From Amphiscolops sp. MND2022 (Eukaryota), in contig OZ076409.1 in NCBI GenBank assembly GCA_964187785.1, forward strand, positions 30,444,001 to 30,508,000: a DNA stretch of 64,000 nucleotides. Direction: 5' to 3'. Shown here piece by piece: positions 1-64,000 of the stretch. Numbering within the stretch: position 1 is the stretch's first letter; each line of letters begins with the position of its first letter. The position numbers and the translations under genes are program-made. The notes beneath the pieces are model-generated. The model was not told the DNA's origin. It saw only the letters and a list, made by a program, of their open reading frames with translations, and did no database searches.

Positions 1-1749
1 TGTACAGCGGCATCCGATCATGTTCGAGTCTTTTCTTTGTGTGATGTATTGGATGAGTTGGTTCGTCGTTGGGACAATATAAGGTTGTTTTCGAAAGAAA
101 GTGGAGCTGTGCCCGCGCCCCGAGCAAAAAATTCAATTGATAGTCGCTGATACCTATGTCCTGCCGCGGCTCGGTCTTCTGTTTCGGACAACAGCCTGAA
201 ACCAGTGCTACAAACTACAATGTCACGCCGATTTTTTTTACTGCAGCCTCTTGTGCAAGATAGTTGTTCGAACAATGCTTATGTGTACAGTTTAACTTCA
301 GTATCACACACGTGCACTATAGTGTAACCTTCAGAATAACGCACATATTTTGTGCCCCCGTGTTTGGTTTTCATCATTTGGTCTTTTTCGCTTATAACAC
401 ACACTTCAGAATAACATACTTGAGCGTTTTCTCCCAACGAGGTGTGTAATACTGAAGTTAAACTGTAGTTTCTCAGGAACGAGCCGGTTGTCGCGTTAGC
501 TCTGGGCAACCGTGGGGATGCTGTCCGTCATAGTTTCCTTCGCGAAGGTCATAGCTTCCTGATGGAGTTCCTGAATGTTTTGAACTTCTCTCGTTTTTCA
601 AATTCGCGTCTGCTATCATGACTGAGCTGCTTTTCCCTGATATTCTCTTACAAGCTGGCGAAGTATATACTGTTTCATTATTTCGGGATTTAACTGCTTG
701 TCTTCAAGAGTGTGGGCGTCTTTTGTGGATCGTCGGCGTCGGAATCAGCGAGTCATCTCGACTGTTAAGGCTAACTTCGCTTTCTGGCATCAGACGGAGT
801 TCTTGGGTTGTCGAAGTTGCTTGACTCAGGTAGTGCAGCTTATTTCTGTCGCGGTGGTATCTCGGGGCGCTAGTTATCCTGCTGTAGATATTTAGGTGAG
901 CGGTTGTGCCCCGGAATATTTTGACTTCCTCAATTCTTGCTGTGCAGTCATACATTTCCCATGGTAGTTTTTTCTCTGGATAGTTACTCACAGAGAGGAT
1001 TTGTCTAAAGGAATTGAAGGTGAAATTGCCCGCTGACAAGGCGTTTATGGAGGATGCGTCGTTCACGCGTTGGAGGCCATTGTACGAGCATGGACGCAAG
1101 GATTTTTACCAGGGTCTGCGTAACAAATTCAATACCTACTATCTGGAGCAGGTTTCTGAGAGCGGAAAAGTGCAGGCTTGAGCGTTTTTGTTGGTCTTGG
1201 GTCACCATCCAAGTCTCAGAACGCAACTGATCCGCTTTCTCATGGTCTTCCTCCAGTTGTTTTCATGCGGCCGCTTCTGTGTCTCAGTCTCTTGTTGTCG
1301 AGGGTTCATGCGAGATATCTGTGCTTTCATACTGTTCCAGTCGGTCTTGTGATATCACCCGAGTTCTGGAGGAGAAGAGAACAACCCGGAGGGGTAAAGG
1401 TTCGACCAGTACCACAAGGGGGAGTTGGGCCACTTGTTCAAGAATGCGCGGGACGAAAAAATAGTTGATGATCACATAAGGTTCAACTGAACATTTAGTC
1501 TTGTGATTCCAGTTTCTTTGTGCGTATTTTAGTTCTGTTTTTCAGTCTTCGCTAGCCAGAATTGCTGACAGCTCGAATGAAAGAAAAAAACGGAAAAAAA
1601 AACAAAACTGCGGATGAAGGGTTTGTTTGCATTATATTCTTTTGCTCCTTGAATTGTTTGTTTTGAGTCTTGGGAGAAGTGAGTCATTTGTAGGTTCTGG
1701 AGGATATTGGTTGGTGTACCATACCACGAATTCTTAAAATGCGTTTGTT

Positions 1750-3190
1750 TTGCGAATTGATTGCTACCGGATTGTGATAAGCGTTTCCCATTTGAAAAGA
1801 GGTTGCTGAGTGAACTGTATTTTCCTTTCCGCGGGAAATAGGATTTTGACTAGGATTAGGTTCGGGATTAGTGTGTCCTTCTGAGAGGTAGTGCGTGATT
1901 GTATCTGGCGTAATTTCTTCAGTGACGTTTTCTGCATTTGTTGTATCACCAGGCTAGTAGAAGACTCTGGGTTTAGCTGGGGTGTTGCGCCGTGATCAAG
2001 TGCCCGAAGCCTCATTGCCACGCAGGGGTTGAAAATATTTCGGCTGGACTTGGTTGTCTGGCAATCGGTTATAGATTGCCCAATATTTCAGTCGTATCTT
2101 GATAAGCGTTTGTGTCTTGGTAGTCTGCAATTTTCGTATCAAGCAATTGTTGTTCGGAAAGGACCGAAGTACTATTTGTACCGTAAATATGACTGTAGGA
2201 GGTTTTTGTTTCTTGTATAAGGCGGGCCTTCTCGAGAACGTCTTCTCTCACGCATTTATAGTCGCGGTGATTTGCACTGACTCGATTTATGTCCAAATTT
2301 CAAATCCAGGACATTGTTTGGTACGTTGCCATGGAATACCCGACTGGGTTTGCAATCGAGTGCCGCGAGGTAGGCGGTGTTGTAGTTGAGGGTTGCGATG
2401 GGAACGAACTGATTGTTCTGCGTTTCTTGAGGATATTTTGAGGGCTTTCTTCAGTGGTGCATGGCAGCGCTCGAAGATGCCAATTTTCTGCACATGCTTA
2501 GTTGAGGCATGTCAGAGTTTTAATCCCAAGACACGTGTTGTGTCAGCCATCTCAGCAGACTCAAACTGAATGCCTTTCTCCGTTATTATTGTCGTGGGAA
2601 GGTATGCGTGGCGTGTCATGATGTCCACCAGCACGCGGGCAAACGTTCTTGTGTCAATCCTTGTAACGCAGTAGGTAAAGAGGTACCTGGAGAAGACGTC
2701 CATGGCCGTAACATTGCTGTGTATCCATTTGAAGGGGCAACAAATAGAACGATATCCATTTGCAGGGCGTTTTCAGGACCCATCGCAAGTTTAGCCCCGT
2801 TGATTCTTGGTGGAGTGTGTCACCTGTTGTCCATCATTTTGGTTTGCATGCCTTTCGTGCATTAGTTGACTAGGCGTTAGATCCTGGGCTTAGTCCGGAA
2901 TAGTTATATTTTTCGCGGCATTGCTGTATGACTTTTGCAATCCCCGGGACTCAATCTCTTTGCAATTCCATTTGTTTCTTGGGAGTAAGTAAATTTGTTC
3001 CTCTTCGGCGACATAGGATGACTCTATGTGGACCTCCATTGATGAAATTTGTAACTCATCCCTGATCAGAAGTTGGACTCTCTCGTCCGGGTCGAGGTCT
3101 AGACGAGAGAGGAATTCCGCTGCGGTGTTCATTCGGCCAAGTACGATACATATCCATGCAAGCAAGTTCCCAGATCTTGCGACTTGCATT
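1750..3190 (-). mobile_element. Decayed Ty3/gypsy-like LTR retrotransposon pol (RNase H end plus integrase), fragmented
   Basis: Minus-strand ORF fragments carry integrase motifs MDVFSRYLF...IITEKGIQF (2512-2703) and GIFERCHAPLKKAL (2287-2493), plus the RNase H-end motif GRMNTAAEFLSR (2890-3189). Many stops and frameshifts. Sequence 1-1750 probably belongs to the same element but is not assignable. Confidence 0.75.
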
Positions 3191-5463
3191 AATAACCAAT
3201 CAAAGTGAGAATTATTATATATACAGCTTTACACTTTTGTCATATTACACCAAGTGATAATTAGTTACTCATAATGACTAGAATTCACTAATTTATTGGT
3301 TTACACTTTTTTCCGGAGCTTAAATTGACACTAATCGACTGCTTTACGCACTTCTTCAGTACTACCCACTTTGACTAAGTTACGCAATTTCCCACTACAC
3401 TTTTCGACTGAATTACGCCGATTTCTACATATGTGGTGTATATTAGGCAATTAGTGTTGCAGAGTGATGAAACTGACTGTTTTACGCGTTTTGTGAGTCA
3501 TTGGTTTACCTATGTAAAAGATTGCTTTATAAACATTGTTGTGAAGATTGCAATAGAATAATTTCACTTCAATGCTTTCTGTTTCAGTTAATATAAAGAA
3601 ACAACAGTTTCGAATAACAATTGCAATTGAATTCTAAATGATTTGAGTTCAATCACGAGAAATCAAATCATAAAGTATATGTTTAAAAAGTTTGCTTACT
3701 GTCATGATCAGTAAGCAATCAATTCAGATCATCTAACTTTACAATGGCATTAATTACAAAGAATGACTAGATTCCGTTTGCATGTGTTATTCAATGTAAG
3801 TTTCACTGTATCTATGTATGTGTTAATGTACGCATGCGTTAATTAAATAATCGCATCAATAAATCAAAATTAATTTGTTGTTTAGTCAAACTGATTAAAT
3901 GCCAAGCAAATATTCAATATATATTCATCTGTTTGAGGTAATGTTTTAAAGTGCCGTAAACCAAAGTCAAAGTTTGACTAACTTACACTTTTCGGTAGTT
4001 TTATAAATGGATTAAATGGATAATGGATAATGGACTCATTAAAAGTGAAATTGAATCAAACTTTGACTATTTTACACCTTACTATACATTACGGATATAG
4101 CGAAATTCCATTTTAACCTTTTCGACTGTTTCACACCATTTACTAACTACGCAATTTGACTAGAAATCACCGCGTTCCTATTACCTTTGGCTGCATCACT
4201 ACCTTAATGAATTACTGCGTTCATTGACAAATTTACACTAACTAATCATCTTACTCGAGGAAGTTATTACTATTTTACACCGCGTGATCACTTTTCACTT
4301 TTGCGGGATATGTATCGTAATGTTGGCAATCGTGAAGTTAAATTGCAAAACAAATTCGCATGCATTCCAAAACGCTGGTGTGATAATCTCCGTTTGAAAG
4401 ATTCGTGTCACTGACGTGTTATCTGTCCGGAACAATGACCAGCTTGGCTTGGTCGACCCCCACATTATTTGGCTGTACTCCAGGATAGCGAAGTATATGT
4501 CATTAACTCCTCTGTGTAGAAGTGCATTTTGATTTGGGAAGTCGAGATTGTGATGGACTCAATAGAAAACTTGTGCATACGTCTTCTTGCCCGACGTCTT
4601 CTTTTCGGCATTCTCCCCTAGTCGAAATTGTACAGCGACTTGCTGAAGCTGTCAAAATTGGCCACGATTTTGTCCGTTATCTTGATTTGCTTATCTGCCT
4701 TCACCAAGTAATGGAATGGGGCACTTTTATCAGAAAATTTGGGCGAGTAATTCTTTTGATAATTGACAAACCCTGTAACGGCTGCTTGCCCTTATCTTGC
4801 GCTGAAGCGTGACAAGCTTTACGCCGCCCTGGTCGGTTGCTTAGTACTCTGGACCGTAACTAAACAAAACCTGGTTTTCTTGTTTTGAAGGACTGTATCT
4901 TCTGACTGGTGGGTTCGATGTGACCCGTAGTAGCTCCTGGAGATCCTGCTTAACACTAGGGTTGGTCTACTGAGACCCGTAACAAACTTCCTGCTCTCTA
5001 TCTTTACGCGCTCCTGCTCTCCAACAAAGAGAGTAACTACTTGTTTGCTTTGACTCTAGCGAAAAGTTAAGTTGTAAACATGCGGAAAGTTAAGCAATTA
5101 GTCTTTTGGTTCTAAAACCCAAGTTGACCTCAGCTATTAAGTTGTTCAAATCTTTATCTAGTAAGGATATAAATCTGGTTTGCAATTCTTCAGGTAATAT
5201 AGAACCAAGAAAAGTAAGTATAAATAACTGACATTTAAAACATAACATGAAGTTATTGGCTAAGTAAACAAACTATGTGGTGGTTTTGGCATGTTGGTTA
5301 GGTGGACTAGAAAATATGTTTACACAATAAAAACATCAATAATTTCAACAGATTTAGTTTTCCTTTAATGTCATCTGAGAAAATCACACATTAACTTCCC
5401 TAGTCGATCTCCCATACATTTCATGCCGGAACCATGCAGAAGCGGTACATATCAGAGACTATC

Positions 5464-5643
5464 AGCAAGAATCTTGCAAGAATCTTAGATTTCAGACAAA
5501 CTTGTCAGATTCTGGCAGATCAGACATTTCTTGCAGAATCAAACGTTTCTTGCAAGATTCTTGCATGTCAAGACATTTCATGCAAGATTCTTGGACGGAT
5601 CTTGCAAGAGAATGTCTGAAACCTGAAAGATATTCTGCAAGAA
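5464..5643. repeat. Short array of the palindromic decamer TCTTGCAAGA and variants
   Basis: Repeated tcttgcaaga / tcttgcaga / tcatgcaaga units are visible directly. Confidence 0.7.
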
Positions 5644-7320
5644 AAGGTCTAGAAGTTACGGAAAACGTCAGGATGTTTTTTAATTTTAAACAATTTTGTT
5701 GAAATATGATTTGTTTATTTTAGAACTACCGGTTTTGGGAGATGCATGTTTGGGAGAAGCATGTTTGTCACGATGGCGAGCTAGGTCAACCGCTTGAGCT
5801 GTGTCCCAACTTGCGAGGAACTACTCAAGTGTACATGTACAGTGAGTTGAAACATACGTCAGTGCATCAAGAGAAAATACAGGTGTAAACGATTTCTGCT
5901 ACTGCTACAATAGGTGTAGCCCAGAAGGTAGTCTTAGTCTCATGAAGACGGAAGCAGCTGACTACCTCCGGAGTAATTCGTCAAAGTTTGGATATTCGGT
6001 CTACTTGACTGCAACAAACTTGAATCACAAATGTCGAACGAACTCTTTTGCTGTAATCTGTGAATACGTGCACATGATTATGTTTATCTTCATCATTATA
6101 AATATAGTTTTGCTGATGTTGTAAATATCTTTTAGATAGAAATTGTCAATCTCTATTTTCAGTTTACGTTCAAGAATCCAGCATTTTCCTCCAAGTTACC
6201 TCCAATATCAGGCATATTTTTCCAAATTACTCTCAAGCTTCAGGTATTTTTCCTAACTTTACTAGATTTAAAATGAAATACATTCACCCAAAATAAATTT
6301 TCGCGAATCTGCAAACTAGCTCTAGAGGGGGGAATTGTGAAAGAGACCCAAACTAAATTTAAGTCTAAGAAACTTTTTCTGTTGATGTTTTTCAAAATTC
6401 TTGAGTGATTTCGAAACAATAACGCCTAAAATTGCGGCGACAATCACAGTACTGTCCTTCCTAGTCTGACCTAACTTGATACATGTACAGATATTAGACA
6501 CCAAGGCGTACAGGCAAAGGAAACTTGTTCAAATGTTTCTTTGTTTGGAGCCGCGGACAGTGAGTCCATTTCGGTATCAACACATCAGACCGCTTCATTC
6601 TAATATTGATTTCATGCTTGTGTTTGTAATAATTGAATAAAGGCCAAGTACTAAACCACCCAGTGCCTTGAAAGTACAGATATCATTCTCAAAAGTGAAA
6701 TGTTATACAAAGGCGGGTAAATGCTATCTGGAATGAAACCAACTTGAGGTTTTTCCAAGAAATGGACTATTTGAAGCTTTCCCAAATTAACAGCTATAAG
6801 CTCCGCGATCTCAACTAACAATCAAGAGAAAAGAGATGAAACAACAGGGTTCAGAACTAAAATTACAAAAAAACCGTCGGTCTGCCTTCGATCCAAGAGA
6901 TACGGAGAACCTTAGTCCTTACACCCCCACCAATTTGATTCCCCCAGTTAAGCGGTCCGGTCAAGTGAAATTATCAATAAATTAATAGTAACAACCAATC
7001 AAATTGCAGTATTTTGCAACTTACTGCAACTGAAACTCATCACTGGCAAAAGTGAGGAATTAAACATTCCGCGCTCACTGTGGGGGGGGATTAACAGAAA
7101 AGATCAAAAAGGAAAAAAGGAATCAGATCAAAAACATGAGTCAATTCAATCTACCACCGTGATGATATTTTGACATAGAGATTCACGATATCGGAGTATG
7201 GGTAGCCCTAATCAGCTATCTTGAGGGGCGAACAATTTTCAGCGGATGCGGGACTTTCTAATAGTAACAAAATTAGTGCTGTTACAGCCAATATGCATGG
7301 AACTTGATTTATTGGAGGTT

Positions 7321-7470
7321 CATATTTGTTGTATAGATCGGTCTCTTCGCTCCCTTCGCCAAGTAGCACCATTGAGGCACGGCAATAATTGCACGTAGCT
7401 CCGCTTCGCTTCGCTCCTGCACTCAGGGCATTAGGGGTATGTGTACATAGCTTACTACGTTATAATAATA
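7321..7470. repeat. Dispersed ~150-bp repeat with CGCTTCGCTTCGCT, possibly a non-autonomous Helentron/DINE-like element
   Basis: The same block (atatttgttgtat...cgcttcgcttcgctcctgca...ctacgttataataa) recurs at ~45700-45845, ~49947-50092 and ~54022-54168. The family assignment is inference only. Confidence 0.6.
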
Positions 7471-8821
7471 TATTTATCGACTGCTAATATTACACATTGA
7501 CAAAATCGGTTTTTTACCAATTGGCGTTTTTGTACTGTTTTAAATTCGGCTGTTTTGTCTTATTTTGAAAATCGGCTGTTTTGTCCCGTTTAAAATCGTC
7601 TGTTTTGTCCCGCACCCATTTCAGCGTTCCTATTGGCTAATGGAGAAAAATAGGTTCAAATTTGAATACATGGGATCATATGTTCATTTTCCCCCGATCA
7701 ATCCTCCCAACACTAAAGCACATTTTGTTCTTGAAAAAAATATTTCAAAAATAAGAGAATAATACTTTCGGAGGAGAGTCTTCTTTTTATGTTGAAACAT
7801 CTTTCATTATTTTTTCTTTCAAATGTGTTTTTCATATATGTCCCAGTGTCTCGGTCTTATGAAGCGTAAACCTAAGCTGAGTTTCAATTCGCAACCTCGT
7901 CTTCGCCCAGACAAACTGTACCTCCAGATTTAGGTTCCCTCAAAGACTTCTTTCGGGACACTGACTCTGATGTACTGAATTTGGGTGAGTGCACTACGAT
8001 CATGGACCCTGTGTCACTCTTTACTGACCCTCTTGAAAAGCCAGAGGCAGCTACCGGTGAGTCTTGTTTCACCGTATTGCATCCGTCCCATCAACACTGC
8101 GAACTGTTTGAACTTTTTGGGAGGATAATCAGGACACAGATCTGTCTGACACGGGCAATACTCAACGGAATACCGTTTTGAACTCTCTTGATCCCTTCCC
8201 CAATCTCAGGCGGCTCAGCGGGCCAATCAGGTCCCTTTTAAGGTCATATTTCGATAACAATGTGCCAGTTACACTATCATACTACCGTCACATTTAGTGA
8301 AGATCAGGTGTACAATTTGATACGAGCATGTGATGAAACCGCTCATGCGTCTTCCCAGATGATGTGTGGATTGTTGCAGCGGGCTTCCAGATTACCTGCC
8401 AGTATTCCTGTGCGTCCTGGCCGCACAGGACTTCCTCAGTTCAACAGTTTCAGACCGTCCACACCAATGCCCTCTATGGCTCGAACTTCTATAGCTAGCG
8501 ACGTGTGCCCGCTCAGCAGCGATCCAGAGTGTTACACCAGCGGAGCTATCCAAACTGGGGATAGTAACATCAAGGCCAGTACCCGATTTTGAAGACCACT
8601 TTGTTGGACAGTCGGCTTCTAGCCCTGATTTTGACGCTGACAAATCTCCCGTAGCTTCCGCCAGCAGTCAAAACCGAGTCACTCTCGCGTCCCTTCGAAA
8701 GGAGACACTTGATGAGTTCACAAACGGGGGAAAGGCCAAAAATCTACTCGATCAATTGCCGTTGGGGATCCGCCCCCGAGAAGTCCCGAATGAGACGTCC
8801 TGACAAGGTGTTCAAGGAGTC

Positions 8822-9151
8822 GTGCTACTGGAAAATAGAGTGGCCACGAGTCTTCGTCTCTGGGCCCATGAACCCGTTGAAAATCCACATTGTTTTTATT
8901 GTCAAATCTGCCGTAGAAATGTGTCTTTTTACGGGAAAGAAGCAGCCGGAGTCAAGCGCCACTACTCGTCACTTGAACATTTCAGAAACGACCAGAGGTG
9001 GCGTTACACCCACCTCAGTAGAACTGATCCTGTGAGTCAGATTGTGTCTCAGAGAGTCAGATTGTGCGAGACAAGAAGGGCAACTAGCTTTGCAAATTTA
9101 AATTGGAACTTGAATTACCTAAATTCCTCATTACGAGACACATCCCGGTAA
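8822..9151 (+). pseudogene. Zinc-finger (BED/C2H2-like) fragment, probably the N-terminus of a decayed DNA transposase
   Basis: FYCQICRRNVSF...VKRHYSSLEH (CxxC...H-x4-H), embedded in frameshifted coding-like DNA from ~7880. Confidence 0.45.
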
Positions 9152-10419
9152 AATGGATTTCAGTCACGCAGCGTAATCTGTGTAATCTGTGAAGTAGAAG
9201 TTCAGCCTAAGTTAGTCAAGACGGTCTATGCCTGGATGGTGTAGCTGTGTCAACGCGCGTAATTGAAAATAGTGTTAACTAGTCAAGGTACGTAGTTAGT
9301 GAAAAGTGGAAGTTTGTCCAAAATTAACACTTTTTCGTAATTCAGTCAAAACTTTGACCACATTCCACTTATTGCAAGTATAGCGATCAGCAAGTTGCAA
9401 AAAGTGGAATGTTGTCAAAATTTGACTAACTTACATCATGTTTATATGCATTCAAAACTCGAAATTCATTTTACTTCCAATTCATACCATCTCATCGTAA
9501 ATCAGTCAAATTGAACAAAGATCAATTGAAAATTTTTTCACCTTTACTAAGCTGTATCGTGCATAGAACGTATTAACTGCATTAAATGCAAGTTGCGCAC
9601 GTGTAAACGTGTTTTTCATCCATGCATTTTACGTGCAATTATATAACTTGTAGCTACTATTTAGCACCTTTATAACAATCTGTCACCAGGTTTCCTAGTT
9701 TAAGAAAATGTAATTTCAAAGCAGCCATCATCAATAATTGTTCAACTAATTTTAATTTTAGTCCCTCTTGTCAGCAAAGCACGGTCACAGTAATAATTGT
9801 TAATGAATTGATCAACTTAGTTATTCTGGTCTGGTCAATTTTGATCCTGTCGTGAGCAACATCAAGAAAAGTTGTTACAAATAGTCTATACGAAATTGAA
9901 GCTTCAACAAACCGAAAACAAATAGTTTATGGAATACCAATCATGAACCATGTGCCTTAAGCCCCTTTAGAAAAACACGAATTCCTAATATTTGTTAGTT
10001 GTTAATTTTTAATTGTTTCAAAAACTAGTACATGTTAGTTCTTAATAACAACTAACACCCCCTATTATGTCGACATAATGATCTTTGTCGTTTGTTTTTC
10101 GATCAAACGTCTATACGAAGTTTCAGTATTCCATTATTTTGCTTCAATGATTGTTTCTTTTTCCTCACACCCGCCTTTGTGTCGATATAATGTTCTTTGT
10201 ATATTGTCTCCCCATCACCTCGAAACTAACTACAAGTGTTAGTCAAAAAAATGAATGGCGTTTTTGAAGAAGTAAATTCAATTGTTCAAATGAAAAGCTT
10301 GAATCTTTACAAATAAATGATTGTTAGTCTTGTGATGAATACATGAAAGAATTGAAAAACGTCTTATGTATGTTTTAAAAGATTATGAAAGTGTGCAAAG
10401 CAGCGGCAAAGTGGGAATG

Positions 10420-11560
10420 ATGGCGCAGTCAAAAATTTGCGTATGCGAAGCTAGATGAGACTGTTAGTACGACAGGGTCGATCCCACCCATTATTACACT
10501 GGCTAGGTGAATCGATGGATACAACTTTGACGAAGATTTCCTTCATATTGATTCAGCAAAAGACATCGGTCTCATTCCTCGGAAGATCCCACATGGAACG
10601 ATCACTACGCCACTGAAGTATCGTTTTTGATGAGAGGAACTCCAAGGAGTGGCGTTTTCCTGTGTGGCAACTTTGTGTGGTGACCAGAACTTGGTAAGTA
10701 TTGATTGCAATATTATTCATTTTCTTCCAAATGCCTTTCAGTAGAACTTTTTCGATGATCATCAGCTAATTGATGCAACCAACAAACTTCATTCTTTCGA
10801 AATTTCAAGTTCAAATCATTGTGAAATAAATGTTAGAAAAAAAATAAATTTTGGTAATGCGAATGGACGCCAATAAACTATCAATTCAATAAGTATTGCA
10901 GTTACTTTTCCTATACTATTTATTATTAAGGCCTGGTGGTGACTCAAAGCAAATCACTGATACAAGTTCCCTCCATATTGATTCAGCTATTTTTCCCTAC
11001 GTTTTGATTCAGCAAAAGATATATGTCTTGTTCCGATTTTCAATGATAGGAAAATCCCACATGGAAAGTTCACTGCGTCACTGCTTCTCTTTTTGATGAA
11101 AGGAATGTTTTTTTCTGTTTCCAAGTTTTTGATTGTATATTTCCTTAAAAACTTTCGACTAGCCTGAATACCTTTATGGTTGATTTGATTGATTGATTAC
11201 GCAAAAATAGTGGAGGATGTTTGTATCTCAAATCCAAACAGTCACCTTGAAAAAAATTAAATTGATGTTTTCTGGTTTTTAATCAAGTCTTCTTGCTATT
11301 ATATTTAAATTAGATTTCAAAAAACCTAGCGGTGGAGAAAAGAGCCAAGAGCAACTCCAAGGAGTGACTTTGTTCTGTATCGTAAGTCTTTGTTGTGAAT
11401 CAATGCGTGAGACAATTCAATTCGGATTGATTGAGCAAAATACATGAATCTGTTTTCCTCGGCTTTCAAATGATAAGAAGATTTCACATGGAAGGATTAC
11501 TGCGTCACTGCATCCCTTCATGGTGACAAAGTATTTCACAAAGGTTTTGATGAGAGGAAG
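10420..11560 (+). repeat. Three degenerate tandem copies (~430-460-bp spacing) of a segment preceded by a tRNA-like head
   Basis: gattcagcaaaag...cccacatggaa...cactgcgtcactg...ttttgatgagaggaa recurs at ~10550, ~11005 and ~11430. A-box/B-box-like tggcgcagt...gtcgatccc lies at 10421-10485. Confidence 0.55.
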
Positions 11561-12028
11561 AACAATGAGTGACTGCTTGAAGGAAGACAGTAAATCCTGG
11601 GGCAGAGCAGACCCAAACTAGTTTCCCCCATCAAGCGTTCCATTTGTTCCCTGCTGAAATTAGCTAAAGATGTATTTCAGAACTTGTTCAAAGATTTTTT
11701 TTTCTTTACACTGGGCTGAAGAATTTTGATAGAGAGGGGAACTTGCCGAGTGAATTAACAGAAGGAACCCCTTTCATTAGTTAGTAAACTGTTAAACATT
11801 GATCCCTGTCGTGATCCATGATCTTTACATTTATCCAATCTTTGATGCCTATCGTGAGCATCAACAAAAAAAGTTCCAAAAAATTACAATTTTGAAAACT
11901 TTTCATCACTATATGAAATCAGAAACTCTCCACCAATACAACCCACTTTTTGAAACCCCCAATAAAAGAAAAAAAGTGAACTAGGCTTCTTTGTTAAACT
12001 CCCTTTTTCCCCTCCCCCAACCACAAAG

Positions 12029-12172
12029 TTTTATAACTCTAAACAGGGATGTAAAAAACAATGTATAAAAATAATTCGACAATACAAAATAAAAATTCTT
12101 CAAGAATTTTTGTTTTGTGTTGTCGATTTTTTTAATAAATTGTTTTTTACATCCCTGATTAGAGTTATAAAA
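12029..12172. repeat. Imperfect ~144-bp palindrome (MITE-like fold-back)
   Basis: ttttataactctaaacagggatgtaaaaaacaa... pairs with ...ttgttttttacatccctgattagagttataaaa around a centre at ~12100. Confidence 0.85.
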
Positions 12173-15133
12173 GTCTACTGTACGAAACTACTCTGATGAA
12201 AGTAACTGATACAGTTATAACTAATACTAATAGAGCCTAACAAAACAAACTAATAAAATTCTACTGTACCGTTTGTACGAAATAAAGGAAGATAACGACG
12301 AGAATAAAAAGGCATTAGTTCAAAATTCACCATCCTTTGGAGCTTTGCAAACAAAAGTTTCATAAATCAGGAAAGCTCACTCTGAAACTGAACGGACGGT
12401 TTCGTTCCTTTGTTTACCATTTAATAAATTTTAAACTTTGTTACAACTACTCATGGTTTCAAAAAGGATGCGAATAAGTGAATGAAACGAAAATTTCAAC
12501 TTAGAGCCCTCATTTCCTTATGAAGTTCGAACTGTTCCCTTCCTATTAGAAGCCTACCTTATTTGGCGAATACGGTGATTCGTCGTTGATGAACAAGCGT
12601 TTGCGTACTACCTTATTTGGTCGAAAAGAGCCTACTTTAGAGTTCTTCAAGTTTGATCGCGATAACATTCAAATTAAATTGGCGGTAATCAGATTTATCT
12701 GAAGAGACGAAACTCCTTTATGAATAAGCTTTGGATTTATATGAAAATTAGTCAGCAGAAACATGCTATAAAATATGGATAACGAAACAACGAAAGCAAC
12801 AAAATGCCATTTTCAATTGACTAAATCTTGGAGACCAAAACTTCTTAGGCCCAATAGTATGCGACTTCATGCAATATGACGAATGCTTTACCGTTTGGTT
12901 GATAGCTAGGCATTACGGAAATTGAAATACGGAAGAAGCATTGAATGTGTAAAAACAACAAATGTATTTATCACTGAGAAATACTGAAATTATTGATTGT
13001 TAAGCGCGTCGCATCTCAGAAAAGTTTATCATCATTTCTCGGAAATATATGAACTCAGCTAAATGTGGAAAAATTTTCTTCAAAATGGATATAAAATTAT
13101 GTGATGCGAAATTTGGAAAATTATTTGGAATATGAATAATCTTATTAATCCTAAGCCTACTTATGATCGTTAGTTGAAATGGGAACAAACGTTCACTTTC
13201 ATAGCAATCATTGGCTGCTATGAATGAATCAAATCGAGAGTTTTTAAAATTGGCAGTCAGAATTTTTTAAATTTGACATCAATATTAATGACTATTTGGT
13301 AATTATGAACGCCAACACGAATTCGAAAATTGATGATCGAAGGTTCAATTGTGATACTTTCTCACCACTGTTGCAAAACACTTCTGATAGCAGAAGAGCT
13401 CTTGCGTAATATTAGCCCCGAGAAGAAACAATTAGCTTCGAAATTTATCATCATGTGAAATCAAGCAAAAACGGTTGACCGTTGAGTCCTCTCCCGTTAC
13501 AGAAGTTTCAACAAAGTGTTAGGTAAGATAGTGATTGTTTTGTTTACTTTCCGCAGTACTTAGCTATCTAAAAATTTAGTCACCTTATTAAAAGCTTTAA
13601 ATATAGTATCGTTTCAAAAAAGTTTTCTGGTGTAACCCCCCCCCCTCCAAAACGATCATCTAATCTATTTTGAACCTGAATCTGTTACTGAGGAACTGGA
13701 TATAAACTGAGTCGGACACTTTTCAAGCGCCGAATTTTGGTCGCGTTAACCTAACTGATGTCACTTTCTTTGTCACTGTTATCATCCATATTATCATTAC
13801 TAACTTGGACTTGGTTGTTGCTTGCACTTTGGGCGGCTATCGTGATCACCATATAGAACTTAATCTGAGTTTAAGAGTTGAATTGGTGATATGGGAATGT
13901 TTTTAAAGTAAGATGTTGGAATGAAATTGTAGTGTAGTAACGAATGGAAATTAATGTCAAGAGCGTCTGCTCGTTATGGTAACTAAAATCTTACTGAACT
14001 TCGCTCGTATCCTTTGCCGGTACTCACTTCTAATTATGCGTTGTTATATACTGCTTTAAGATTGATTGTCACGTCAACTGTTAGTTATAGCATAATTACG
14101 ACAGCACCTTGTGGTCGTCACCGAATACAATATACCTGCACATTAACATTCATTTGCACATGCTACATGCTGGTTTGTGTAATAAACATTTGTTTTGCAC
14201 TGCATTGTGTTAAGAGCACTAAATCATTGCAACTTGTAACCATTGTTACTGTAATTTTACAATGGCGAACAATGTTTTCTTAAGGCATACTAAGCGCCGC
14301 TTCAAGTACAATTGATGACGAACCACAATAGTCGTTGTTGTGGGCTTTTATGACTTTACAGAATTGTATAAATTTATGCTTCATGACAGGAAAAATCAGA
14401 ACTATGTTGGTTTGTATGAGAATGAGAATCTAATACTTGGCGACCGATTAAGTCGTTTTTTTGTCTTCTATTAGTTTCACGAATATTGGCTGAATAAATG
14501 GTTGATTTTCTGATCTTGTGACAACTGGATGTAGTAGCCGTCCGTTCTATTCATGCTTTTGGGCATGACAGGTATGAATTTGAACCGTGAAAAAATTAGG
14601 AAGAAAGACGCAGCTATCTGCTTCTCGCAATAGTGGAAATTATTATAAAATCAGACAAAATTTAGTATGAACCCCTTTACACGTGCAATAAACAAGTGTT
14701 ATCGGAAATGGCGGGTGCTTTGTTTCTCGTTTTGTCAGGCGGCCCAGTTCAGGAGGTCATGGTCTAGTGGTATGTTTTCACTTGTGTATGCAGCCTATTT
14801 TCTATCTGAAAAGCAGCTTCGACGACAAGCAATTCTTATTTCGGGACCCGAATTGTGTCGTTTTTGTGGTTTTACTGAATTGATCAGTTAGAGGAAAAAT
14901 TGTCCGACTCCTTAATGGTATGATATGGTTCTCGGTATGACATTGCTTATTTGGTTTTCTCTTCAAAAGTTCGCAAGTGTTTGCGAAGCACGGCTTCGCC
15001 TCGGTGTTTTATATGGTACCTCGAACACCTCCAAAGTTCATGTCAGGAATGTAAACGGTTTGACACGTAGTTTAAACCAATGTCGTAGTCTTCTCAACCC
15101 AGTTTACTAATGCTGTGGTTTCCTTTGGCTCAC

Positions 15134-15255
15134 CTGATGGCGTCCTTGGCTATGGTAAGTTGCTGGAGACTGCTCTGTATTTTTCGCATCTCTTCATTCA
15201 GTGCCTCATTCTGTTCATGCAGCGTGGAACTGACTGTTCTCTCAGCGGCGATAAC
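15134..15255 (-). CDS. CCDC102: Host CCDC102-like gene, internal exon (VIAAERTVSSTLHEQNEALNEEMRKIQSSLQQLTIAKDAI)
   Basis: ttcag|GTT acceptor and CAG|gtgag donor. Phase-0 continuation of ...LEEVQK from exon 40733-40974. Open coiled-coil frame resembling the recalled CCDC102A segment after DESQK. Confidence 0.7.
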
Positions 15256-15708
15256 CTGAACAAGTTACATTTATGTTCTCCGGAAAAATGAAAAACTCTG
15301 CACGTCAATATTGAACTAGCTACGATTGAAGACACTGATGCTATGGTAGCCTTTTTGCCAGGCAGAGATATGATTTCGAATATCTTTGATTCAGATAGCA
15401 TTACAATTGTATTGTTTTCCCACAAGTAGGGAACTGGACCATAAACGTTTTTGCTTCTATTTTTGCTGCGTAACATGCAATACCGGGCGAGACTAAAAGG
15501 TCCTCCTTTCAGTTTTATGGGCATTGTGAGACTTTTTTTCGGAAAAGTCAACTCCCCGCAAAGAGTCCCCCTTCAAGTTGTTGACGTTTTGTACCGAAGG
15601 ATGTTGAAAATTCAAAAGGGTCCCCCTCCTAGCGCGCCAGAGGCCCGCGCCAGCGGGCATCTGTCGCGCCAGTTCCGTCGTTTGGGTTTTTCGAAAGTGT
15701 TTCGGAAC

Positions 15709-15940
15709 AGTAGTAATCGAATTCCCGTTCCTAATATATAAAAACCCTAAATTTAAGCATTTTTTCCAAAAAAATCGATAAAATTGGTGTTTTTTCACTA
15801 TTAAAAAATAAAAAAATTTAAGCTCGTAAAATCATCAAAATTTAGCATTTTTTCAAGGCAAACCATCTAAAACTAGCCTTTTTTCACAACTAAAAATTTA
15901 ACAAAATAAAAATCAATGAACAAATTTTTCCAATGGAAAA
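15709..15940 (+). repeat. Left terminal inverted repeat of the Polinton
   Basis: Reverse complement of 29644-29875. The outer ~150 bp look identical, with about 6 mismatches in the inner ~80 bp. Confidence 0.95.
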
Positions 15941-15980
15941 TTCATTGACCAAGATATAATCATGGAAAAATAACTATTAA

Positions 15981-16376
15981 ATGAATTATTTATCATTCAA
16001 AGAATTTGTTAATAAATATGGATTAAAAAATGAAGCAACTTCCAATGTAGAAATAAAAGAAATCTTAAAACTCATGAACACATCTTGTGGAATATATATG
16101 AGAGATGATAAATTTAAAACCACCAGTGGTATAGTTAACTTACATCCAACTAAAGGAACACATTGGGTTATGTTTACAAACCAAAACTATTTCGATTCAT
16201 ATGGCTGTCCACCACCACTAAATATAACAAAACAAATTAATAATGGTATCTATTCAGAATATCAAATTCAGACCAACGACAGTTATTGCGCGGCGTATTG
16301 TTTATATGTTTTATATCTCACAAAAGTTAAAGGCTTCAAAAATGCGGTTTTAAATTTATACTACCAAAATTTATAA
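15981..16376 (+). CDS. Adenain-like cysteine (maturation) protease
   Basis: GIVNL...GTHWV...YFDSYG.PP...QIQ...SYCAAYC, giving a His/Asp/Gln/Cys catalytic set. ORF intact. Confidence 0.9.
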   Translation: MNYLSFKEFVNKYGLKNEATSNVEIKEILKLMNTSCGIYMRDDKFKTTSGIVNLHPTKGTHWVMFTNQNYFDSYGCPPPLNITKQINNGIYSEYQIQTNDSYCAAYCLYVLYLTKVKGFKNAVLNLYYQNL

Positions 16377-16581
16377 TTCTTAAATGAAGAAATTTTAATA
16401 ATTATTCAGCTCAATTTAAAACTATTCAAAAACCAATGAATACCAATATGCAAAGCCAGCGAAGCTGTGAGAATCAATTTGATGAGAAAATAATACAAAA
16501 AAAAAGAAATTATCAAAACAAAACCAAGAATTCATAAATAAGATATCTGCAAGTGGATTTAAACAATTTTTCTCTTAATAA

Positions 16582-17588
16582 ATGGATCTATCAAATTTTG
16601 TAACCTATGATAAAAAAGAATATCTTTTGTTGAATACTGCAAAATCTAATCAAGAAATTGTTGAAAATACACATTCTAAACCACAAGAAACTTTAGAATT
16701 TAAAATGAATAAACAAAAAGAATCTTTTTCATTTGATATTCCACTAGACTTACCAGAACAGTGGATGATGGGAGTAACAAGTTTAGAAGTATATAATACT
16801 GTATATAATATTACTGAAAAAAATAATAAACTTAAAATCCTTCTAGAAGACGAACAACTCAAATCATTAAACGTTGACACTCAATTAGTAATGAATGTTG
16901 AGTATTTATATAAAATCTCTGATGTAAAAAAATTAATACATTTATGGTTGATAGTTATTCTAAAAATAAGAAACTTATTAAAAAAGATTTTGATCAACTA
17001 AAGAAAACAATTAATCAAATTAATCAAAATATTAAAGATAAAACAATTATTATTCCTGAATTTGGAATTGAAAATGATTTCGTTGAAATTGAATTAACAC
17101 CAGGAGTATATGAATTAGTTGATATAAATAGAATTATGAAACAAAAACTTTCTGATAGTGATTTTGAATTTGAATTCAACATAGAGGCAGACACAATATC
17201 AATGAAATCAGTTTTAACAACTTCTAAACCCATTTATTTTAATTCAAAATTAAATGAACTTCTAGGATTCACAGATACAAACTAAATAGAAGGAACTCAT
17301 ATATCAGAAAAACCAGTTATGATAACAACCACAGACAAAGTTCATCTTAAATGTGATTGTGTAGATGGTTCAATTGTTAATGGTATACGAGAACAAATTT
17401 TATTTTCATTTAATCTTAGTGCTCCTCCAGGATATAAAATCATAAAAGAACCCAATATTATTTTATATAAAAAAATAAACAAAACAAGGTTAGATAGTAT
17501 TCAATTTTTCCTTGAGGATAACAACCATAATCCAGTTGATTTCAACTCCGAAACATTAACCTTTACAATTCAAATCATCAAGATTTAA
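16582..17588 (+). pseudogene. Minor capsid protein (penton-like), disrupted by one frameshift and one nonsense codon
   Basis: Three collinear ORFs with motifs WMMGVTSLEVYNTVYNI and VHLKCDCVDGSIVNG.REQILFSF...PGYKI..EP...Y...IQFFLED...VDFN.E. Frameshift near the A-run at ~16926. In-frame TAA at 17283-17285, where the relic copy reads TAC. Confidence 0.8.
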
Positions 17589-17597
17589 TTCTATTAA

Positions 17598-17999
17598 ATG
17601 AGCTTTAGTAAATTTAAAAATAATTCATATTGTGTTGGTGGAAAACATTATTCCGCTACCATAAATATTCGTGGAGATATTACTCAAAATAAAAAAACAG
17701 GAGCACCTGTTAAATTATTAAGAGGTACTTGTTCAACTTGCAAAAGAAATAAATCATTAATTGTATCAGATCAAACAATTCAAGCAGAGGGATTGGGTAA
17801 TTTTTTTAAACATTTGGGCTCGGCAGCTAAGAATGTCGGAAAGAAAATATTGAATAATCCTGGAAGAGCATTAGAACTCGCAGCTAATATTGGAACTGCA
17901 GCAGCAAGTAAAAATCCTCGAATGATAGCAGCAACTGCTCCTGATATTATAAAATTTGTTCATCAAGGGAAGGGTTTATATCTGGGTAAAATTCATTGA
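17598..17999 (+). CDS. Small basic protein: N-terminal Zn-ribbon plus amphipathic helix (putative pVI-like membrane-active virion protein)
   Basis: YCVGGKH...CSTCKRNK, then AEG-LGNFFKHLGSAAKNVGKKIL. Conserved in the relic (~37720-38083). Confidence 0.6.
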   Translation: MSFSKFKNNSYCVGGKHYSATINIRGDITQNKKTGAPVKLLRGTCSTCKRNKSLIVSDQTIQAEGLGNFFKHLGSAAKNVGKKILNNPGRALELAANIGTAAASKNPRMIAATAPDIIKFVHQGKGLYLGKIH

Positions 18000-18048
18000 T
18001 TTACAGCCTTGCTGTAAATTAAATATTATTTTTTATAAATAATAAATT

Positions 18049-19023
18049 ATGTATTCAATTCATAATCGAGATGATTTAGAGAAATTAAAAAAATTGCAAG
18101 AAACAAAATCTTCTTTGAAAGCTGAAAGATTAAAAGAGAAGTTAGGGAAGCAAGACTTTCACTATGATATGGAAGAAGTTTTTGAACCAGTTACTGAAAA
18201 TCAGAAAAAAAGTCAAAACCAAACCAAGCTAGAATCTGAAAAGCAGATTCAAGCGTTACGTGATTCTACTCAAACTACAACACAAGCAATACGAGAATCG
18301 AGTAACGCTTTGAATAAAAATTTACAAAAATCGATTAAAGAATATGATGAAATTACTTACCGTAATAATCAACTTGTTACAGATCTTGTGAATTCCAACC
18401 AAGTTGATTCTACTATAATCAAGACAGTTTCTAATTTGCTTAATGACAAAAACAAAAGTCAATTTAGTTTAGAACCTGTTACGCAAAGCGGTGAAGGTAA
18501 TCCAAATTTATTCATAATTAACCCTCTTAATCCTCAACAAGTACTAATTAAAAATATTACACTAACCTTCTTGAGTAGTGGTAACAAATACAATTTAAAT
18601 GATCCCGATCTTTCATATTTTATAACTAATGCACAGCTAGACACGCAACCACAAAACGTGAATCAAATTTATTCTTTTTTAAATGATATGAAATATAATA
18701 TAAATTATGGAGATAAAAAATCAAAGAGATATTTTTTCATTAGAGATTTAATTAATCAATACATATATCAACATATTCCTTATCAACTATCCCAATTAGG
18801 AAGTGGATTTAATCAGTATGTCTTCCTTCCATCGGATCCTGATGAGCTTGTAGATCAATTAAAACTACTTTATTTTGAAAAAGTAGGAGAAAATGATAAT
18901 CCTATGCTTAGTGAACAAATCATAGCAATTGCAGATAAACTTTTACAATACCAATGTATTACAACAAATCAACATCAAAACCTAGTAAGCACTTTTACTA
19001 AAAAGGATCAGTTTGTGGATTAA
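18049..19023 (+). CDS. Polinton-associated protein of unknown function (coiled-coil N-terminus, C-terminal LPSDPDELVDQLKLL motif)
   Basis: Intact 324-aa ORF. The C-terminal helical motif follows a GSG site and is of a type I recall from Polinton proteins. Homologous relic at ~35880-36780. Confidence 0.7.
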   Translation: MYSIHNRDDLEKLKKLQETKSSLKAERLKEKLGKQDFHYDMEEVFEPVTENQKKSQNQTKLESEKQIQALRDSTQTTTQAIRESSNALNKNLQKSIKEYDEITYRNNQLVTDLVNSNQVDSTIIKTVSNLLNDKNKSQFSLEPVTQSGEGNPNLFIINPLNPQQVLIKNITLTFLSSGNKYNLNDPDLSYFITNAQLDTQPQNVNQIYSFLNDMKYNINYGDKKSKRYFFIRDLINQYIYQHIPYQLSQLGSGFNQYVFLPSDPDELVDQLKLLYFEKVGENDNPMLSEQIIAIADKLLQYQCITTNQHQNLVSTFTKKDQFVD

Positions 19024-19951
19024 ATATCTGGTATTGCAGATTGGATTCATTACATATCATATACTTACTCCCATTTTTATCTTCTAACCTATTTATTAAT
19101 AAATAATTATAATTATCCCGCCATGCTTCTCTGCATAAACTTTTGAATTCATCATTAGACATATCAAAACCTGCTATGTCTCTATAAATGTGTTCAACAT
19201 CTTTCAATGTTTGTTGAAATAAAATTATAATATTACTATTGTTTCTAATTGTTCTTTTAGGTAAATCAAAATATGACTGTGATAAATAATAAACATCCAG
19301 ATCATTATGTCTTCCCCTAGTAAAAAATGGATCTATTAATTTCTGATTGGAGTCTAACATATCATCAAATACAACACAACAATTTTGAAAATCTTGAATA
19401 CTTTTATCACCTAAATCTTCTTCCACTGAAACATCTTCTATTTCAATTTTATTGTATTGTTCCGGACTCCTCGTAATGATACATATCTTTTGTTCAGGAT
19501 TATCTAAACGAATTAATTGTAATTTGTTTAATAACAAATGGGTCTTACCACAAAATGATGGACCAACTATCAATGTTCGATTACAGCTTTGCTGGCCACC
19601 GGTGAACATAATATTATCATTATTATCAGTATCATCATTTGTAATAATATTATTTGTATAATTATTATTATCATGATTTTCATTATGATTTATAATTTCA
19701 TTATTTGTATTATCTTGATTGATATTACATCTTTTTAAATGTTTTGATAAATAAGTTTTATTTAATTCTTTATTACAGAATTCACATTTTACTTTCTTAT
19801 TGAAACATTCTATACATGTACTATACAATTTACCATTTCTATATTTGTAAAAATCTGTTTTCAGTATATTACACACTTTACATCTTTTTTTATTCTCACA
19901 ATCGGAACAGACAGATTTTTCATTACTTTTTCCACAAATTAAACACTTCAT
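18998..19951 (-). CDS. A32/FtsK-HerA-type packaging ATPase with N-terminal Zn fingers
   Basis: Walker A GPSFCGKT, Walker B VVFDD, and A32 motif FTRGRH...YLSQSYF.LP..IRNN. The N-terminus has five CxxC pairs plus HxxxC, followed by an Asn-rich linker. Confidence 0.92.
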   Translation of the reverse strand: MKCLICGKSNEKSVCSDCENKKRCKVCNILKTDFYKYRNGKLYSTCIECFNKKVKCEFCNKELNKTYLSKHLKRCNINQDNTNNEIINHNENHDNNNYTNNIITNDDTDNNDNIMFTGGQQSCNRTLIVGPSFCGKTHLLLNKLQLIRLDNPEQKICIITRSPEQYNKIEIEDVSVEEDLGDKSIQDFQNCCVVFDDMLDSNQKLIDPFFTRGRHNDLDVYYLSQSYFDLPKRTIRNNSNIIILFQQTLKDVEHIYRDIAGFDMSNDEFKSLCREAWRDNYNYLLINRLEDKNGSKYMICNESNLQYQIFNPQTDPF

Positions 19952-19955
19952 TTAT

Positions 19956-20077
19956 TTAGTAAAAAATCACTAAATCACTAAGCAAATTCACTAAGAGCAT
20001 GATGTTTTAAGTGTAACCTTATTTGCTTAGTGAAAAATATATGCTCTTAGTGAATTTGCTTAGTGATTTTTTACTAA
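19956..20077. promoter_or_regulatory. Intergenic 37-bp inverted repeat built from TCACTAA/TTAGTGA iterons
   Basis: 19956-20000 (with an 8-bp internal duplication) is the reverse complement of 20041-20077. An extra ttgcttagtga lies in the loop. Function is inferred. Confidence 0.6.
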
Positions 20078-20094
20078 GAAATCAGACCCATTTT

Positions 20095-21126
20095 TTAATT
20101 ACTTTTACTAAACCTGATTGCTTGATCAATTATAATTTTCTTAAATTCCTCTTTAAGTTGATCTGAAATTAGTGGTTGTTGCATGCGTTCAACGTAGTTG
20201 TCTATTTTAGATTCATTCACTTTTATTTTATTTTGTTTACAATAATATACATAATAATAAGCTACATTAAAAGGTGTTATTTCAATTGTTTGATCTGACA
20301 TATCTTCAAGGAATATTTTAAGTTTATTATATTCTTCACCTGTAAAGAAATAACTTTCATATTTTACATAATCTTCAGGACTCCATTTATGTTTAGTTGT
20401 GTCGTAGATTAGTTGGTACTTTTGATTGAGTATTTTATACTTTTGTGATCTGGTATCAAATTCAATTACACCAAATTCTAACTGACTACGATATTGTTTC
20501 CATTTAAGATCTTCTTTGATTGAATAAGTTTGTATTATGGTTTCGAAGAAACTATCTGGATTATTTATTGTGATATATAATTTAAAACAATTCTCTCTCA
20601 CTATTGGGAGAACATCCTTTGCATAGTGAGCAAGGTATATAACTTGTATATTATTGTGTCTACCAAACCGAAATAAGTCTTCTACTTTAGTTCTGAGTTG
20701 TTTGAATGCTCCTGCATCATCTAAAATTATAGTTCTATTAGCAAGTTTCTCTATTTCAATATTTTCTAACTGTAACAAAGGTATATATTTATCTTTAAAC
20801 TCAGTCTCATCTCTACCGAATACTATAAAATCGTTTTTAGTTTGATCTAAATAATACTTAAGGAAACTAGTCTTACCTGATCCACTAGTACCATATATTA
20901 AAAAATGACAATTAGTATTTGTATTTGGTGGAGTAAGTTCTTGTTCTTCTTCTTTGTTAGTTACCGGAGGGCAGCTTCGCTGTAAATGAGAATATTTAAA
21001 TCCCTTGAATTGTTTTAGTTTTTGGTATAATTTTTTATAATAATTAGGTTTAATATAATACCAGTACACCCACAAAATTATAATAAAAATTACACAAAAT
21101 AAACCTATATATAATTTTTTATTCAT
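20095..21126 (-). CDS. Second A32/FtsK-like P-loop ATPase with an N-terminal transmembrane helix
   Basis: Hydrophobic segment LYIGLFCVIFIIILWVYWYYI, Walker A GTSGSGKT, Walker B IILDD, and FRFGRH...YLAH...IVREN. ORF intact. Confidence 0.85.
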   Translation of the reverse strand: MNKKLYIGLFCVIFIIILWVYWYYIKPNYYKKLYQKLKQFKGFKYSHLQRSCPPVTNKEEEQELTPPNTNTNCHFLIYGTSGSGKTSFLKYYLDQTKNDFIVFGRDETEFKDKYIPLLQLENIEIEKLANRTIILDDAGAFKQLRTKVEDLFRFGRHNNIQVIYLAHYAKDVLPIVRENCFKLYITINNPDSFFETIIQTYSIKEDLKWKQYRSQLEFGVIEFDTRSQKYKILNQKYQLIYDTTKHKWSPEDYVKYESYFFTGEEYNKLKIFLEDMSDQTIEITPFNVAYYYVYYCKQNKIKVNESKIDNYVERMQQPLISDQLKEEFKKIIIDQAIRFSKSN

Positions 21127-21140
21127 TTATTAGGAAATAA

Positions 21141-21998
21141 ATGAATGAAAAGAAAGAAATTGTTAAAGAAATATTCTCTCCTGTAATTAAAAAGTTTGAT
21201 CGTATTAAAATAATTCCCCATTATAAAGATGAGTGTTGGAGTATTGATCTGATAGACAGGTCTAGCTTAGCAAAATACAACAAAAACTACAAGTTTATTT
21301 TTACAATAATTGACAATCATACCAAATATGCATGGGCGATTCCTCTTAAAGATAAATCAGGAAAAAGTACAACAACTGCATTAAAAAGTCTTATCGAAAA
21401 AACAAAAAGAAAAGCTGATAAAATTTGGTCAGATAGAGGTAAAGAGTTTTATAATAAAACATTTTTGGATTTTCTGAAACAAAATGAAATTCAAATTTCT
21501 TCAACTAATTCAGATTTAAAAGCTGTTTTTGTTGAACGCTTCAATAGAACCTTATTAGATCTAATAAAAAAACCAATGTATATTGAAGGTAAAGCTTGTT
21601 GGTTGAATCACTTTGATGCTGCTTTGGAAAAATATAATAATCGTGTCCATGGAACAACAAAAATGACACCATTTAAAATGGTTACCAATACTAATAAAAT
21701 TATCAATATTAAAATTAATAAAAATGAAAAAATACCCAAATTTCAAGTGGGAGACTATGTAAGAGTTCCTGACAAAAGGAACATTTATTCAAAAGGTTAT
21801 ACAACAAATTGGAATAGAGAACTTTTTAAAATACACAAAACTAATCCAACTAACCCAGTTACGTATGGTTTAGTAGATGAAAACAACGAACAAATAGAAG
21901 GAAAGTATTATGAACAAGAACTTATAAGAAGTGTATTCAACTTTGAATCTAACAACAAAACGTTAGAAAGTATGAATATTTTCCATCGTTATGAGTAA
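21141..21998 (+). CDS. Polinton RVE (retroviral-like DDE) integrase
   Basis: WSIDLID / WSDRGKEF / VERFNRTL give the DDE triad. C-terminal FQVGDYVRV...KGYTTNW...IEGKYYEQEL. No chromodomain is visible. Confidence 0.95.
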   Translation: MNEKKEIVKEIFSPVIKKFDRIKIIPHYKDECWSIDLIDRSSLAKYNKNYKFIFTIIDNHTKYAWAIPLKDKSGKSTTTALKSLIEKTKRKADKIWSDRGKEFYNKTFLDFLKQNEIQISSTNSDLKAVFVERFNRTLLDLIKKPMYIEGKACWLNHFDAALEKYNNRVHGTTKMTPFKMVTNTNKIINIKINKNEKIPKFQVGDYVRVPDKRNIYSKGYTTNWNRELFKIHKTNPTNPVTYGLVDENNEQIEGKYYEQELIRSVFNFESNNKTLESMNIFHRYE

Positions 21999-22015
21999 AT
22001 ATATTTATATAAATA

Positions 22016-22726
22016 ATGTCAATTCATAAATTTGGTTATAGTGCCGAAAGCTTACAAAAAGATAAGATTGAGAATTTAGAAAAAGAATTGGAATCACAAA
22101 CCAAATTAATTAACTTGAAGCTTAATGATTTGTCTAATACTTTAGAAAATTTTGATATGCAAAACACCTTCGGTAGCCTACAAGAAATTATATTTGACAA
22201 CGGTGAAACACAAATTGTAGTCAATGCAAAGTTATTCTTAGATATAAATAAAAGTATAGAAGATATAAAAATAAATTTAAAATATTTAGAACAAGATATT
22301 AAAATAAAATTTTTAGAAAAGAAAAAAGAAATAATTTTGGATGCTGCCAAGTTAGTAGAAGAACAGCAAGTCATTTTACGTAGTCACTTTGAGAGAAACC
22401 TTATTTCAGAATTGGAAAAATGTAAAAATCAAGCAGTCAAAGATACTATTCAATTACTATATAATAAAGGATTGTTTGACTCATTTGAAAATAAAGACCA
22501 AATCTTTAATGAGTACTTATATTTTAGTGATGAATACTTGTTGGAAAAATACGGAAAAGAAATAAAGACATCAGATGGTGTGTATTATTTATCTGATTTA
22601 GATTATTCAACGCGAGAAGATATTTTGAAGTGCTTAAAAATAGATGAATACAAAGATATTGTTGATCTTAAATATAGAATGAAACTAACCGATACTGAGA
22701 TAAATTTCATACTTTTTGAAAACTAA
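22016..22726 (+). CDS. Hypothetical coiled-coil Polinton protein (236 aa)
   Basis: Intact ORF. Its C-terminus RMKLTDTEINFILF is matched by the relic at ~34740-34790 (RMKLTDTEGNFILF). Confidence 0.65.
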   Translation: MSIHKFGYSAESLQKDKIENLEKELESQTKLINLKLNDLSNTLENFDMQNTFGSLQEIIFDNGETQIVVNAKLFLDINKSIEDIKINLKYLEQDIKIKFLEKKKEIILDAAKLVEEQQVILRSHFERNLISELEKCKNQAVKDTIQLLYNKGLFDSFENKDQIFNEYLYFSDEYLLEKYGKEIKTSDGVYYLSDLDYSTREDILKCLKIDEYKDIVDLKYRMKLTDTEINFILFEN

Positions 22727-22750
22727 AATTAAGTTTTTATTTAAAATTAA

Positions 22751-23272
22751 ATGAGTGAAAAATTGTATCCTTGTTTATGTGAATCAGATAATCTTGATAT
22801 GCGATTGAAAGAAATAAATAGTTTTAATAATTCAATTCAAAAAATAAAAGATATTCAAAATTTTTATAATCATGAAGCTAAAAAATATAAAAAGAAAAGT
22901 AAACAATACAAGCTTATAAATTGTTTAATTCAATCTATTGATGGAGTGTCGGTGTTTGGTGTATCATCAACATGTGTCACGTTGAGTGTCACAGGAGTTG
23001 GACTTGTTGTTGTACCTATAGCAAGTGGTATAGGTGCAGGTTTATGTATAATCAGTAAAATTGCTGGAGAGTACCTGAAGAGAAAAGAACAACACAATAT
23101 TAAAAAATATACTCTTGCTGGTAGAACACTAAATGATTTCTGTAAACTACATTCAAAATTTTTAGAAGACAAAAAAATTGATCTGAATGAATACAACAAA
23201 TTAAAACAAACTTATGAAGTGTACAAAAACAATAAAACTAAATTAAATTCTGAGTTTACTTTTTTAGGATAA
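22751..23272 (+). CDS. Putative membrane protein with a central Gly-rich hydrophobic hairpin (173 aa)
   Basis: VSVFGVSSTCVTLSVTGVGLVVVPIASGIGAGLCII flanked by charged helices. Homolog in the relic (GVTSTCVTLSVTGIG, 34303-34602). Confidence 0.7.
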   Translation: MSEKLYPCLCESDNLDMRLKEINSFNNSIQKIKDIQNFYNHEAKKYKKKSKQYKLINCLIQSIDGVSVFGVSSTCVTLSVTGVGLVVVPIASGIGAGLCIISKIAGEYLKRKEQHNIKKYTLAGRTLNDFCKLHSKFLEDKKIDLNEYNKLKQTYEVYKNNKTKLNSEFTFLG

Positions 23273-23340
23273 AGTTATTTAGTAAAAATAATATAAATAT
23301 AAATTTTAAATCATCATCATGAATATTTATTCTTTTATAA

Positions 23341-24568
23341 ATGGAATTATTTTCATTGAAAAATAAATATGCTATGGATAAACCTATTCATAAAATTGAT
23401 TTTTCTAAATATAGTCCAAGTAGTTTAGCTACAATCAACAATAATAATTCAAACATTTCCATCATCTTCCCAAGAGAAGATGCATATATTTGTTTACAAA
23501 ACTCATATAAATCTTTAGAATTTGAAGTTCTTAAAATGATGATACAAGATATGCAGATGGTGATCAAATAAGCTTGGTCAACTTTGGACCCGTTGCTTTA
23601 TTTAGTGAAGCTAAGTTAACTACTAGTTCAGGTAAACATTTAGAAAAAGTTGATAATCTACACCCCATTTCATTGATGTATAAACTTTTAACATCTAATC
23701 AACAAACAAGTCAATTGATGTACGGGTTTGAAGAATCACAAGCAACTAGAAGACAAGAACTAACAACAAACAAAACAGAAAAAGGAACCTTTTTTGTTAG
23801 AATTAGGTTGAGTGATATATTTGGATTTGCTGATAAAGAAAAAATAACATATGGATTGGGTTACAGTCTCACATTAAAACGTAATAAAAATAACGACCCC
23901 ATTATAAGGGACAATGGTGTTGATGCTGCAAAAATAAATATAAAAGACATCTCCTGGTATATTCCACACTACACACCATCAATGGAAAACCAACAACTCG
24001 TGATGGATCAAATATTAGACAAAGATCCAACTGAACTGTATTATATTGAACGAGTTGTTTTTAGAAAAGATGTTAACACCAATAACAATTGGACATTTGA
24101 ATTAGGTAATAGTGGTGAATCGACACCAAGTTTTATAATTGTTGGATTTCAAGCTAGAAATAAAATTGATTCACAAACACATGATAATGCAATAATGATC
24201 GTTTACCTGTTTCAAATGCAGTTTGTAAAATAGGATCAGAAAAATATCCCGATGACGGAATAGAATGTGATTATGATAGAGATAAATATGATCAAGCATA
24301 CAGTGAAATTGAAAACTTCTATTTGTTAAAAAGTGAAACTAATCTACTCAATCCATTTATTGATTTACAGAAATTCAGGACAAATTATAATTTTTATGTA
24401 TTTGATTTATCCAAACAAAAAGACCCCATCGGGAGTCAACCTATTAGGTTAGAATTTAAATTTAATGCTGCCATTAATGTAGCAGACTATATAGCTTATG
24501 CCCTAGTCCTAACACCTAAACTGATAAGTATCAGTAGTGATGGACAAAGGCATTTTGATTTATTATAA
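23341..24568 (+). pseudogene. Major capsid protein (double jelly-roll, hexon-like), two frameshifts; ~409 aa when repaired
   Basis: Three collinear ORFs. One-nt deletions near 23533 (A-run; relic reads KNDNIRYAD) and ~24195. The repaired frame gives PSFIIVGFQ...KIGSEKYP...YDQAY...FYVFDLSKQ...IRLEFKF. The DJR assignment rests on motif pattern, size and context. Confidence 0.8.
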
Positions 24569-24746
24569 GCAAAGCTCTTTCAGTAAATAAATATAATTTA
24601 AATATATAAATTTAAAAAATATATAATAATACAGCTTTGCTGATATGATAAATAAATTTATAAAATAATATATTTATTTTTATAAAATGATAATAATTAT
24701 AAAATGATAATATAATAAATAAATTTATAAAATAATATATTAATTT

Positions 24747-27700
24747 TTATAAAACATGTGCTCGATCACTTATCAACTTCACAAGTTGTTGATGGGTGAG
24801 TGCTTGTTTCCAATACCAAACACTCCAATATATTTCTTCATCTGTTTTCTTGCTACTGTCATCATTTATAGTTAAATCTTTATAATACAAACCATTTAAT
24901 TTCAAACAATATATACAAGGACAATCACCTTTCTGGGTGTGTTTATCCCATGGTAATTTTTGTATTGGATTTATATACAAACGTTTATCGTCAAAAGGAT
25001 TCAAAGCTAGTTTGTTTTGTTTTTCAACTGTAAGGTTGTGTAAATTAGATCTAATTGATATATTTGTAGAACTTGATGTTTCTGAATTAAACAATGAATT
25101 TTTGTAGTGTTCACATTTGGGAGCTTTTTGTATTCCTTTTTGTTTCGCTTTTTGAATATTATTGTAACTAAAAGAATATGACTTTGATCGTAATGCTGTG
25201 AATGTATCAAACAACAAAACTGGACTTGTTTCAATTTTCATTTTTCCTATAACTTTTTTGTTAATAGGATTATATAATTCATGCGATTTATCTAATTCAC
25301 TAAAATCAAATTCATCTTTGTTTTCTTGTAAAAAGTTTATTAGTTCTTGGTGGTTTGTATCAAAACTCAGAATAAGACTATCAGTGTCCATGTAGTGTAG
25401 TTGTATGGATTGTTTCCAATATGGTTGTAATTTGTTATAATAAAATTCATACATTAATAGTTTTGACAACTCCAGAACTGTAAAACCTCAATAAATTGGT
25501 TTATCAAAGACTGTTTTTTCTTTATCAAACTTGTACACACTAAACTTAGAATAATGATCCACAATGCCTTTGAAACTTAACTTGGATTGTCTTTTTATTA
25601 TTTGATCTATTTGAGAATGATCAATGAATTCTAGATTGGTTCTATCTCTTACATTTTCCATTGTCTTGCCAAAGAAAGCATTGTTCATTAATTTATAAAG
25701 ATCCTTTTCAAAGTTTGTTTTCGCTACTGTGCGTTTCTGAGTATTATGATCGATATATTTACCTAACCATTGACTTGTTTAAACTTATAGATAGTATGTA
25801 TCTTCGTTACTTTCATCCCTTGGTTAAGATAAAACTTAAACATCCTATAATGTATCATATATTTCGATTTATTGGTTACATCACACATAAGTTTTGGGGT
25901 TGGTTTGTAATTAGGTTGATTTATATTATTCATATAACCTGAGAATAAGTTTGGATCTGCTTTTGTTTGATACGGACAAAAAGGAAAGTTTTTTGTTTTT
26001 TTTTAAATTTCAGCTGGATATTCTAAATCACATTCTATAAAGAATCCATATTCATTATCATCAGGTATTTGTAATAAATCTTCTACTAATTGCTCTAGAT
26101 TGTAATTATCTGTGTAATTACACGGATTAAGAGGTAATATTTCGACTTCGCCAGTAGGAAGATATTGACTCATTGCCCATCCATATAGATTATTTGCATC
26201 GATATATAAGATTTGTTTATTTTCATCAGATTGCACGTGACGATCTCCCATAACACTTGAAATTCCTCCACGGATATTATTTTCAAGTAGTAGTAATAAT
26301 TTTTTACCGGAGGGCAGCTTCGCTGTATCTTTTATAAAGTCTAACTTTATATTAGTCAACTTCAATCCTGCTTTCCATGTATAACCAGGTAGACTATAAG
26401 AGTACAAAGGAATAATTTTATATTCTCGTGTAGAACTTTCCACAAAGTTTTCGAATACATCAGTTAATTGAAGAACATCCATTTTTAAGTATAACATTGT
26501 TAATTCTCTTCCATTTTTAATTTTATTTTTATCAATTAATTCTTGGGTTCTTTTTATATCATCATCTGATGGATAAGATTGTGTTAATGTTGACCAATAA
26601 TCTTCTTTGGTTAGATTTAATGGTTCCTGAAAGTTATCAAGATTTAAGTATTCATATGGATAAGCTAATTTCTTTTTAAATAAATCATCACTCATTCCTT
26701 CCAATTTCATGATAGGGAAATTGTCTAAACTCTTAACTAATTTATTTAAACTGGAAGAAAGAAATCGGTATGAATCTAAGAATCTCAAACAACCTACTTG
26801 TACACTAACATAATTTTCCAGTGATTTTGGAATTATCGTTGGATTATAATTTTGATTGTATGCTTCGGTTAAGAGTTCTTCAAATATAAGATGACAATCA
26901 TACCCAGAAAAGTTATGGAAAAATATAGGAACAAAACTTGATGACTTTTGTTTACAATTTATGTTACATATATTATGAGCTGCTCCTCTGTATTTTCCTG
27001 TTAGATGATCATGATCTCTAACCTTAGTATCATCGAGTGGATTTTCACAAAGCCAACACTCTTCTGCAAGTTGAAATGATTCTTCCTCTTGAGGAGTTAT
27101 TTCTAATTCTAAGTTTGTTTTAAAATAGTTATTTGCAATTTTTTCTAAAGTTAACATTCTATTTACAAACCACGTGGTACAATCTATTCCAAAGTATGAA
27201 TAGTAATAATTTCCGAATGGTGAAATTACATAATATCCTACTGCAATTGGAGTTTGTTTAAATAATACTTTGGGGTCTTTTTGAGGTTGATTAATACATT
27301 CAAAATCTGCATATACTCTTATTGGTACAGGAACTTTCATGTGGTAGTGTTCGAACTTTAACTGATCCTTCCAACTGAATGTGATTTTAGTTGGTTGTTG
27401 TTTTATACATCTTTCCATATGATCAATTAGAACTGGTTGTGAACTAAATGCTGTTAAACATCTTCTACATACATGTTTCATGTGTGAATCTTTATTTATT
27501 AAACAATGTAGCTTTGTTATTAAACAATAGTGATTTTGATATAATAATAAATCTATTTGTGGTTGTAAGTAATTTTTGTTAACGTGGATTGGTGTTAGCA
27601 CATTTCCTGTGAGTTCGAATACGTTTATACACAGTCCAATATTTAAATTTTCAAACTTGGGAATATCTTTGACTTTCATAGGGAATTCTAAACCTTCTAG

Positions 27701-28515
27701 GTTGAATTTATCAAAATGTTTTGAATAACTCGATGTTATATTTTTATTATTCTCAACTGGAAATAAATATGCTAATATACACCATAGAAAACACAATTGA
27801 TCATTATTTTTTATATTTATTATTGATTGGCTGTTTTTATATTTTGGTGGTAACTCAATATATGAAGATGCTTGAATATCATTAACTTTATATATTTCTA
27901 AAACAACTTCTTCTATTTCTTGAAACACAAACCCTGATCCTTCTAATTGTTCATCATCTAATTTTTGCATTAATGTGTTATGAGTATCTTGTTGTGTATG
28001 ATTATATATTAGATCTGATTTTATCCATCTTTTAAATACTTCTTCTTCTCCATTGATTATTTTTGAAAATTTAGCTAGATTACTCAATTGATATTTAAAT
28101 CGAGGAAAGTACCTTTTACTTTTTAATTCTTTTATACGATTTTCAAGATTTTCAGTTGGATTTATTTTCAGTTTAATGTATGTATTTTCATTCACAATTA
28201 TATTTACTCCATTACCGGAGGGCAGCTTCGCTGGCTTTGCATACCGTTTTGTTGACGGTTTTGTAAATGAATTTCACTTTGGAAATGTCTTGTTGTATCA
28301 GATATATATTTACTACAATCTTCACACCATATTTTATTGATGCGGTTTTTATGTTCATCTGAATTTAAATGAGAATTTTTATCTGAGATAGGCATATATA
28401 AATTACATTTTTTACAATAATATTGATTTAATTTTTCAAGATGTTTTACTGATTTTAAATGATCAGACTTGAAAGCTTTTTTATAATTTAAATTACAAAT
28501 ACTACAATTCTCCAT
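24747..28515 (-). pseudogene. Protein-primed family B DNA polymerase (Zn fingers - TP - vOTU-like - exonuclease with EndoVII-like insert - polymerase), disrupted
   Basis: Motifs ExoI YADFE, RDHDHLTGKYRGAAHNICN, ExoII FHNFSGYD, ExoIII YLKMDV, PolA YIDANNLYGWAM, PolB KLMNNAFFGK and PolC YMDTDS. Lesions: frame break at ~28212-28242, TAA at 26003-26005, frameshift at ~25775, TGA at 25488-25490. Confidence 0.95.
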
Positions 28516-28662
28516 TTCTTATTATTAAAGAAAAATAGTTTAATTAAAAATTTTTCAATTATAATTTTTCAAAAAATTGGTGAAAAATATTTTAATTTTG
28601 TGGTGGTAAGGTATTAAAATTTGCCACAGATTTGAATGATAAATATTTCATTTAAGAAAATT

Positions 28663-29226
28663 TTTATAATCTGTAATCAGAAACTCAAGACCTTTCCAAT
28701 GATGTATCACACATGGCAATATCTTAAACTTTTATAATCTCTACATGTTTAAGGGTTTCAGGTTTGAGATGGTATAGTTTCAGTTGTTGGTACCCAATCA
28801 TGAAAATATTCAAAATCTGTGATCTCCAACTCAAGACCTTTCCAATGATGTATCATACACTGTGATATGTTGAACTTTTATAATCTCTACATGTTTAAGG
28901 GTTTCAGGTTTCAGGTGGTATAGTTTCAGCTGAGGATGTCCGATCATGGAGATAATCACCATCTATGATTTCTTTTTTATGACATATCCAATGATGTATC
29001 ATACACTGTGATAAGTTGAAGTTTTATAATCTCTACATGTTTAAGGGTTTCAGGTTTTTCGAAGTTTCAGTTGGTATACATTTGTACTAGGTTTTCGAGT
29101 TGGATCTAGATGGATAGCCCTTGTCAAGACCTTTTCAATGGTATATTATACTTTGTTGTAACTCAAATATTCGTTGAGTTATGGCTTTTCTCCTGACCTA
29201 TTAGTAATCTCTACATGTTTAAGAGT
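28663..29226. repeat. Subterminal tandem repeat, ~146-bp unit, about 3.5-4 copies
   Basis: gac(c/a)t(t/a)tccaatg at 28689, 28835, 28981 and 29128. tttataatctctacatgtttaagggtttcagg at ~28731, ~28877 and ~29023. Confidence 0.9.
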
Positions 29227-29643
29227 GAAAGTCTGAATGGAAAAAGTCTCTTTGCCAGTTTCATTTCTTCGGCCATGCTGTTTGCTGTGACTGTAGAGAG
29301 AAAAGTGAAAAATGAAATTTTGGTGCATTCCGAATGCACCTCAAGGTCAGACGACCATCTGGTGCGTGAAATTTTGTTTGAAATTTATATGGTGGTAATT
29401 TTTCCAACAGTTGTGGTGTCCACTTGTGCGCATCCGGGAATTTATCAATAATGAAAAATGTGTTCTTCATTTTTATATGTAATTTTTTAATGGGTAAAAA
29501 TGAAGAAAAAAACTCGTTTTCAATTTGGACACTTGTGTTTTCTACTTGAACGCATTTGGTAAGTATTCATTTTTTCTTCACGATGTGGTAATAATTCTAT
29601 TATACGTCGATGGAGGTTAGTTCAATTTTGGTTTGTGACAAAG

Positions 29644-29875
29644 TTTTCCACTGGAAAAATTTGCTCATCGATTTTTATTTTGTTATCTTTTTAGTTGTGA
29701 AAAAAGGCTAGTTTTAGATGATTTGCCTTGAAAAAATGCTAAATTTTGATGATTTTACGAGCTTAAATTTTTTTATTTTTTAATAGTGAAAAAACACCAA
29801 TTTTATCGATTTTTTTGGAAAAAATGCTTAAATTTAGGGTTTTTATATATTAGGAACGGGAATTCGATTACTACT
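29644..29875 (-). repeat. Right terminal inverted repeat of the Polinton
   Basis: Ends ...gaattcgattactact and is followed by the TSD cggaac. Confidence 0.95.
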
Positions 29876-29914
29876 CGGAACAATTTTTGTGACTTTGAGT
29901 TTTTTGACACTTCG

Positions 29915-32900
29915 ATTCAAGTCTGATCATCTAAGGCAGTGAATTATCTAGAGAAATTAAATGAAGTTTTGTAGAACATGAAATTCAAAGACGCCTGTAT
30001 CAGATGAAACTTTTCATTTAGGTTCTGAGGAGTAAACGATTGAAACCATTAAAAAAATTTGTGAAGATTGTGACATTAATTGTGATATTCGCAAAGTCAC
30101 ACTCATATCCTTAGAAGTAATTAAAGTAACCAACAAAAGAAACCAGCTGAATCAACAAGGTAGCCAGCCTAATCAGCAAAGTAAGCAGCTGAAACAACTT
30201 GGAAGCTAAAAAGCAGATATATTCGTGAATGAAAAAACATACATCAAATCGAAAAAAAATCGACTGGCTATCTCAAAGAACAGATCGATGATTTACTAGG
30301 TAAAAGTTAGTTACATCGATACAAACATCAACTAGTTGTTTAGTTAACGAGTTAAACGAGTTATTTAGCTAATCTTTCAAACTTCGTTACTAGAGAAGAA
30401 CATAATTTTCAAAAATAGTAAATATCAAATTCAACTCACAATCACTTGGATTAAGATGTTCATCAGGTCTTAATTGAGAAATTGAATGATGAACAATTGG
30501 AAGGATCCGGTTTTCTGTTTCAATATAACAACGATTGTGAAAATCTAGTAAAAACTGTCAATATAAAAAACTAAGATGAAGATGTTTTTCAGGGTGTACA
30601 TTAGCCCACAAAAAACAGTTGTTGATAATGAACACAGAACATCGAATTTTTCCAAACATTTATCTGTACTAAAGGTGGGAAAGTTAGAATTCCCAATGAA
30701 AGTGAAAGACTTTCCCAAATTTGAAAAACTAACAAACTTAAACATAAATGACTCTGAGTTGACTCAACAGTGCCAACACTAGTTCAATTTAACACAAACT
30801 CGGATCAACCTCAAATGAGATCAAAATTGGCTAATATCAAAGTCACACTCTAATAAACAAGGACTCCCACATGAGTCATGTATGTAAAAGATGTTTAATA
30901 GCATTTAGAAGACATCAATATTGAAAAATTTAAAAGATGTGTAAAACAACAATCAACGAATAATTGTTCTAGTTATAAAGATCATCTGAGGTTTAAAGGT
31001 CATTACATGAAAGTAGATGTACCAATAAGAGTACATGCAGACTTTGAACGTAATAAGCAACGTTCTCTTTAAACCCATTATTTGTAATTGCTCTTGGTTA
31101 TCGAATAATATCACCATTTGAAAATCAACGTCACTCACTCTTTGGAACAGACTGTGTTAAATGGTTTGTAAACAATATGTTATTTTCAGAAAAAGAAGCA
31201 ATACGTTCTTCAAAACAATTATACCACAGCATTTACCTCGTTAAGAGGAAGTACAATTCGAAGAAACTGAATGGTGTTGGTTGTGGGAAAAGCCTTTTGT
31301 CTCTTCATGTGAAAATTATTTCATCAAAGAGAATGTTCGTCACCGTGATCATCTAACAGGAAGAAACCAGAGGAGCAGCTCATAATGAGCGTAATCTCAA
31401 CTGTTAAATAAAAAGTTCGGAACATTTTTCAAGAATTTCCCACAATTTCTTAGGGTATAATTTTCATTTACTTTTTGATTAGCTCTTGACCGATTCTTAC
31501 AATCAAAAGTTCGAACCAACTATACTACCTAAGAAACTGTTTATCAGTCCAAGTAGATTGCTTACATTTCCTGGCAGTTATAAATTTCTTTCTGCGAGTC
31601 TAACAGTGCCAACACTAGCTGGTGTATCTTCAAAAAATTATAGCATCTTTGGATTGTTTCAAGTATATGGCCTCCCAGGGTTTAAGTGTTGATTTGTTCA
31701 AGAAGTAGTTAGACTACCCATATGAGAAATTTAAAGAAAAAATTTCAAGCCAACCACTAAACCTAGTCAAAGACGACTATTGGACAACACTAATTTAAAC
31801 ATATCCTGACGCTGATATAGCACGTACGAACGAAATATCCAAAAACATGCAACGTTACAACACCACAATTACTAATCCTGATGTTTTTAAAAACAGTTGT
31901 TTTTCAATGAACAGATACATTTGAGAACTTTGTGGAATGGAAACATATACGCAATAATACGGCATAAATCTGTTGTACATTTTATAGGCACCAAGTTATA
32001 CAAGGAAAGCAGTTTTCATTGACTAATATCAAGTTAGAGTTTATAAAAAATAAATAGTTGTTACCACTACTGCAAAACAACACCAGTGGATGAATTGCCA
32101 GTGTAATGGGTGATTGGTATGTTGAATTGGATATCAACAAACAGTATTTTGAGCTATGAGTATTTTGTGCTCTGAGTATTCTCCGAGAATAAACATCATC
32201 AAGAAAATGTAGAAGGATTTGTAAAGATTCCGGATGACAATGAATCTGGATTTTTTTAAAACTGTGATCTGGACCCTCCAGCTGAACTCTAACAAAAGAC
32301 TCAAAACGTTCCGAATTACCCCTATTAGGTAGAAGTTAGTTGTGTAATTTTCTCAGAATAAAGAACTTCATGAAACAACTGAACTACACACAACCAATCC
32401 AGATGCTTGTGTGACCTAATGAAGCAACAAAAATAGATGAAGCAATCTCATTATATAATGTTCAAGGTTTAGGTCAACATAGGGATTATAGTAACAAAAA
32501 ATACATTATACAGGTTCAAGGAAAGTGCATGGTTAGCTAAGTACATTGATCATAACACCCAAATTAGAACCCAAGCAAAAACAAACTTTGGAAAGACATA
32601 TACAAGTTAATGAATCATGCTTTCGTTGGTAAGGCTGTGGGAAAGTGTGGACCAGATTCCTAACTCATTCTCGAATAAAGCACATGAACAAAGATAAGCC
32701 AAATTGAGTTTCAAAGGAATTCTACGTTTAGTGTTCATAAATGGGATGAAAAAAGACCTGTTTATGATAAACCAACATATTTGGGTTCTCTCTGTTACAA
32801 TTAAGTAAACTATTAATGCATAGACTTCATTATCATACTTTAGAACCCATGGGTATGAAAAAAATGCAATTACAGTATTTGGATACTGATTCTTTTGTTT

Positions 32901-35900
32901 TTAGTTTTGATGAAAACGATAAAGGTTCAAGAGACTTCTTACAACATATCAAAGATGACTCTGATTATAATGAAACAGATAAAAACCATGAAATTAAGAA
33001 TGTTTTTTATTGAAAAAGGTATTAGAAAATTGGAAGTCCAATCATCATTTTTGTATTTTGTTAGTATATAATAAATTAAGCGCTTTACGATCAAAATCAC
33101 ATATTCATTCAATATATATAAATTATAAAAGACTAAAATTTTTCTGCCTATCACCACTAATAATTACCAACTTTGGAGTTAGAAAAAGAGCAATAGTTCC
33201 AAAAACTGCTACACCAAAAGCTGGATCAAATAAAAAGTCTAACTAAATAGGTTGCGATCCGTACATGAAAAGTATAGTTTGTTCTAAACTCTGGAAATCA
33301 ATAAATGGTGGAAATCAATAAATGGTTTGAGCAGGTCAGTTTTAGTGTGGATTTCCTATTTCAGAAAACTCTGGGTCATGTTTGTCTCCAGCATAATTAC
33401 ACTAATTTTCATCAATAGATCGTTTTTCTGTGCCTTTTTTTCTTCTTGCTTTTATTTCTACCTTGAAATTCGAAAAATAATAAAGTTGGTGTCGATTCCC
33501 CATTATTTTCGGATTAAGAATACTTCTAGTGTTAACATCATTATTGTTGTTACGTTTCACAATGAGGATGTAACCCAATCCCTGAGTAGTTTTTATTGAT
33601 CACAAACTCCAAAGAAACCTCGAAATTTAATTCTCATATGAAATTTCCTTTTTTGTTCAATTGCTTGTTCTTGTACTCTTCCGTTTTCTGATTCTTCAAA
33701 TCCATACATTACCTCACTGGTTTGTTGGTTAGAAGGTAACAAATTGCGCATTAATTAATTGGCGTGTAAGTTGTCAACTTCTCCTAAGTGTTTCTTTGAA
33801 GATGTTGTTAGCTTGGTTTCACTACATTAAGCAACAGGTTCAAACCTGACTAAAGTTATCTGTTCATTATCAGCATATCTAATGTTATCATTTTTCAAAT
33901 TTTCGAAATCTTGTGAGATGTATGAAGTATATAAACAAAAATAGGCATCCCTTGGAGGGCTGATGAATAAGTTGCATATTGTTTTAAACTGTAGCTTGAC
34001 TATTCGGAGCGTATTTAATAGAATGATTTTTGCCTACAGGTTTATCAAGAGCATGTTTATTATTCAGTAAAATTAAATTCGCTCATATTTAAAAAACTAT
34101 TTAGTCAAAGACTCAAGTAAATAAAAGTCCTTTTGCCTAAGTTTAAAATTAAAAAAAAATTATCTACAAGTAAAAGTTATATTGGTTTTACTGAAAACGG
34201 TTAGCTGAAAAAAAAGCTCTGAAGAACGTTGGTTTCTATTATTTTTTTGTAGCGAAAATGTTTTTCAGCTTGTTGTTTCATTTAGATAAATTCCATTGTC
34301 TTCTATCTTTTTTGAGTGTAATTGACAAAAACTTTCTTTTCAGTGTCCCACCAGCAAGTGTATATTTTTAACACTGCGTTGTTCTTTCCGTTCCAGATAA
34401 TCTCCACCACTTTTATTGAATAGACATAAAAATGCTCCATGCCACTTGTGATAGCTACAAGAACACGTTCAACTCCAATTCCAGTCACACTCAGAGTTAC
34501 ACAAGTTGATGTTACACCCAATTCTAAGTTAGTGTATTTTGATTGTATTAAAGTGTAAATTAGCTTATAGTTCAACTTTTGGTTTTTTAGTATGTAGTTC
34601 AATATTGTAAAAACTGTTGAAACCTTTCATAATTTGATTCGACTTAGTGGAAATATTCCTTCGTTTTATTCGTAAATTCAATTTTTGCTCCAAACCATGA
34701 ATTTTTTCTAAGATGAAACTTTTCAGAATTCATTCATTTAGTTGAAAAGTATGAAATTACCTTCAGTGTCTGTTAGTTTCATTCTTACTTCAAAAACCTT
34801 TTTGAGCAAAAAATGTATATTATCTTAGACTGCTTCAGCTTGGCTTTTTTTCCTTTCTGAAACAGGGTTCTGTTCGAACTGATTGCAATGTATCATTTGC
34901 TGTTCTACGAATTCGGTTGCTTCAAAAAACATTATTTTTTTCTATTTTTATTTTTCAATTTTGTACTCTTATTCTGAATATTTTAAAATTATGTTTACAT
35001 CAAACTGAGCTTGGTGATACCAATGCTGATACAAATGTATTTATTGCATTAAAAAGAACATAGCTAGTTCATTGGTGGGTTATTTTGTGGTAAATCCTAT
35101 TTGCTATTAAATCAATAAAAAATACTTCGCTTGGATAACTAAACCGGAACATTACGAGAACATTGAGATTGACGATGTTTCGGTGGAAGAAGTTTAGAAG
35201 ATAGAACAGTTCAAGTTTTTTGAAAATGTTGTGTTGTTTTTGGTGATATGTCGGATAGTAACCGAAAACTAATACATCCATTTTTCACTAGAGGAAGACA
35301 AAAAGATTTAGATGTTTATCATTTGTCACCCTCATTTTTCTATTTACCTAAAAGAACAAATAGAAACAACAGTAACATTATAATTCAATATCATCAAACA
35401 TTGAAACATGTGGAACATGAATACAAAGACATTGCAGATTTGATATGTCTTATGATGAGTGTGAAGTGGTGTTAAGGGAGGCATGGAAAGAAAAGTGCAA
35501 CAGTTCAAAAACGAATAAGCTAAAAGACAAAAATTTCAAAACTTTCAAAACCAAATCTGTAATGAATCTTTTAAATGGTTAAAAACCAACCATTAATCCG
35601 CGAACGTGTCCATTGTAAAATGAATATAAAACAAATGGGATTTTCATTCTTTTGAATTTAGAATGATTTCTTCTTTTACTTCTTTTTTCAAAATCTCTGA
35701 ACTTTATCAGTTTCTCTCCGAGTTTTTTAAAACAGTACCAAACAAAATCTGGTAGACATTCCAGTTTCACTTTGAGCAGAAAACTTCTTTTTCTGTTTCC
35801 TTCACTTTTTTCAATTCATTGGATTGAATCCCCATTAGTTATGAACATCTTTCATTTTTTTTCTTCTTTTATTTAAAATCTGAAAAAATGTTTTGATGTT

Positions 35901-38900
35901 TCTTCGTTGTAAAACATCCAGGTTCTAATAGGTTCTAAGCCATTGCTATGCTTTGTTCATAGCGCTGAGCCTTATCAATTCTATATTCTTTTTCGCAGTG
36001 AAGCAGTTTGAATTCATCAAGAAGCTCATCTTATTCAGATGGAAGAACAATTGGTATTTTCCACTTCCAGAATGAAATTGTGCTATACTTTTTTTGAAGT
36101 TGTCCCTACCCGCTTTTCGTTCTCCTGGAATGTTAATATCATACTTCTTGTCATTCATAAAAATTTAGAAAAAGCCCATCTTTTGTTTTTCTGTATCATT
36201 TTGTTCATTAGTTAGAAAGTATGAAAGACCGGATCATTTAAATTGTATGAATTGCCACTGCTTAGAAAAGTTATTGTTGACCCTCTGATTAGTACTTGTT
36301 GATGAGGATTAGTGGGGTGAATTGTGAACAAAGTTGAATCAACATGCTCTAAACTAATTTGGTTTTTGTTTTTGTCATAAGAAAGTTTGGCAACTGTACT
36401 GACAATTGAACTATCTACTTGGGGAAAAATGACAAGATTGGTACGATGTAAAAAGCGCTTATAATTTCATCGTTTTCTTTTGTCTTTTTTAAACTGATTT
36501 TTCTAGCACTTCATTCAAAGCTTTACTAGATTTTTGTAATGCTTCAGTCTGATTTTCTAATGCTTGTGTAGTAGTTTGAGAAAAATCAGGTAGCGCTTGT
36601 ATTTGATTTTCAGAAAAGTTTTGTCGTTTAACTTGATTTTCAGTAACAGGTTGTGAAACATCTTCGTTATCAAAAAGTCTTGCTTCAAAAGTGTTTTTCC
36701 TAATCTTTCAGTTTTTCTTGAAAATTTTGATCCTTGCAAATATTTTAATTTTTCCACATCATTACGTTTATGAATTGAATACCCGTTTTAAGATTTTTTT
36801 CTAGATTTTTTTTTCGTAAATTTTCTTGACTTTGAATTAGTTCTAAAAACATTAATTTGAATCTTTTTATCTTAAAATCGATTTTTTTATTCAAACCTAT
36901 TGATTTTTACTTATATATACCCTTGTCTTCACGAACAAATTTTATAATATCAGGATCAGTGGCAGCAAAAAGTTTTGGATTTTCACTTGCTGCTGAAGTT
37001 CCCATGTTTGAGGCAAATTCTAGAGCTCTTCCAGATTTTGGTCTTGTAACTGGATTGCAGTAACGGTTCAAAAAATTCTTCCATATCATAGGGAAAGTCT
37101 TGCTTCCCAAGTTTATCTTCAAATTTTTCGGTTTTCAATCAGGCTTTTGTTTCTTCAACATTTCCTAGTTTTCCAGATTATCACGATTATGAATTGATTG
37201 CTTTCATCAAAACCTTTGATTTTGAATTTGGCATGTAATTCATTTGAAATTCAAGACTTTTTCCTTTCCTTTAAAAAATACATTTTCGAATTTAAAATTG
37301 ATGAAATTAACCCAAATTTACCCTCTTCCCTTGATGAACAAATTTTATAACAATAGGAGCAGTTGCAGCAATAACTTTTGGATGTTTACTTGCTGTTGGA
37401 GTTCCCATTTTCCCTGCAATTTTAAAGCTCTTCCAGAATTTGGTTTTGGTACGGGATTCCAGTAACGGGTTCACAAACTTCTTCCATATTATAAAGAAAA
37501 ATTGCTTCCCAAATTTATCTTCTATACTTTTGGTTTTCAATCAGGCTTTTGTTTCTTCAACATTTCCTAAAATTTCCAAATTATCACGATGATGAATTGA
37601 TTACATTTATTATAACCTTTGGTTCTGAATTTGGATATTAATCAAATTTGAAATTCAAGAAGGTTTTTTTAATTTCAAAAAAAAGTTTTTTGAATATAAA
37701 ATTGATCAATTCAACCCAAATTTACCCCTTCCTTTGATGAACAATTTTTTTAAATATCCGGAGCAGTCGCAGCAATGCGATTAAACTTTTTGATTGCTGC
37801 TCCAGTTCCTAGAATTGCTGCACTTTCTAATGTTCTACCAGCATTGTTGATTTTTTCTATTCAACATGCGTTGCAGCTTTTCCTAACAATTTAAAGAAGT
37901 CTCAGAATTCGTTTGCTCGTATAGTTTGAACGGATACTGTAATTGATTTATTTTTTTACACGTTACAAAGATACCTCTCAATAATTCACAAGTGCTCTTT
38001 TGACTACCATCTCCTTTTATATTGGACGTCGCAGTATAATGTTTACCACAATATGAGTTATTTTTTTTTGAAGTCTATATCATTTACGAAGAAGAAAGAT
38101 TGATGATTTGAATTGTGATAAATAGAGGCTCATTGTTGAAACTACTGGGTTTTACTTAGAGTCTTGGGGAAAAAAATGAATCTCGTCTCATCATGTTTGG
38201 CTCCTCTTTGTGAGCAAGACGGTGGCTGTTTTATACTTTCATAACTTGGAGGAGCAGTAAGGTTGAAAGAAATTAGCTTTTCTTCTCTCATCCCAATGAC
38301 AATTTATCCAACTTCAAAATCGCACTTAAGAGGAGTTTTGTCTACTGATGTAATCATAACTCGTGTTTCTGATTTATGAGTTCCTTCTGCGTAATGTGTG
38401 TTAAAAAATCCTTGGACTTTGCTGAGTTATGAATTTAAATTATTCGGGTTGGAAGTTTTTAAGGCTGATTTCAGTGATCTTGCATTAGTTTCTTCTTCAA
38501 ATAAAAAAATTAATCATAAATTTTTGGTTTATAGTTCTATTCAAGTCAACCAATTCATATACCCCTGGTGTTTACTCTGTTTCATAGAAGTCATTTTCAA
38601 TCTTAAAGGAAGCAATGTTTTTTGAAGATTGGTTTGATTAACGGGCATCAGTAGTTGATTTTTAATTAAAAGCTTCAATTGTTTTCTTCAGTTAGTCAGA
38701 GTCTTTTCTAGTCAGTTTTTTGTAGAAAAACTAATAATGATGATTTCAGCAACTTTTTAAGCATTTTTCAAAAATCTTATTCATTCTAAAAGTTAAAGGT
38801 TGTATACAAGTATTCAACGTTCATTACTAATTGAAAGTCAATTCCACAAATCCAAGTGCGTGGAAAAATTGTTAATTTAGAAGGATTTTAGGTTTGTTGT

Positions 38901-40561
38901 TGGTGGGTGTTATTTTTTGAACGGTATGATGTACTTCTAAACTTGTAACACCTAGCATATATTTTCAGACCAGTTTTCAGGGGAACATTGACTGAAAATA
39001 TTTTTTCGTTTATTCATTTTCGTTTTTTGAGGTTTAGAATGTGTATTTTCAACTATCAGCAACATAAATTCTGCAAGATTGAATAGAAGAGGGTCTTGTT
39101 ATCATAAGTTACATTCGACAGCTCCATTCAATAAGAACACATGTTCAGTTACTTTCAGAAAAACACTTGAATCTACAAGCGGCACTTTTATCTACAATTT
39201 TTTTGTCTTTTGTTTTCTAAACATTTTTTTGTTGCATTTTGATTGAGTTGTGGTTGGGACTGTTTTAGAGATACGATTTTGAGCTGATAACCGTTGTTTT
39301 TTTCTTTTATTGTTGATGAAACCAGGTAATATACGACTAAACCTGCATTTTTAAAGCCTTTCATTTGTGTGAGATTTAGAACATATAAACAATAAGAGGC
39401 GCAATAACTGTTATTTCTCTGAATTTGATATTCTGAATAAATACCTCTAATACTTTGATATATTACATTTAATGGAGGTGGGCAGTCATATGAATCTAAA
39501 TAAAACTCATCAACGAACATAACCCAGTGTGTTCCGTCAGTTGGATGTAAAATTACGATACCACTTTTAGTGATAAAAGCATCATCTCTCATTTATATTC
39601 CAGATGGAAATATCATCAATTCTTTAGGATTTTCTTTTGTTTTCACAAGAGAAGGTGCTTTATCTCTTAATCCATGTTTATCAACAAATTGATAATCCAT
39701 GTTTATCAAAAAAAAACAAAAAAACACTGTATTATACCTTTTAAAAGTTCACATAATGAAAACGGAGTATTGTAACTTTATAAAAGGAACAGTGTAATTA
39801 AAATTGATGCAAGTTTAAAAGGTAATAGACAAGACGAAAAAACAGAGGCGATGAACGCTATTTAAATCGGTAGTTGCTCCAACATTTTTTTCCATATTCA
39901 GGAAAGTTGATTTCGGCATTCAATTTTGTGAGATAGAAGTTTTTAATTTTGATTTTGGCAGTAGCGAAAAGGCACTTTTTTGCGTATATTTTTGGCAGGG
40001 TGTTCCATAGGGGTACAGTTTTTTTGAAAAAACTGTTTCTCAGAAAATCAGATCTACAAAAGATATTGAAGTAAAGAGTCTCGGTTCTGATTTGTTTTCG
40101 TATTCTGCCACTCTCCAGTTGAGAGTCTCGGAACGCCGGGATTAGGTTGTTTTTCCATTTCCAAAAGTATGATAATGATTTGTTTTTAAGGAAATATCGG
40201 ATCGGTGGATGTTGTTTTTGATCTTAAGATCCGATGATCGATCGTACTTTGTTCGATTAAAACACGCTTTTATTCCCCAATTCAGTTGTTTCTCTAAGGT
40301 CGTATTGAGATTTTCAGTTAAGTTTGTTATCAACAAATATTAATTCTTGATATTTATTTTTTTTTAATTTTGAAGAACAAAAAATGGCTAATTTTTGCTG
40401 ATTTGCCTTCTGAATATGTTTTCTTTGGCTGTTTTTCTAATCCGAGAAAACTGTCAGTAAACTTTATAATTGTGAAAAATGGCTGATTTTTGATGATATA
40501 CATTGAAAATATGCTTATTTTTGTTTATCTCCTGTTCCGAATCTGGATTTCCCATACTACT
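29915..40561. mobile_element. Heavily decayed related Polinton in inverted orientation
   Basis: Collinear remnants: pPolB (+, ~29915-33250; EQLEGSGF, LEFPMKVKDFPKFE, YLDTDS), MCP (-, ~33330-34090), 173-aa and 236-aa homologs (-, ~34300-34990), ATPase (+, ~35050-35560; FFTRGRQKDLDVY), 324-aa, 133-aa and penton homologs (-, ~35880-39130), protease (-, ~39320-39700; GTHWVMF). A TIR-like end finishes in ACTACT at 40556-40561. Confidence 0.92.
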
Positions 40562-40732
40562 GTCTGCCCAGGGGATACAATGGCTGTATTCAATTTTCTC
40601 CGATTTTGTTGGTACTTCGTATGTGCCGTTCATGGAAGTTAGAAGAATAATGTTTTAAGCAATCCTCAAACAATATTGTTCTGAATTGATGAAAAATTAA
40701 CCTCGTATGAGAATAATTTAGATAGTAAATAC

Positions 40733-40974
40733 CTTTTGGACTTCTTCGAGTTTATTTTGTAGGACTTTAGTGGCTGTGTCGGGATTTAATATTGGGTCTG
40801 AACTGCTGTTGTTCAAGTGCTCTTCAATGTCTCTCACGTTTGAAAACAACTTCTGCACTTCAGCTGTTGATGATGCCCTGTTGTCTCCGGAGACCGATTT
40901 CGACCAATCATAGGGTGAAGACAGCCTGAGAGAACCCCCTCGCTTGAAGGGACCCATATCTTTTTGATCTTCGC
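40733..40974 (-). CDS. CCDC102: Host CCDC102-like gene, internal exon (GEDQKDMGPF...LQNKLEEVQK)
   Basis: tttcag acceptor and AAG|gtattt donor. Phase is compatible with both neighbouring exons. Confidence 0.75.
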
Positions 40975-41137
40975 CTGAAAATAATTTCATTCGTTAAGAA
41001 TTGCTAATTTCAATTGTACGAAGGCTACCTTGTGCAATATAAATGATTCAATTCATCTTTGATTCGTTTTGGTATAGACCGATTTGGAAAATTCAGTGTA
41101 TAATATTATTTCTCTGTTATGTATATATTAAAAATAC

Positions 41138-41378
41138 CTTCGCTTGTAGGAATGATTCCAGCTTTCCGTTGGGTGCGTTCCAACTCGGCCTTGACCAGTT
41201 TTTTTTCCTGGGTGAGCTGTTCTATCTGCTGCATTGCTTCGTCCAGTTGCTTCATCAGGCACTTGCATTCTTCTCTGGCTTTGTTCCTCTCGTTCCTGAC
41301 CTTGGACCACTTCTCTCTCCAGTTCTGAGTGCAGTCTGACCACCACTTCATAGTCTTTTCTGTCTGCTCTGCTCGCGC
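41138..41378 (-). CDS. CCDC102: Host CCDC102-like coiled-coil gene, internal exon
   Basis: [37 protein letters not shown] matches the CCDC102A/B signature ([26 protein letters not shown]) as recalled. tttag acceptor and G|gtattt donor. Confidence 0.88.
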
Positions 41379-41475
41379 CTAAACCAGTGAATGGTTTGCT
41401 TATATACTCAATAAATTAAACGTCACTTGCTGAAGGTGAACTTTACGTGTAGTAATGAAAGCCTTCATTGTGCGT

Positions 41476-42810
41476 CATTACGACGCCAATCGGGGAAGTT
41501 TTGATTTTTTCAAGAATTGACAAAAGTTGGTTTTCTCACCTACCAAAACGTGTTTTCAAGAAATCACAAAAGTTGTGCACTTCAAAGAAAATGGTAGTGC
41601 CGCCAAAATGATTGAAGAATTCACACACTAATATTAGCAGTGCAAAAATGAAATTTTCAAGAAACGAGAAAATTGATTTGTGGATTCTTCATTTTAATGA
41701 TAATCTATGCTGCACGTGTAACATCATTGGTGTGAGGATTCTTCGCATTTTGTCATTTCTTGTTTACTTTTCTGAATTCTTGATTACTTTTCTGAATTCT
41801 TGAACACTTTTATGGATTCTTCTAAAAAATATGGTAATTAAATCTAACTTCTTTCTGGACTCATCAAAAACTTATCAGAGAGAGTTTACGCAATTTGTTA
41901 TACAGGGCAACGTATTTTTTACATGTAATAATACGCGCACAAAACTTTATATATGTGTCCAATGTAACGGCATAATGGGGGGTGGCGCAGTTGATAGTTC
42001 CCGTGGGTATGTAGTGGAGCTTGATGCGTTGTCTACCACTTGTTCGATCCCCACCCATAAACTTCCAGGTGATTCGATGCAGACTACTCTGCATTCCCTC
42101 CTCCACTGTATTGATTGAGCAGAAGAGTGTGTTCCGCTTCACAATGATAGCAAGAGCCCGCATGGAAGGATCACTGAGCCACTGCATCCCTTTTGATGCA
42201 CGGGACAAATAGAAATAGTTTTTTTATTTTGACAAACATGGGGGTATTTTTTTGAAACTTTCTACTTAAACAATTCTGAAGGCGTTACAAAATCATTTGA
42301 ACCATTACACTTTATAGGAAGTTTTAGACGGCAAACAGGGGATTTATATTCTGAAAACCATTTCAAAATATTCAACAAAATAATTCATATACAAACGGAA
42401 GGATCCACAAATTAATTTTCTTTCGTTGAATTATTTTTGGTTGTGAATTATTGGTTGTGAATTATTGGTGGTGAATTAATATTGGTATTTCGGTGAATTC
42501 ATACGAAACGAAGAATCCACAAAATTATAGTACCTCCAATAAGTGACCTAATTAACAAAGAATCCACGCCAACTAATAATTGCTTAGTGAAGAATCCACA
42601 CAATTTCAAGAATCGAGAGAAACAAGAGAAATTTCATTCTGGCGATTCTTCGCAGGTTACACACGGTATTAGTGCAAGAATCCAGAAAAATATTTCACTC
42701 CACTTTTGTCAATTCTTGAAACGCATGTGTTATAATGCAGTTCAAGAATCCACATAAGACTACAACAGATTTGTTGCAGTCACCGTTTTTCCCCGATTGG
42801 CGTCGTAATG
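41476..42810. mobile_element. Non-autonomous TIR element, CACTA/EnSpm-like
   Basis: Perfect 22-bp TIR CATTACGACGCCAATCGGGGAA, a 2-bp flanking duplication GT, and subterminal repeats (gtggattc on the left, gaatccac on the right). Confidence 0.8.
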
Positions 42811-43477
42811 GTAACTTTTAGTGCTGGATATGAACGTCTCATCCAAAGAGTTGCTCAAAGTATTCAACCCCATGCCCTATCAAAAACAAAGACAACGTTC
42901 TAAATTATTAAACATCAGTGAATGCGTTTCTATCAGGTAGCTCCCACTAATTACAACATTGCCGTTTCCCTCAGCAGTTTATCGCTGTAGGTCAGACGGA
43001 CCACCGGTCCTATAATCTACAAACACTTTTTTCATGCAAAACAATTCTTATTATTCAAGATACTGTACATATTTAATCGTTTCGTTACATTCATAGAAAT
43101 ACGTATATTGACGGCCATGTAAACCAGCAAAGTTTGGTGTATTTAGAAGTTTAATTAGAAGTAAAATGTATTATGAAACATTGAAAGCAACATGTAAAGT
43201 ATAAAGAAACGCGTTCGAAGTGATACTGTACTAGTCTATTCGACGCGCAGTCCACTCAATTAATTAACCAATCAGCTGCGAGCACGCACTTCGTCACTTG
43301 GACTGAATGTCCACAGCTTGAAATCATGTAATACTATTGCGAAATGTAAATACATACCTGTTACAAATAGTTGATGCTAGACTTGAAAGACGTACCGCCT
43401 TCACCCCCCAGATATACTTTTTGAATTCAACTAGGATTATGATGCTATTTTTACCTTGAACCCAGAAGGGCGTCATT

Positions 43478-44300
43478 GTGACGTCAGGGCCATAGATCTA
43501 TTTTCATATAGCGATTCTCATAAATTTGAGTGTCATGCTGAGTCCTCTATAAATACAAGCGCCCAAAGGTCGAGGGACACAATCCGAATATCTGTGTTAG
43601 TAACTGCTTGATACGAAGCGAAACTTATTGCGATTTGATACCTCTACCTTGCTCTAATTATGCGTTATATTCTTGTTGAATAAATGCATTAATACGTTGG
43701 ATATACCAAGTTCAATAATGTAGTCTTCATTAAGCAATTATTTTCTCATTGCCTTCCACCAGGAAGCAGAAGCAGAAGAGAAACGTTCCAGGCTGTCGGA
43801 CGTGATGCCTGATCTAGAAACGAGGGACGTAATGTTAGGACCTCACTCAAGAAACGAACTAGATAGCAATTTGGAGGCTTGAAAAAAAGTGGACATTGAG
43901 TCCAACATACCTAGTCAAGACGGGATTCAAAATAGCGATGATTTCGTTTCACTTGTAAACACCAACAGCAGAGAGAACAGTGAAATCACTATTGAAACTG
44001 CTAGGATACTCTGATGTTACTAATCAAGTTTCAAAAAACCTGAATGAACTGAAAAGAGACCTAAATTCCCATATATTAGAGTTGATCAACTCTGCTATAA
44101 ATGAAACAGTACTTCCATCAATCCAAAAAAAATATGGACAGTCAAATTACTGGCTTTTGGGCAGACGTGGATCACAGATCCAGTGGACTAAACAGGAACG
44201 CCGGAGTTAAAACCCTTAAGAATACCTGGTAAACCGAATTCAACCACTTATAATCAACGTAACTACACAAGAGATTCCCTGGGTAGTAACGAAGATCGTG
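43478..44300 (+). mobile_element. Possible LTR-like segment followed by a decayed retroelement ORF start
   Basis: TG start, TATAAA and AATAAA, followed by broken coding-like sequence. No partner LTR seen. Confidence 0.25.
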
Positions 44301-45567
44301 ACACTTAATATTCGCAGCTTTCACATAAAGTGAAATCTATTATTTGCGCAACCACGACGAGACTAAAGGACCTCAAGACTCACCATTATTTATTTAGTTG
44401 GCAGTTTGCGACGGTTCTGATACTAGAAAGACTTTACTTCCTTTCCCACGCTTTCCAGCACTGACTGAAACAAGTGAAAACTTGCAGTCAGCTACTTGCA
44501 TTTGCTTCAGTAGAACGAGTTAATTGCCCGTTCACTTATGGAAAAGCACATGTACCTTAGTTGGAGTCATTATTTAGGGAACATTTCCAATCGTGCTATT
44601 AAAGAAGCCCTGAAGCAGATCAACATACCCAAATATGAAAGTGTCGAATATACATCTGCTTCATCCAGTCATCTGGAAAGAAAATATTAATAAAATAAAT
44701 TAGTTAGCGAAAATACTGAGCAACTTCGGAATGTCATTTTCATTGTTTCCATCATTTTCTTGTCTGCGATTTTTTCGTATATTTCTCACTGCTGACCCAA
44801 ATATCAGGTCAAGAAAGTGTGCTTTCAGAAAGAGTGAGCTTGTTCAACTGTTCCCTCAAAAAAGTGCTTATCTATCTGCCTTTTTAGCTTTCTTCAGCTC
44901 AGAGTTTGTCGTCAAAATTTTCTCTCTGAAGAACAAATGCTTCGTTGGTAGCATCAGTCTCAGGCATGAGTTAGATCCATTGGCTTTTTACCTTCGAACG
45001 AATGGAAGCTTCAGTTTTATTGTTTGTGATTCAGAAAAATCTGTAATAGAAGTCTATGTCGATAATGGCGTGCACTAGCCTCGTGAATCAAACCCAAAAC
45101 TTTCCAAATATGTGAAAGACGTTTGGGTGGTTGTTGAATCGAATGATGACAGTGTATTGTTCAATAAAAATTCAAGTTTTAAAACAAGGTGTCTAGGCTG
45201 CATCATGGCTTGTCGCAAGTATACAACGTCTGCTTTCAATTTCCAAACCAACTGAAAATAATGGACTGCAATCTTGGCTTATTTAGTACAATTCTTACTT
45301 CCTTCCTTGATTCTACGTTTTCAGTGAAATCTGTTGTAAAACGGGAGCATCTGTCTTCTCCCTTTATTCTAATATCAATTGCCAGCTCTAAATATCATGT
45401 TGTAACTGATGATATCTTCGTGATCAGCCAGGGAGCTGAGACAGCCAGAAGAACTTTAGATCCAATTCTATTTCCCAATTCTCTCACTGTGTCTTCTTCG
45501 TTGACCAGTTTTAATACTGGACAGTCTTCGAAGCCTATTGAATCAACCTATAGTCGAATCACACCTA

Positions 45568-46012
45568 TACCTAGTACTTATTTATCTGCTAATCGCGATA
45601 GTAAATACCTGCTAATAGTAAAAGTTTTCATTTGCTAAAGATATAGTGCTGGTAAATACCTGCTAATATTTACAATATTTCTTTAATAAGAAAGGTTTGC
45701 GTATTTGTTGTATGGCTCGGTCGCTTCGCTCCTTTCGCCAAGTAGCAACATTGGGGCATAGCCATATGGCATGTCGCTCCGCTTCGCTTCGCTCCTGCAT
45801 TTAGGGCACTAGGGGTGTGTGAACATAGCTGACTACGTTATAATAAAAAATCCGACAAAATCTGACTTGCGTTTTTAGCTTAGTGAATTCAATTCGCTTA
45901 TATTCTTGCGTTAGCAGGTATTTACTATCAATGTTAGCAGGTATTTACTAAGAAGTATTATTAGCAGATACATACTGTTCATTTTATTAGCAAGCTAAAT
46001 AAGTAGCAGGTA
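45568..46012. mobile_element. TA-flanked MITE with internal GTAAATACCTGCTAA repeats, carrying the CGCTTCGCT repeat inside
   Basis: tacctagtacttatttatctgctaat pairs with attagcaagctaaataagtagcaggta. Two gtaaatacctgctaa on the left, two ttagcaggtatttac on the right, and TA on both sides. Confidence 0.7.
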
Positions 46013-46658
46013 TATGCTTCCCCCCTAAAGTCAACCTTCAGATGGAACTGTCACGAAGGCTTCAAATTCAAACCAGTCGCGATCTTGACTTCCAAATCGG
46101 AGGCTGACTTGCGCAAGAAGAAACGTTCTTAAAAAGCAGCTTGTACGTTGAAGGTTTGCATTGAATTCGTTGAGTACTGTCCTTTTCGTAAAGCGCTCAA
46201 CATTCCACAAACCAAAATCTTTTCAGTCATCTTCTGCTTCTCATATTTTGCGGAAATTGGAACTGGAAGCAAAAGCGGTCTGATGTAGTCTCTATCAAAA
46301 TATCTGCTATTCAGTCTTTCATATTCACCTTCAGCTGATTCTCCTGTTGTCAAGGAACTATTTCTCTTTTAAGACTGGATCAATAGATGACATTTTGGTA
46401 TCAAGATGAGAATAGTATCAATGGGCATACGCTTTGTATTTTGATTGGCTTTGGTTTTCCATCTCGAAAATTAATGAATACAAAATTTCAAAAAAAAACA
46501 TCAAAGCTCAAACTTATGATTCGTTAGTAATGCTCACTGTCAAATTTTCACAAAATTTTACATTTCATTACATTGTCTGAACAAGATTCAGACAAACGGG
46601 AAGATAGGTTTGGCAAGGTAAGTTCAGGAATTTTATTACCATTTTTGACAACCTCAGA

Positions 46659-49600
46659 AGTTATAGGTTATGAACCAAAAAGATGTTTGTAATCATCATT
46701 TTAGCCAAATATTGTAGAAAACTTCCGGAGAAATTTGGCAACTGAATGCAAGCAATGGAAATCAACAATTTGAAGGTGAATCAACGTTGAGTGTATATGA
46801 CACCTTGATCACACCGAAAATAGTATTTATAGAAACATTGCGCTCTCAATGGACCAAAAATGTCACAACTGAATGGATGAATCATAAGTTCAAACTCCCC
46901 CTTTGCCAGTGCTATATCCAGGACACAGCAAAATTTTAGTGAATAGTCTTCTTTTCTATTTCCCTCGAAGTTTTGTTAACAGATCTGCCGGCACTCTATC
47001 GGTAGGTACAAATTCTATTGGAATTTCTCTTTTTTGGTTTTTATGGCAAAATGCTTTGTCTTGTTATGATTGATCGAGTGTTTGCTTAGAACAGTGTATG
47101 CTTGATTGTCAACAAACACGCTCACAGGTTTAGACTTACTAACTACAAGCTCACTCAACAAACCAAAAACATACGTCACCTGCTGGATAGCAACAGTGCA
47201 AGCATTTATTTCAGCTTCAGCCTGCAACTTGCTCGTCCAACGCACACAACCACGTATAACGTTCAAACTCACACACACTTCACTGTGCTGTTACCTGATG
47301 TCAACTCATTGACCCATTCTGGGGTCAGAGAAAGCACGCACATATACAACACCTTCACACATTCTAATCACGACTTCATCTTGCTTGGCTCTCTTCAAAT
47401 ACCTCAAAGTTCATTTAGCAGCCATCCAATACTCTTTTGGTGGATGGTATGAGAAACTATTTTAGACGTGAGAGGCATGAGCAATGTCAAGACTGCTTCG
47501 TAGTTTGAACTACCAACTAATCATCTATTGTCGCGTCGTTCCATTATGCAATGTTCGTCATATTCCTGTTCTTAGTCACTTGGTTCAAACTTGGTGTTTT
47601 CTGGAAACGAACTTTGTACTGGTTTACACTCTTCTTTGTTGAAGCGTTTCAAAAGATTGTCAATAAACTTCTCCTGACTCACCACTAACCTCTAGCTTCA
47701 TCCCGAGGAACCAATGTAATGAACTACAGTCACTCACTTCAAATAGTTTCTTCACTTTCTTCTCGAACCAATCATAAAAACCATCATATTATCGTTCCCA
47801 ATGAAGCATTTTGTTCACCCACGCACACACAAAACACAGTTCATTACCTGTTCCTCTCACAAACGAGCACCTGTCATTTATACATGACCGGAATGCAATT
47901 TTCTCCACGAACATGTTCAGTGTCAAATATCAGTTGCGACCAGACTGTTTTAGTCCGTAAAAAGTCTATCGCAAACTCTGAATTCACTTGATTACTTTCG
48001 TTACATTTCACCTCAATGTCTTTCGTTTGTTCCATATAGTTGTTGGTCCTTGTCAGCATTCAAATATGCCGTTTGTTGTGTTGGTTTTCCTTGATACACT
48101 GCACTGCAGGGTTGATCAGAATCCGTATTGTGGATATTCTCGCGGTTGGTCATTGTGTTTCGAAGAGATTGCGACCCTCAACTTGCGAAAACCCTTTTGC
48201 AACAAATCTGGATAGCATTTCTTGAAACTTCGGTTTTCATTGTGTTTCATTGAGAAGTATCATTTTCTCTTCTGCGGCCTACTTCGTTTCGGTAATCCCT
48301 CTGTTGTCCAAAGTTGACTGCTTCATAGAGAACCGAAATCGGTTTTCATTGCTTCTTTCCCTGAGGATCTTTCAAAGCTTCTTGAGTGGAGCTTGGTAGC
48401 TTAGTAAGTCTAACTTGGTTCTAATTTTGCAATGAAGGACTCTTCATCGCCCACAAGATCTGTGCTATGATCTGGATTAAATGGGGCGTTGTTCACTTGG
48501 ATGAACTTCCTTGGTCCTAAAGTTAAACATACTCATTAAACCTGACACTCCTTGTCTGGATGTTCTTGGTTGCACCATTTTGCTCTAACCCAACTGTGTT
48601 TGTTTTGCTGTTCTCTGCAAAATCTAGAAAGACTCCCACTGCTGCTGTTCCGTCGATTTTTCCTCTAATTTGCTTCAATGAAGCTCAATATTGGATTTTC
48701 ACCGTTCATCCTTTCATCTGGTGTTTGCTGGGTTGATGGGTGTAAGAGCGAATTTTGCCTCTAGAATGCATAGTGCAGTGCGTATGTCCAGAATTATTCT
48801 TTGTCCATGTTGGACGATCGATCAAAAACCTCGACATTCCACAACTAGTTCCCAAAACTTTCTCGATTTTCTCGTTTTTCCTTTGTGTCTACGGTGCCGA
48901 TGTTTCCTGATTGATCCTTTCGTTCCTACAAAATGTCTTCACGTCTCCGGCCACAAATTCTTTCGCACAATTGGTTAAAAAACCTTTGGTTGCCCTATTT
49001 CAGCACAGTACTGCTCATCATTTGCTGTCATTTGTCACCGCTTTTGATGAAGTAACCTTCATCGTAGCCTATGTAACTATCTTTTAATCCTTAGGCGTAG
49101 TTATGACCAACCAGCGACATTGGCGACACAGAGCCAAGAACGTCACAATGGACGTAATCCATTGTCTCTTTAACCCTTGTAATGCAGTCTTTGGGTACAT
49201 GTCCTCTTTTGGCTTTGCTAACCCCACACACGTCACACACCAATACTGCATTATGACATATATCCATTTCAAACAAATACTCCTTCACTTTTCTCAAATC
49301 TTCCTAATTGATATGACCCAGCAGGTCATGCCACTTACTTAGTTTAATAGAGAAGTTGCTCTCAGATCTAGGACTCTTCTCCAAACGAATCAAACATTTC
49401 TTGCTCAATGTAAAACTTGGTTCCATCAGACGTTGTCGAAGATCATTCTTCACCGAAACGAATTTCCACTCCCAGTTTCTTCAGTCGCGCTACTGACACT
49501 AGAGTTTTGTTGCACTCCGGAACGTACAGAGCATCGATCATTTCCACTCTGTTCCTTGTCTTTGCAATCCTTCACACCGAAGACAGCACGGTCTCTCCCG

Positions 49601-49870
49601 CACTATTTCGAATACGTCTTGTTAGCACATCCAATAACACCTTCCACTCCCTCTATCTCTTCGTTTAATCCGGCAAACAATTTCATGCCTTTCATCATGT
49701 TGTTCGTGCAACCCCTATCCACTTTCAAGTCATTGTTACTCACTTCATTATGCTCATTTGCAAAGAATGAAAAATGGATTTCAAACAATTTTCACCAGAG
49801 TCATCTTGTTGCACAGCTAACCTCGCCTCATCGGTTCTTTGGTTGCTTTGATTTCCTTACATTTTAAAAA
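46659..49870 (-). mobile_element. Duplicated 3' part of the copia element, copy 1 (LTR 46659-46894 plus pol)
   Basis: Polypurine tract AGGGGGAG next to the LTR. RNase H VFVDNQA...KTKHFAIK, integrase CDVC and VHCDVLG, protease VDRGCTNNM. Confidence 0.85.
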
Positions 49871-50919
49871 TTATTATGCGCTAAAGATATAGTGCTGGTA
49901 AATACCTGCTAATATTTACAGTACTTCTTTAATCAGAAAAGTTTGCATATTTGTTGTATGGCTCGGTCGCTTCGCTCCCTTCGCTAAGTAGCAACATTGA
50001 GGCATAACCATATGACATGTCGCTCCGCATCGCTTCGCTCCTGCATTTAGAGCACTAGGGGTATGTGAACATAGCTGACTACGTTATAATAAACATTCCG
50101 ACAAAATCTGACATGCGTTTTTAGCTTAGTGAATTCAATTTGCTTATATTCTTGCGTTAGCAGGTATTAACTATCAATGTTAGCAGGTATTTACTAAAAG
50201 AGTATTATTAGCAGATTCATACTGTTCATTTCATTAGCCGCTAAACAATTAGCAGGTATATGCTTCCCCCCTATAGTCAACCTTCAGATGGAACCGTCAC
50301 GAAGGCTTCAAATTCAAACACGTCGCGATCTTGACTTCCAAATCGGAGGCTGACTTGCGCAAGAAGAAAAGTTCCTAAAAAGCAGCTTGTACGTTGAAGG
50401 TTTGCATTGAATCCGTTGAGTACTGTCTTTTTCGTAAAGCGCTCAACATTCCAAAAACCAGAATCTTTTCAGTCATCTTCTGCTTCTCATATTTTGCGGA
50501 AATTGGAACTGGAAGCAAAAGCGTTCTGATGTAGTCTCTATAAAATTATCTTGTATTCAGTCTTTCATATTCACCTTCAGCTGATTCTCCTGTTGTCAAG
50601 GAACTATTTCTTTTTTAAGACTGGATCAGTAGATGACATTTCGGTATCAAGTTGAAAATAGTATCAATGGGCATACGCTTTGTATTTTGATTGGCTTTGG
50701 TTTTCCACCTCGAAAATTGATGAATACAAAATTTCAAAAAAAAACATCGAAGTTCAAACTTATGATTCGTTAGTAATGCTCACTATCATATTTTCACTAA
50801 ACTTTACATTTCATTATCTTGTCTGCACAAGATTCAGACAAACTGGAAGATAGTTTTAACAAGTTAAGTTTTAACAAGGTAAGGTCAGGAATTTAATTAC
50901 CATTTTTGACAACCTCAGA

Positions 50920-53900
50920 CGTTATAGGTTATGAACCAAAAAGATGTTTGTAATTATCATTTTAGCCAATTATTGTAGAAAACTTTCAGAGAAATTGGGC
51001 AACTGAATGCAAGCAATGGAAATCAACAATTTGAAGGTAAATCAACTTTGAGTGTATATGACACCTTGATCACACCGAAAATAGTATTTAAAGAAACATT
51101 GCGCTCTCAATGGACCAAAAATGTCACAACTGAATGGATGAATCATAAGTTGAAACTCCGCCTTTGCCAGTTCTATATCGAGGACACAGCAAAAATTTAG
51201 TGAATAGTCTTCTTTTCTATTTCCCTCGAAGTTTTGTTAGCAGATCTGCCGGCACTTTATCGGTAGGTACAAATTCTATTGGAATTTCTCTTTTTTGGTT
51301 TTTATGGCAAAATGCTTTGTCTTGTTATGATTGATCGAGTGTTTGCTTAGAACAGTGCATGCTTGATTGTCAACAAACACGCTCACAGGTTTAAGCTTAC
51401 TAACTACAAGCTCACTCAACAAACCACAATTATACGTCACCTGCTGGATAGCAACAGTGCAAGCATTTACTTCAGCTTCAGCCTGCAACTCGCTCGTCCA
51501 ACGCACACAACCACGTATAATGTTCAAACTCACACACACTTCATTGTGCTCTTACCTGATGTCAACTCATTGGCCCATTTTGGGGTCAGAGAAAGCACGC
51601 ACATATACACCACCTTCACACATTCTAATCACGACTTCATCTTGCTTGGCTCTCTTCAAATACCTCAAAATTCGTTTAGCAGCCATCCAATACTCTTTTG
51701 GTGGATGGTATAAGAAACTATTTTAGACGTGAGAGGCATGAGCAATGTCAGGACTGCTCCGTAGTTTAAACTACCAACTAATCCTCTATTGTCGCGTCGT
51801 TCCATTATGCAATGTTCGTCATATTCCTGTTCTTAGTCACTTGGTTCAAACTTGGTGTTTTCTGGAAACGAACTTTGTACCGGTTTACACTCTTCTTTGT
51901 TGAAGCGTTTCAAAAGATTGTCAATAAACTTCTCCTGACTCACCACTAACGTCTAGCTTCATCCCGAGGAACCAATGTAATGACCTACAGTCACTCACTT
52001 CAAATAGTTTCTTCACTTTCTTCTCGAACCAATCATAAAAACCATCATATCGTTCCCAATGAAGCATTTTGTTCACCCACGCACACACAAAACACAGTTC
52101 ATTACCTGTTCCTCTCACAAACGAGCACTTGTCATTTATACATGACCGGAATGCAATTTTCTCCACAAACATGTTCAGTGTCAAATATCAGTTGCGACCA
52201 GAGTGTTTTAGTCCGCAAAGAGTCTTTCGCAAATTCTGAATACACTTGATTACTTTCGTTACATTTCACTTCTATCTCTTTCGGTTGCTCCATGTAGACG
52301 TTGGTCCTTATGTCAGCATTCAAATCTGCCGTTTGACGTGTTGGTTTTCCTTGATACACTGCACTGCACGGTTGAACAAAATCCGTATTGTAGATATTCT
52401 CGCGGTTGGTGATTGTGTTTCGAAGAGATTGCGACCCTCACCTTGCGAAACCCTTTTGCAACAAATCTGGATAGCATTTCTTGAAACTTCGGTTTTCATT
52501 GTGTTTCATAGAGAAGCGCAATTTTTCTTCTGCGGCCTACTTCGTTTCGGTAGTCCCTCTGTTGTCCAAAAATGGCTGCTACATAGAGAACTGAAATCGG
52601 CTTTCATTGCTTCTTTTCCTGGGGATCTTTCAATGCTTTTTGAGTGGAACTTGGTTGCTTAGTAGGTCTAACTTGGTTCTAATTTTGCAATGAAGGACTC
52701 TTCATTGCCCACAAGAACTGTGCTATGATCTCGACTAAATGGGGCGTTGTTCACTTGGTTGAACTTTCTTGGTCCTAAAGTTAAACACATCCTCATTAAA
52801 TCTGACACTCCTTGTCTGGATGTTCTTGGTTGCACAATTTTGCTCTAACCCAACTATGTTTGTTTTGCTGTTCTCTGCAAAATCTAGAAAGTCTCCCACT
52901 CCTGCTCTTCCGTCGATTTTTCCTCTAACTTGCTTCAATGAAGCTTAATTTTGGCTTTTCACTGTACATCCTCTCATCTTGTGTTTGCTGGGTTGATGGG
53001 TGTAAGAGCGAATTTTGGGTCTATAATGCATAGTGCAGTGCGTAGGTCCAGAATTCTTCTTTGTCCAAGTTGGACGATTGATCAAAAACCTCGACATTCC
53101 ACAACTGGTTCCCAATACTTTCTCGATTTCCTCGTTTTTCCTTTGTGTCTAGGGTGCCGATGTTTGCTGATTGATCCTTTTGTTCCTACAAAATGTCTTC
53201 GCGTCTCCGCCCACACACTCTTTCGCACAATCAGTTAAAAAACCTTTGGTTGCCCTTTTTCAGCACAGTACTGCTCATCATTTGCTGTCAATTGTCACCG
53301 TTTTTAATGAAGTAACCTTCATCGTAGCCTATGTAACTATCTTGTAATCCTTAGGCGTAGTTACGACCTACCAGCGACATTGGCGACACAGAGCCTAGAA
53401 CGTCACAATGGACGTCATCCATTGTCTCTTTAACCCATGTAATGCAGTCTTTGGGTACATGTCCTCTTTTGGCTTTGCTAACCCCACACACGTCACACAC
53501 CAATACTGCATTATGACATATATCCATTCCAAACAAATACTCCTTCACTTTTCTCAAATCTTCTGTTAGTGACACTAGAGTTCTGTTGCACTCCGGAACG
53601 TACAGAGCATCGATCATTTCCACTCTGTTCCTTTTCTTTGCAATCCTTCACACCGAAGACAGCACGGTCTCTCCCGCACTATTTCGAGTACGTCTTGTTA
53701 GCACATCCAATAACTCCTTCCACTCCCTCTATCACTTCGTTTTTTCCGGCATACAATTTCATGTCTTTGATCATGTTGTTCGTGCTAACCCTATCCACCC
53801 TCAAGTCATTGTTACTCACTTCAATATGCTCATTTGCAAAGAATGAAAAATGGATTTCAAACAATTTTCACCTGAGTCATCTTGTTGCACAGCTAACCTC

Positions 53901-53945
53901 GCCTCATCGGTTCTTTGGTTGCCTTGGTTCCCTTACATTTTAAAA
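50920..53945 (-). mobile_element. Duplicated 3' part of the copia element, copy 2 (LTR 50920-51155 plus pol; ~190-bp deletion near 53563)
   Basis: Same motifs as copy 1. Confidence 0.85.
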
Positions 53946-54978
53946 CTTATTGTGCGCTAAAGATATAGTGCTAGTAAATACCTGCTAATATTTAGAGTAC
54001 TTCTTTAATAAGAAAAGTTTGCATGTTTGTTGTATGGCTCGGTCGCTTCGCTCCCTTCGCCAAGTAGCAACATTGTGGCATGGCCATATGGCATGTCGCT
54101 TCGCTTCGCTTCGCTCCTGCATTTAGGGCACTAGGGGTATGTGAACATAGCTGACTACGTTATAATAAAAATTCCGACAAAATCTGACATGCGTTTTTAG
54201 CTTAGTGAATTCAATTCGCCTATATTCTTGCGTTAGCAGGTATTTACTATCAATGTTAGCAGGTTTTTACTAAAAGAGTATTATTGGCAGATACATACTG
54301 TTCGTTTTTTTTAGCAGCTAAATAACTAGCAGGTATATGCTACCCCCCTATAGTCAACCTTCAGATGGAACCGTCACGAAGGCTTCAAATTCAAACCAGT
54401 CGCGATCTTAACTTCCAAATCGGAGGCTGACTTGCGCAAGAAGAAAAATTCTCAAAAAGCAGCTTGTACGTTGGAAGTTTGCGTTGAAATCGTTAAGTAC
54501 TGTCCCTTTCGGAAAGCGCTCAACATTCCACGAACCAGAATCTTCTCAGTCATCTTCTGCTTCTCATATTTTGCGGAAATTGGAACTGGAAGCAAAAACG
54601 TTCTGATGTAGTCTGTATCAAAATATCTGCAATTCAGTCTCTCATATTCACCTTCAGCTGATTCTCCTGTTGTCAAGGAACTATTTCTTTTTTAAGACTG
54701 GATCATTAGATGACATTTTGGTATCAAGTTGAAAATAGTATCAATGGGCATACGCTTTGTATTTTGATTGTCTTTGGTTTTCCACCTCGAAAATTGATGA
54801 ATACAAAATTTCAAAAAACATCGAAGTTCAAACTTATGATTCATTAGTAATGCTCACTGTCAAATTTTCACTAAATTTTACATTTCATTACATTGTCTGC
54901 ACAAGATTCAGATAAACTGGAGGATAGTTTTAACAAGGTAAGGTCAGGAATTTTATTACCATTTTTGACAACCTCAGA

Positions 54979-57900
54979 CGTTATAGGTTATGAACCAAAA
55001 AGATGTTCGTAATTATTATTTTAGCCAATTATTGTAGAAAACTTCCAGAGAAATTGGGCAACTGAATGCAAGCAATGGAAATCAACAATTTGAAGGTAAA
55101 TCAACTTTGAGTGTATATGACACCTTGATCACACCGAAAATAGTATTTATTGAAACATTGCGATCTCAATGGACCAAAAATGTCACAACTGAATGGATGA
55201 ATCATAAGTTGAAACTCCCTCTTTGCCAGTGCTATATCCAGGACACAGCAAAATTTTAGTGAATAGTCTTCTTTTCTATTTCCCTCGAAGTTTTGTTAAC
55301 AGATCTGCCGGTGCTCTATCGGTAGGTACAAATTCTAATGGAATTTCTCTTTTTTGGTTTTTTGGCAAAATGCTTTGTCTTGTTACGATTGATCGAGTGT
55401 TTGCTTAGAACAGTGTATGCTTGACTGTCAACAAACACGCTCACAGGTTTAGACTTTCTAACTACAAGCTCACTCAACAAACCACAAACATACGCCACAT
55501 GCTGGATAGCAACAGTGCAAGCATTGACTTCAGCCTAATCCTGCAACTTGCTCGTCCAACGCACACAACCACGTATAATGTTCAAACTCACACACACTTC
55601 ATTGTGCTCTTACCTGATGTCAACTCATTGGCCCATTCTGGGGTCAGAGAAAGCACGCACATTTACACCACCTTCACACATTCTAATCAAGACTTCATCT
55701 TGCTTGGCTCTCTTCAAATACCTCAAAATTCGTTTAGCAGCCATCCAATACTCTTTTGGTGGATGGTATAGGAAAATGTTTTAGACGTGAGAGGTATGAG
55801 CAATGTCAGGACTGCTTCGTAGTTTGAACTACCAACTTATCTTCTATTGTCGCGTCGTTCCATTATGCTATGTTCGTCATATTCCTGTCCTTAGTCACTT
55901 GGTTCAAATTTAGTGTTTTCTGGAAACGAATTCTGTACTGGTTTACACTCTTCCATGTTGAAGCGTTTCAAAAGATTGTCAATAAACTTCTCCTGACTCA
56001 CCACTAACGTCTAGCTTCATCCCGAGGAACCAATGTAATGAACTACAGTCACTCACTTCAAACTGTTTCTTCACTTTCTTCTCGAACCAACCAACAAAAC
56101 CATCCTGTCGTTCCCAATGAAGCATTTTGTTCAGCCACGCACATACAAAACACAGTTCATTACCTGTTCCTATCACAAACAAGCACTTGTCATTTATACA
56201 TGACCGGAATGCAATTTTCTCCACGAACATGTTCAGTGTCAAATATCAGTTGCGACCAGACTGTTTTAGTCCGTATTAATCTTTCGCAAATTCTTAATAC
56301 ACTTGATTACTTTCGTTACATTTCACTTAAATGTCTTTCAGTTGTTCCATGTAGACGTTGGTCCTTATGTCAGCATTCAAATCTGCCGTTTGAGGTGTTG
56401 GTTTTCCTTGATACACTGCACTGCACAGTTGAACAGAATCCGTATTGTGGATATTCTTGCGGTTGGTGATTGTGTTTCGAAGAGATTGCGACCCTCACCT
56501 TGCGAAAACCCTTTTGCAACAAATCTGGATAGCATTTCTTGATACTTCGGTTTTCATTGTGTTTCATAGAGAAGTGTCATTTTCTCTTCTGCGGCCTACT
56601 TCGTTTCGGTAGTCCCTCTGTTGTCCAAAGTTGGCTGCTACAAAGAGAACTGAAATCGGCTTTCATTGCTTCTTCCCCTGAGGATCTTTCAATGCTTTTT
56701 GAGTGAAACTTGGTAGCTTAGTAAGTCTAACTTGGTTCTACTTTTGCAATGAAGGACTCTTCATCGCCCACAAGAACTGTGCTATGATCTCGATTAAATG
56801 GGGCGTTGTTCTCTTGGTTGAACTTCCTTGGTCGTAAAGTTAAACACATCCTCATTATATCTGACACTCCTTGTCTGGATGTTCTTGGTTGCACCATTTT
56901 GCTCTAACCCAACTATGTTTGTATTGCTGTTCTCTGCAAAATCTAGAAAAACTCCCACTGCTGCTCTTCTGTCGATTTTTTCTTTACCTTGCTTCAATGA
57001 AGCTCAATTTTGGCTTTTCACAGTACATCCTCTCATCTGGTGTTCGCTGGGTTGATGGGTGTAAGAGCAAATTTTGGATCTAAAATGCATAGTGAAGTGC
57101 GTATTTCCAGCATTCTTCTTTGTCCATGTTAGACGATCGATCAAAAACCTCGACATACCACAACTGGTTTCCAATACTTTCTCGATTTTCTCGTTTTTCC
57201 TTTGTGTCTACTGTGCCGATGTTTCCTGACTGATCCTTTTGTTCCTACAAAATTTCTTCGTGTCTCCGCCCACACACCCTTTCGCACAATCAGTTAAAAT
57301 ACCTTTGGTTGGCCTGTTTCAGCACAGTACTGCTCATCCTTTGCTGTCATTTGTCACCGCTTTTAATGAAGTAACCTTCATCGTAGCCTATGTATTTATC
57401 TTGTAATCCTTAGGCGTAGTTATGACCAACCAGCGACATTGGCGACACAGAGCCTAGAACGTCACAATGGACGTCATCCATTGTCTCTTTAACCCATGTA
57501 AGGCAGTCTTTGGGTACATGTCTTCTTTTGGCTTTACTAACCCCACACACGTCACACACCAACACTGCATTATGACATACATCCATTCCAACCAAATACT
57601 ACTTCACTTTTTTCAAATCTTCCTAATTGTTATGACCCAGCAGGTCATGCTACTTACTTAGTTTAATAGAGAAGTTGCTCTCAGATCTAGGACTATTCTC
57701 CAAACGAATCAAACACTTTCTTGCTCAATGTAAAGCTGGGTTCAATCAGACGTTGTCGAGGAACTTTCCTCACCGAAACGAATTTCCACTCCCAGGTACT
57801 TCAGTCGCGCTACTGACACTAGAATTCTGTTGAACTCCCGAACGTACAGATTATCAATCAACTCCACCCTGTCCCTTATCTTTGCAATCCTTCACACCGA

Positions 57901-59759
57901 AGACAGCACGGTCTCCCGCACTGTTTCTAATACGTCTTGTTAGCACATCCAATAACTCCTTCCACTCCTTCTATCTCTTCGTTTAATCCGGCAAACAATT
58001 TCATGTCTTTGATACTCACTTCAATATGCTCATTTGCAAAGAATGAAAAATGGATTTCATACAATTTTCACCTGAGTCATCTTGTTGCACAGCTAACCTC
58101 GCCTCATCGGTTCTTTGGTTGCTTTGGTTTCCTTACATTATAAAACAGGAACTTAAGGTGTCCCTTTTTCTTGCAGTGGTTACAAAATCTTTCCTGCATT
58201 CGTCATTTACTATCTCCAGATATCACTTGCGAGCGACAATGCCCTGCTATGTGTCCTGGTTTACTGCTTTCCAACAGATGCGAAGTTGTCCAAAACCATT
58301 GGTTTGCTTGGTCTTTAGGCGTGCTTTTTGTGTACACTCAAATGGCTTGTGACCTGGTCCTCCACAGAGATGACATGAACTTTCGTTACGACGGAGGAGC
58401 GTGGTTTCTTTGCTCTTGGTTTTGTTTTGTAGGCGTTTAAATTCATCAAATCCCTCTTCACCTCATACAAGAAATGGTTTGCTTGGATGACGAGGGCACA
58501 CAATGTCTCGAACTCCTCTAGAAGACCTTTTAACAAGATTGATACAAACATTTGCTCGCCCAGCGTTTCGCCCTCTTGACCTAAATTGTACTGTAAGCCT
58601 TAAACTCTCGTAATGTAATCAACTTTAGCTTCACCTTGATCTTTTCTAAGTGAGGTCTGTTTCTTAATTAGCTGCTGCCACTGGCTCTTAAAACGGTCAC
58701 ATAAAGCGTTCCACGCAGCTGGACCGTCACATTCGTGACTACTCACAAACGACAGACATTTTTATCCGAGCATTGTACCAATTCCAACCAGATCTTATAC
58801 ATTTTGTCAGGAAAAACTTCCTGTCCATCTTCTCTCGATTAACTACTCCTTCCTTTCAGTCTACACGATTCAGCACCTTCACTTCCATTCAGCACAATAT
58901 GTAGTCTCAAGAAATTCCCTCTGGCCTCAACCTGTTCACAAAGTATGACGAAGTTGTCCCGTCTCCTCGAAATTTGAGACTTACTAACTTCGTTTGCGCA
59001 CTCACAGCCATGACAATCAAACATGCTGCACTCAGTTCAAAAATCAGTTATCAAAACTTCAATGAATTTTTCATTCACTCTCCAAACAAAAAAACTAGGC
59101 AATCATCTTTTCTATTTCGAACTGATTACCCAAACTATTTTTTTGATCTGCAGCAATTCTGCCTAAAAAGCACACAAAAATTTATTCCACTGCTGTTTTA
59201 CCAAACAGCGTTTGAAACTTTAAGTTATTTTTATTACAATCTTGGGAATAAGAGTATTTTCTAATTTCGGAAGGGATCTAACATTAATTACCGAAAGAGA
59301 TCATTGTTTTTCGCAATAGATCAAAATGTTTCTGTGGGTGCAAAAAGTTTTCGTAAGGGAGTGAAATCCAATTGTGGAACTTTCTCTTTAACTGTCCGCG
59401 GACTTCTTCATTTGCTTTTTTATCTTTCAAATGGTCAATTTTCCGCGCAGAAAATGTCTCTCCTCTTATGTACCTCAGGACCACTCAGGACCACAGACCC
59501 CAGTGAAACTGTTCTGAGCCTCTAACTTTATAGGTTTTGTGCTGAAAAGATATTTTAATCACCTATTTAATCAATTAATGTAGAAAACTTCAAGAGAAAA
59601 CTGGGCAACTAAATGCACGCAAAGGAAAATAAAACTTTAGAGGTAAACCAACTTTAAGTATATATCACACCTTGATCGCACCGAACAAATATTGGAAGCA
59701 TTGGGCTGTCAATGGAACAAATAGTGTAAGAACTGAAAGGATGATTGATATGTTGAACA
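54979..59759 (-). mobile_element. Decayed full-length Ty1/copia LTR retrotransposon
   Basis: LTRs at 59527-59759 and 54979-55214 are homologous but diverged. PBS-like GTTAGAGGCTCAG (compare copia GGTTATGGGCCCAG). Domain order gag (ILLKGLLEEFETL) - protease - integrase - RT (WFLGMKL) - RNase H. Confidence 0.88.
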
Positions 59760-61299
59760 CGCATATTATTATTCCAGTACCAATGTCTATATGGGAGAAG
59801 ATAATTACTAAGTGGCAACTTTTTGTAATGAAAATTGCGACTTTATTTCGTGGAATAAACAAGTTTCAAAATATTTTCTTAGAACAAAACTTTTTGCAAA
59901 ACTGTTTTTTTAGTTTGCTTACAAAACCATATCGACTCCGAGTCGTGATCTGAGAGTCCCATATATCAATCCCATGATTGAGACGTGGCGCCAGAAAAAC
60001 ACTGCTCGGCGATGCTGACACCAAACTCTCAGACCGACGGAGATCAAAGCCAAGTTGTCGGACGTGTTGACTAAATAGAACTCCCCTGATGCAAAAAACG
60101 AGATGGCAACAATAGGATCATTAGTCACATTGACCATCAAAACCTAGTGTCGTCTTCAAAGATACAAGTTGCTGACTGCATTCTTCCTTTCTTCGTCAAA
60201 AAGTTCTTCCAGAAGTGCGCTGGGTTTTGTTTTGCAATCTGGAACTGCGGGCCTCGAGATGTCAAATAGTTTCATTAGTTGGGCATTTCCAGGCGCAATA
60301 AAAGCTGTATTGGTAGCAATAGGACCCGATGAGACCAATCCATGTGTAGTTTGTTCATTTTCTCTACGCCACTACAATTTCATCAAGCATGCGAAGTCTA
60401 CAAAGAATGACCATGTGATTTTTTATTCGCGCAACTAAGAGCGCCACATCCTCTTCGCACAAATTGCACTGTGCGCGCGCTGGCTCACATCGCGTTTGGT
60501 TTCTGTAAAATCGTTCCAAAATGGATTTTGCTTCAATCACCATGCTTCAATATCTAATAAAGATTCCAGAGTTTCAAGAAGTATGACCAAAAATTTTACT
60601 TACAGTGAAATACAACGCATGAAAAGTTAATGTTTTTTACCGTGTTTTGATGGTTTTTTCATTTTTGCGAAACCTGATTCAAACCGGAATCCTTCCACAG
60701 AATTCAACTGCCAAAAACTTGGTTTCGTGTGCTAAAGACTTTTGTACGTTTTTCGTTATGATCAAAATAACCACACAGTGACATTGTTTTTCAGTTTTTT
60801 CCTTTTTATGCTTTCTTGTACAATTTATGGGTCTTCTCCCGAGTTAGAATGTCTAAAAGTTCAACACGGAAAAATCAAGTAATTAGGACGCTCTTTGAAC
60901 AAAAATTGAAAAGATTCCTTGAAAACATGCCTCACAATGACACCAAAATATCCAAAAATGACCAACTGTTTCTGTGTTTGAAAATTTTTTGCGGTAAAAT
61001 TATCAAAAGGGTTTAAATCAGCCCGTAACTTGCTTCTTAAAAGAATAATTTTGTTTTGTTTTAAAAAGCGTTGAAACGCGAAAATTCCACGGCAAGCATT
61101 TCCAATTGCTGGAGGTTTGTCGGAACCGGTTAACGTTCTGATGAATTGGATGGAACGTTGGACCTATCAATACTGTATCCAGGATACGAGAGGGTGCAGT
61201 CATATCATAGAAATGGGATCCCGACCACTCGTACTCAAGCGTGAGCTTGAACAACGCGTTTGAGGGTATTTGAAAACCATTTCACGCTTTCACAGTTAA

Positions 61300-62110
61300 A
61301 AACAAGTTGAGTTCTTTGGATTTAACTTCTGCAGTTGTTGCTGTCAGATCTATCTCACTGATTGATCTATGGAATCCATTTGTTACAAAACTGTTTTCAA
61401 TCCATCCCGATTTCGTGAGAAGTCTTCAGAGAGTAAATTACAGAGATGTGGGTGTCCTTGCTATCAGCCGGGTGATGGTATCATCAAAAACGTCGGATTG
61501 ATGCTCCGACTTTTTACCTGCTCGAAAAGTTTTTTTTCGGCAATGCAGATGATTCGTTTGTAAAGTTCGTCGGTGTGCGTTTCCCATGATTTAGTCAGAC
61601 CCGAGAGTGATAACCCACATCAATAACTATCTCTCGAAAGAAAATACACAACTCGCATCAGCGTTAGAAGTGCGTGAATACCCTTTGACAGCAAACCCAG
61701 GTGTGTTGATGGCCCACGACAGCCAAGAAATACCGTGAATACCAAACGTCAACAAACCCAAGTATCTTGTTGACCCACGCCACTCAGTACCGATCTGGAG
61801 GAAAGTGCGCAGATGCCCAATGGAAGCAAACCCAAGTATGTTGATGACACACACCAACAAATTACAACAGAAGGAAAGTGTGGGACTGCCTTTTACAAGC
61901 AAACCCCAATATACTGATGACCCATGTCAACAACTCACAAGGAGAAGGGAAGTGAGGGATGCCCCACGCCAACATTTCAATGTCGGAAAACCTGCCTTGT
62001 AAGGGTAGATACTAGACCCGCAACGGTAAAAGATTGCTTCGTAAGTTCTTTTCTGGAGGTTGATAATTGCATTGGTGAAAGTTCACGCCGGGTCGAACGG
62101 GCGTTTTCGA
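61300..62110 (-). pseudogene. Possible decayed retroelement RT/RNase H fragment
   Basis: Only weak motifs (YLG..., NADAS) in 61627-61902. Confidence 0.25.
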
Positions 62111-62974
62111 TTGGGATTTTATAACTCAAAAGTCGCAAAATAAGCTAAAGCCTATTGAAACGTCTGTTTTAATCGGTCTTTTCAGAGATAAAGCACAACT
62201 GTTACAGTGGCTAGTTTTTTCGTCTTTTTTGTGCACATTTCTGTTCATTCTCAGTTTAACTTGGTACAGAGGTTAATCGGTTTAGGGGGACCGAAGTTGT
62301 TGCGGGTTCGAGTTCCTGCTTAAGCCAGAAACCTTTTCGTGCATTTGCCAAACCGGGCGAGACTTTTTTTGGCTTGGTGAGATTTTCTGTGGCTTGGTGA
62401 GATTTTCTTTGGCTTGGTGAGGCTTTCGAAAATTGCGGTACATCCGAATTTCGACGTTACAACCGAGGTATCTTGCGTTTTAGTAAAAAGAAAGTTGATG
62501 ATCAAAAATTTGGCTATTTCCGAGTTTTGACGTTTAATCCGAAGTAAATTGCGTTTCGCTAAAGAGGATACCGAGGTTCAAAAAAGCATTCCCATGTCGC
62601 CCAGCACGCCATGTCCAAAGGGTTGACGTTATTTCCGAAGTAAATTGCGTTCTACAGAAGAGGAGGTGGAGGTTGCGCTCTTTCAAATGTTTTGCGTTTG
62701 ATCCGAGTTTTGTTTTAGAGATCGGTGTTTTTTCGTCACTATGCGATTTTTTACAATTTTTTTATCGAAGCCCTTCGATTTTGAACGATTTTGAATTATT
62801 TTGGGGCTCCTGTGCTACTGAAAGCTTTGTCCTATTGCATGTTTGCGTGGAACACGCAAAACAACCTGAATAACCGCTACGCAAAGCCTTAGTTGCTGAT
62901 TTATTTTCATTTGTGGAAATAAGAATTGCATTCAAATGTTGCTCTGAGAAAGTTCATAAGTTCGTTTAAGGTTT

Positions 62975-63633
62975 CCCAGGTTGACCAAGCATACTTACCA
63001 TGCTATGATCATAGTATGATCATACTATTATCATAGTCATTCCATGATTATGATCATGCCAAGACCGTACCATGGCGACCATGTTTCATAGTATGACCAT
63101 ACTATGGTCATCATGTTCCATAGTATGATCCATCATGTTTCATAGTATGAACATAGCATGATCATAGTATGAGAAACGATGAATTCTAGATTGAAAGTCG
63201 AGATGTCGGACATGGTAACCTCCTGTAAACAAAGTTCACAAATTTGTTACCTAGTCCTTTCCATTTTGAAATCCCGAAATTCGCTCTCAATATACCAAAA
63301 AAACCCTACCTATCTCAGCGGCTTCAGGAAACGCGATGCCGGAAAGAGTCCTTTATGCTACCCGGGTCATTAAGGTAACCCTAGATCTTCCAAAACCAAA
63401 GAACAAGCCAAGGAGTCACTTTTTGATGTTTTTCAAATTTCAATTTTTTCCGTTAAGGGGACTTCGAATTTTTGAAAGATTTAAAACATGGTCACTCATA
63501 CTTTGACCATAATCGTTGTCATGCTAGTCATAATATGGCCATACTATGACCATATTATGATGATCATTTTCCACCATGATCATACTATGACATAGTATGA
63601 TTCACCATTTCTGAGTATGGGGTTCAACCTGGG
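62975..63633. mobile_element. MITE with CCCAGGTTGA termini and CATAGTATGA-type subterminal repeats
   Basis: cccaggttga at 62975 and tcaacctggg ending at 63633. catagtatga/catactatga arrays at 63000-63170 and 63490-63600. Confidence 0.7.
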
Positions 63634-63711
63634 TTAGAGGGGAGAGAAACTACATTGTTCCCTTACAAAAGAATTAACTTATCAGCATATCTTATCTTTC
63701 ATACAGTCTAA

Positions 63712-63873
63712 AATGAAAAGTGTCAACTATTCAAAAAGTCGTTTTTCTATTTGTAAATTTTTGTTGAATTGGTTGTTGGTATATATCCATTATAATGGAT
63801 ATATACCAACAACCAATTCAACAAAAATTTACAAATAGAAAAATGACTTTTTGAATAGTTGACACTTTTCATT
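63712..63873. repeat. Near-perfect 162-bp spacerless palindrome
   Basis: 81-bp arms centred on ccatta|taatgg, with one mismatch seen. Confidence 0.95.
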
Positions 63874-64000
63874 GTGCGGTTACAAAATATGTTGTTGCTG
63901 ATGTGATTGAGTGCGGGAAATACTTCTGTGTTCAGCGGGTGTCTTGCTCATTCTAGTTCAGGAGTTCTTAAAATGTTTGAGTTCTTAAAATGTTCAGGAG

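Follow-up and report, generated by a model that had tools for sequence, protein, structure and literature searches.

The window, that is, the whole 64,000-nt stretch of DNA analysed here, carries a Polinton of 14.2 kb (GC 25-32%) whose termini (AG...CT) and 6-bp target duplication (CGGAAC, at 15703-15708 and 29876-29881) are those of a Polinton end. Its rve integrase, Pox_A32 ATPase and DJR-like capsid were identified by Pfam matches above cut-off, and the protein-primed family B polymerase (pPolB) was assigned through PF03175, which matched in two close pPolB homologues. In a Foldseek search with a 233-residue model (pLDDT 86.8), the best fold matches were family B polymerases; the matches were all weak (E at least 1.4e-3, none at E<=0.001) and fell on PolB exonucleases. 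Short GC-rich insertions are scattered through this element; they are listed below with the copies compared at each site, together with the host element and a nuclease domain of its polymerase.

15709..29875, no strand assigned: host Polinton, with 232-nt terminal inverted repeats and AGTAGT ends
16448..16468, plus strand: S1, complete 21-nt unit of class TGCRAAGC+CAGCnnnGCTG, T|G target, intergenic; 6 of 14 copies filled, 8 empty, the empties reading TG
18003..18015, plus strand: S2, single-arm remnant, intergenic; fixed in the close subfamily, two-armed in a sister subfamily, missing from the others and from the relic
18481..18492, plus strand: S3, 12-nt remnant of an 18-nt unit, in-frame in the 324-aa gene; of 12 copies, 5 hold the remnant, 5 a complete unit and 1 a compound, and 1 is empty, with additional empties at this site in another comparison
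19583..19603, minus strand: S4, 21-nt unit with one substitution, T|G target, in-frame in ATPase 1 (TGGQQSC); 15 of 20 copies filled, 5 empty, of which 2 share the flanking haplotype
20963..20983, plus strand: S5, complete 21-nt unit, T|A target, in-frame in ATPase 2 (QRSCPPV); 11 of 21 copies filled, 10 empty and shorter by exactly 21 nt
22157..22174, minus strand: S9, 18-nt unit with one mismatch, in the 236-aa gene, from a fuzzy scan; both filled and empty haplotypes exist
24567..24584, minus strand: S10, eroded 18-nt unit, intergenic, from a fuzzy scan; empties shorter by exactly 18 nt
24631..24642, plus strand: S6, single-arm remnant, intergenic; in most close copies, missing from some haplotypes
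26306..26326, plus strand: S7, complete 21-nt unit, T|A target, in-frame in pPolB (TAKLPSG); 48 of 81 copies filled (one by an 18-nt unit instead), 33 empty
26955..27060, minus strand: endonuclease-VII-like (HNH, zinc) domain in pPolB, candidate mobilising nuclease
28214..28242, plus strand: S8, fusion of two units through a deletion between their CAGC arms, the upstream ORF stopping directly after it; the fusion occurs in 1 of 21 copies (the window's), two complete 21-mers in 12 of 21

Because the loci were chosen via motif or Polinton searches, these allele ratios are not population frequencies.

A sequence-only reading of this stretch had described TA-flanked mini-hairpin insertions spreading inside the Polinton, and its observations are partly confirmed. 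A 22-mer does occur identically at 20961-20982, 26304-26325 and 28212-28233, the five variants reported alongside it are all present at the coordinates given, and one and the same DNA is read in different frames, as TAKLPSG in pPolB and as QRSCPPV in ATPase 2. The older relic next door was said to be free of the insertions; its alignment has clean gaps at the 18004, 18482 and 26304 sites, whereas the aligner returned no orthologous region at 16449 and 20961 and too many gaps for a call at 19584 and 28212. Other points are redrawn by our analysis. What had been taken for a single GCGAAGC hairpin consists of two hairpins, bounded by an A and a T that belong to the unit. The variants at 18004 and 24632 are single-arm remnants, and 28212 is the two-unit fusion peculiar to the window. 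The insert at 18482, counted as 16 nt plus TA, is what is left, 12 nt, of an 18-nt unit that 5 of 12 copies carry whole, and the GTGAAGG assigned to the element there is mostly host V-E-G coding sequence. The sites listed in that reading are real, but two eroded 18-mers (22157-22174 and 24567-24584) had been overlooked.

The mobile unit has the structure A-hairpin-hairpin-T and measures exactly 18 or 21 nt. Exact matches of its three core classes in the host genome number 598, 634 and 777, against 0 for reversed-pattern controls, and the exact 19-mer, with 186 genome matches against 0 for its control, greatly exceeds chance, whereas one-base length variants (20-nt and 19-nt spacer variants) have 0 matches genome-wide. 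Five complete units lie in the 14.2-kb Polinton and none in the window's other 49.8 kb. A single 11-nt arm is a poor marker (3140 genome matches versus 1024 for the control), and 2 of its first 30 matches fall outside Polintons. The two arms differ, and complementarity between the unit's ends is limited to the A/T pair at the termini and, at most, one base further in. The stems of the hairpins covary, the outer stem pair being preserved at 66 of 75 sites (43.4 expected), and the common cores are free of stops in every frame, with a unit length that is a multiple of three. Standard DNA folding gives single units only -1.8 to -2.8 kcal/mol, often with just one arm folded, and positive energies for circular forms. 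The argument for unit stability rests on GNA-loop data that are absent from the standard folding model: ultra-stable, exonuclease-resistant mini-hairpins are formed only by GNA loops, according to the available part of one source (PMC13037366).

For the analysis of insertion sites we used 137 site clusters drawn from 268 distinct occurrences; these clusters are phylogenetically non-independent, and a few duplicate one site. Units occupy D-Y|R-H steps as blunt insertions that duplicate no target bases. A...T ends are present in 120 of the 137 clusters, 113 of which have a Y|R target (background 0.233), namely T|A in 66 and T|G, C|A or C|G in 47. Target position -2 is C in 1 of 137 clusters and position +2 is G in 4 of 137, the target is symmetric on both strands, and the genome-wide flanks are Y...R in 577 of 598 18-mers. 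Where a clean shorter homologue was available (79 clusters), the length difference is exactly 18 or 21 nt in 54, a multiple of three in 70 and not a multiple of three in 9. Because units measure 18 or 21 nt even at the few non-coding sites, in-frame survival is more than a filtering of random lengths; the earlier idea that in-frame events survive selection holds as regards tolerance, not as mere filtering. Targeting of hairpin tips or palindromes was considered and rejected, since 77 non-nested sites show no complementarity excess at positions 1-10. Orientation is unbiased (70 versus 60 by genome strand; 43 sense versus 58 antisense) and gives no support to an RNA intermediate or a link to transcription.

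Units are gained or lost precisely, and one core is found at many unrelated positions. Well over a hundred insertion places exist within the Polinton family, often in-frame in genes; their positions differ between subfamilies, and at five of the nine polymorphic sites with good sampling no more than 20% of copies are filled. Because insertion regenerates a target at each end of the unit, further units can enter there, and we found nested 18+21 repeats and an array of six head-to-tail 21-mers. Filled and empty alleles are interleaved on the tree of the pPolB site (13 changes, 5 of them forced, against a shuffled mean of 18), a pattern that does not separate gain, precise loss and recombination and that recombination among Polintons could also give. 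On the structure model, insertion sites fall mostly in loops or at helix starts, but the coordinates for diverged subfamilies are approximate and we place no weight on this distribution.

All 80 sampled matches of two patterns fall in Polintons; the sample comprised 30 matches (three from the window itself), another 30, and 20 picked away from the known pPolB site. Such confinement is indirect evidence that these Polintons replicate extrachromosomally via single-stranded intermediates. Searches elsewhere gave matches that we take as chance: nine of the 18-mer in IMG/VR, on contigs of 41-70% GC without Polinton similarity, one of a 21-mer class in IMG/VR and three of another 21-mer class in metagenomes, neither class Polinton-like by tblastx. 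No relatives of this pPolB were found in IMG/VR, and a literature search that covered few subscription journals and no supplements of Polinton papers returned no report of such an element in a Polinton. The interpretation put forward in the sequence-only reading is supported in part: an ultra-short mobile element acts at the DNA level, is confined to Polintons, is polymorphic and is tolerated in-frame, with empty alleles among the copies and a motif that is not common in host DNA.

Based on these data, we consider it very probable that the units form a mobile family, and likely, at a lower level of confidence, that their movement is tied to Polinton replication. Within that replication-tied movement, we give cutting and joining, as opposed to template switching, roughly even chances. 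Taken as a whole, the reading that we favour, by a little over even, is a selfish, non-autonomous family of 18/21-nt double mini-hairpins that spreads only in replicating Polinton DNA by being cut out and joined in. During protein-primed strand-displacement replication both hairpins would fold on the displaced strand, so that the A and T at the unit's ends meet at a branched junction. There, a nuclease or transesterase that recognises structure would cut 3' of the pyrimidine at both ends. The product, an oligomer resistant to exonucleases or else a ligated dumbbell, would then be joined in at a D-Y|R-H nick elsewhere on Polinton DNA. Copy number would rise through the copy retained on the template strand, and sealing of the donor strands would leave precise empty sites. 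Selection for the 3n length would act on the element itself, since the genome of its Polinton host is almost all coding.

Our candidate for the enzyme, proposed tentatively, is the endonuclease-VII-like domain of pPolB. Its Pfam match (PF02945, E=7.5e-4) lies below cut-off; family profile matches include Hpy99I (E=0.001) and T4 endonuclease VII (E=0.0038), and a single-sequence PDB search with this stretch gave nothing meaningful. On branched DNA, T4 endonuclease VII places most of its nicks on the 3' side of T, according to the available text of PMC10956419. The motif also occurs in 97 of 111 distant pPolBs, in which element peptides are not above chance (11 versus 12.65 shuffled), so the domain alone is insufficient as an explanation. 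Because endonuclease VII is a hydrolase, a host ligase must also be assumed. Spelled out in full, and put forward with equal reserve, the unit may be an 18-nt hyperparasite: a nuclease-resistant DNA dumbbell that is excised by this domain from displaced strands, re-enters at D-Y|R-H, and has evolved to be 3n and stop-free to hide among the densely packed viral genes, adding peptides of 6-7 residues to the proteins of the virus.

The strongest competitor, possible but clearly less probable than the reading that we favour, is copying by template switching. A stalled nascent strand would pair through 1-2 bases with the flank of a remote unit, copy A-core-T and return; precise loss would be a bypass of the folded double hairpin, and a nuclease would be unnecessary. 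The target consensus resembles the head-to-tail junction of the unit, the tolerated target variation consists of transitions (T/C, A/G) that wobble pairing allows, and confinement to Polintons fits equally. Long-arm loops are found in both orientations, as is typical of template switching at palindromes. However, insertion is exact, without loss or duplication, in 54 of the 79 clusters, C|G targets included, whereas switches through 1-2 bases should give ragged ends and variable lengths, and 19- or 20-nt variants are not found.

Peel-and-paste movement via a small circle on single-stranded Polinton DNA, catalysed by a host transesterase (the HUH-type Rep of a Helitron or Replitron, or a type I topoisomerase), seems unlikely to us. 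HUH transposition is typically guided by hairpins, duplicates no target and leaves head-to-tail arrays, features that would fit the units, and transesterification works without a ligase. Nevertheless, neither an HUH nor a topoisomerase family was detected in the 15 scanned window ORFs, a host enzyme should seed host DNA too whereas 0 of 80 sampled matches lie outside Polintons, and the both-strand symmetry of the target suggests a dimeric or double-strand event.

We regard it as very improbable that the units are not selfish but functional viral cis-signals under selection (pause, packaging, termination or SSB-free landmarks). Covarying stems and the fixation of the S2 remnant in the close subfamily would fit such a role, for which phages offer a precedent: mini-hairpins function in the origins of phages and the promoters of N4, among them a CCGAAGG hairpin in ssiA, as described in the available part of PMC13037366. 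However, most sites are polymorphic among near-identical copies, positions vary by subfamily, strand bias is absent, and units erode and cause deletions (S3, S8). Empty alleles with otherwise matching flanks largely refute this role, single co-opted copies being possible. Presence/absence polymorphism and the lack of an orientation bias also speak against the dispersed single-strand signal that had been suggested for this DNA.

A TA-duplicating micro-transposon moved by a Tc1-like or Polinton integrase is hardly credible, since the 66 of 120 T|A sites resemble TA duplications but another 47 have a T|G, C|A or C|G target, natural empties lack TA, and the Polinton integrase produces 6-bp duplications. 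The flanking and duplicated TA originally claimed fails on the same sites: the right flank is TG at 16448 and 19583, where natural empties carry TG, and a single TA does not mark the empty site at any of these three target types. A MITE or Tc1-mariner derivative was likewise rejected, TA duplication and matching terminal inverted repeats both being absent.

The 18/21-nt double mini-hairpins rank with the smallest mobile DNAs on record, and our account of how they are moved is inferred. How hairpin elements below 30 nt move has long been an open question, since organelle and bacterial cases give no short list of enzymes. Here the unit lives only in a replicon of 14 kb that encodes few proteins and exists in hundreds of natural copies. 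With exact ends, a sharp rule for its targets and a single obvious nuclease as candidate, its mechanism becomes testable with oligonucleotides. A parasite of a parasite also reshapes viral proteins, with element-like peptides in 51 of 120 close pPolB homologues (7 expected). If pPolB does excise the dumbbell, this hyperparasite would stand at the lower size limit of mobile elements and have a named enzyme, and the nuclease domain would gain its first role in this pPolB lineage.

Among known systems, Helitrons have an A|T target and TC...CTRR ends, whereas the Polinton units have a Y|R target and A...T ends. Rickettsia palindromic elements are selfish bacterial palindromes of about 100-150 nt that insert in-frame and add peptides; the Polinton units add 6-7 residues. 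Small dispersed repeats of Nostocaceae, reportedly described by Elhai et al. in 2008, are said to be mobile, near 20 nt, with target preferences and in some cases in-frame in conserved genes. MUSE1 of Podospora is an 11-bp element of fungal mtDNA, according to the available text of PMC7218506. Likened by description, these repeats belong to a bacterial chromosome and MUSE1 to fungal mtDNA, whereas the Polinton units are confined to a virus-like replicon. REPINs are presented in the available part of PMC3116915 as hairpin-defined, non-autonomous and linked to an HUH transposase (RAYT), with a single-strand intermediate proposed. The Polinton units are likewise hairpin-defined; an HUH transposase, as in the REPIN/IS200-IS605 systems, was not found among the 15 window ORFs scanned.

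The behaviour of the units appears closest, by analogy, to that of fungal mitochondrial double-hairpin elements and GC clusters. Yeast mitochondrial GC42 is a 42-nt element flanked by AG or ACT direct repeats in intergenic or intronic DNA, and yeast GC clusters, as far as the available text describes them, have in common with the Polinton units GC-rich palindromes in AT-rich DNA, constrained stems with variable loops and fast turnover (PMC4478555). In contrast, the Polinton units have no AG/ACT flanking repeat or duplication and lie mostly in-frame in genes. The double-hairpin elements of Allomyces, reportedly described by Paquin, Laforest and Lang in 2000, are said to measure 26-79 bp and to be mostly non-coding. 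In the available parts of two later sources, these mtDNA elements are GC-rich, optional between relatives, without flanking duplication and of unknown mobiliser (PMC2800124, PMC7218506). Compared by description, they resemble the Polinton units in having two adjacent GC-rich hairpins, an AT-rich setting, optional presence and no duplication, whereas the Polinton units are distinguished from these mitochondrial elements by fixed 3n lengths, a D-Y|R-H target and a nuclear, virus-like host.

We identified 18- and 21-nt mobile double hairpins, each built of two arms (one hairpin per arm) between an outer A and an outer T, as a real and precisely defined family within the lineage of the window's Polinton. 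In this Polinton, Pfam matches to an rve integrase, an A32 ATPase and a double jelly-roll domain were above cut-off, and the polymerase interior gave a weak endonuclease VII match. The adjoining Polinton relic is older, lies in the opposite orientation and shows 64–80% identity; no close relative of it was found in the genome. GC-rich words near 30150–30200 of the relic may be eroded arms. Two neighbouring packaging-type ATPase genes are carried by the Polinton family (15709–29875 and host-genome relatives L091–L130).

Features of the window
7321–7473, 45700–45851, 49946–50097 and 54022–54173: four copies of a host repeat of ~150 nt, rich in GCGAAGC runs
15709–29875: Polinton (terminal inverted repeats, 232 nt; ends, AGTAGT; 6-bp duplication, CGGAAC)
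28649–29086: subterminal tandem repeat, 146 nt, 3 copies
29900–40500: relic Polinton, next best relative in the genome at 72%
36913–37826: 403-nt triplication within the relic
45600–58150: 4.1–4.3-kb element in three tandem copies, 91–96% identity
63712–63873: perfect palindrome with 81-nt arms

ORF fragments of the 45600–58150 element resemble reverse transcriptase, which we take to be Copia-type. The ~150-nt host repeat has the mini-hairpin word in common with the mobile unit, whereas the double-hairpin unit is absent from it.

All eight motifs listed in the sequence-only reading stand at the stated positions. At 18482 only 12 nt of an 18-mer are left, 18004 and 24632 each retain a single arm, and 28212 consists of two fused units, seen in 1 of 21 copies, directly after which the reading frame ends. 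Additional eroded 18-mers were found at 22157 and 24567. That reading also took the insertions to duplicate a TA; because the empty sites (those without a unit) at 16448 and 19583 read TG, no TA is duplicated. A catalogue of 268 distinct occurrences resolved into 137 site clusters of several subfamilies, 64 with a one-gap homologue (some poorly aligned) and 73 without one in the sample. The outer bases were A and T in 120 clusters, and 113 of these lay at Y/R (slash, cut site) against a background of 0.233: T/A 66, T/G 20, C/A 19 and C/G 8. Since C two bases before the cut (1/137) and G two bases after it (4/137) are nearly missing, the target is the symmetric D-Y/R-H. With nested sites left out, 76/77 were still Y/R, and genome-wide Y and R flanked 577 of the 598 18-mers.

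Core patterns in the genome (lengths include the outer A and T; control matches were 0 for each)
CCGRAGG+CGCnnnGCG: 18 nt, 598 matches
CCGRAGG+N+CAGCnnnGCTG: 21 nt, 634 matches
TGCRAAGC+CAGCnnnGCTG: 21 nt, 777 matches

Insertion recreates a new target at either end of the unit, and units nest and stack, with six 21-mers head-to-tail beside one terminal repeat and 18+21 composites at other places. Near the junction of each of two Polinton segments, L026/L027 (G000:C2:39714434-39718006), which lie 550 nt apart in opposite orientation and constitute an inverted duplication, there is also a unit.

Across the 1.07-Gb genome, the exact 19-mer had 186 matches, against 0 for the reversed control. The first 30 all fell in relatives of the window's Polinton, at five element positions, as did 20 of 20 further matches picked for not being the known pPolB site, which added a sixth position, in ATPase 1. 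Polintons accounted for all 80 sampled matches. Across all fetched loci, a sample biased towards Polintons, 281 units lay within Polinton-like DNA and 3 outside aligned parts, the latter in a single diverged Polinton-like cluster. The remaining 49.8 kb of the window contained no unit, and scans of viral and metagenome sequences for the unit patterns gave a few unrelated matches, which we read as chance. Element-like 5-mers, some of which are not true inserts, occurred in 51/120 close pPolB homologues (shuffled, 7.35) and in 8/39 at ≥48% identity (shuffled, 0.8), with no excess in distant homologues (11/111; shuffled, 12.65). Based on these matches, scans and counts, the family is, as far as could be seen, confined to one Polinton lineage.

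Another palindrome, richer in AT, recurs between genes of related Polintons (L091, L095, L130, L190, L191 and L193), whole (AAGGAATCTCTGATAT...AGAGATTCCTT) or as halves, at places orthologous to window 18020 and 24650–24740, where the window lacks it. It may act as a hairpin for termination or polyadenylation, or be a further mobile unit.

Polinton copies differed in unit presence at four window sites; the ratios below reflect how loci were chosen and are not population frequencies.

Filled and empty copies (fetched copies, overlaps removed, flank identity ≥84%)
16448 (T/G, intergenic): 6 filled, 8 empty
19583 (T/G, ATPase 1): 15 filled, 5 empty
20963 (ATPase 2): 11 filled, 10 empty
26306 (pPolB): 48 filled, 33 empty

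Used as a protein query, the pPolB segment yielded 150 scored matches among 2455 candidates, 37 of which (counted from the table) were ~21 nt shorter at 95–98% identity. The pPolB site holds related yet different 21-nt cores in two subfamilies and an 18-mer in one copy. Its empty and filled copies are interleaved on the FastTree phylogeny (13 changes, of which strong branches force five; mean after shuffling, 18), and one empty copy is identical to 22 filled copies over 85 flanking bases. This pattern shows turnover and does not discriminate between repeated gain, precise loss and recombination. Among nine polymorphic sites with good sampling, five had the unit in no more than a fifth of copies, as would be the case for recent gains. 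Unit presence assorts independently between sites among copies (15709–29875 and L091–L130), which suggests heavy recombination among Polintons.

An island scan that accepted any arm, and not just complete units, returned 489 islands; 157 had a clean shorter homologue and formed 79 clusters, of which a few duplicate one site and some set an eroded copy against a full one. Exactly 18 or 21 nt separated the two lengths in 54 clusters and a multiple of three in 70; other lengths accounted for nine. The four sites mapped as non-coding likewise differed by 18 or 21 nt, variants with the spacer base deleted (20 nt) or inserted (19 nt) had 0 matches in the genome, and 4 of 61 core variants had a stop in any frame. 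The mobile unit as such therefore has a 3n length and is compatible with coding. Covariation was seen at the outer pair of the 9-nt arm, which is paired at 66 of 75 sites (not independent) against 43.4 expected, and unit orientation showed no bias.

The sequences show the ends, target, lengths, polymorphism and nesting of the units and, within the sample, their confinement; we infer that units move on single strands that are displaced as the Polinton replicates by protein priming. Most cores have a GRA loop on the short arm; according to PMC13037366, the ultra-stable, exonuclease-resistant mini-hairpin is restricted to GNA triloops, and standard folding, which does not capture GNA-type stability, gave weak energies for the units. 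With both arms folded, the terminal A and T would meet at a branch. The family profile of the pPolB zinc-HNH domain matches Hpy99I and T4 endonuclease VII, the latter described in PMC10956419 as nicking branched DNA mainly 3' of T. HNH insertions are already known from Polinton polymerases, according to 10.1101/2023.08.22.554363 and PMC11161782. As 97 of 111 distant, element-free polymerases have the nuclease motif, this domain is at most permissive for the element. Relatives carry several independent insertions that cluster at window 27016–27037, in the nuclease-like domain, where a loop links CxxC to DHDH; the length of this loop varies in distant pPolBs as well. The main rival explanation is template switching, and action of a host HUH or topoisomerase enzyme ranks third. 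A TA-duplicating MITE is ruled out by target sites such as the empty TG.

The literature searched reported no such element in a Polinton. The kind is already known yet mechanistically unexplained; new are the host type and an unusually testable anatomy. Unlike Allomyces elements and yeast GC42, the unit does not have their defining location or duplication features. It works in the manner of the Allomyces double-hairpin elements, which also lack a flanking duplication, and of yeast GC42, which likewise has constrained stems and fast turnover (PMC4478555).

Follow-up and report, generated by a model that had tools for sequence, protein, structure and literature searches.

A Polinton with two ATPase genes

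The stretch analysed here (the window, 64,000 nucleotides of the Amphiscolops sp. MND2022 genome) contains a Polinton/Maverick copy with the 6-bp target site duplication CGGAAC on either flank. Its genes and repeats are as follows.

15709–29875, no strand: Polinton/Maverick copy of 14,167 bp (14.2 kb), starting AGTAGT and finishing ACTACT
15709–15940, plus: left terminal inverted repeat (TIR), 232 nt, 97% complementary to 29644–29875
29644–29875, minus: right TIR, partner of 15709–15940
15981–16376, plus: small protease-like ORF, so labelled from His/Cys motifs and the usual Polinton layout
16582–17588, plus: penton-like gene, presumed from place and size
18049–19023, plus: conserved ORF without assigned function, tail to tail with ATPase 1
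18998–19951, minus: ATPase 1, 317 residues, with Cys/His fingers (1–76), a low-complexity linker and an A32/FtsK-type ATPase domain (about 120–317)
19724–19951, minus: zinc-finger-like module of ATPase 1, with CxxC repeats, the last a C2HC-like finger
19967–20066, no strand: imperfect palindrome immediately 5' of ATPase 1 that contains TTAGTGA six times, three on each strand
20095–21126, minus: ATPase 2, 343 residues, with a predicted N-terminal transmembrane (TM) helix, an A32/FtsK-type ATPase domain (62–242) and a helical C-terminal extension (about 243–343)
21052–21108, minus: predicted TM helix of ATPase 2 (residues 7–25), followed by a basic stretch (net charge +7 after, +2 before)
21141–21998, plus: rve integrase (Pfam rve, PF00665, E 2.9e-13, 50.4 bits, cut-off 32.6)
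23341–24568, plus: double jelly-roll (DJR) major capsid gene (Pfam DJR-like_dom, PF21738, E 1.7e-8, 34.5 bits, cut-off 27)
24747–28273, minus: family-B polymerase-like gene, so labelled from polymerase-like motifs
28204–28515, minus: small zinc-finger ORF adjoining the polymerase (zf_UBZ, E 8.3e-6)

The ORF at 15981–16376, which we take to be a protease from the usual Polinton layout, has no match to a protease family in Pfam. Neither it nor the penton-like ORF matches any Pfam family; the size and place of both fit a Polinton, and both are under purifying selection (for the protease-like ORF, dN/dS 0.17–0.19 between subfamilies). The gene at 24747–28273 is presumably a family-B polymerase by its motifs; Pfam returned a weak Endonuclease_7 match, and no PolB match on the two pieces scanned. 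Three genes are disrupted in the window copy. The penton-like gene changes frame near 16,930 and meets a stop near 17,285; the major capsid gene changes frame near 23,535 and 24,197; the polymerase-like gene has stops near 25,488 and near 26,003 with a frame change between them, near 25,775. In a sister family, too, a homologue of the ORF at 18049–19023 adjoins the lone ATPase. The integrase is transcribed divergently from ATPase 2, 14 bp from its start. Rfam gave no match within 15709–29875.

Animal Polintons/Mavericks (adintoviruses), as described in excerpts of PMC8502044, PMC8097293 and PMC11161782, have TIRs, an rve integrase, a DJR capsid, a polymerase, a protease and one FtsK-type ATPase each. 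The present element shares the integrase, DJR capsid and ATPase genes, the AGTAGT-ended TIRs and the 6-bp duplication, has a protease-like and a polymerase-like gene as well, and core genes are under purifying selection in both. It differs in encoding two ATPases of different clades, one bearing fused zinc fingers and the other a predicted anchor, where the published elements described in those excerpts have one.

ATPase 1 is a probable packaging motor

The original prediction described two adjacent, intact, co-oriented ORFs within 18998–21126, both with Walker A/B and GRH motifs; it assigned LSQ and N-terminal Cys/His fingers to ATPase 1, and a TM helix, LAH and an extension of about 100 residues to ATPase 2. 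All of these read as described, the two ORFs being open on the minus strand at 18998–19951 and 20095–21126. ATPase 1 has Walker A GPSFCGKT, Walker B VVFDD, TRGRH and YYLSQ, placing its key residues at GK, DD, R214 and Gln225; the corresponding motifs of ATPase 2 are GTSGSGKT, IILDD, FGRH and YLAH.

ATPase 1 has no match to Pox_A32 (Pfam) at E ≤ 0.05; its model superimposes on STIV2 B204 (Z 16.9, rmsd 2.7, 172 residues), and it groups with eight ordinary lone Polinton ATPases at 99/97 support. It is likely to be the element's ordinary genome-packaging motor. The Asn-rich linker is predicted to be disordered at 78–121. The zinc-finger module (dN/dS 0.28 between subfamilies; zf-C2HC_2 matches below cut-off in sibling proteins) is fused to the ATPase, and this fusion reads through in 54 of 62 copies and in 37 of 41. 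We rejected a zinc-finger ORF of its own and an ATPase that begins at Met116, because the linker contains no methionine in 34 of 37 open copies of subfamily B and others.

ATPase 2 is an A32-type ATPase with a predicted membrane anchor

ATPase 2 scores above the Pox_A32 cut-off (30.7 versus 22.8 bits), and its model matches STIV2 B204 (Z 15.6, rmsd 2.7, 164 aligned), followed by VirB4 (Z 14.4), HerA (14.3), TcpA (13.1) and EccC (11.9); B204, VirB4 and HerA are the best fold matches of both ATPase models. It thus belongs within the FtsK-HerA/A32 clade, as originally proposed. A sequence search of solved structures gave matches at Walker A level only, and PHROG matches to 'terminase large subunit' and 'clamp loader', together with Pfam AAA matches, were discarded as generic to P-loop proteins. 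Across 42 rows of 25–80% identity, D136, R156, H157, H167 and R177 are invariant, and G79, G84, K85, T86 and D137 are kept in 90% or more. His167 occupies the polar sensor place and aligns with Gln225 of ATPase 1; this sensor is polar and 'mostly glutamine' in FtsK-HerA/A32 proteins, according to excerpts of PMC11703096. LAH had been singled out as a special mark of ATPase 2, and a histidine here could be taken for lost or changed catalysis. Neither idea survives, since lone ATPases of other Polinton families in the same genome carry ISH or IKH at this place.

The hydrophobic stretch at residues 7–25 averages 2.37 on the Kyte-Doolittle scale over 19 residues (best stretch in ATPase 1, 0.73). 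A separately encoded TM peptide was rejected because the helix lies in the same ORF as the ATPase, both here and in 33 of the 38 family members having at least 45 residues before Walker A. The helix recurs in 21 of 24 distant ATPase 2 members long enough to test, versus none of nine testable ATPase 1-type proteins; two clam proteins of the family (Mactra antiquata, KAL4240361.1 and KAL4224295.1) are annotated without one. The C-terminal 100 residues have no usable match in the structure atlas.

The coupling proteins TrwB and TcpA, both among the fold matches of ATPase 2, belong in a comparison of anchored motors. Membrane-anchored FtsK-HerA members described in excerpts of PMC11703096 include bacterial FtsK, with an N-terminal TM domain, and inovirus gp1. 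FtsK, gp1, TrwB and TcpA all combine a membrane anchor, in ATPase 2 a predicted one, with a RecA-like motor domain. ATPase 2 differs from these four in its single helix, far shorter length and affinity to A32-type viral ATPases, and we saw neither a gamma domain nor a four-helix insertion domain in it. With A32-like and STIV B204 packaging ATPases (PF04665; PDB 4kfr) it has the fold, Walker A/B, arginine finger and polar sensor in common; those are near-minimal soluble motor domains in the excerpts of PMC11703096, whereas ATPase 2 adds the TM helix, the helical tail of about 100 residues and the sensor histidine.

A separate family beyond this host

ATPase 2 is a separate A32/FtsK-fold family and not a local duplicate. 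The two proteins are 26% identical over 101 residues, their family profiles align at 99.3% probability, and a 98/98 branch sets apart 25 ATPase 2 rows, with ATPase 1 lying across well-supported branches; recent tandem duplication was rejected on this identity and the different clades. One suggestion of the original prediction, a paralog repurposed for a membrane job, therefore holds in part: a separate ATPase with a membrane-associated role fits, but a local duplicate does not.

Members sharing the N-terminal TM helix, sensor histidine and helical C-tail also occur in metagenomes and a clam. Pox_A32 matches 24 of 24 members, structure-atlas neighbours are 96–100% viral, and one member weakly matches M13 protein I in PHROG (E 9e-4). 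The divergent member P0409 has a best match of 36% in this genome and so is foreign to it. Genomic context for distant members comes from two short loci found in a metagenome scan; in both, a zinc-finger ORF resembling the ATPase 1 N terminus adjoins the ATPase 2 homologue, and neither contains capsid, integrase or polymerase genes. Viral contigs and prokaryote genomes scanned for such context yielded nothing. The giant viruses Medusavirus stheno, Klosneuvirus and Hokovirus likewise have more than one A32-like ATPase per genome, whereas ATPase 2 sits in a 14-kb integrating element.

Targeted searches of freely available full-text papers turned up no account of an ATPase pair of this kind. In the PMC8502044 supplement, the text portion has 'FtsK' twice and 'FtsK2' nowhere, and the maps are figures in which a two-ATPase element could be drawn unseen. 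The family is not limited to this host, so automatic annotation that assumes a single 'FtsK' in each element may merge two different proteins.

ATPase 2 is selected yet probably dispensable

Purifying selection acts on ATPase 2: comparing subfamilies A and B gives dN/dS of 0.15 for its ATPase domain, 0.20 for the C-tail and 0.33 for the TM region, at dS 0.9–1.4 (references: ATPase 1 domain 0.21, integrase 0.13). In subfamily A, amino-acid changes are rarer among shared variants than among singletons (p 3.5e-6 and 5.6e-5); neither the TM region (p 0.73) nor the ATPase 2 of subfamily B (p 0.31 and 0.48) gave a significant result in this test. ATPase frames are open in most of 118 scored copies, though the capsid and polymerase genes of the window copy are broken. 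Sibling copies thus retain ATPase 2 without decay, in line with the original prediction, and the pair is adjacent and co-oriented in 30/30, 30/30 and 30/30 loci (three samples, the first two overlapping).

ATPase 2 is nonetheless probably dispensable: none of 30 loci and none of 10 pairs of 20-kb stretches has it in the thriving subfamily F, the youngest of this lineage. This subfamily has 70 near-full matches at 97–100% and a within-family dS of 0.000–0.015, and encodes ATPase 1, protease, penton, major capsid and integrase. Compared with A and B, its capsid genes are under purifying selection (dN/dS 0.07–0.15) and its ATPase 1 domain is 87–88% identical (dN/dS 0.14–0.17); no match to the TIR of the window Polinton was found in it. 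Subfamily F nests among ATPase 2-positive elements in three of four capsid-side trees, at support that does not force this placement; the ATPase 1 tree places it basally. The polymerase of F shares about 90% identity with the one in a family C-like element, and sister family C has a single ATPase in five of five regions. In the polymerase tree, 12 ATPase 2-positive and six negative elements part at support 100. The small zinc-finger ORF beside the polymerase is present in 11 of 12 mapped ATPase 2-bearing elements and in no subfamily F stretch. A decayed neighbour copy also lacks ATPase 2; a deletion family descended from it was rejected, as its junction matched itself alone. One genome thus offers a natural comparison of closely related families that share a capsid module but differ in whether they have the putatively membrane-anchored ATPase; the form lacking it has a swapped polymerase.

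Proposed role and alternatives

Because a young, capsid-complete sister family does without it, ATPase 2 is likely an optional membrane-tethered DNA pump and not half of a two-part motor. Taken whole, our reading is that ATPase 1 is likely the ordinary zinc-finger-fused packaging motor and ATPase 2 a separate, selected, dispensable ATPase, predicted to lie on a host membrane, that likely pumps or tethers element DNA alone; our belief in this combination is evenly balanced. By the positive-inside rule, the lone N-terminal anchor with basic residues after it would put the ATPase domain on the cytosolic or nucleoplasmic face of the ER or nuclear envelope. FtsK and TrwB form their own rings, and by analogy ATPase 2 may do so too. 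Its job may lie with replicating DNA and not the capsid, because its absence coincides with the polymerase swap; this link is a lead and not evidence of co-evolution, because it reflects one evolutionary event.

The original prediction also offered a two-component motor, and its obligate form fails on subfamily F, which has the capsid module and ATPase 1 without ATPase 2. A mixed motor, in which ATPase 2 serves ATPase 1 as a membrane-tethering subunit or partner ring at the inner membrane of the forming particle, would need subfamily F to run a simplified motor or to be supplied in trans; F could indeed borrow ATPase 2 from the many A and B copies, though its own copies are younger. The invariable adjacency of the pair, the arginine finger kept in both proteins and the ATPase 1-like zinc-finger ORF at both distant loci speak for such a motor, as does the tie between FtsK-type viral motors and membrane-containing particles (excerpts of PMC7617512 and PMC11703096). 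The undiminished constraint on ATPase 1 in young subfamily F, the single ATPase of sister families and the different clades of the two proteins all weigh against it, and we consider it rather unlikely. A particle's entry or exit pump, set in a virion lipid layer and moving the genome at egress or infection apart from ATPase 1, is less probable again: its layout recalls inovirus gp1, the one virus protein that has a TM domain among those compared in the excerpts of PMC11703096, and the M13 protein I match points the same way, but subfamily F has the same capsid genes without ATPase 2 and we found no sign of lipid in these particles.

ATPase 2 could instead be an accessory gene acting on the host, by remodelling membranes, moving protein (VirB4/EccC-type) or countering defence. 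Its patchy, optional presence, the VirB4, TcpA and EccC fold matches and a C-terminal helical domain without a usable look-alike are compatible with this; its affinity to viral packaging ATPases (Pox_A32 matches and viral atlas neighbours), whose known substrate in the excerpts of PMC11703096 is DNA, makes it unlikely. A passenger without a role, whether neutral duplicate or decaying cargo, might be suspected from the absence of ATPase 2 in subfamily F and the decayed neighbour, but the selection data refute this unless they are an alignment artefact: the ratios between subfamilies, the catalytic residues conserved family-wide and the open frames beside broken capsid and polymerase genes leave it very improbable.

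The preferred reading, of a DNA pump separate from packaging, bears on how Polintons package DNA, use membranes and pass genomes across the nuclear envelope. A bolder version, which we think unlikely, is that ATPase 2 represents undescribed single-pass membrane-anchored A32-type DNA pumps of Polinton-like elements from several animals, a eukaryotic-virus counterpart of FtsK/TrwB. These would work with one polymerase type and, at the ER or nuclear envelope, hold or pump free linear genomes, apart from packaging, while the zinc-finger ATPase 1 would select genomes through an expandable TTAG(T/A)GA array. If true, a Polinton would have a defined packaging signal in this array.

A repeat array beside ATPase 1

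The palindromic array is a candidate binding site of the zinc fingers, or a candidate packaging array. The fingers of ATPase 1 may read the TTAG(T/A)GA motifs that lie 5' of the gene encoding them, either as a mark for packaging or in self-regulation. Adenovirus IVa2 is a packaging ATPase with a repeated packaging sequence, and the likeness lies in a packaging ATPase that possibly itself reads a repeated cis motif. Recognition here would go through the fused, putative Cys/His fingers, whereas IVa2 is a distinct ABC-type ATPase (excerpt of PMC11161782). The zinc fingers of the probable packaging ATPase and the neighbouring array make a candidate protein–DNA pair. The array persists beside ATPase 1 where ATPase 2 is absent (9–66 motifs per locus in subfamily F), and motif enrichment is local only (whole window, 30 versus 24 ± 4).

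Architecture and descent of the two ATPases

Both ATPase ORFs lie mid-element in a Polinton/Maverick copy that is bounded by terminal inverted repeats (TIRs; 232 nt, 97% identity, termini AGTAGT/ACTACT) and flanked on either side by a duplicated CGGAAC, in a host genome of 1.07 Gb.

15709–29875: Polinton/Maverick copy with TIRs and target duplication
18998–19951, minus strand: ATPase 1; Cys/His fingers, disordered linker, ATPase domain with TRGRH and LSQ
20095–21126, minus strand: ATPase 2; hydrophobic helix 7–25, FGRH, LAH, ~100-aa helical tail

Integrase (rve) and double jelly-roll capsid genes were identified by Pfam, and further ORFs are taken to be protease-, penton- and polymerase-like from layout and motifs. 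The penton, capsid and polymerase genes are broken; both ATPase frames are open.

The original prediction of paired A32/FtsK-type ORFs, one fused to Zn fingers and one with an N-terminal transmembrane (TM) helix, holds in motifs, helix and fold. AlphaFold models of the two ATPases (mean pLDDT 79 and 72) both find the STIV2 packaging ATPase B204 as best match among 48,161 solved chains (Z 16.9 for ATPase 1, 15.6 for ATPase 2), confirming an A32-type fold in each, and a Foldseek result for ATPase 2 is consistent with this. All 24 rows of the ATPase 2 alignment match Pfam Pox_A32 (24/24, E ≤ 0.01), which with the B204 match places ATPase 2 within the FtsK–HerA/A32 clade. A Pfam scan found no Pox_A32 match for ATPase 1, but the lone ATPases that the Pox_A32 profile picks up in other Polinton families are 27–39% identical to it. 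The finger–ATPase fusion is real, because its frame stays open across linkers of many lengths in 54/62 copies of subfamily A (that of this Polinton) and 37/41 B/other copies, and because the linker contains no methionine in 34 of the 37 open B/other copies.

Recent duplication is rejected as the origin of the pair: the two align at 26% identity over 101 aa, and in a 37-row tree (few outgroups, true root absent) a 98/98 branch sets the 25 ATPase 2 rows, together with a single long-branch protein, apart from the rest. The three ATPase 1 rows group with eight ordinary ATPases at 99/97; both proteins are A32-type as proposed, but not recent local paralogues. The ATPase 2 family extends, by sequence similarity, past this host: ENA, JGI and Logan data contain members that are 24–52% identical. 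The clam Mactra antiquata has two such proteins on two chromosome-scale contigs, and one divergent member comes from another assembly. In 33/38 testable ATPase 2 rows (distant ones 21/24; 4 of 42 were too short, including the clam protein as annotated) and in 0/9 testable ATPase 1-type rows, the ATPase domain follows a hydrophobic helix (KD ≥ 1.8), so that the ATPase 2 helix is not a separate peptide. At two short distant loci, the only ones with context, an ATPase 2 homologue adjoins a separate Cys/His ORF similar to the fingers of ATPase 1 (E 4e-9 and 3e-8, inflated because the two-sequence search lacked composition correction); neither short locus holds a capsid or integrase.

Polintons are described with one packaging ATPase each in passages of PMC8502044, PMC11131425, PMC11161782, PMC8097293, PMC11071296, PMC7617512, PMC11703096 and bioRxiv 2022.05.25.493380, whereas this element has two of separate descent. 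A full-text search of open literature found no paper on a second, additional or duplicated Polinton ATPase. Giant viruses, by Foldseek matches of ATPase 2, have several A32-like genes per genome.

Both genes are maintained, one is optional

The two genes are adjacent in 30/30 loci chosen by ATPase 2 (from 118 scored matches), 30/30 chosen by ATPase 1 (from 150, overlapping the former set) and 30/30 of subfamily B (from 104; 65% identity). In ATPase 2, dN/dS between A and B (open-frame copies only, at most 150 pairs per comparison) comes to 0.15 in the core, 0.20 in the tail and 0.33 in the TM region, against 0.21 and 0.28 for the ATPase 1 core and fingers and 0.13 for integrase. Within A, variants of the ATPase 2 core and tail found in at least three copies have fewer amino-acid changes than singletons; the TM region has no such depletion, and the same test for ATPase 2 in B is not significant. 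Both genes are maintained by selection, and ATPase 2 is present and constrained in sibling copies belonging to A and B.

Subfamily F, found by DNA search with the decayed neighbour Polinton, places a Zn-finger ATPase 1 (core 87–88% identical) immediately beside integrase. F (L198–L252; for example G000:C8, C1, C4, C5, C6 and C7) is very young, with at least 70 near-identical copies, seen as 70 near-full-length matches (97–100%). ATPase 2 is absent from its small loci (0/30), from pairs of 10-kb stretches (0/10, the family profile matching ATPase 1 only) and from older F-like regions (0/4); A-like regions examined alongside carry it in 6/6. Because F keeps ATPase 1, protease, penton, capsid and integrase (dS 0.000–0.015 within F, dN/dS 0.07–0.18 against A and B), ATPase 2 is dispensable, and the 0/30 and 0/10 counts weaken the reading as an obligate two-part motor.

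The polymerase of F runs in the reverse direction and shares only ~45% identity with the one in our element, but ~90% with the one in a family C-like element; in the polymerase tree, 12 elements with ATPase 2 are separated from 6 lacking it at 100. By contrast, F falls among the ATPase 2-positive elements in trees of capsid, penton and integrase, though their support does not force this, and it is basal in the tree of ATPase 1. From this conflict, F is likely a recombinant of this lineage's capsid module with a family C-like polymerase. A tie between ATPase 2 and the replicon is hinted at, but one event is no proof of co-evolution.

The predicted LAH in place of LSQ is present in ATPase 2 but is not a distinguishing sign, because lone ATPases of other families also carry histidine: ISH in family C (single ATPase in 5/5 regions) and, alongside IKQ, IKH in family D. 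PMC11703096 describes the FtsK–HerA sensor as a 'polar residue, mostly glutamine'. Further families (L103–L132, L133–L184) have lone ATPases in 234–308-aa frames, some with His and others with Gln. One family C Polinton also has the same 150-aa Cys-rich ORF, inverted, at both ends (L135:8807–9256, L174:5452–5901), which suggests a Zn-finger gene within long terminal repeats.

A proposed division of labour

Two A32-fold ATPases of separate descent are thus both selected, with one optional, a new variation on the Polinton plan; for the weakened obligate motor we substitute a testable alternative. With confidence about evenly poised, we propose that ATPase 1 packages DNA while ATPase 2, anchored by one helix, would pump or tether DNA independently. 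Its motor would face the cytosol or nucleoplasm, because basic residues follow the helix.

Action of ATPase 2 on host membranes or proteins seems unlikely. A mixed motor with ATPase 2 as optional partner would fit the constant adjacency, and would need F to be supplied in trans; we consider it rather unlikely. An entry or exit pump carried by the virion is quite improbable, and a mere passenger, set against a core dN/dS of 0.15, very improbable indeed.

A motif array and other features

Six TTAGTGA motifs occupy a 100-bp palindrome between the ATPase 2 stop and ATPase 1 start, and five other elements hold 9–21 TTAG(T/A)GA motifs per 500-bp bin at the same place. The array tracks ATPase 1, not ATPase 2, because F loci still hold it (9–66 motifs each); it is a candidate binding site for the ATPase 1 fingers. 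In F it forms a 51-bp tandem repeat of highly variable length in the ATPase 1–integrase interval (L201:697–1233, L202:259–1233). One copy has a ~500-bp insertion separating ATPase 2 from the array (L094:2538–3338).

The two ORFs downstream of integrase (22016–23272) differ in position among elements (L141–L144, L157–L158, L167–L168): they lie in the integrase–capsid interval in A and F, and past polymerase in B-like elements. One, of 173 aa, has a long Gly/Ala/Val hydrophobic stretch, and family C has one too. Three tandem 146-bp units lie near the right terminal repeat (28649–29086). Some 40 bp beyond the element's right end begins another Polinton of this lineage, heavily decayed and oppositely oriented (29916–39691). 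It lacks the Zn finger, ATPase 2 and integrase along with most of the ORF that follows, and contains a ~400-bp unit three times near 36900–37850. Elsewhere in the window, a 4.1–4.3-kb unit forms three tandem copies (~45600–58150; 91–96% identity), a 150-bp portion of which recurs at 7321–7473, and a near-perfect 162-bp palindrome (arms 81 nt, 99%, no spacer) spans 63712–63873.
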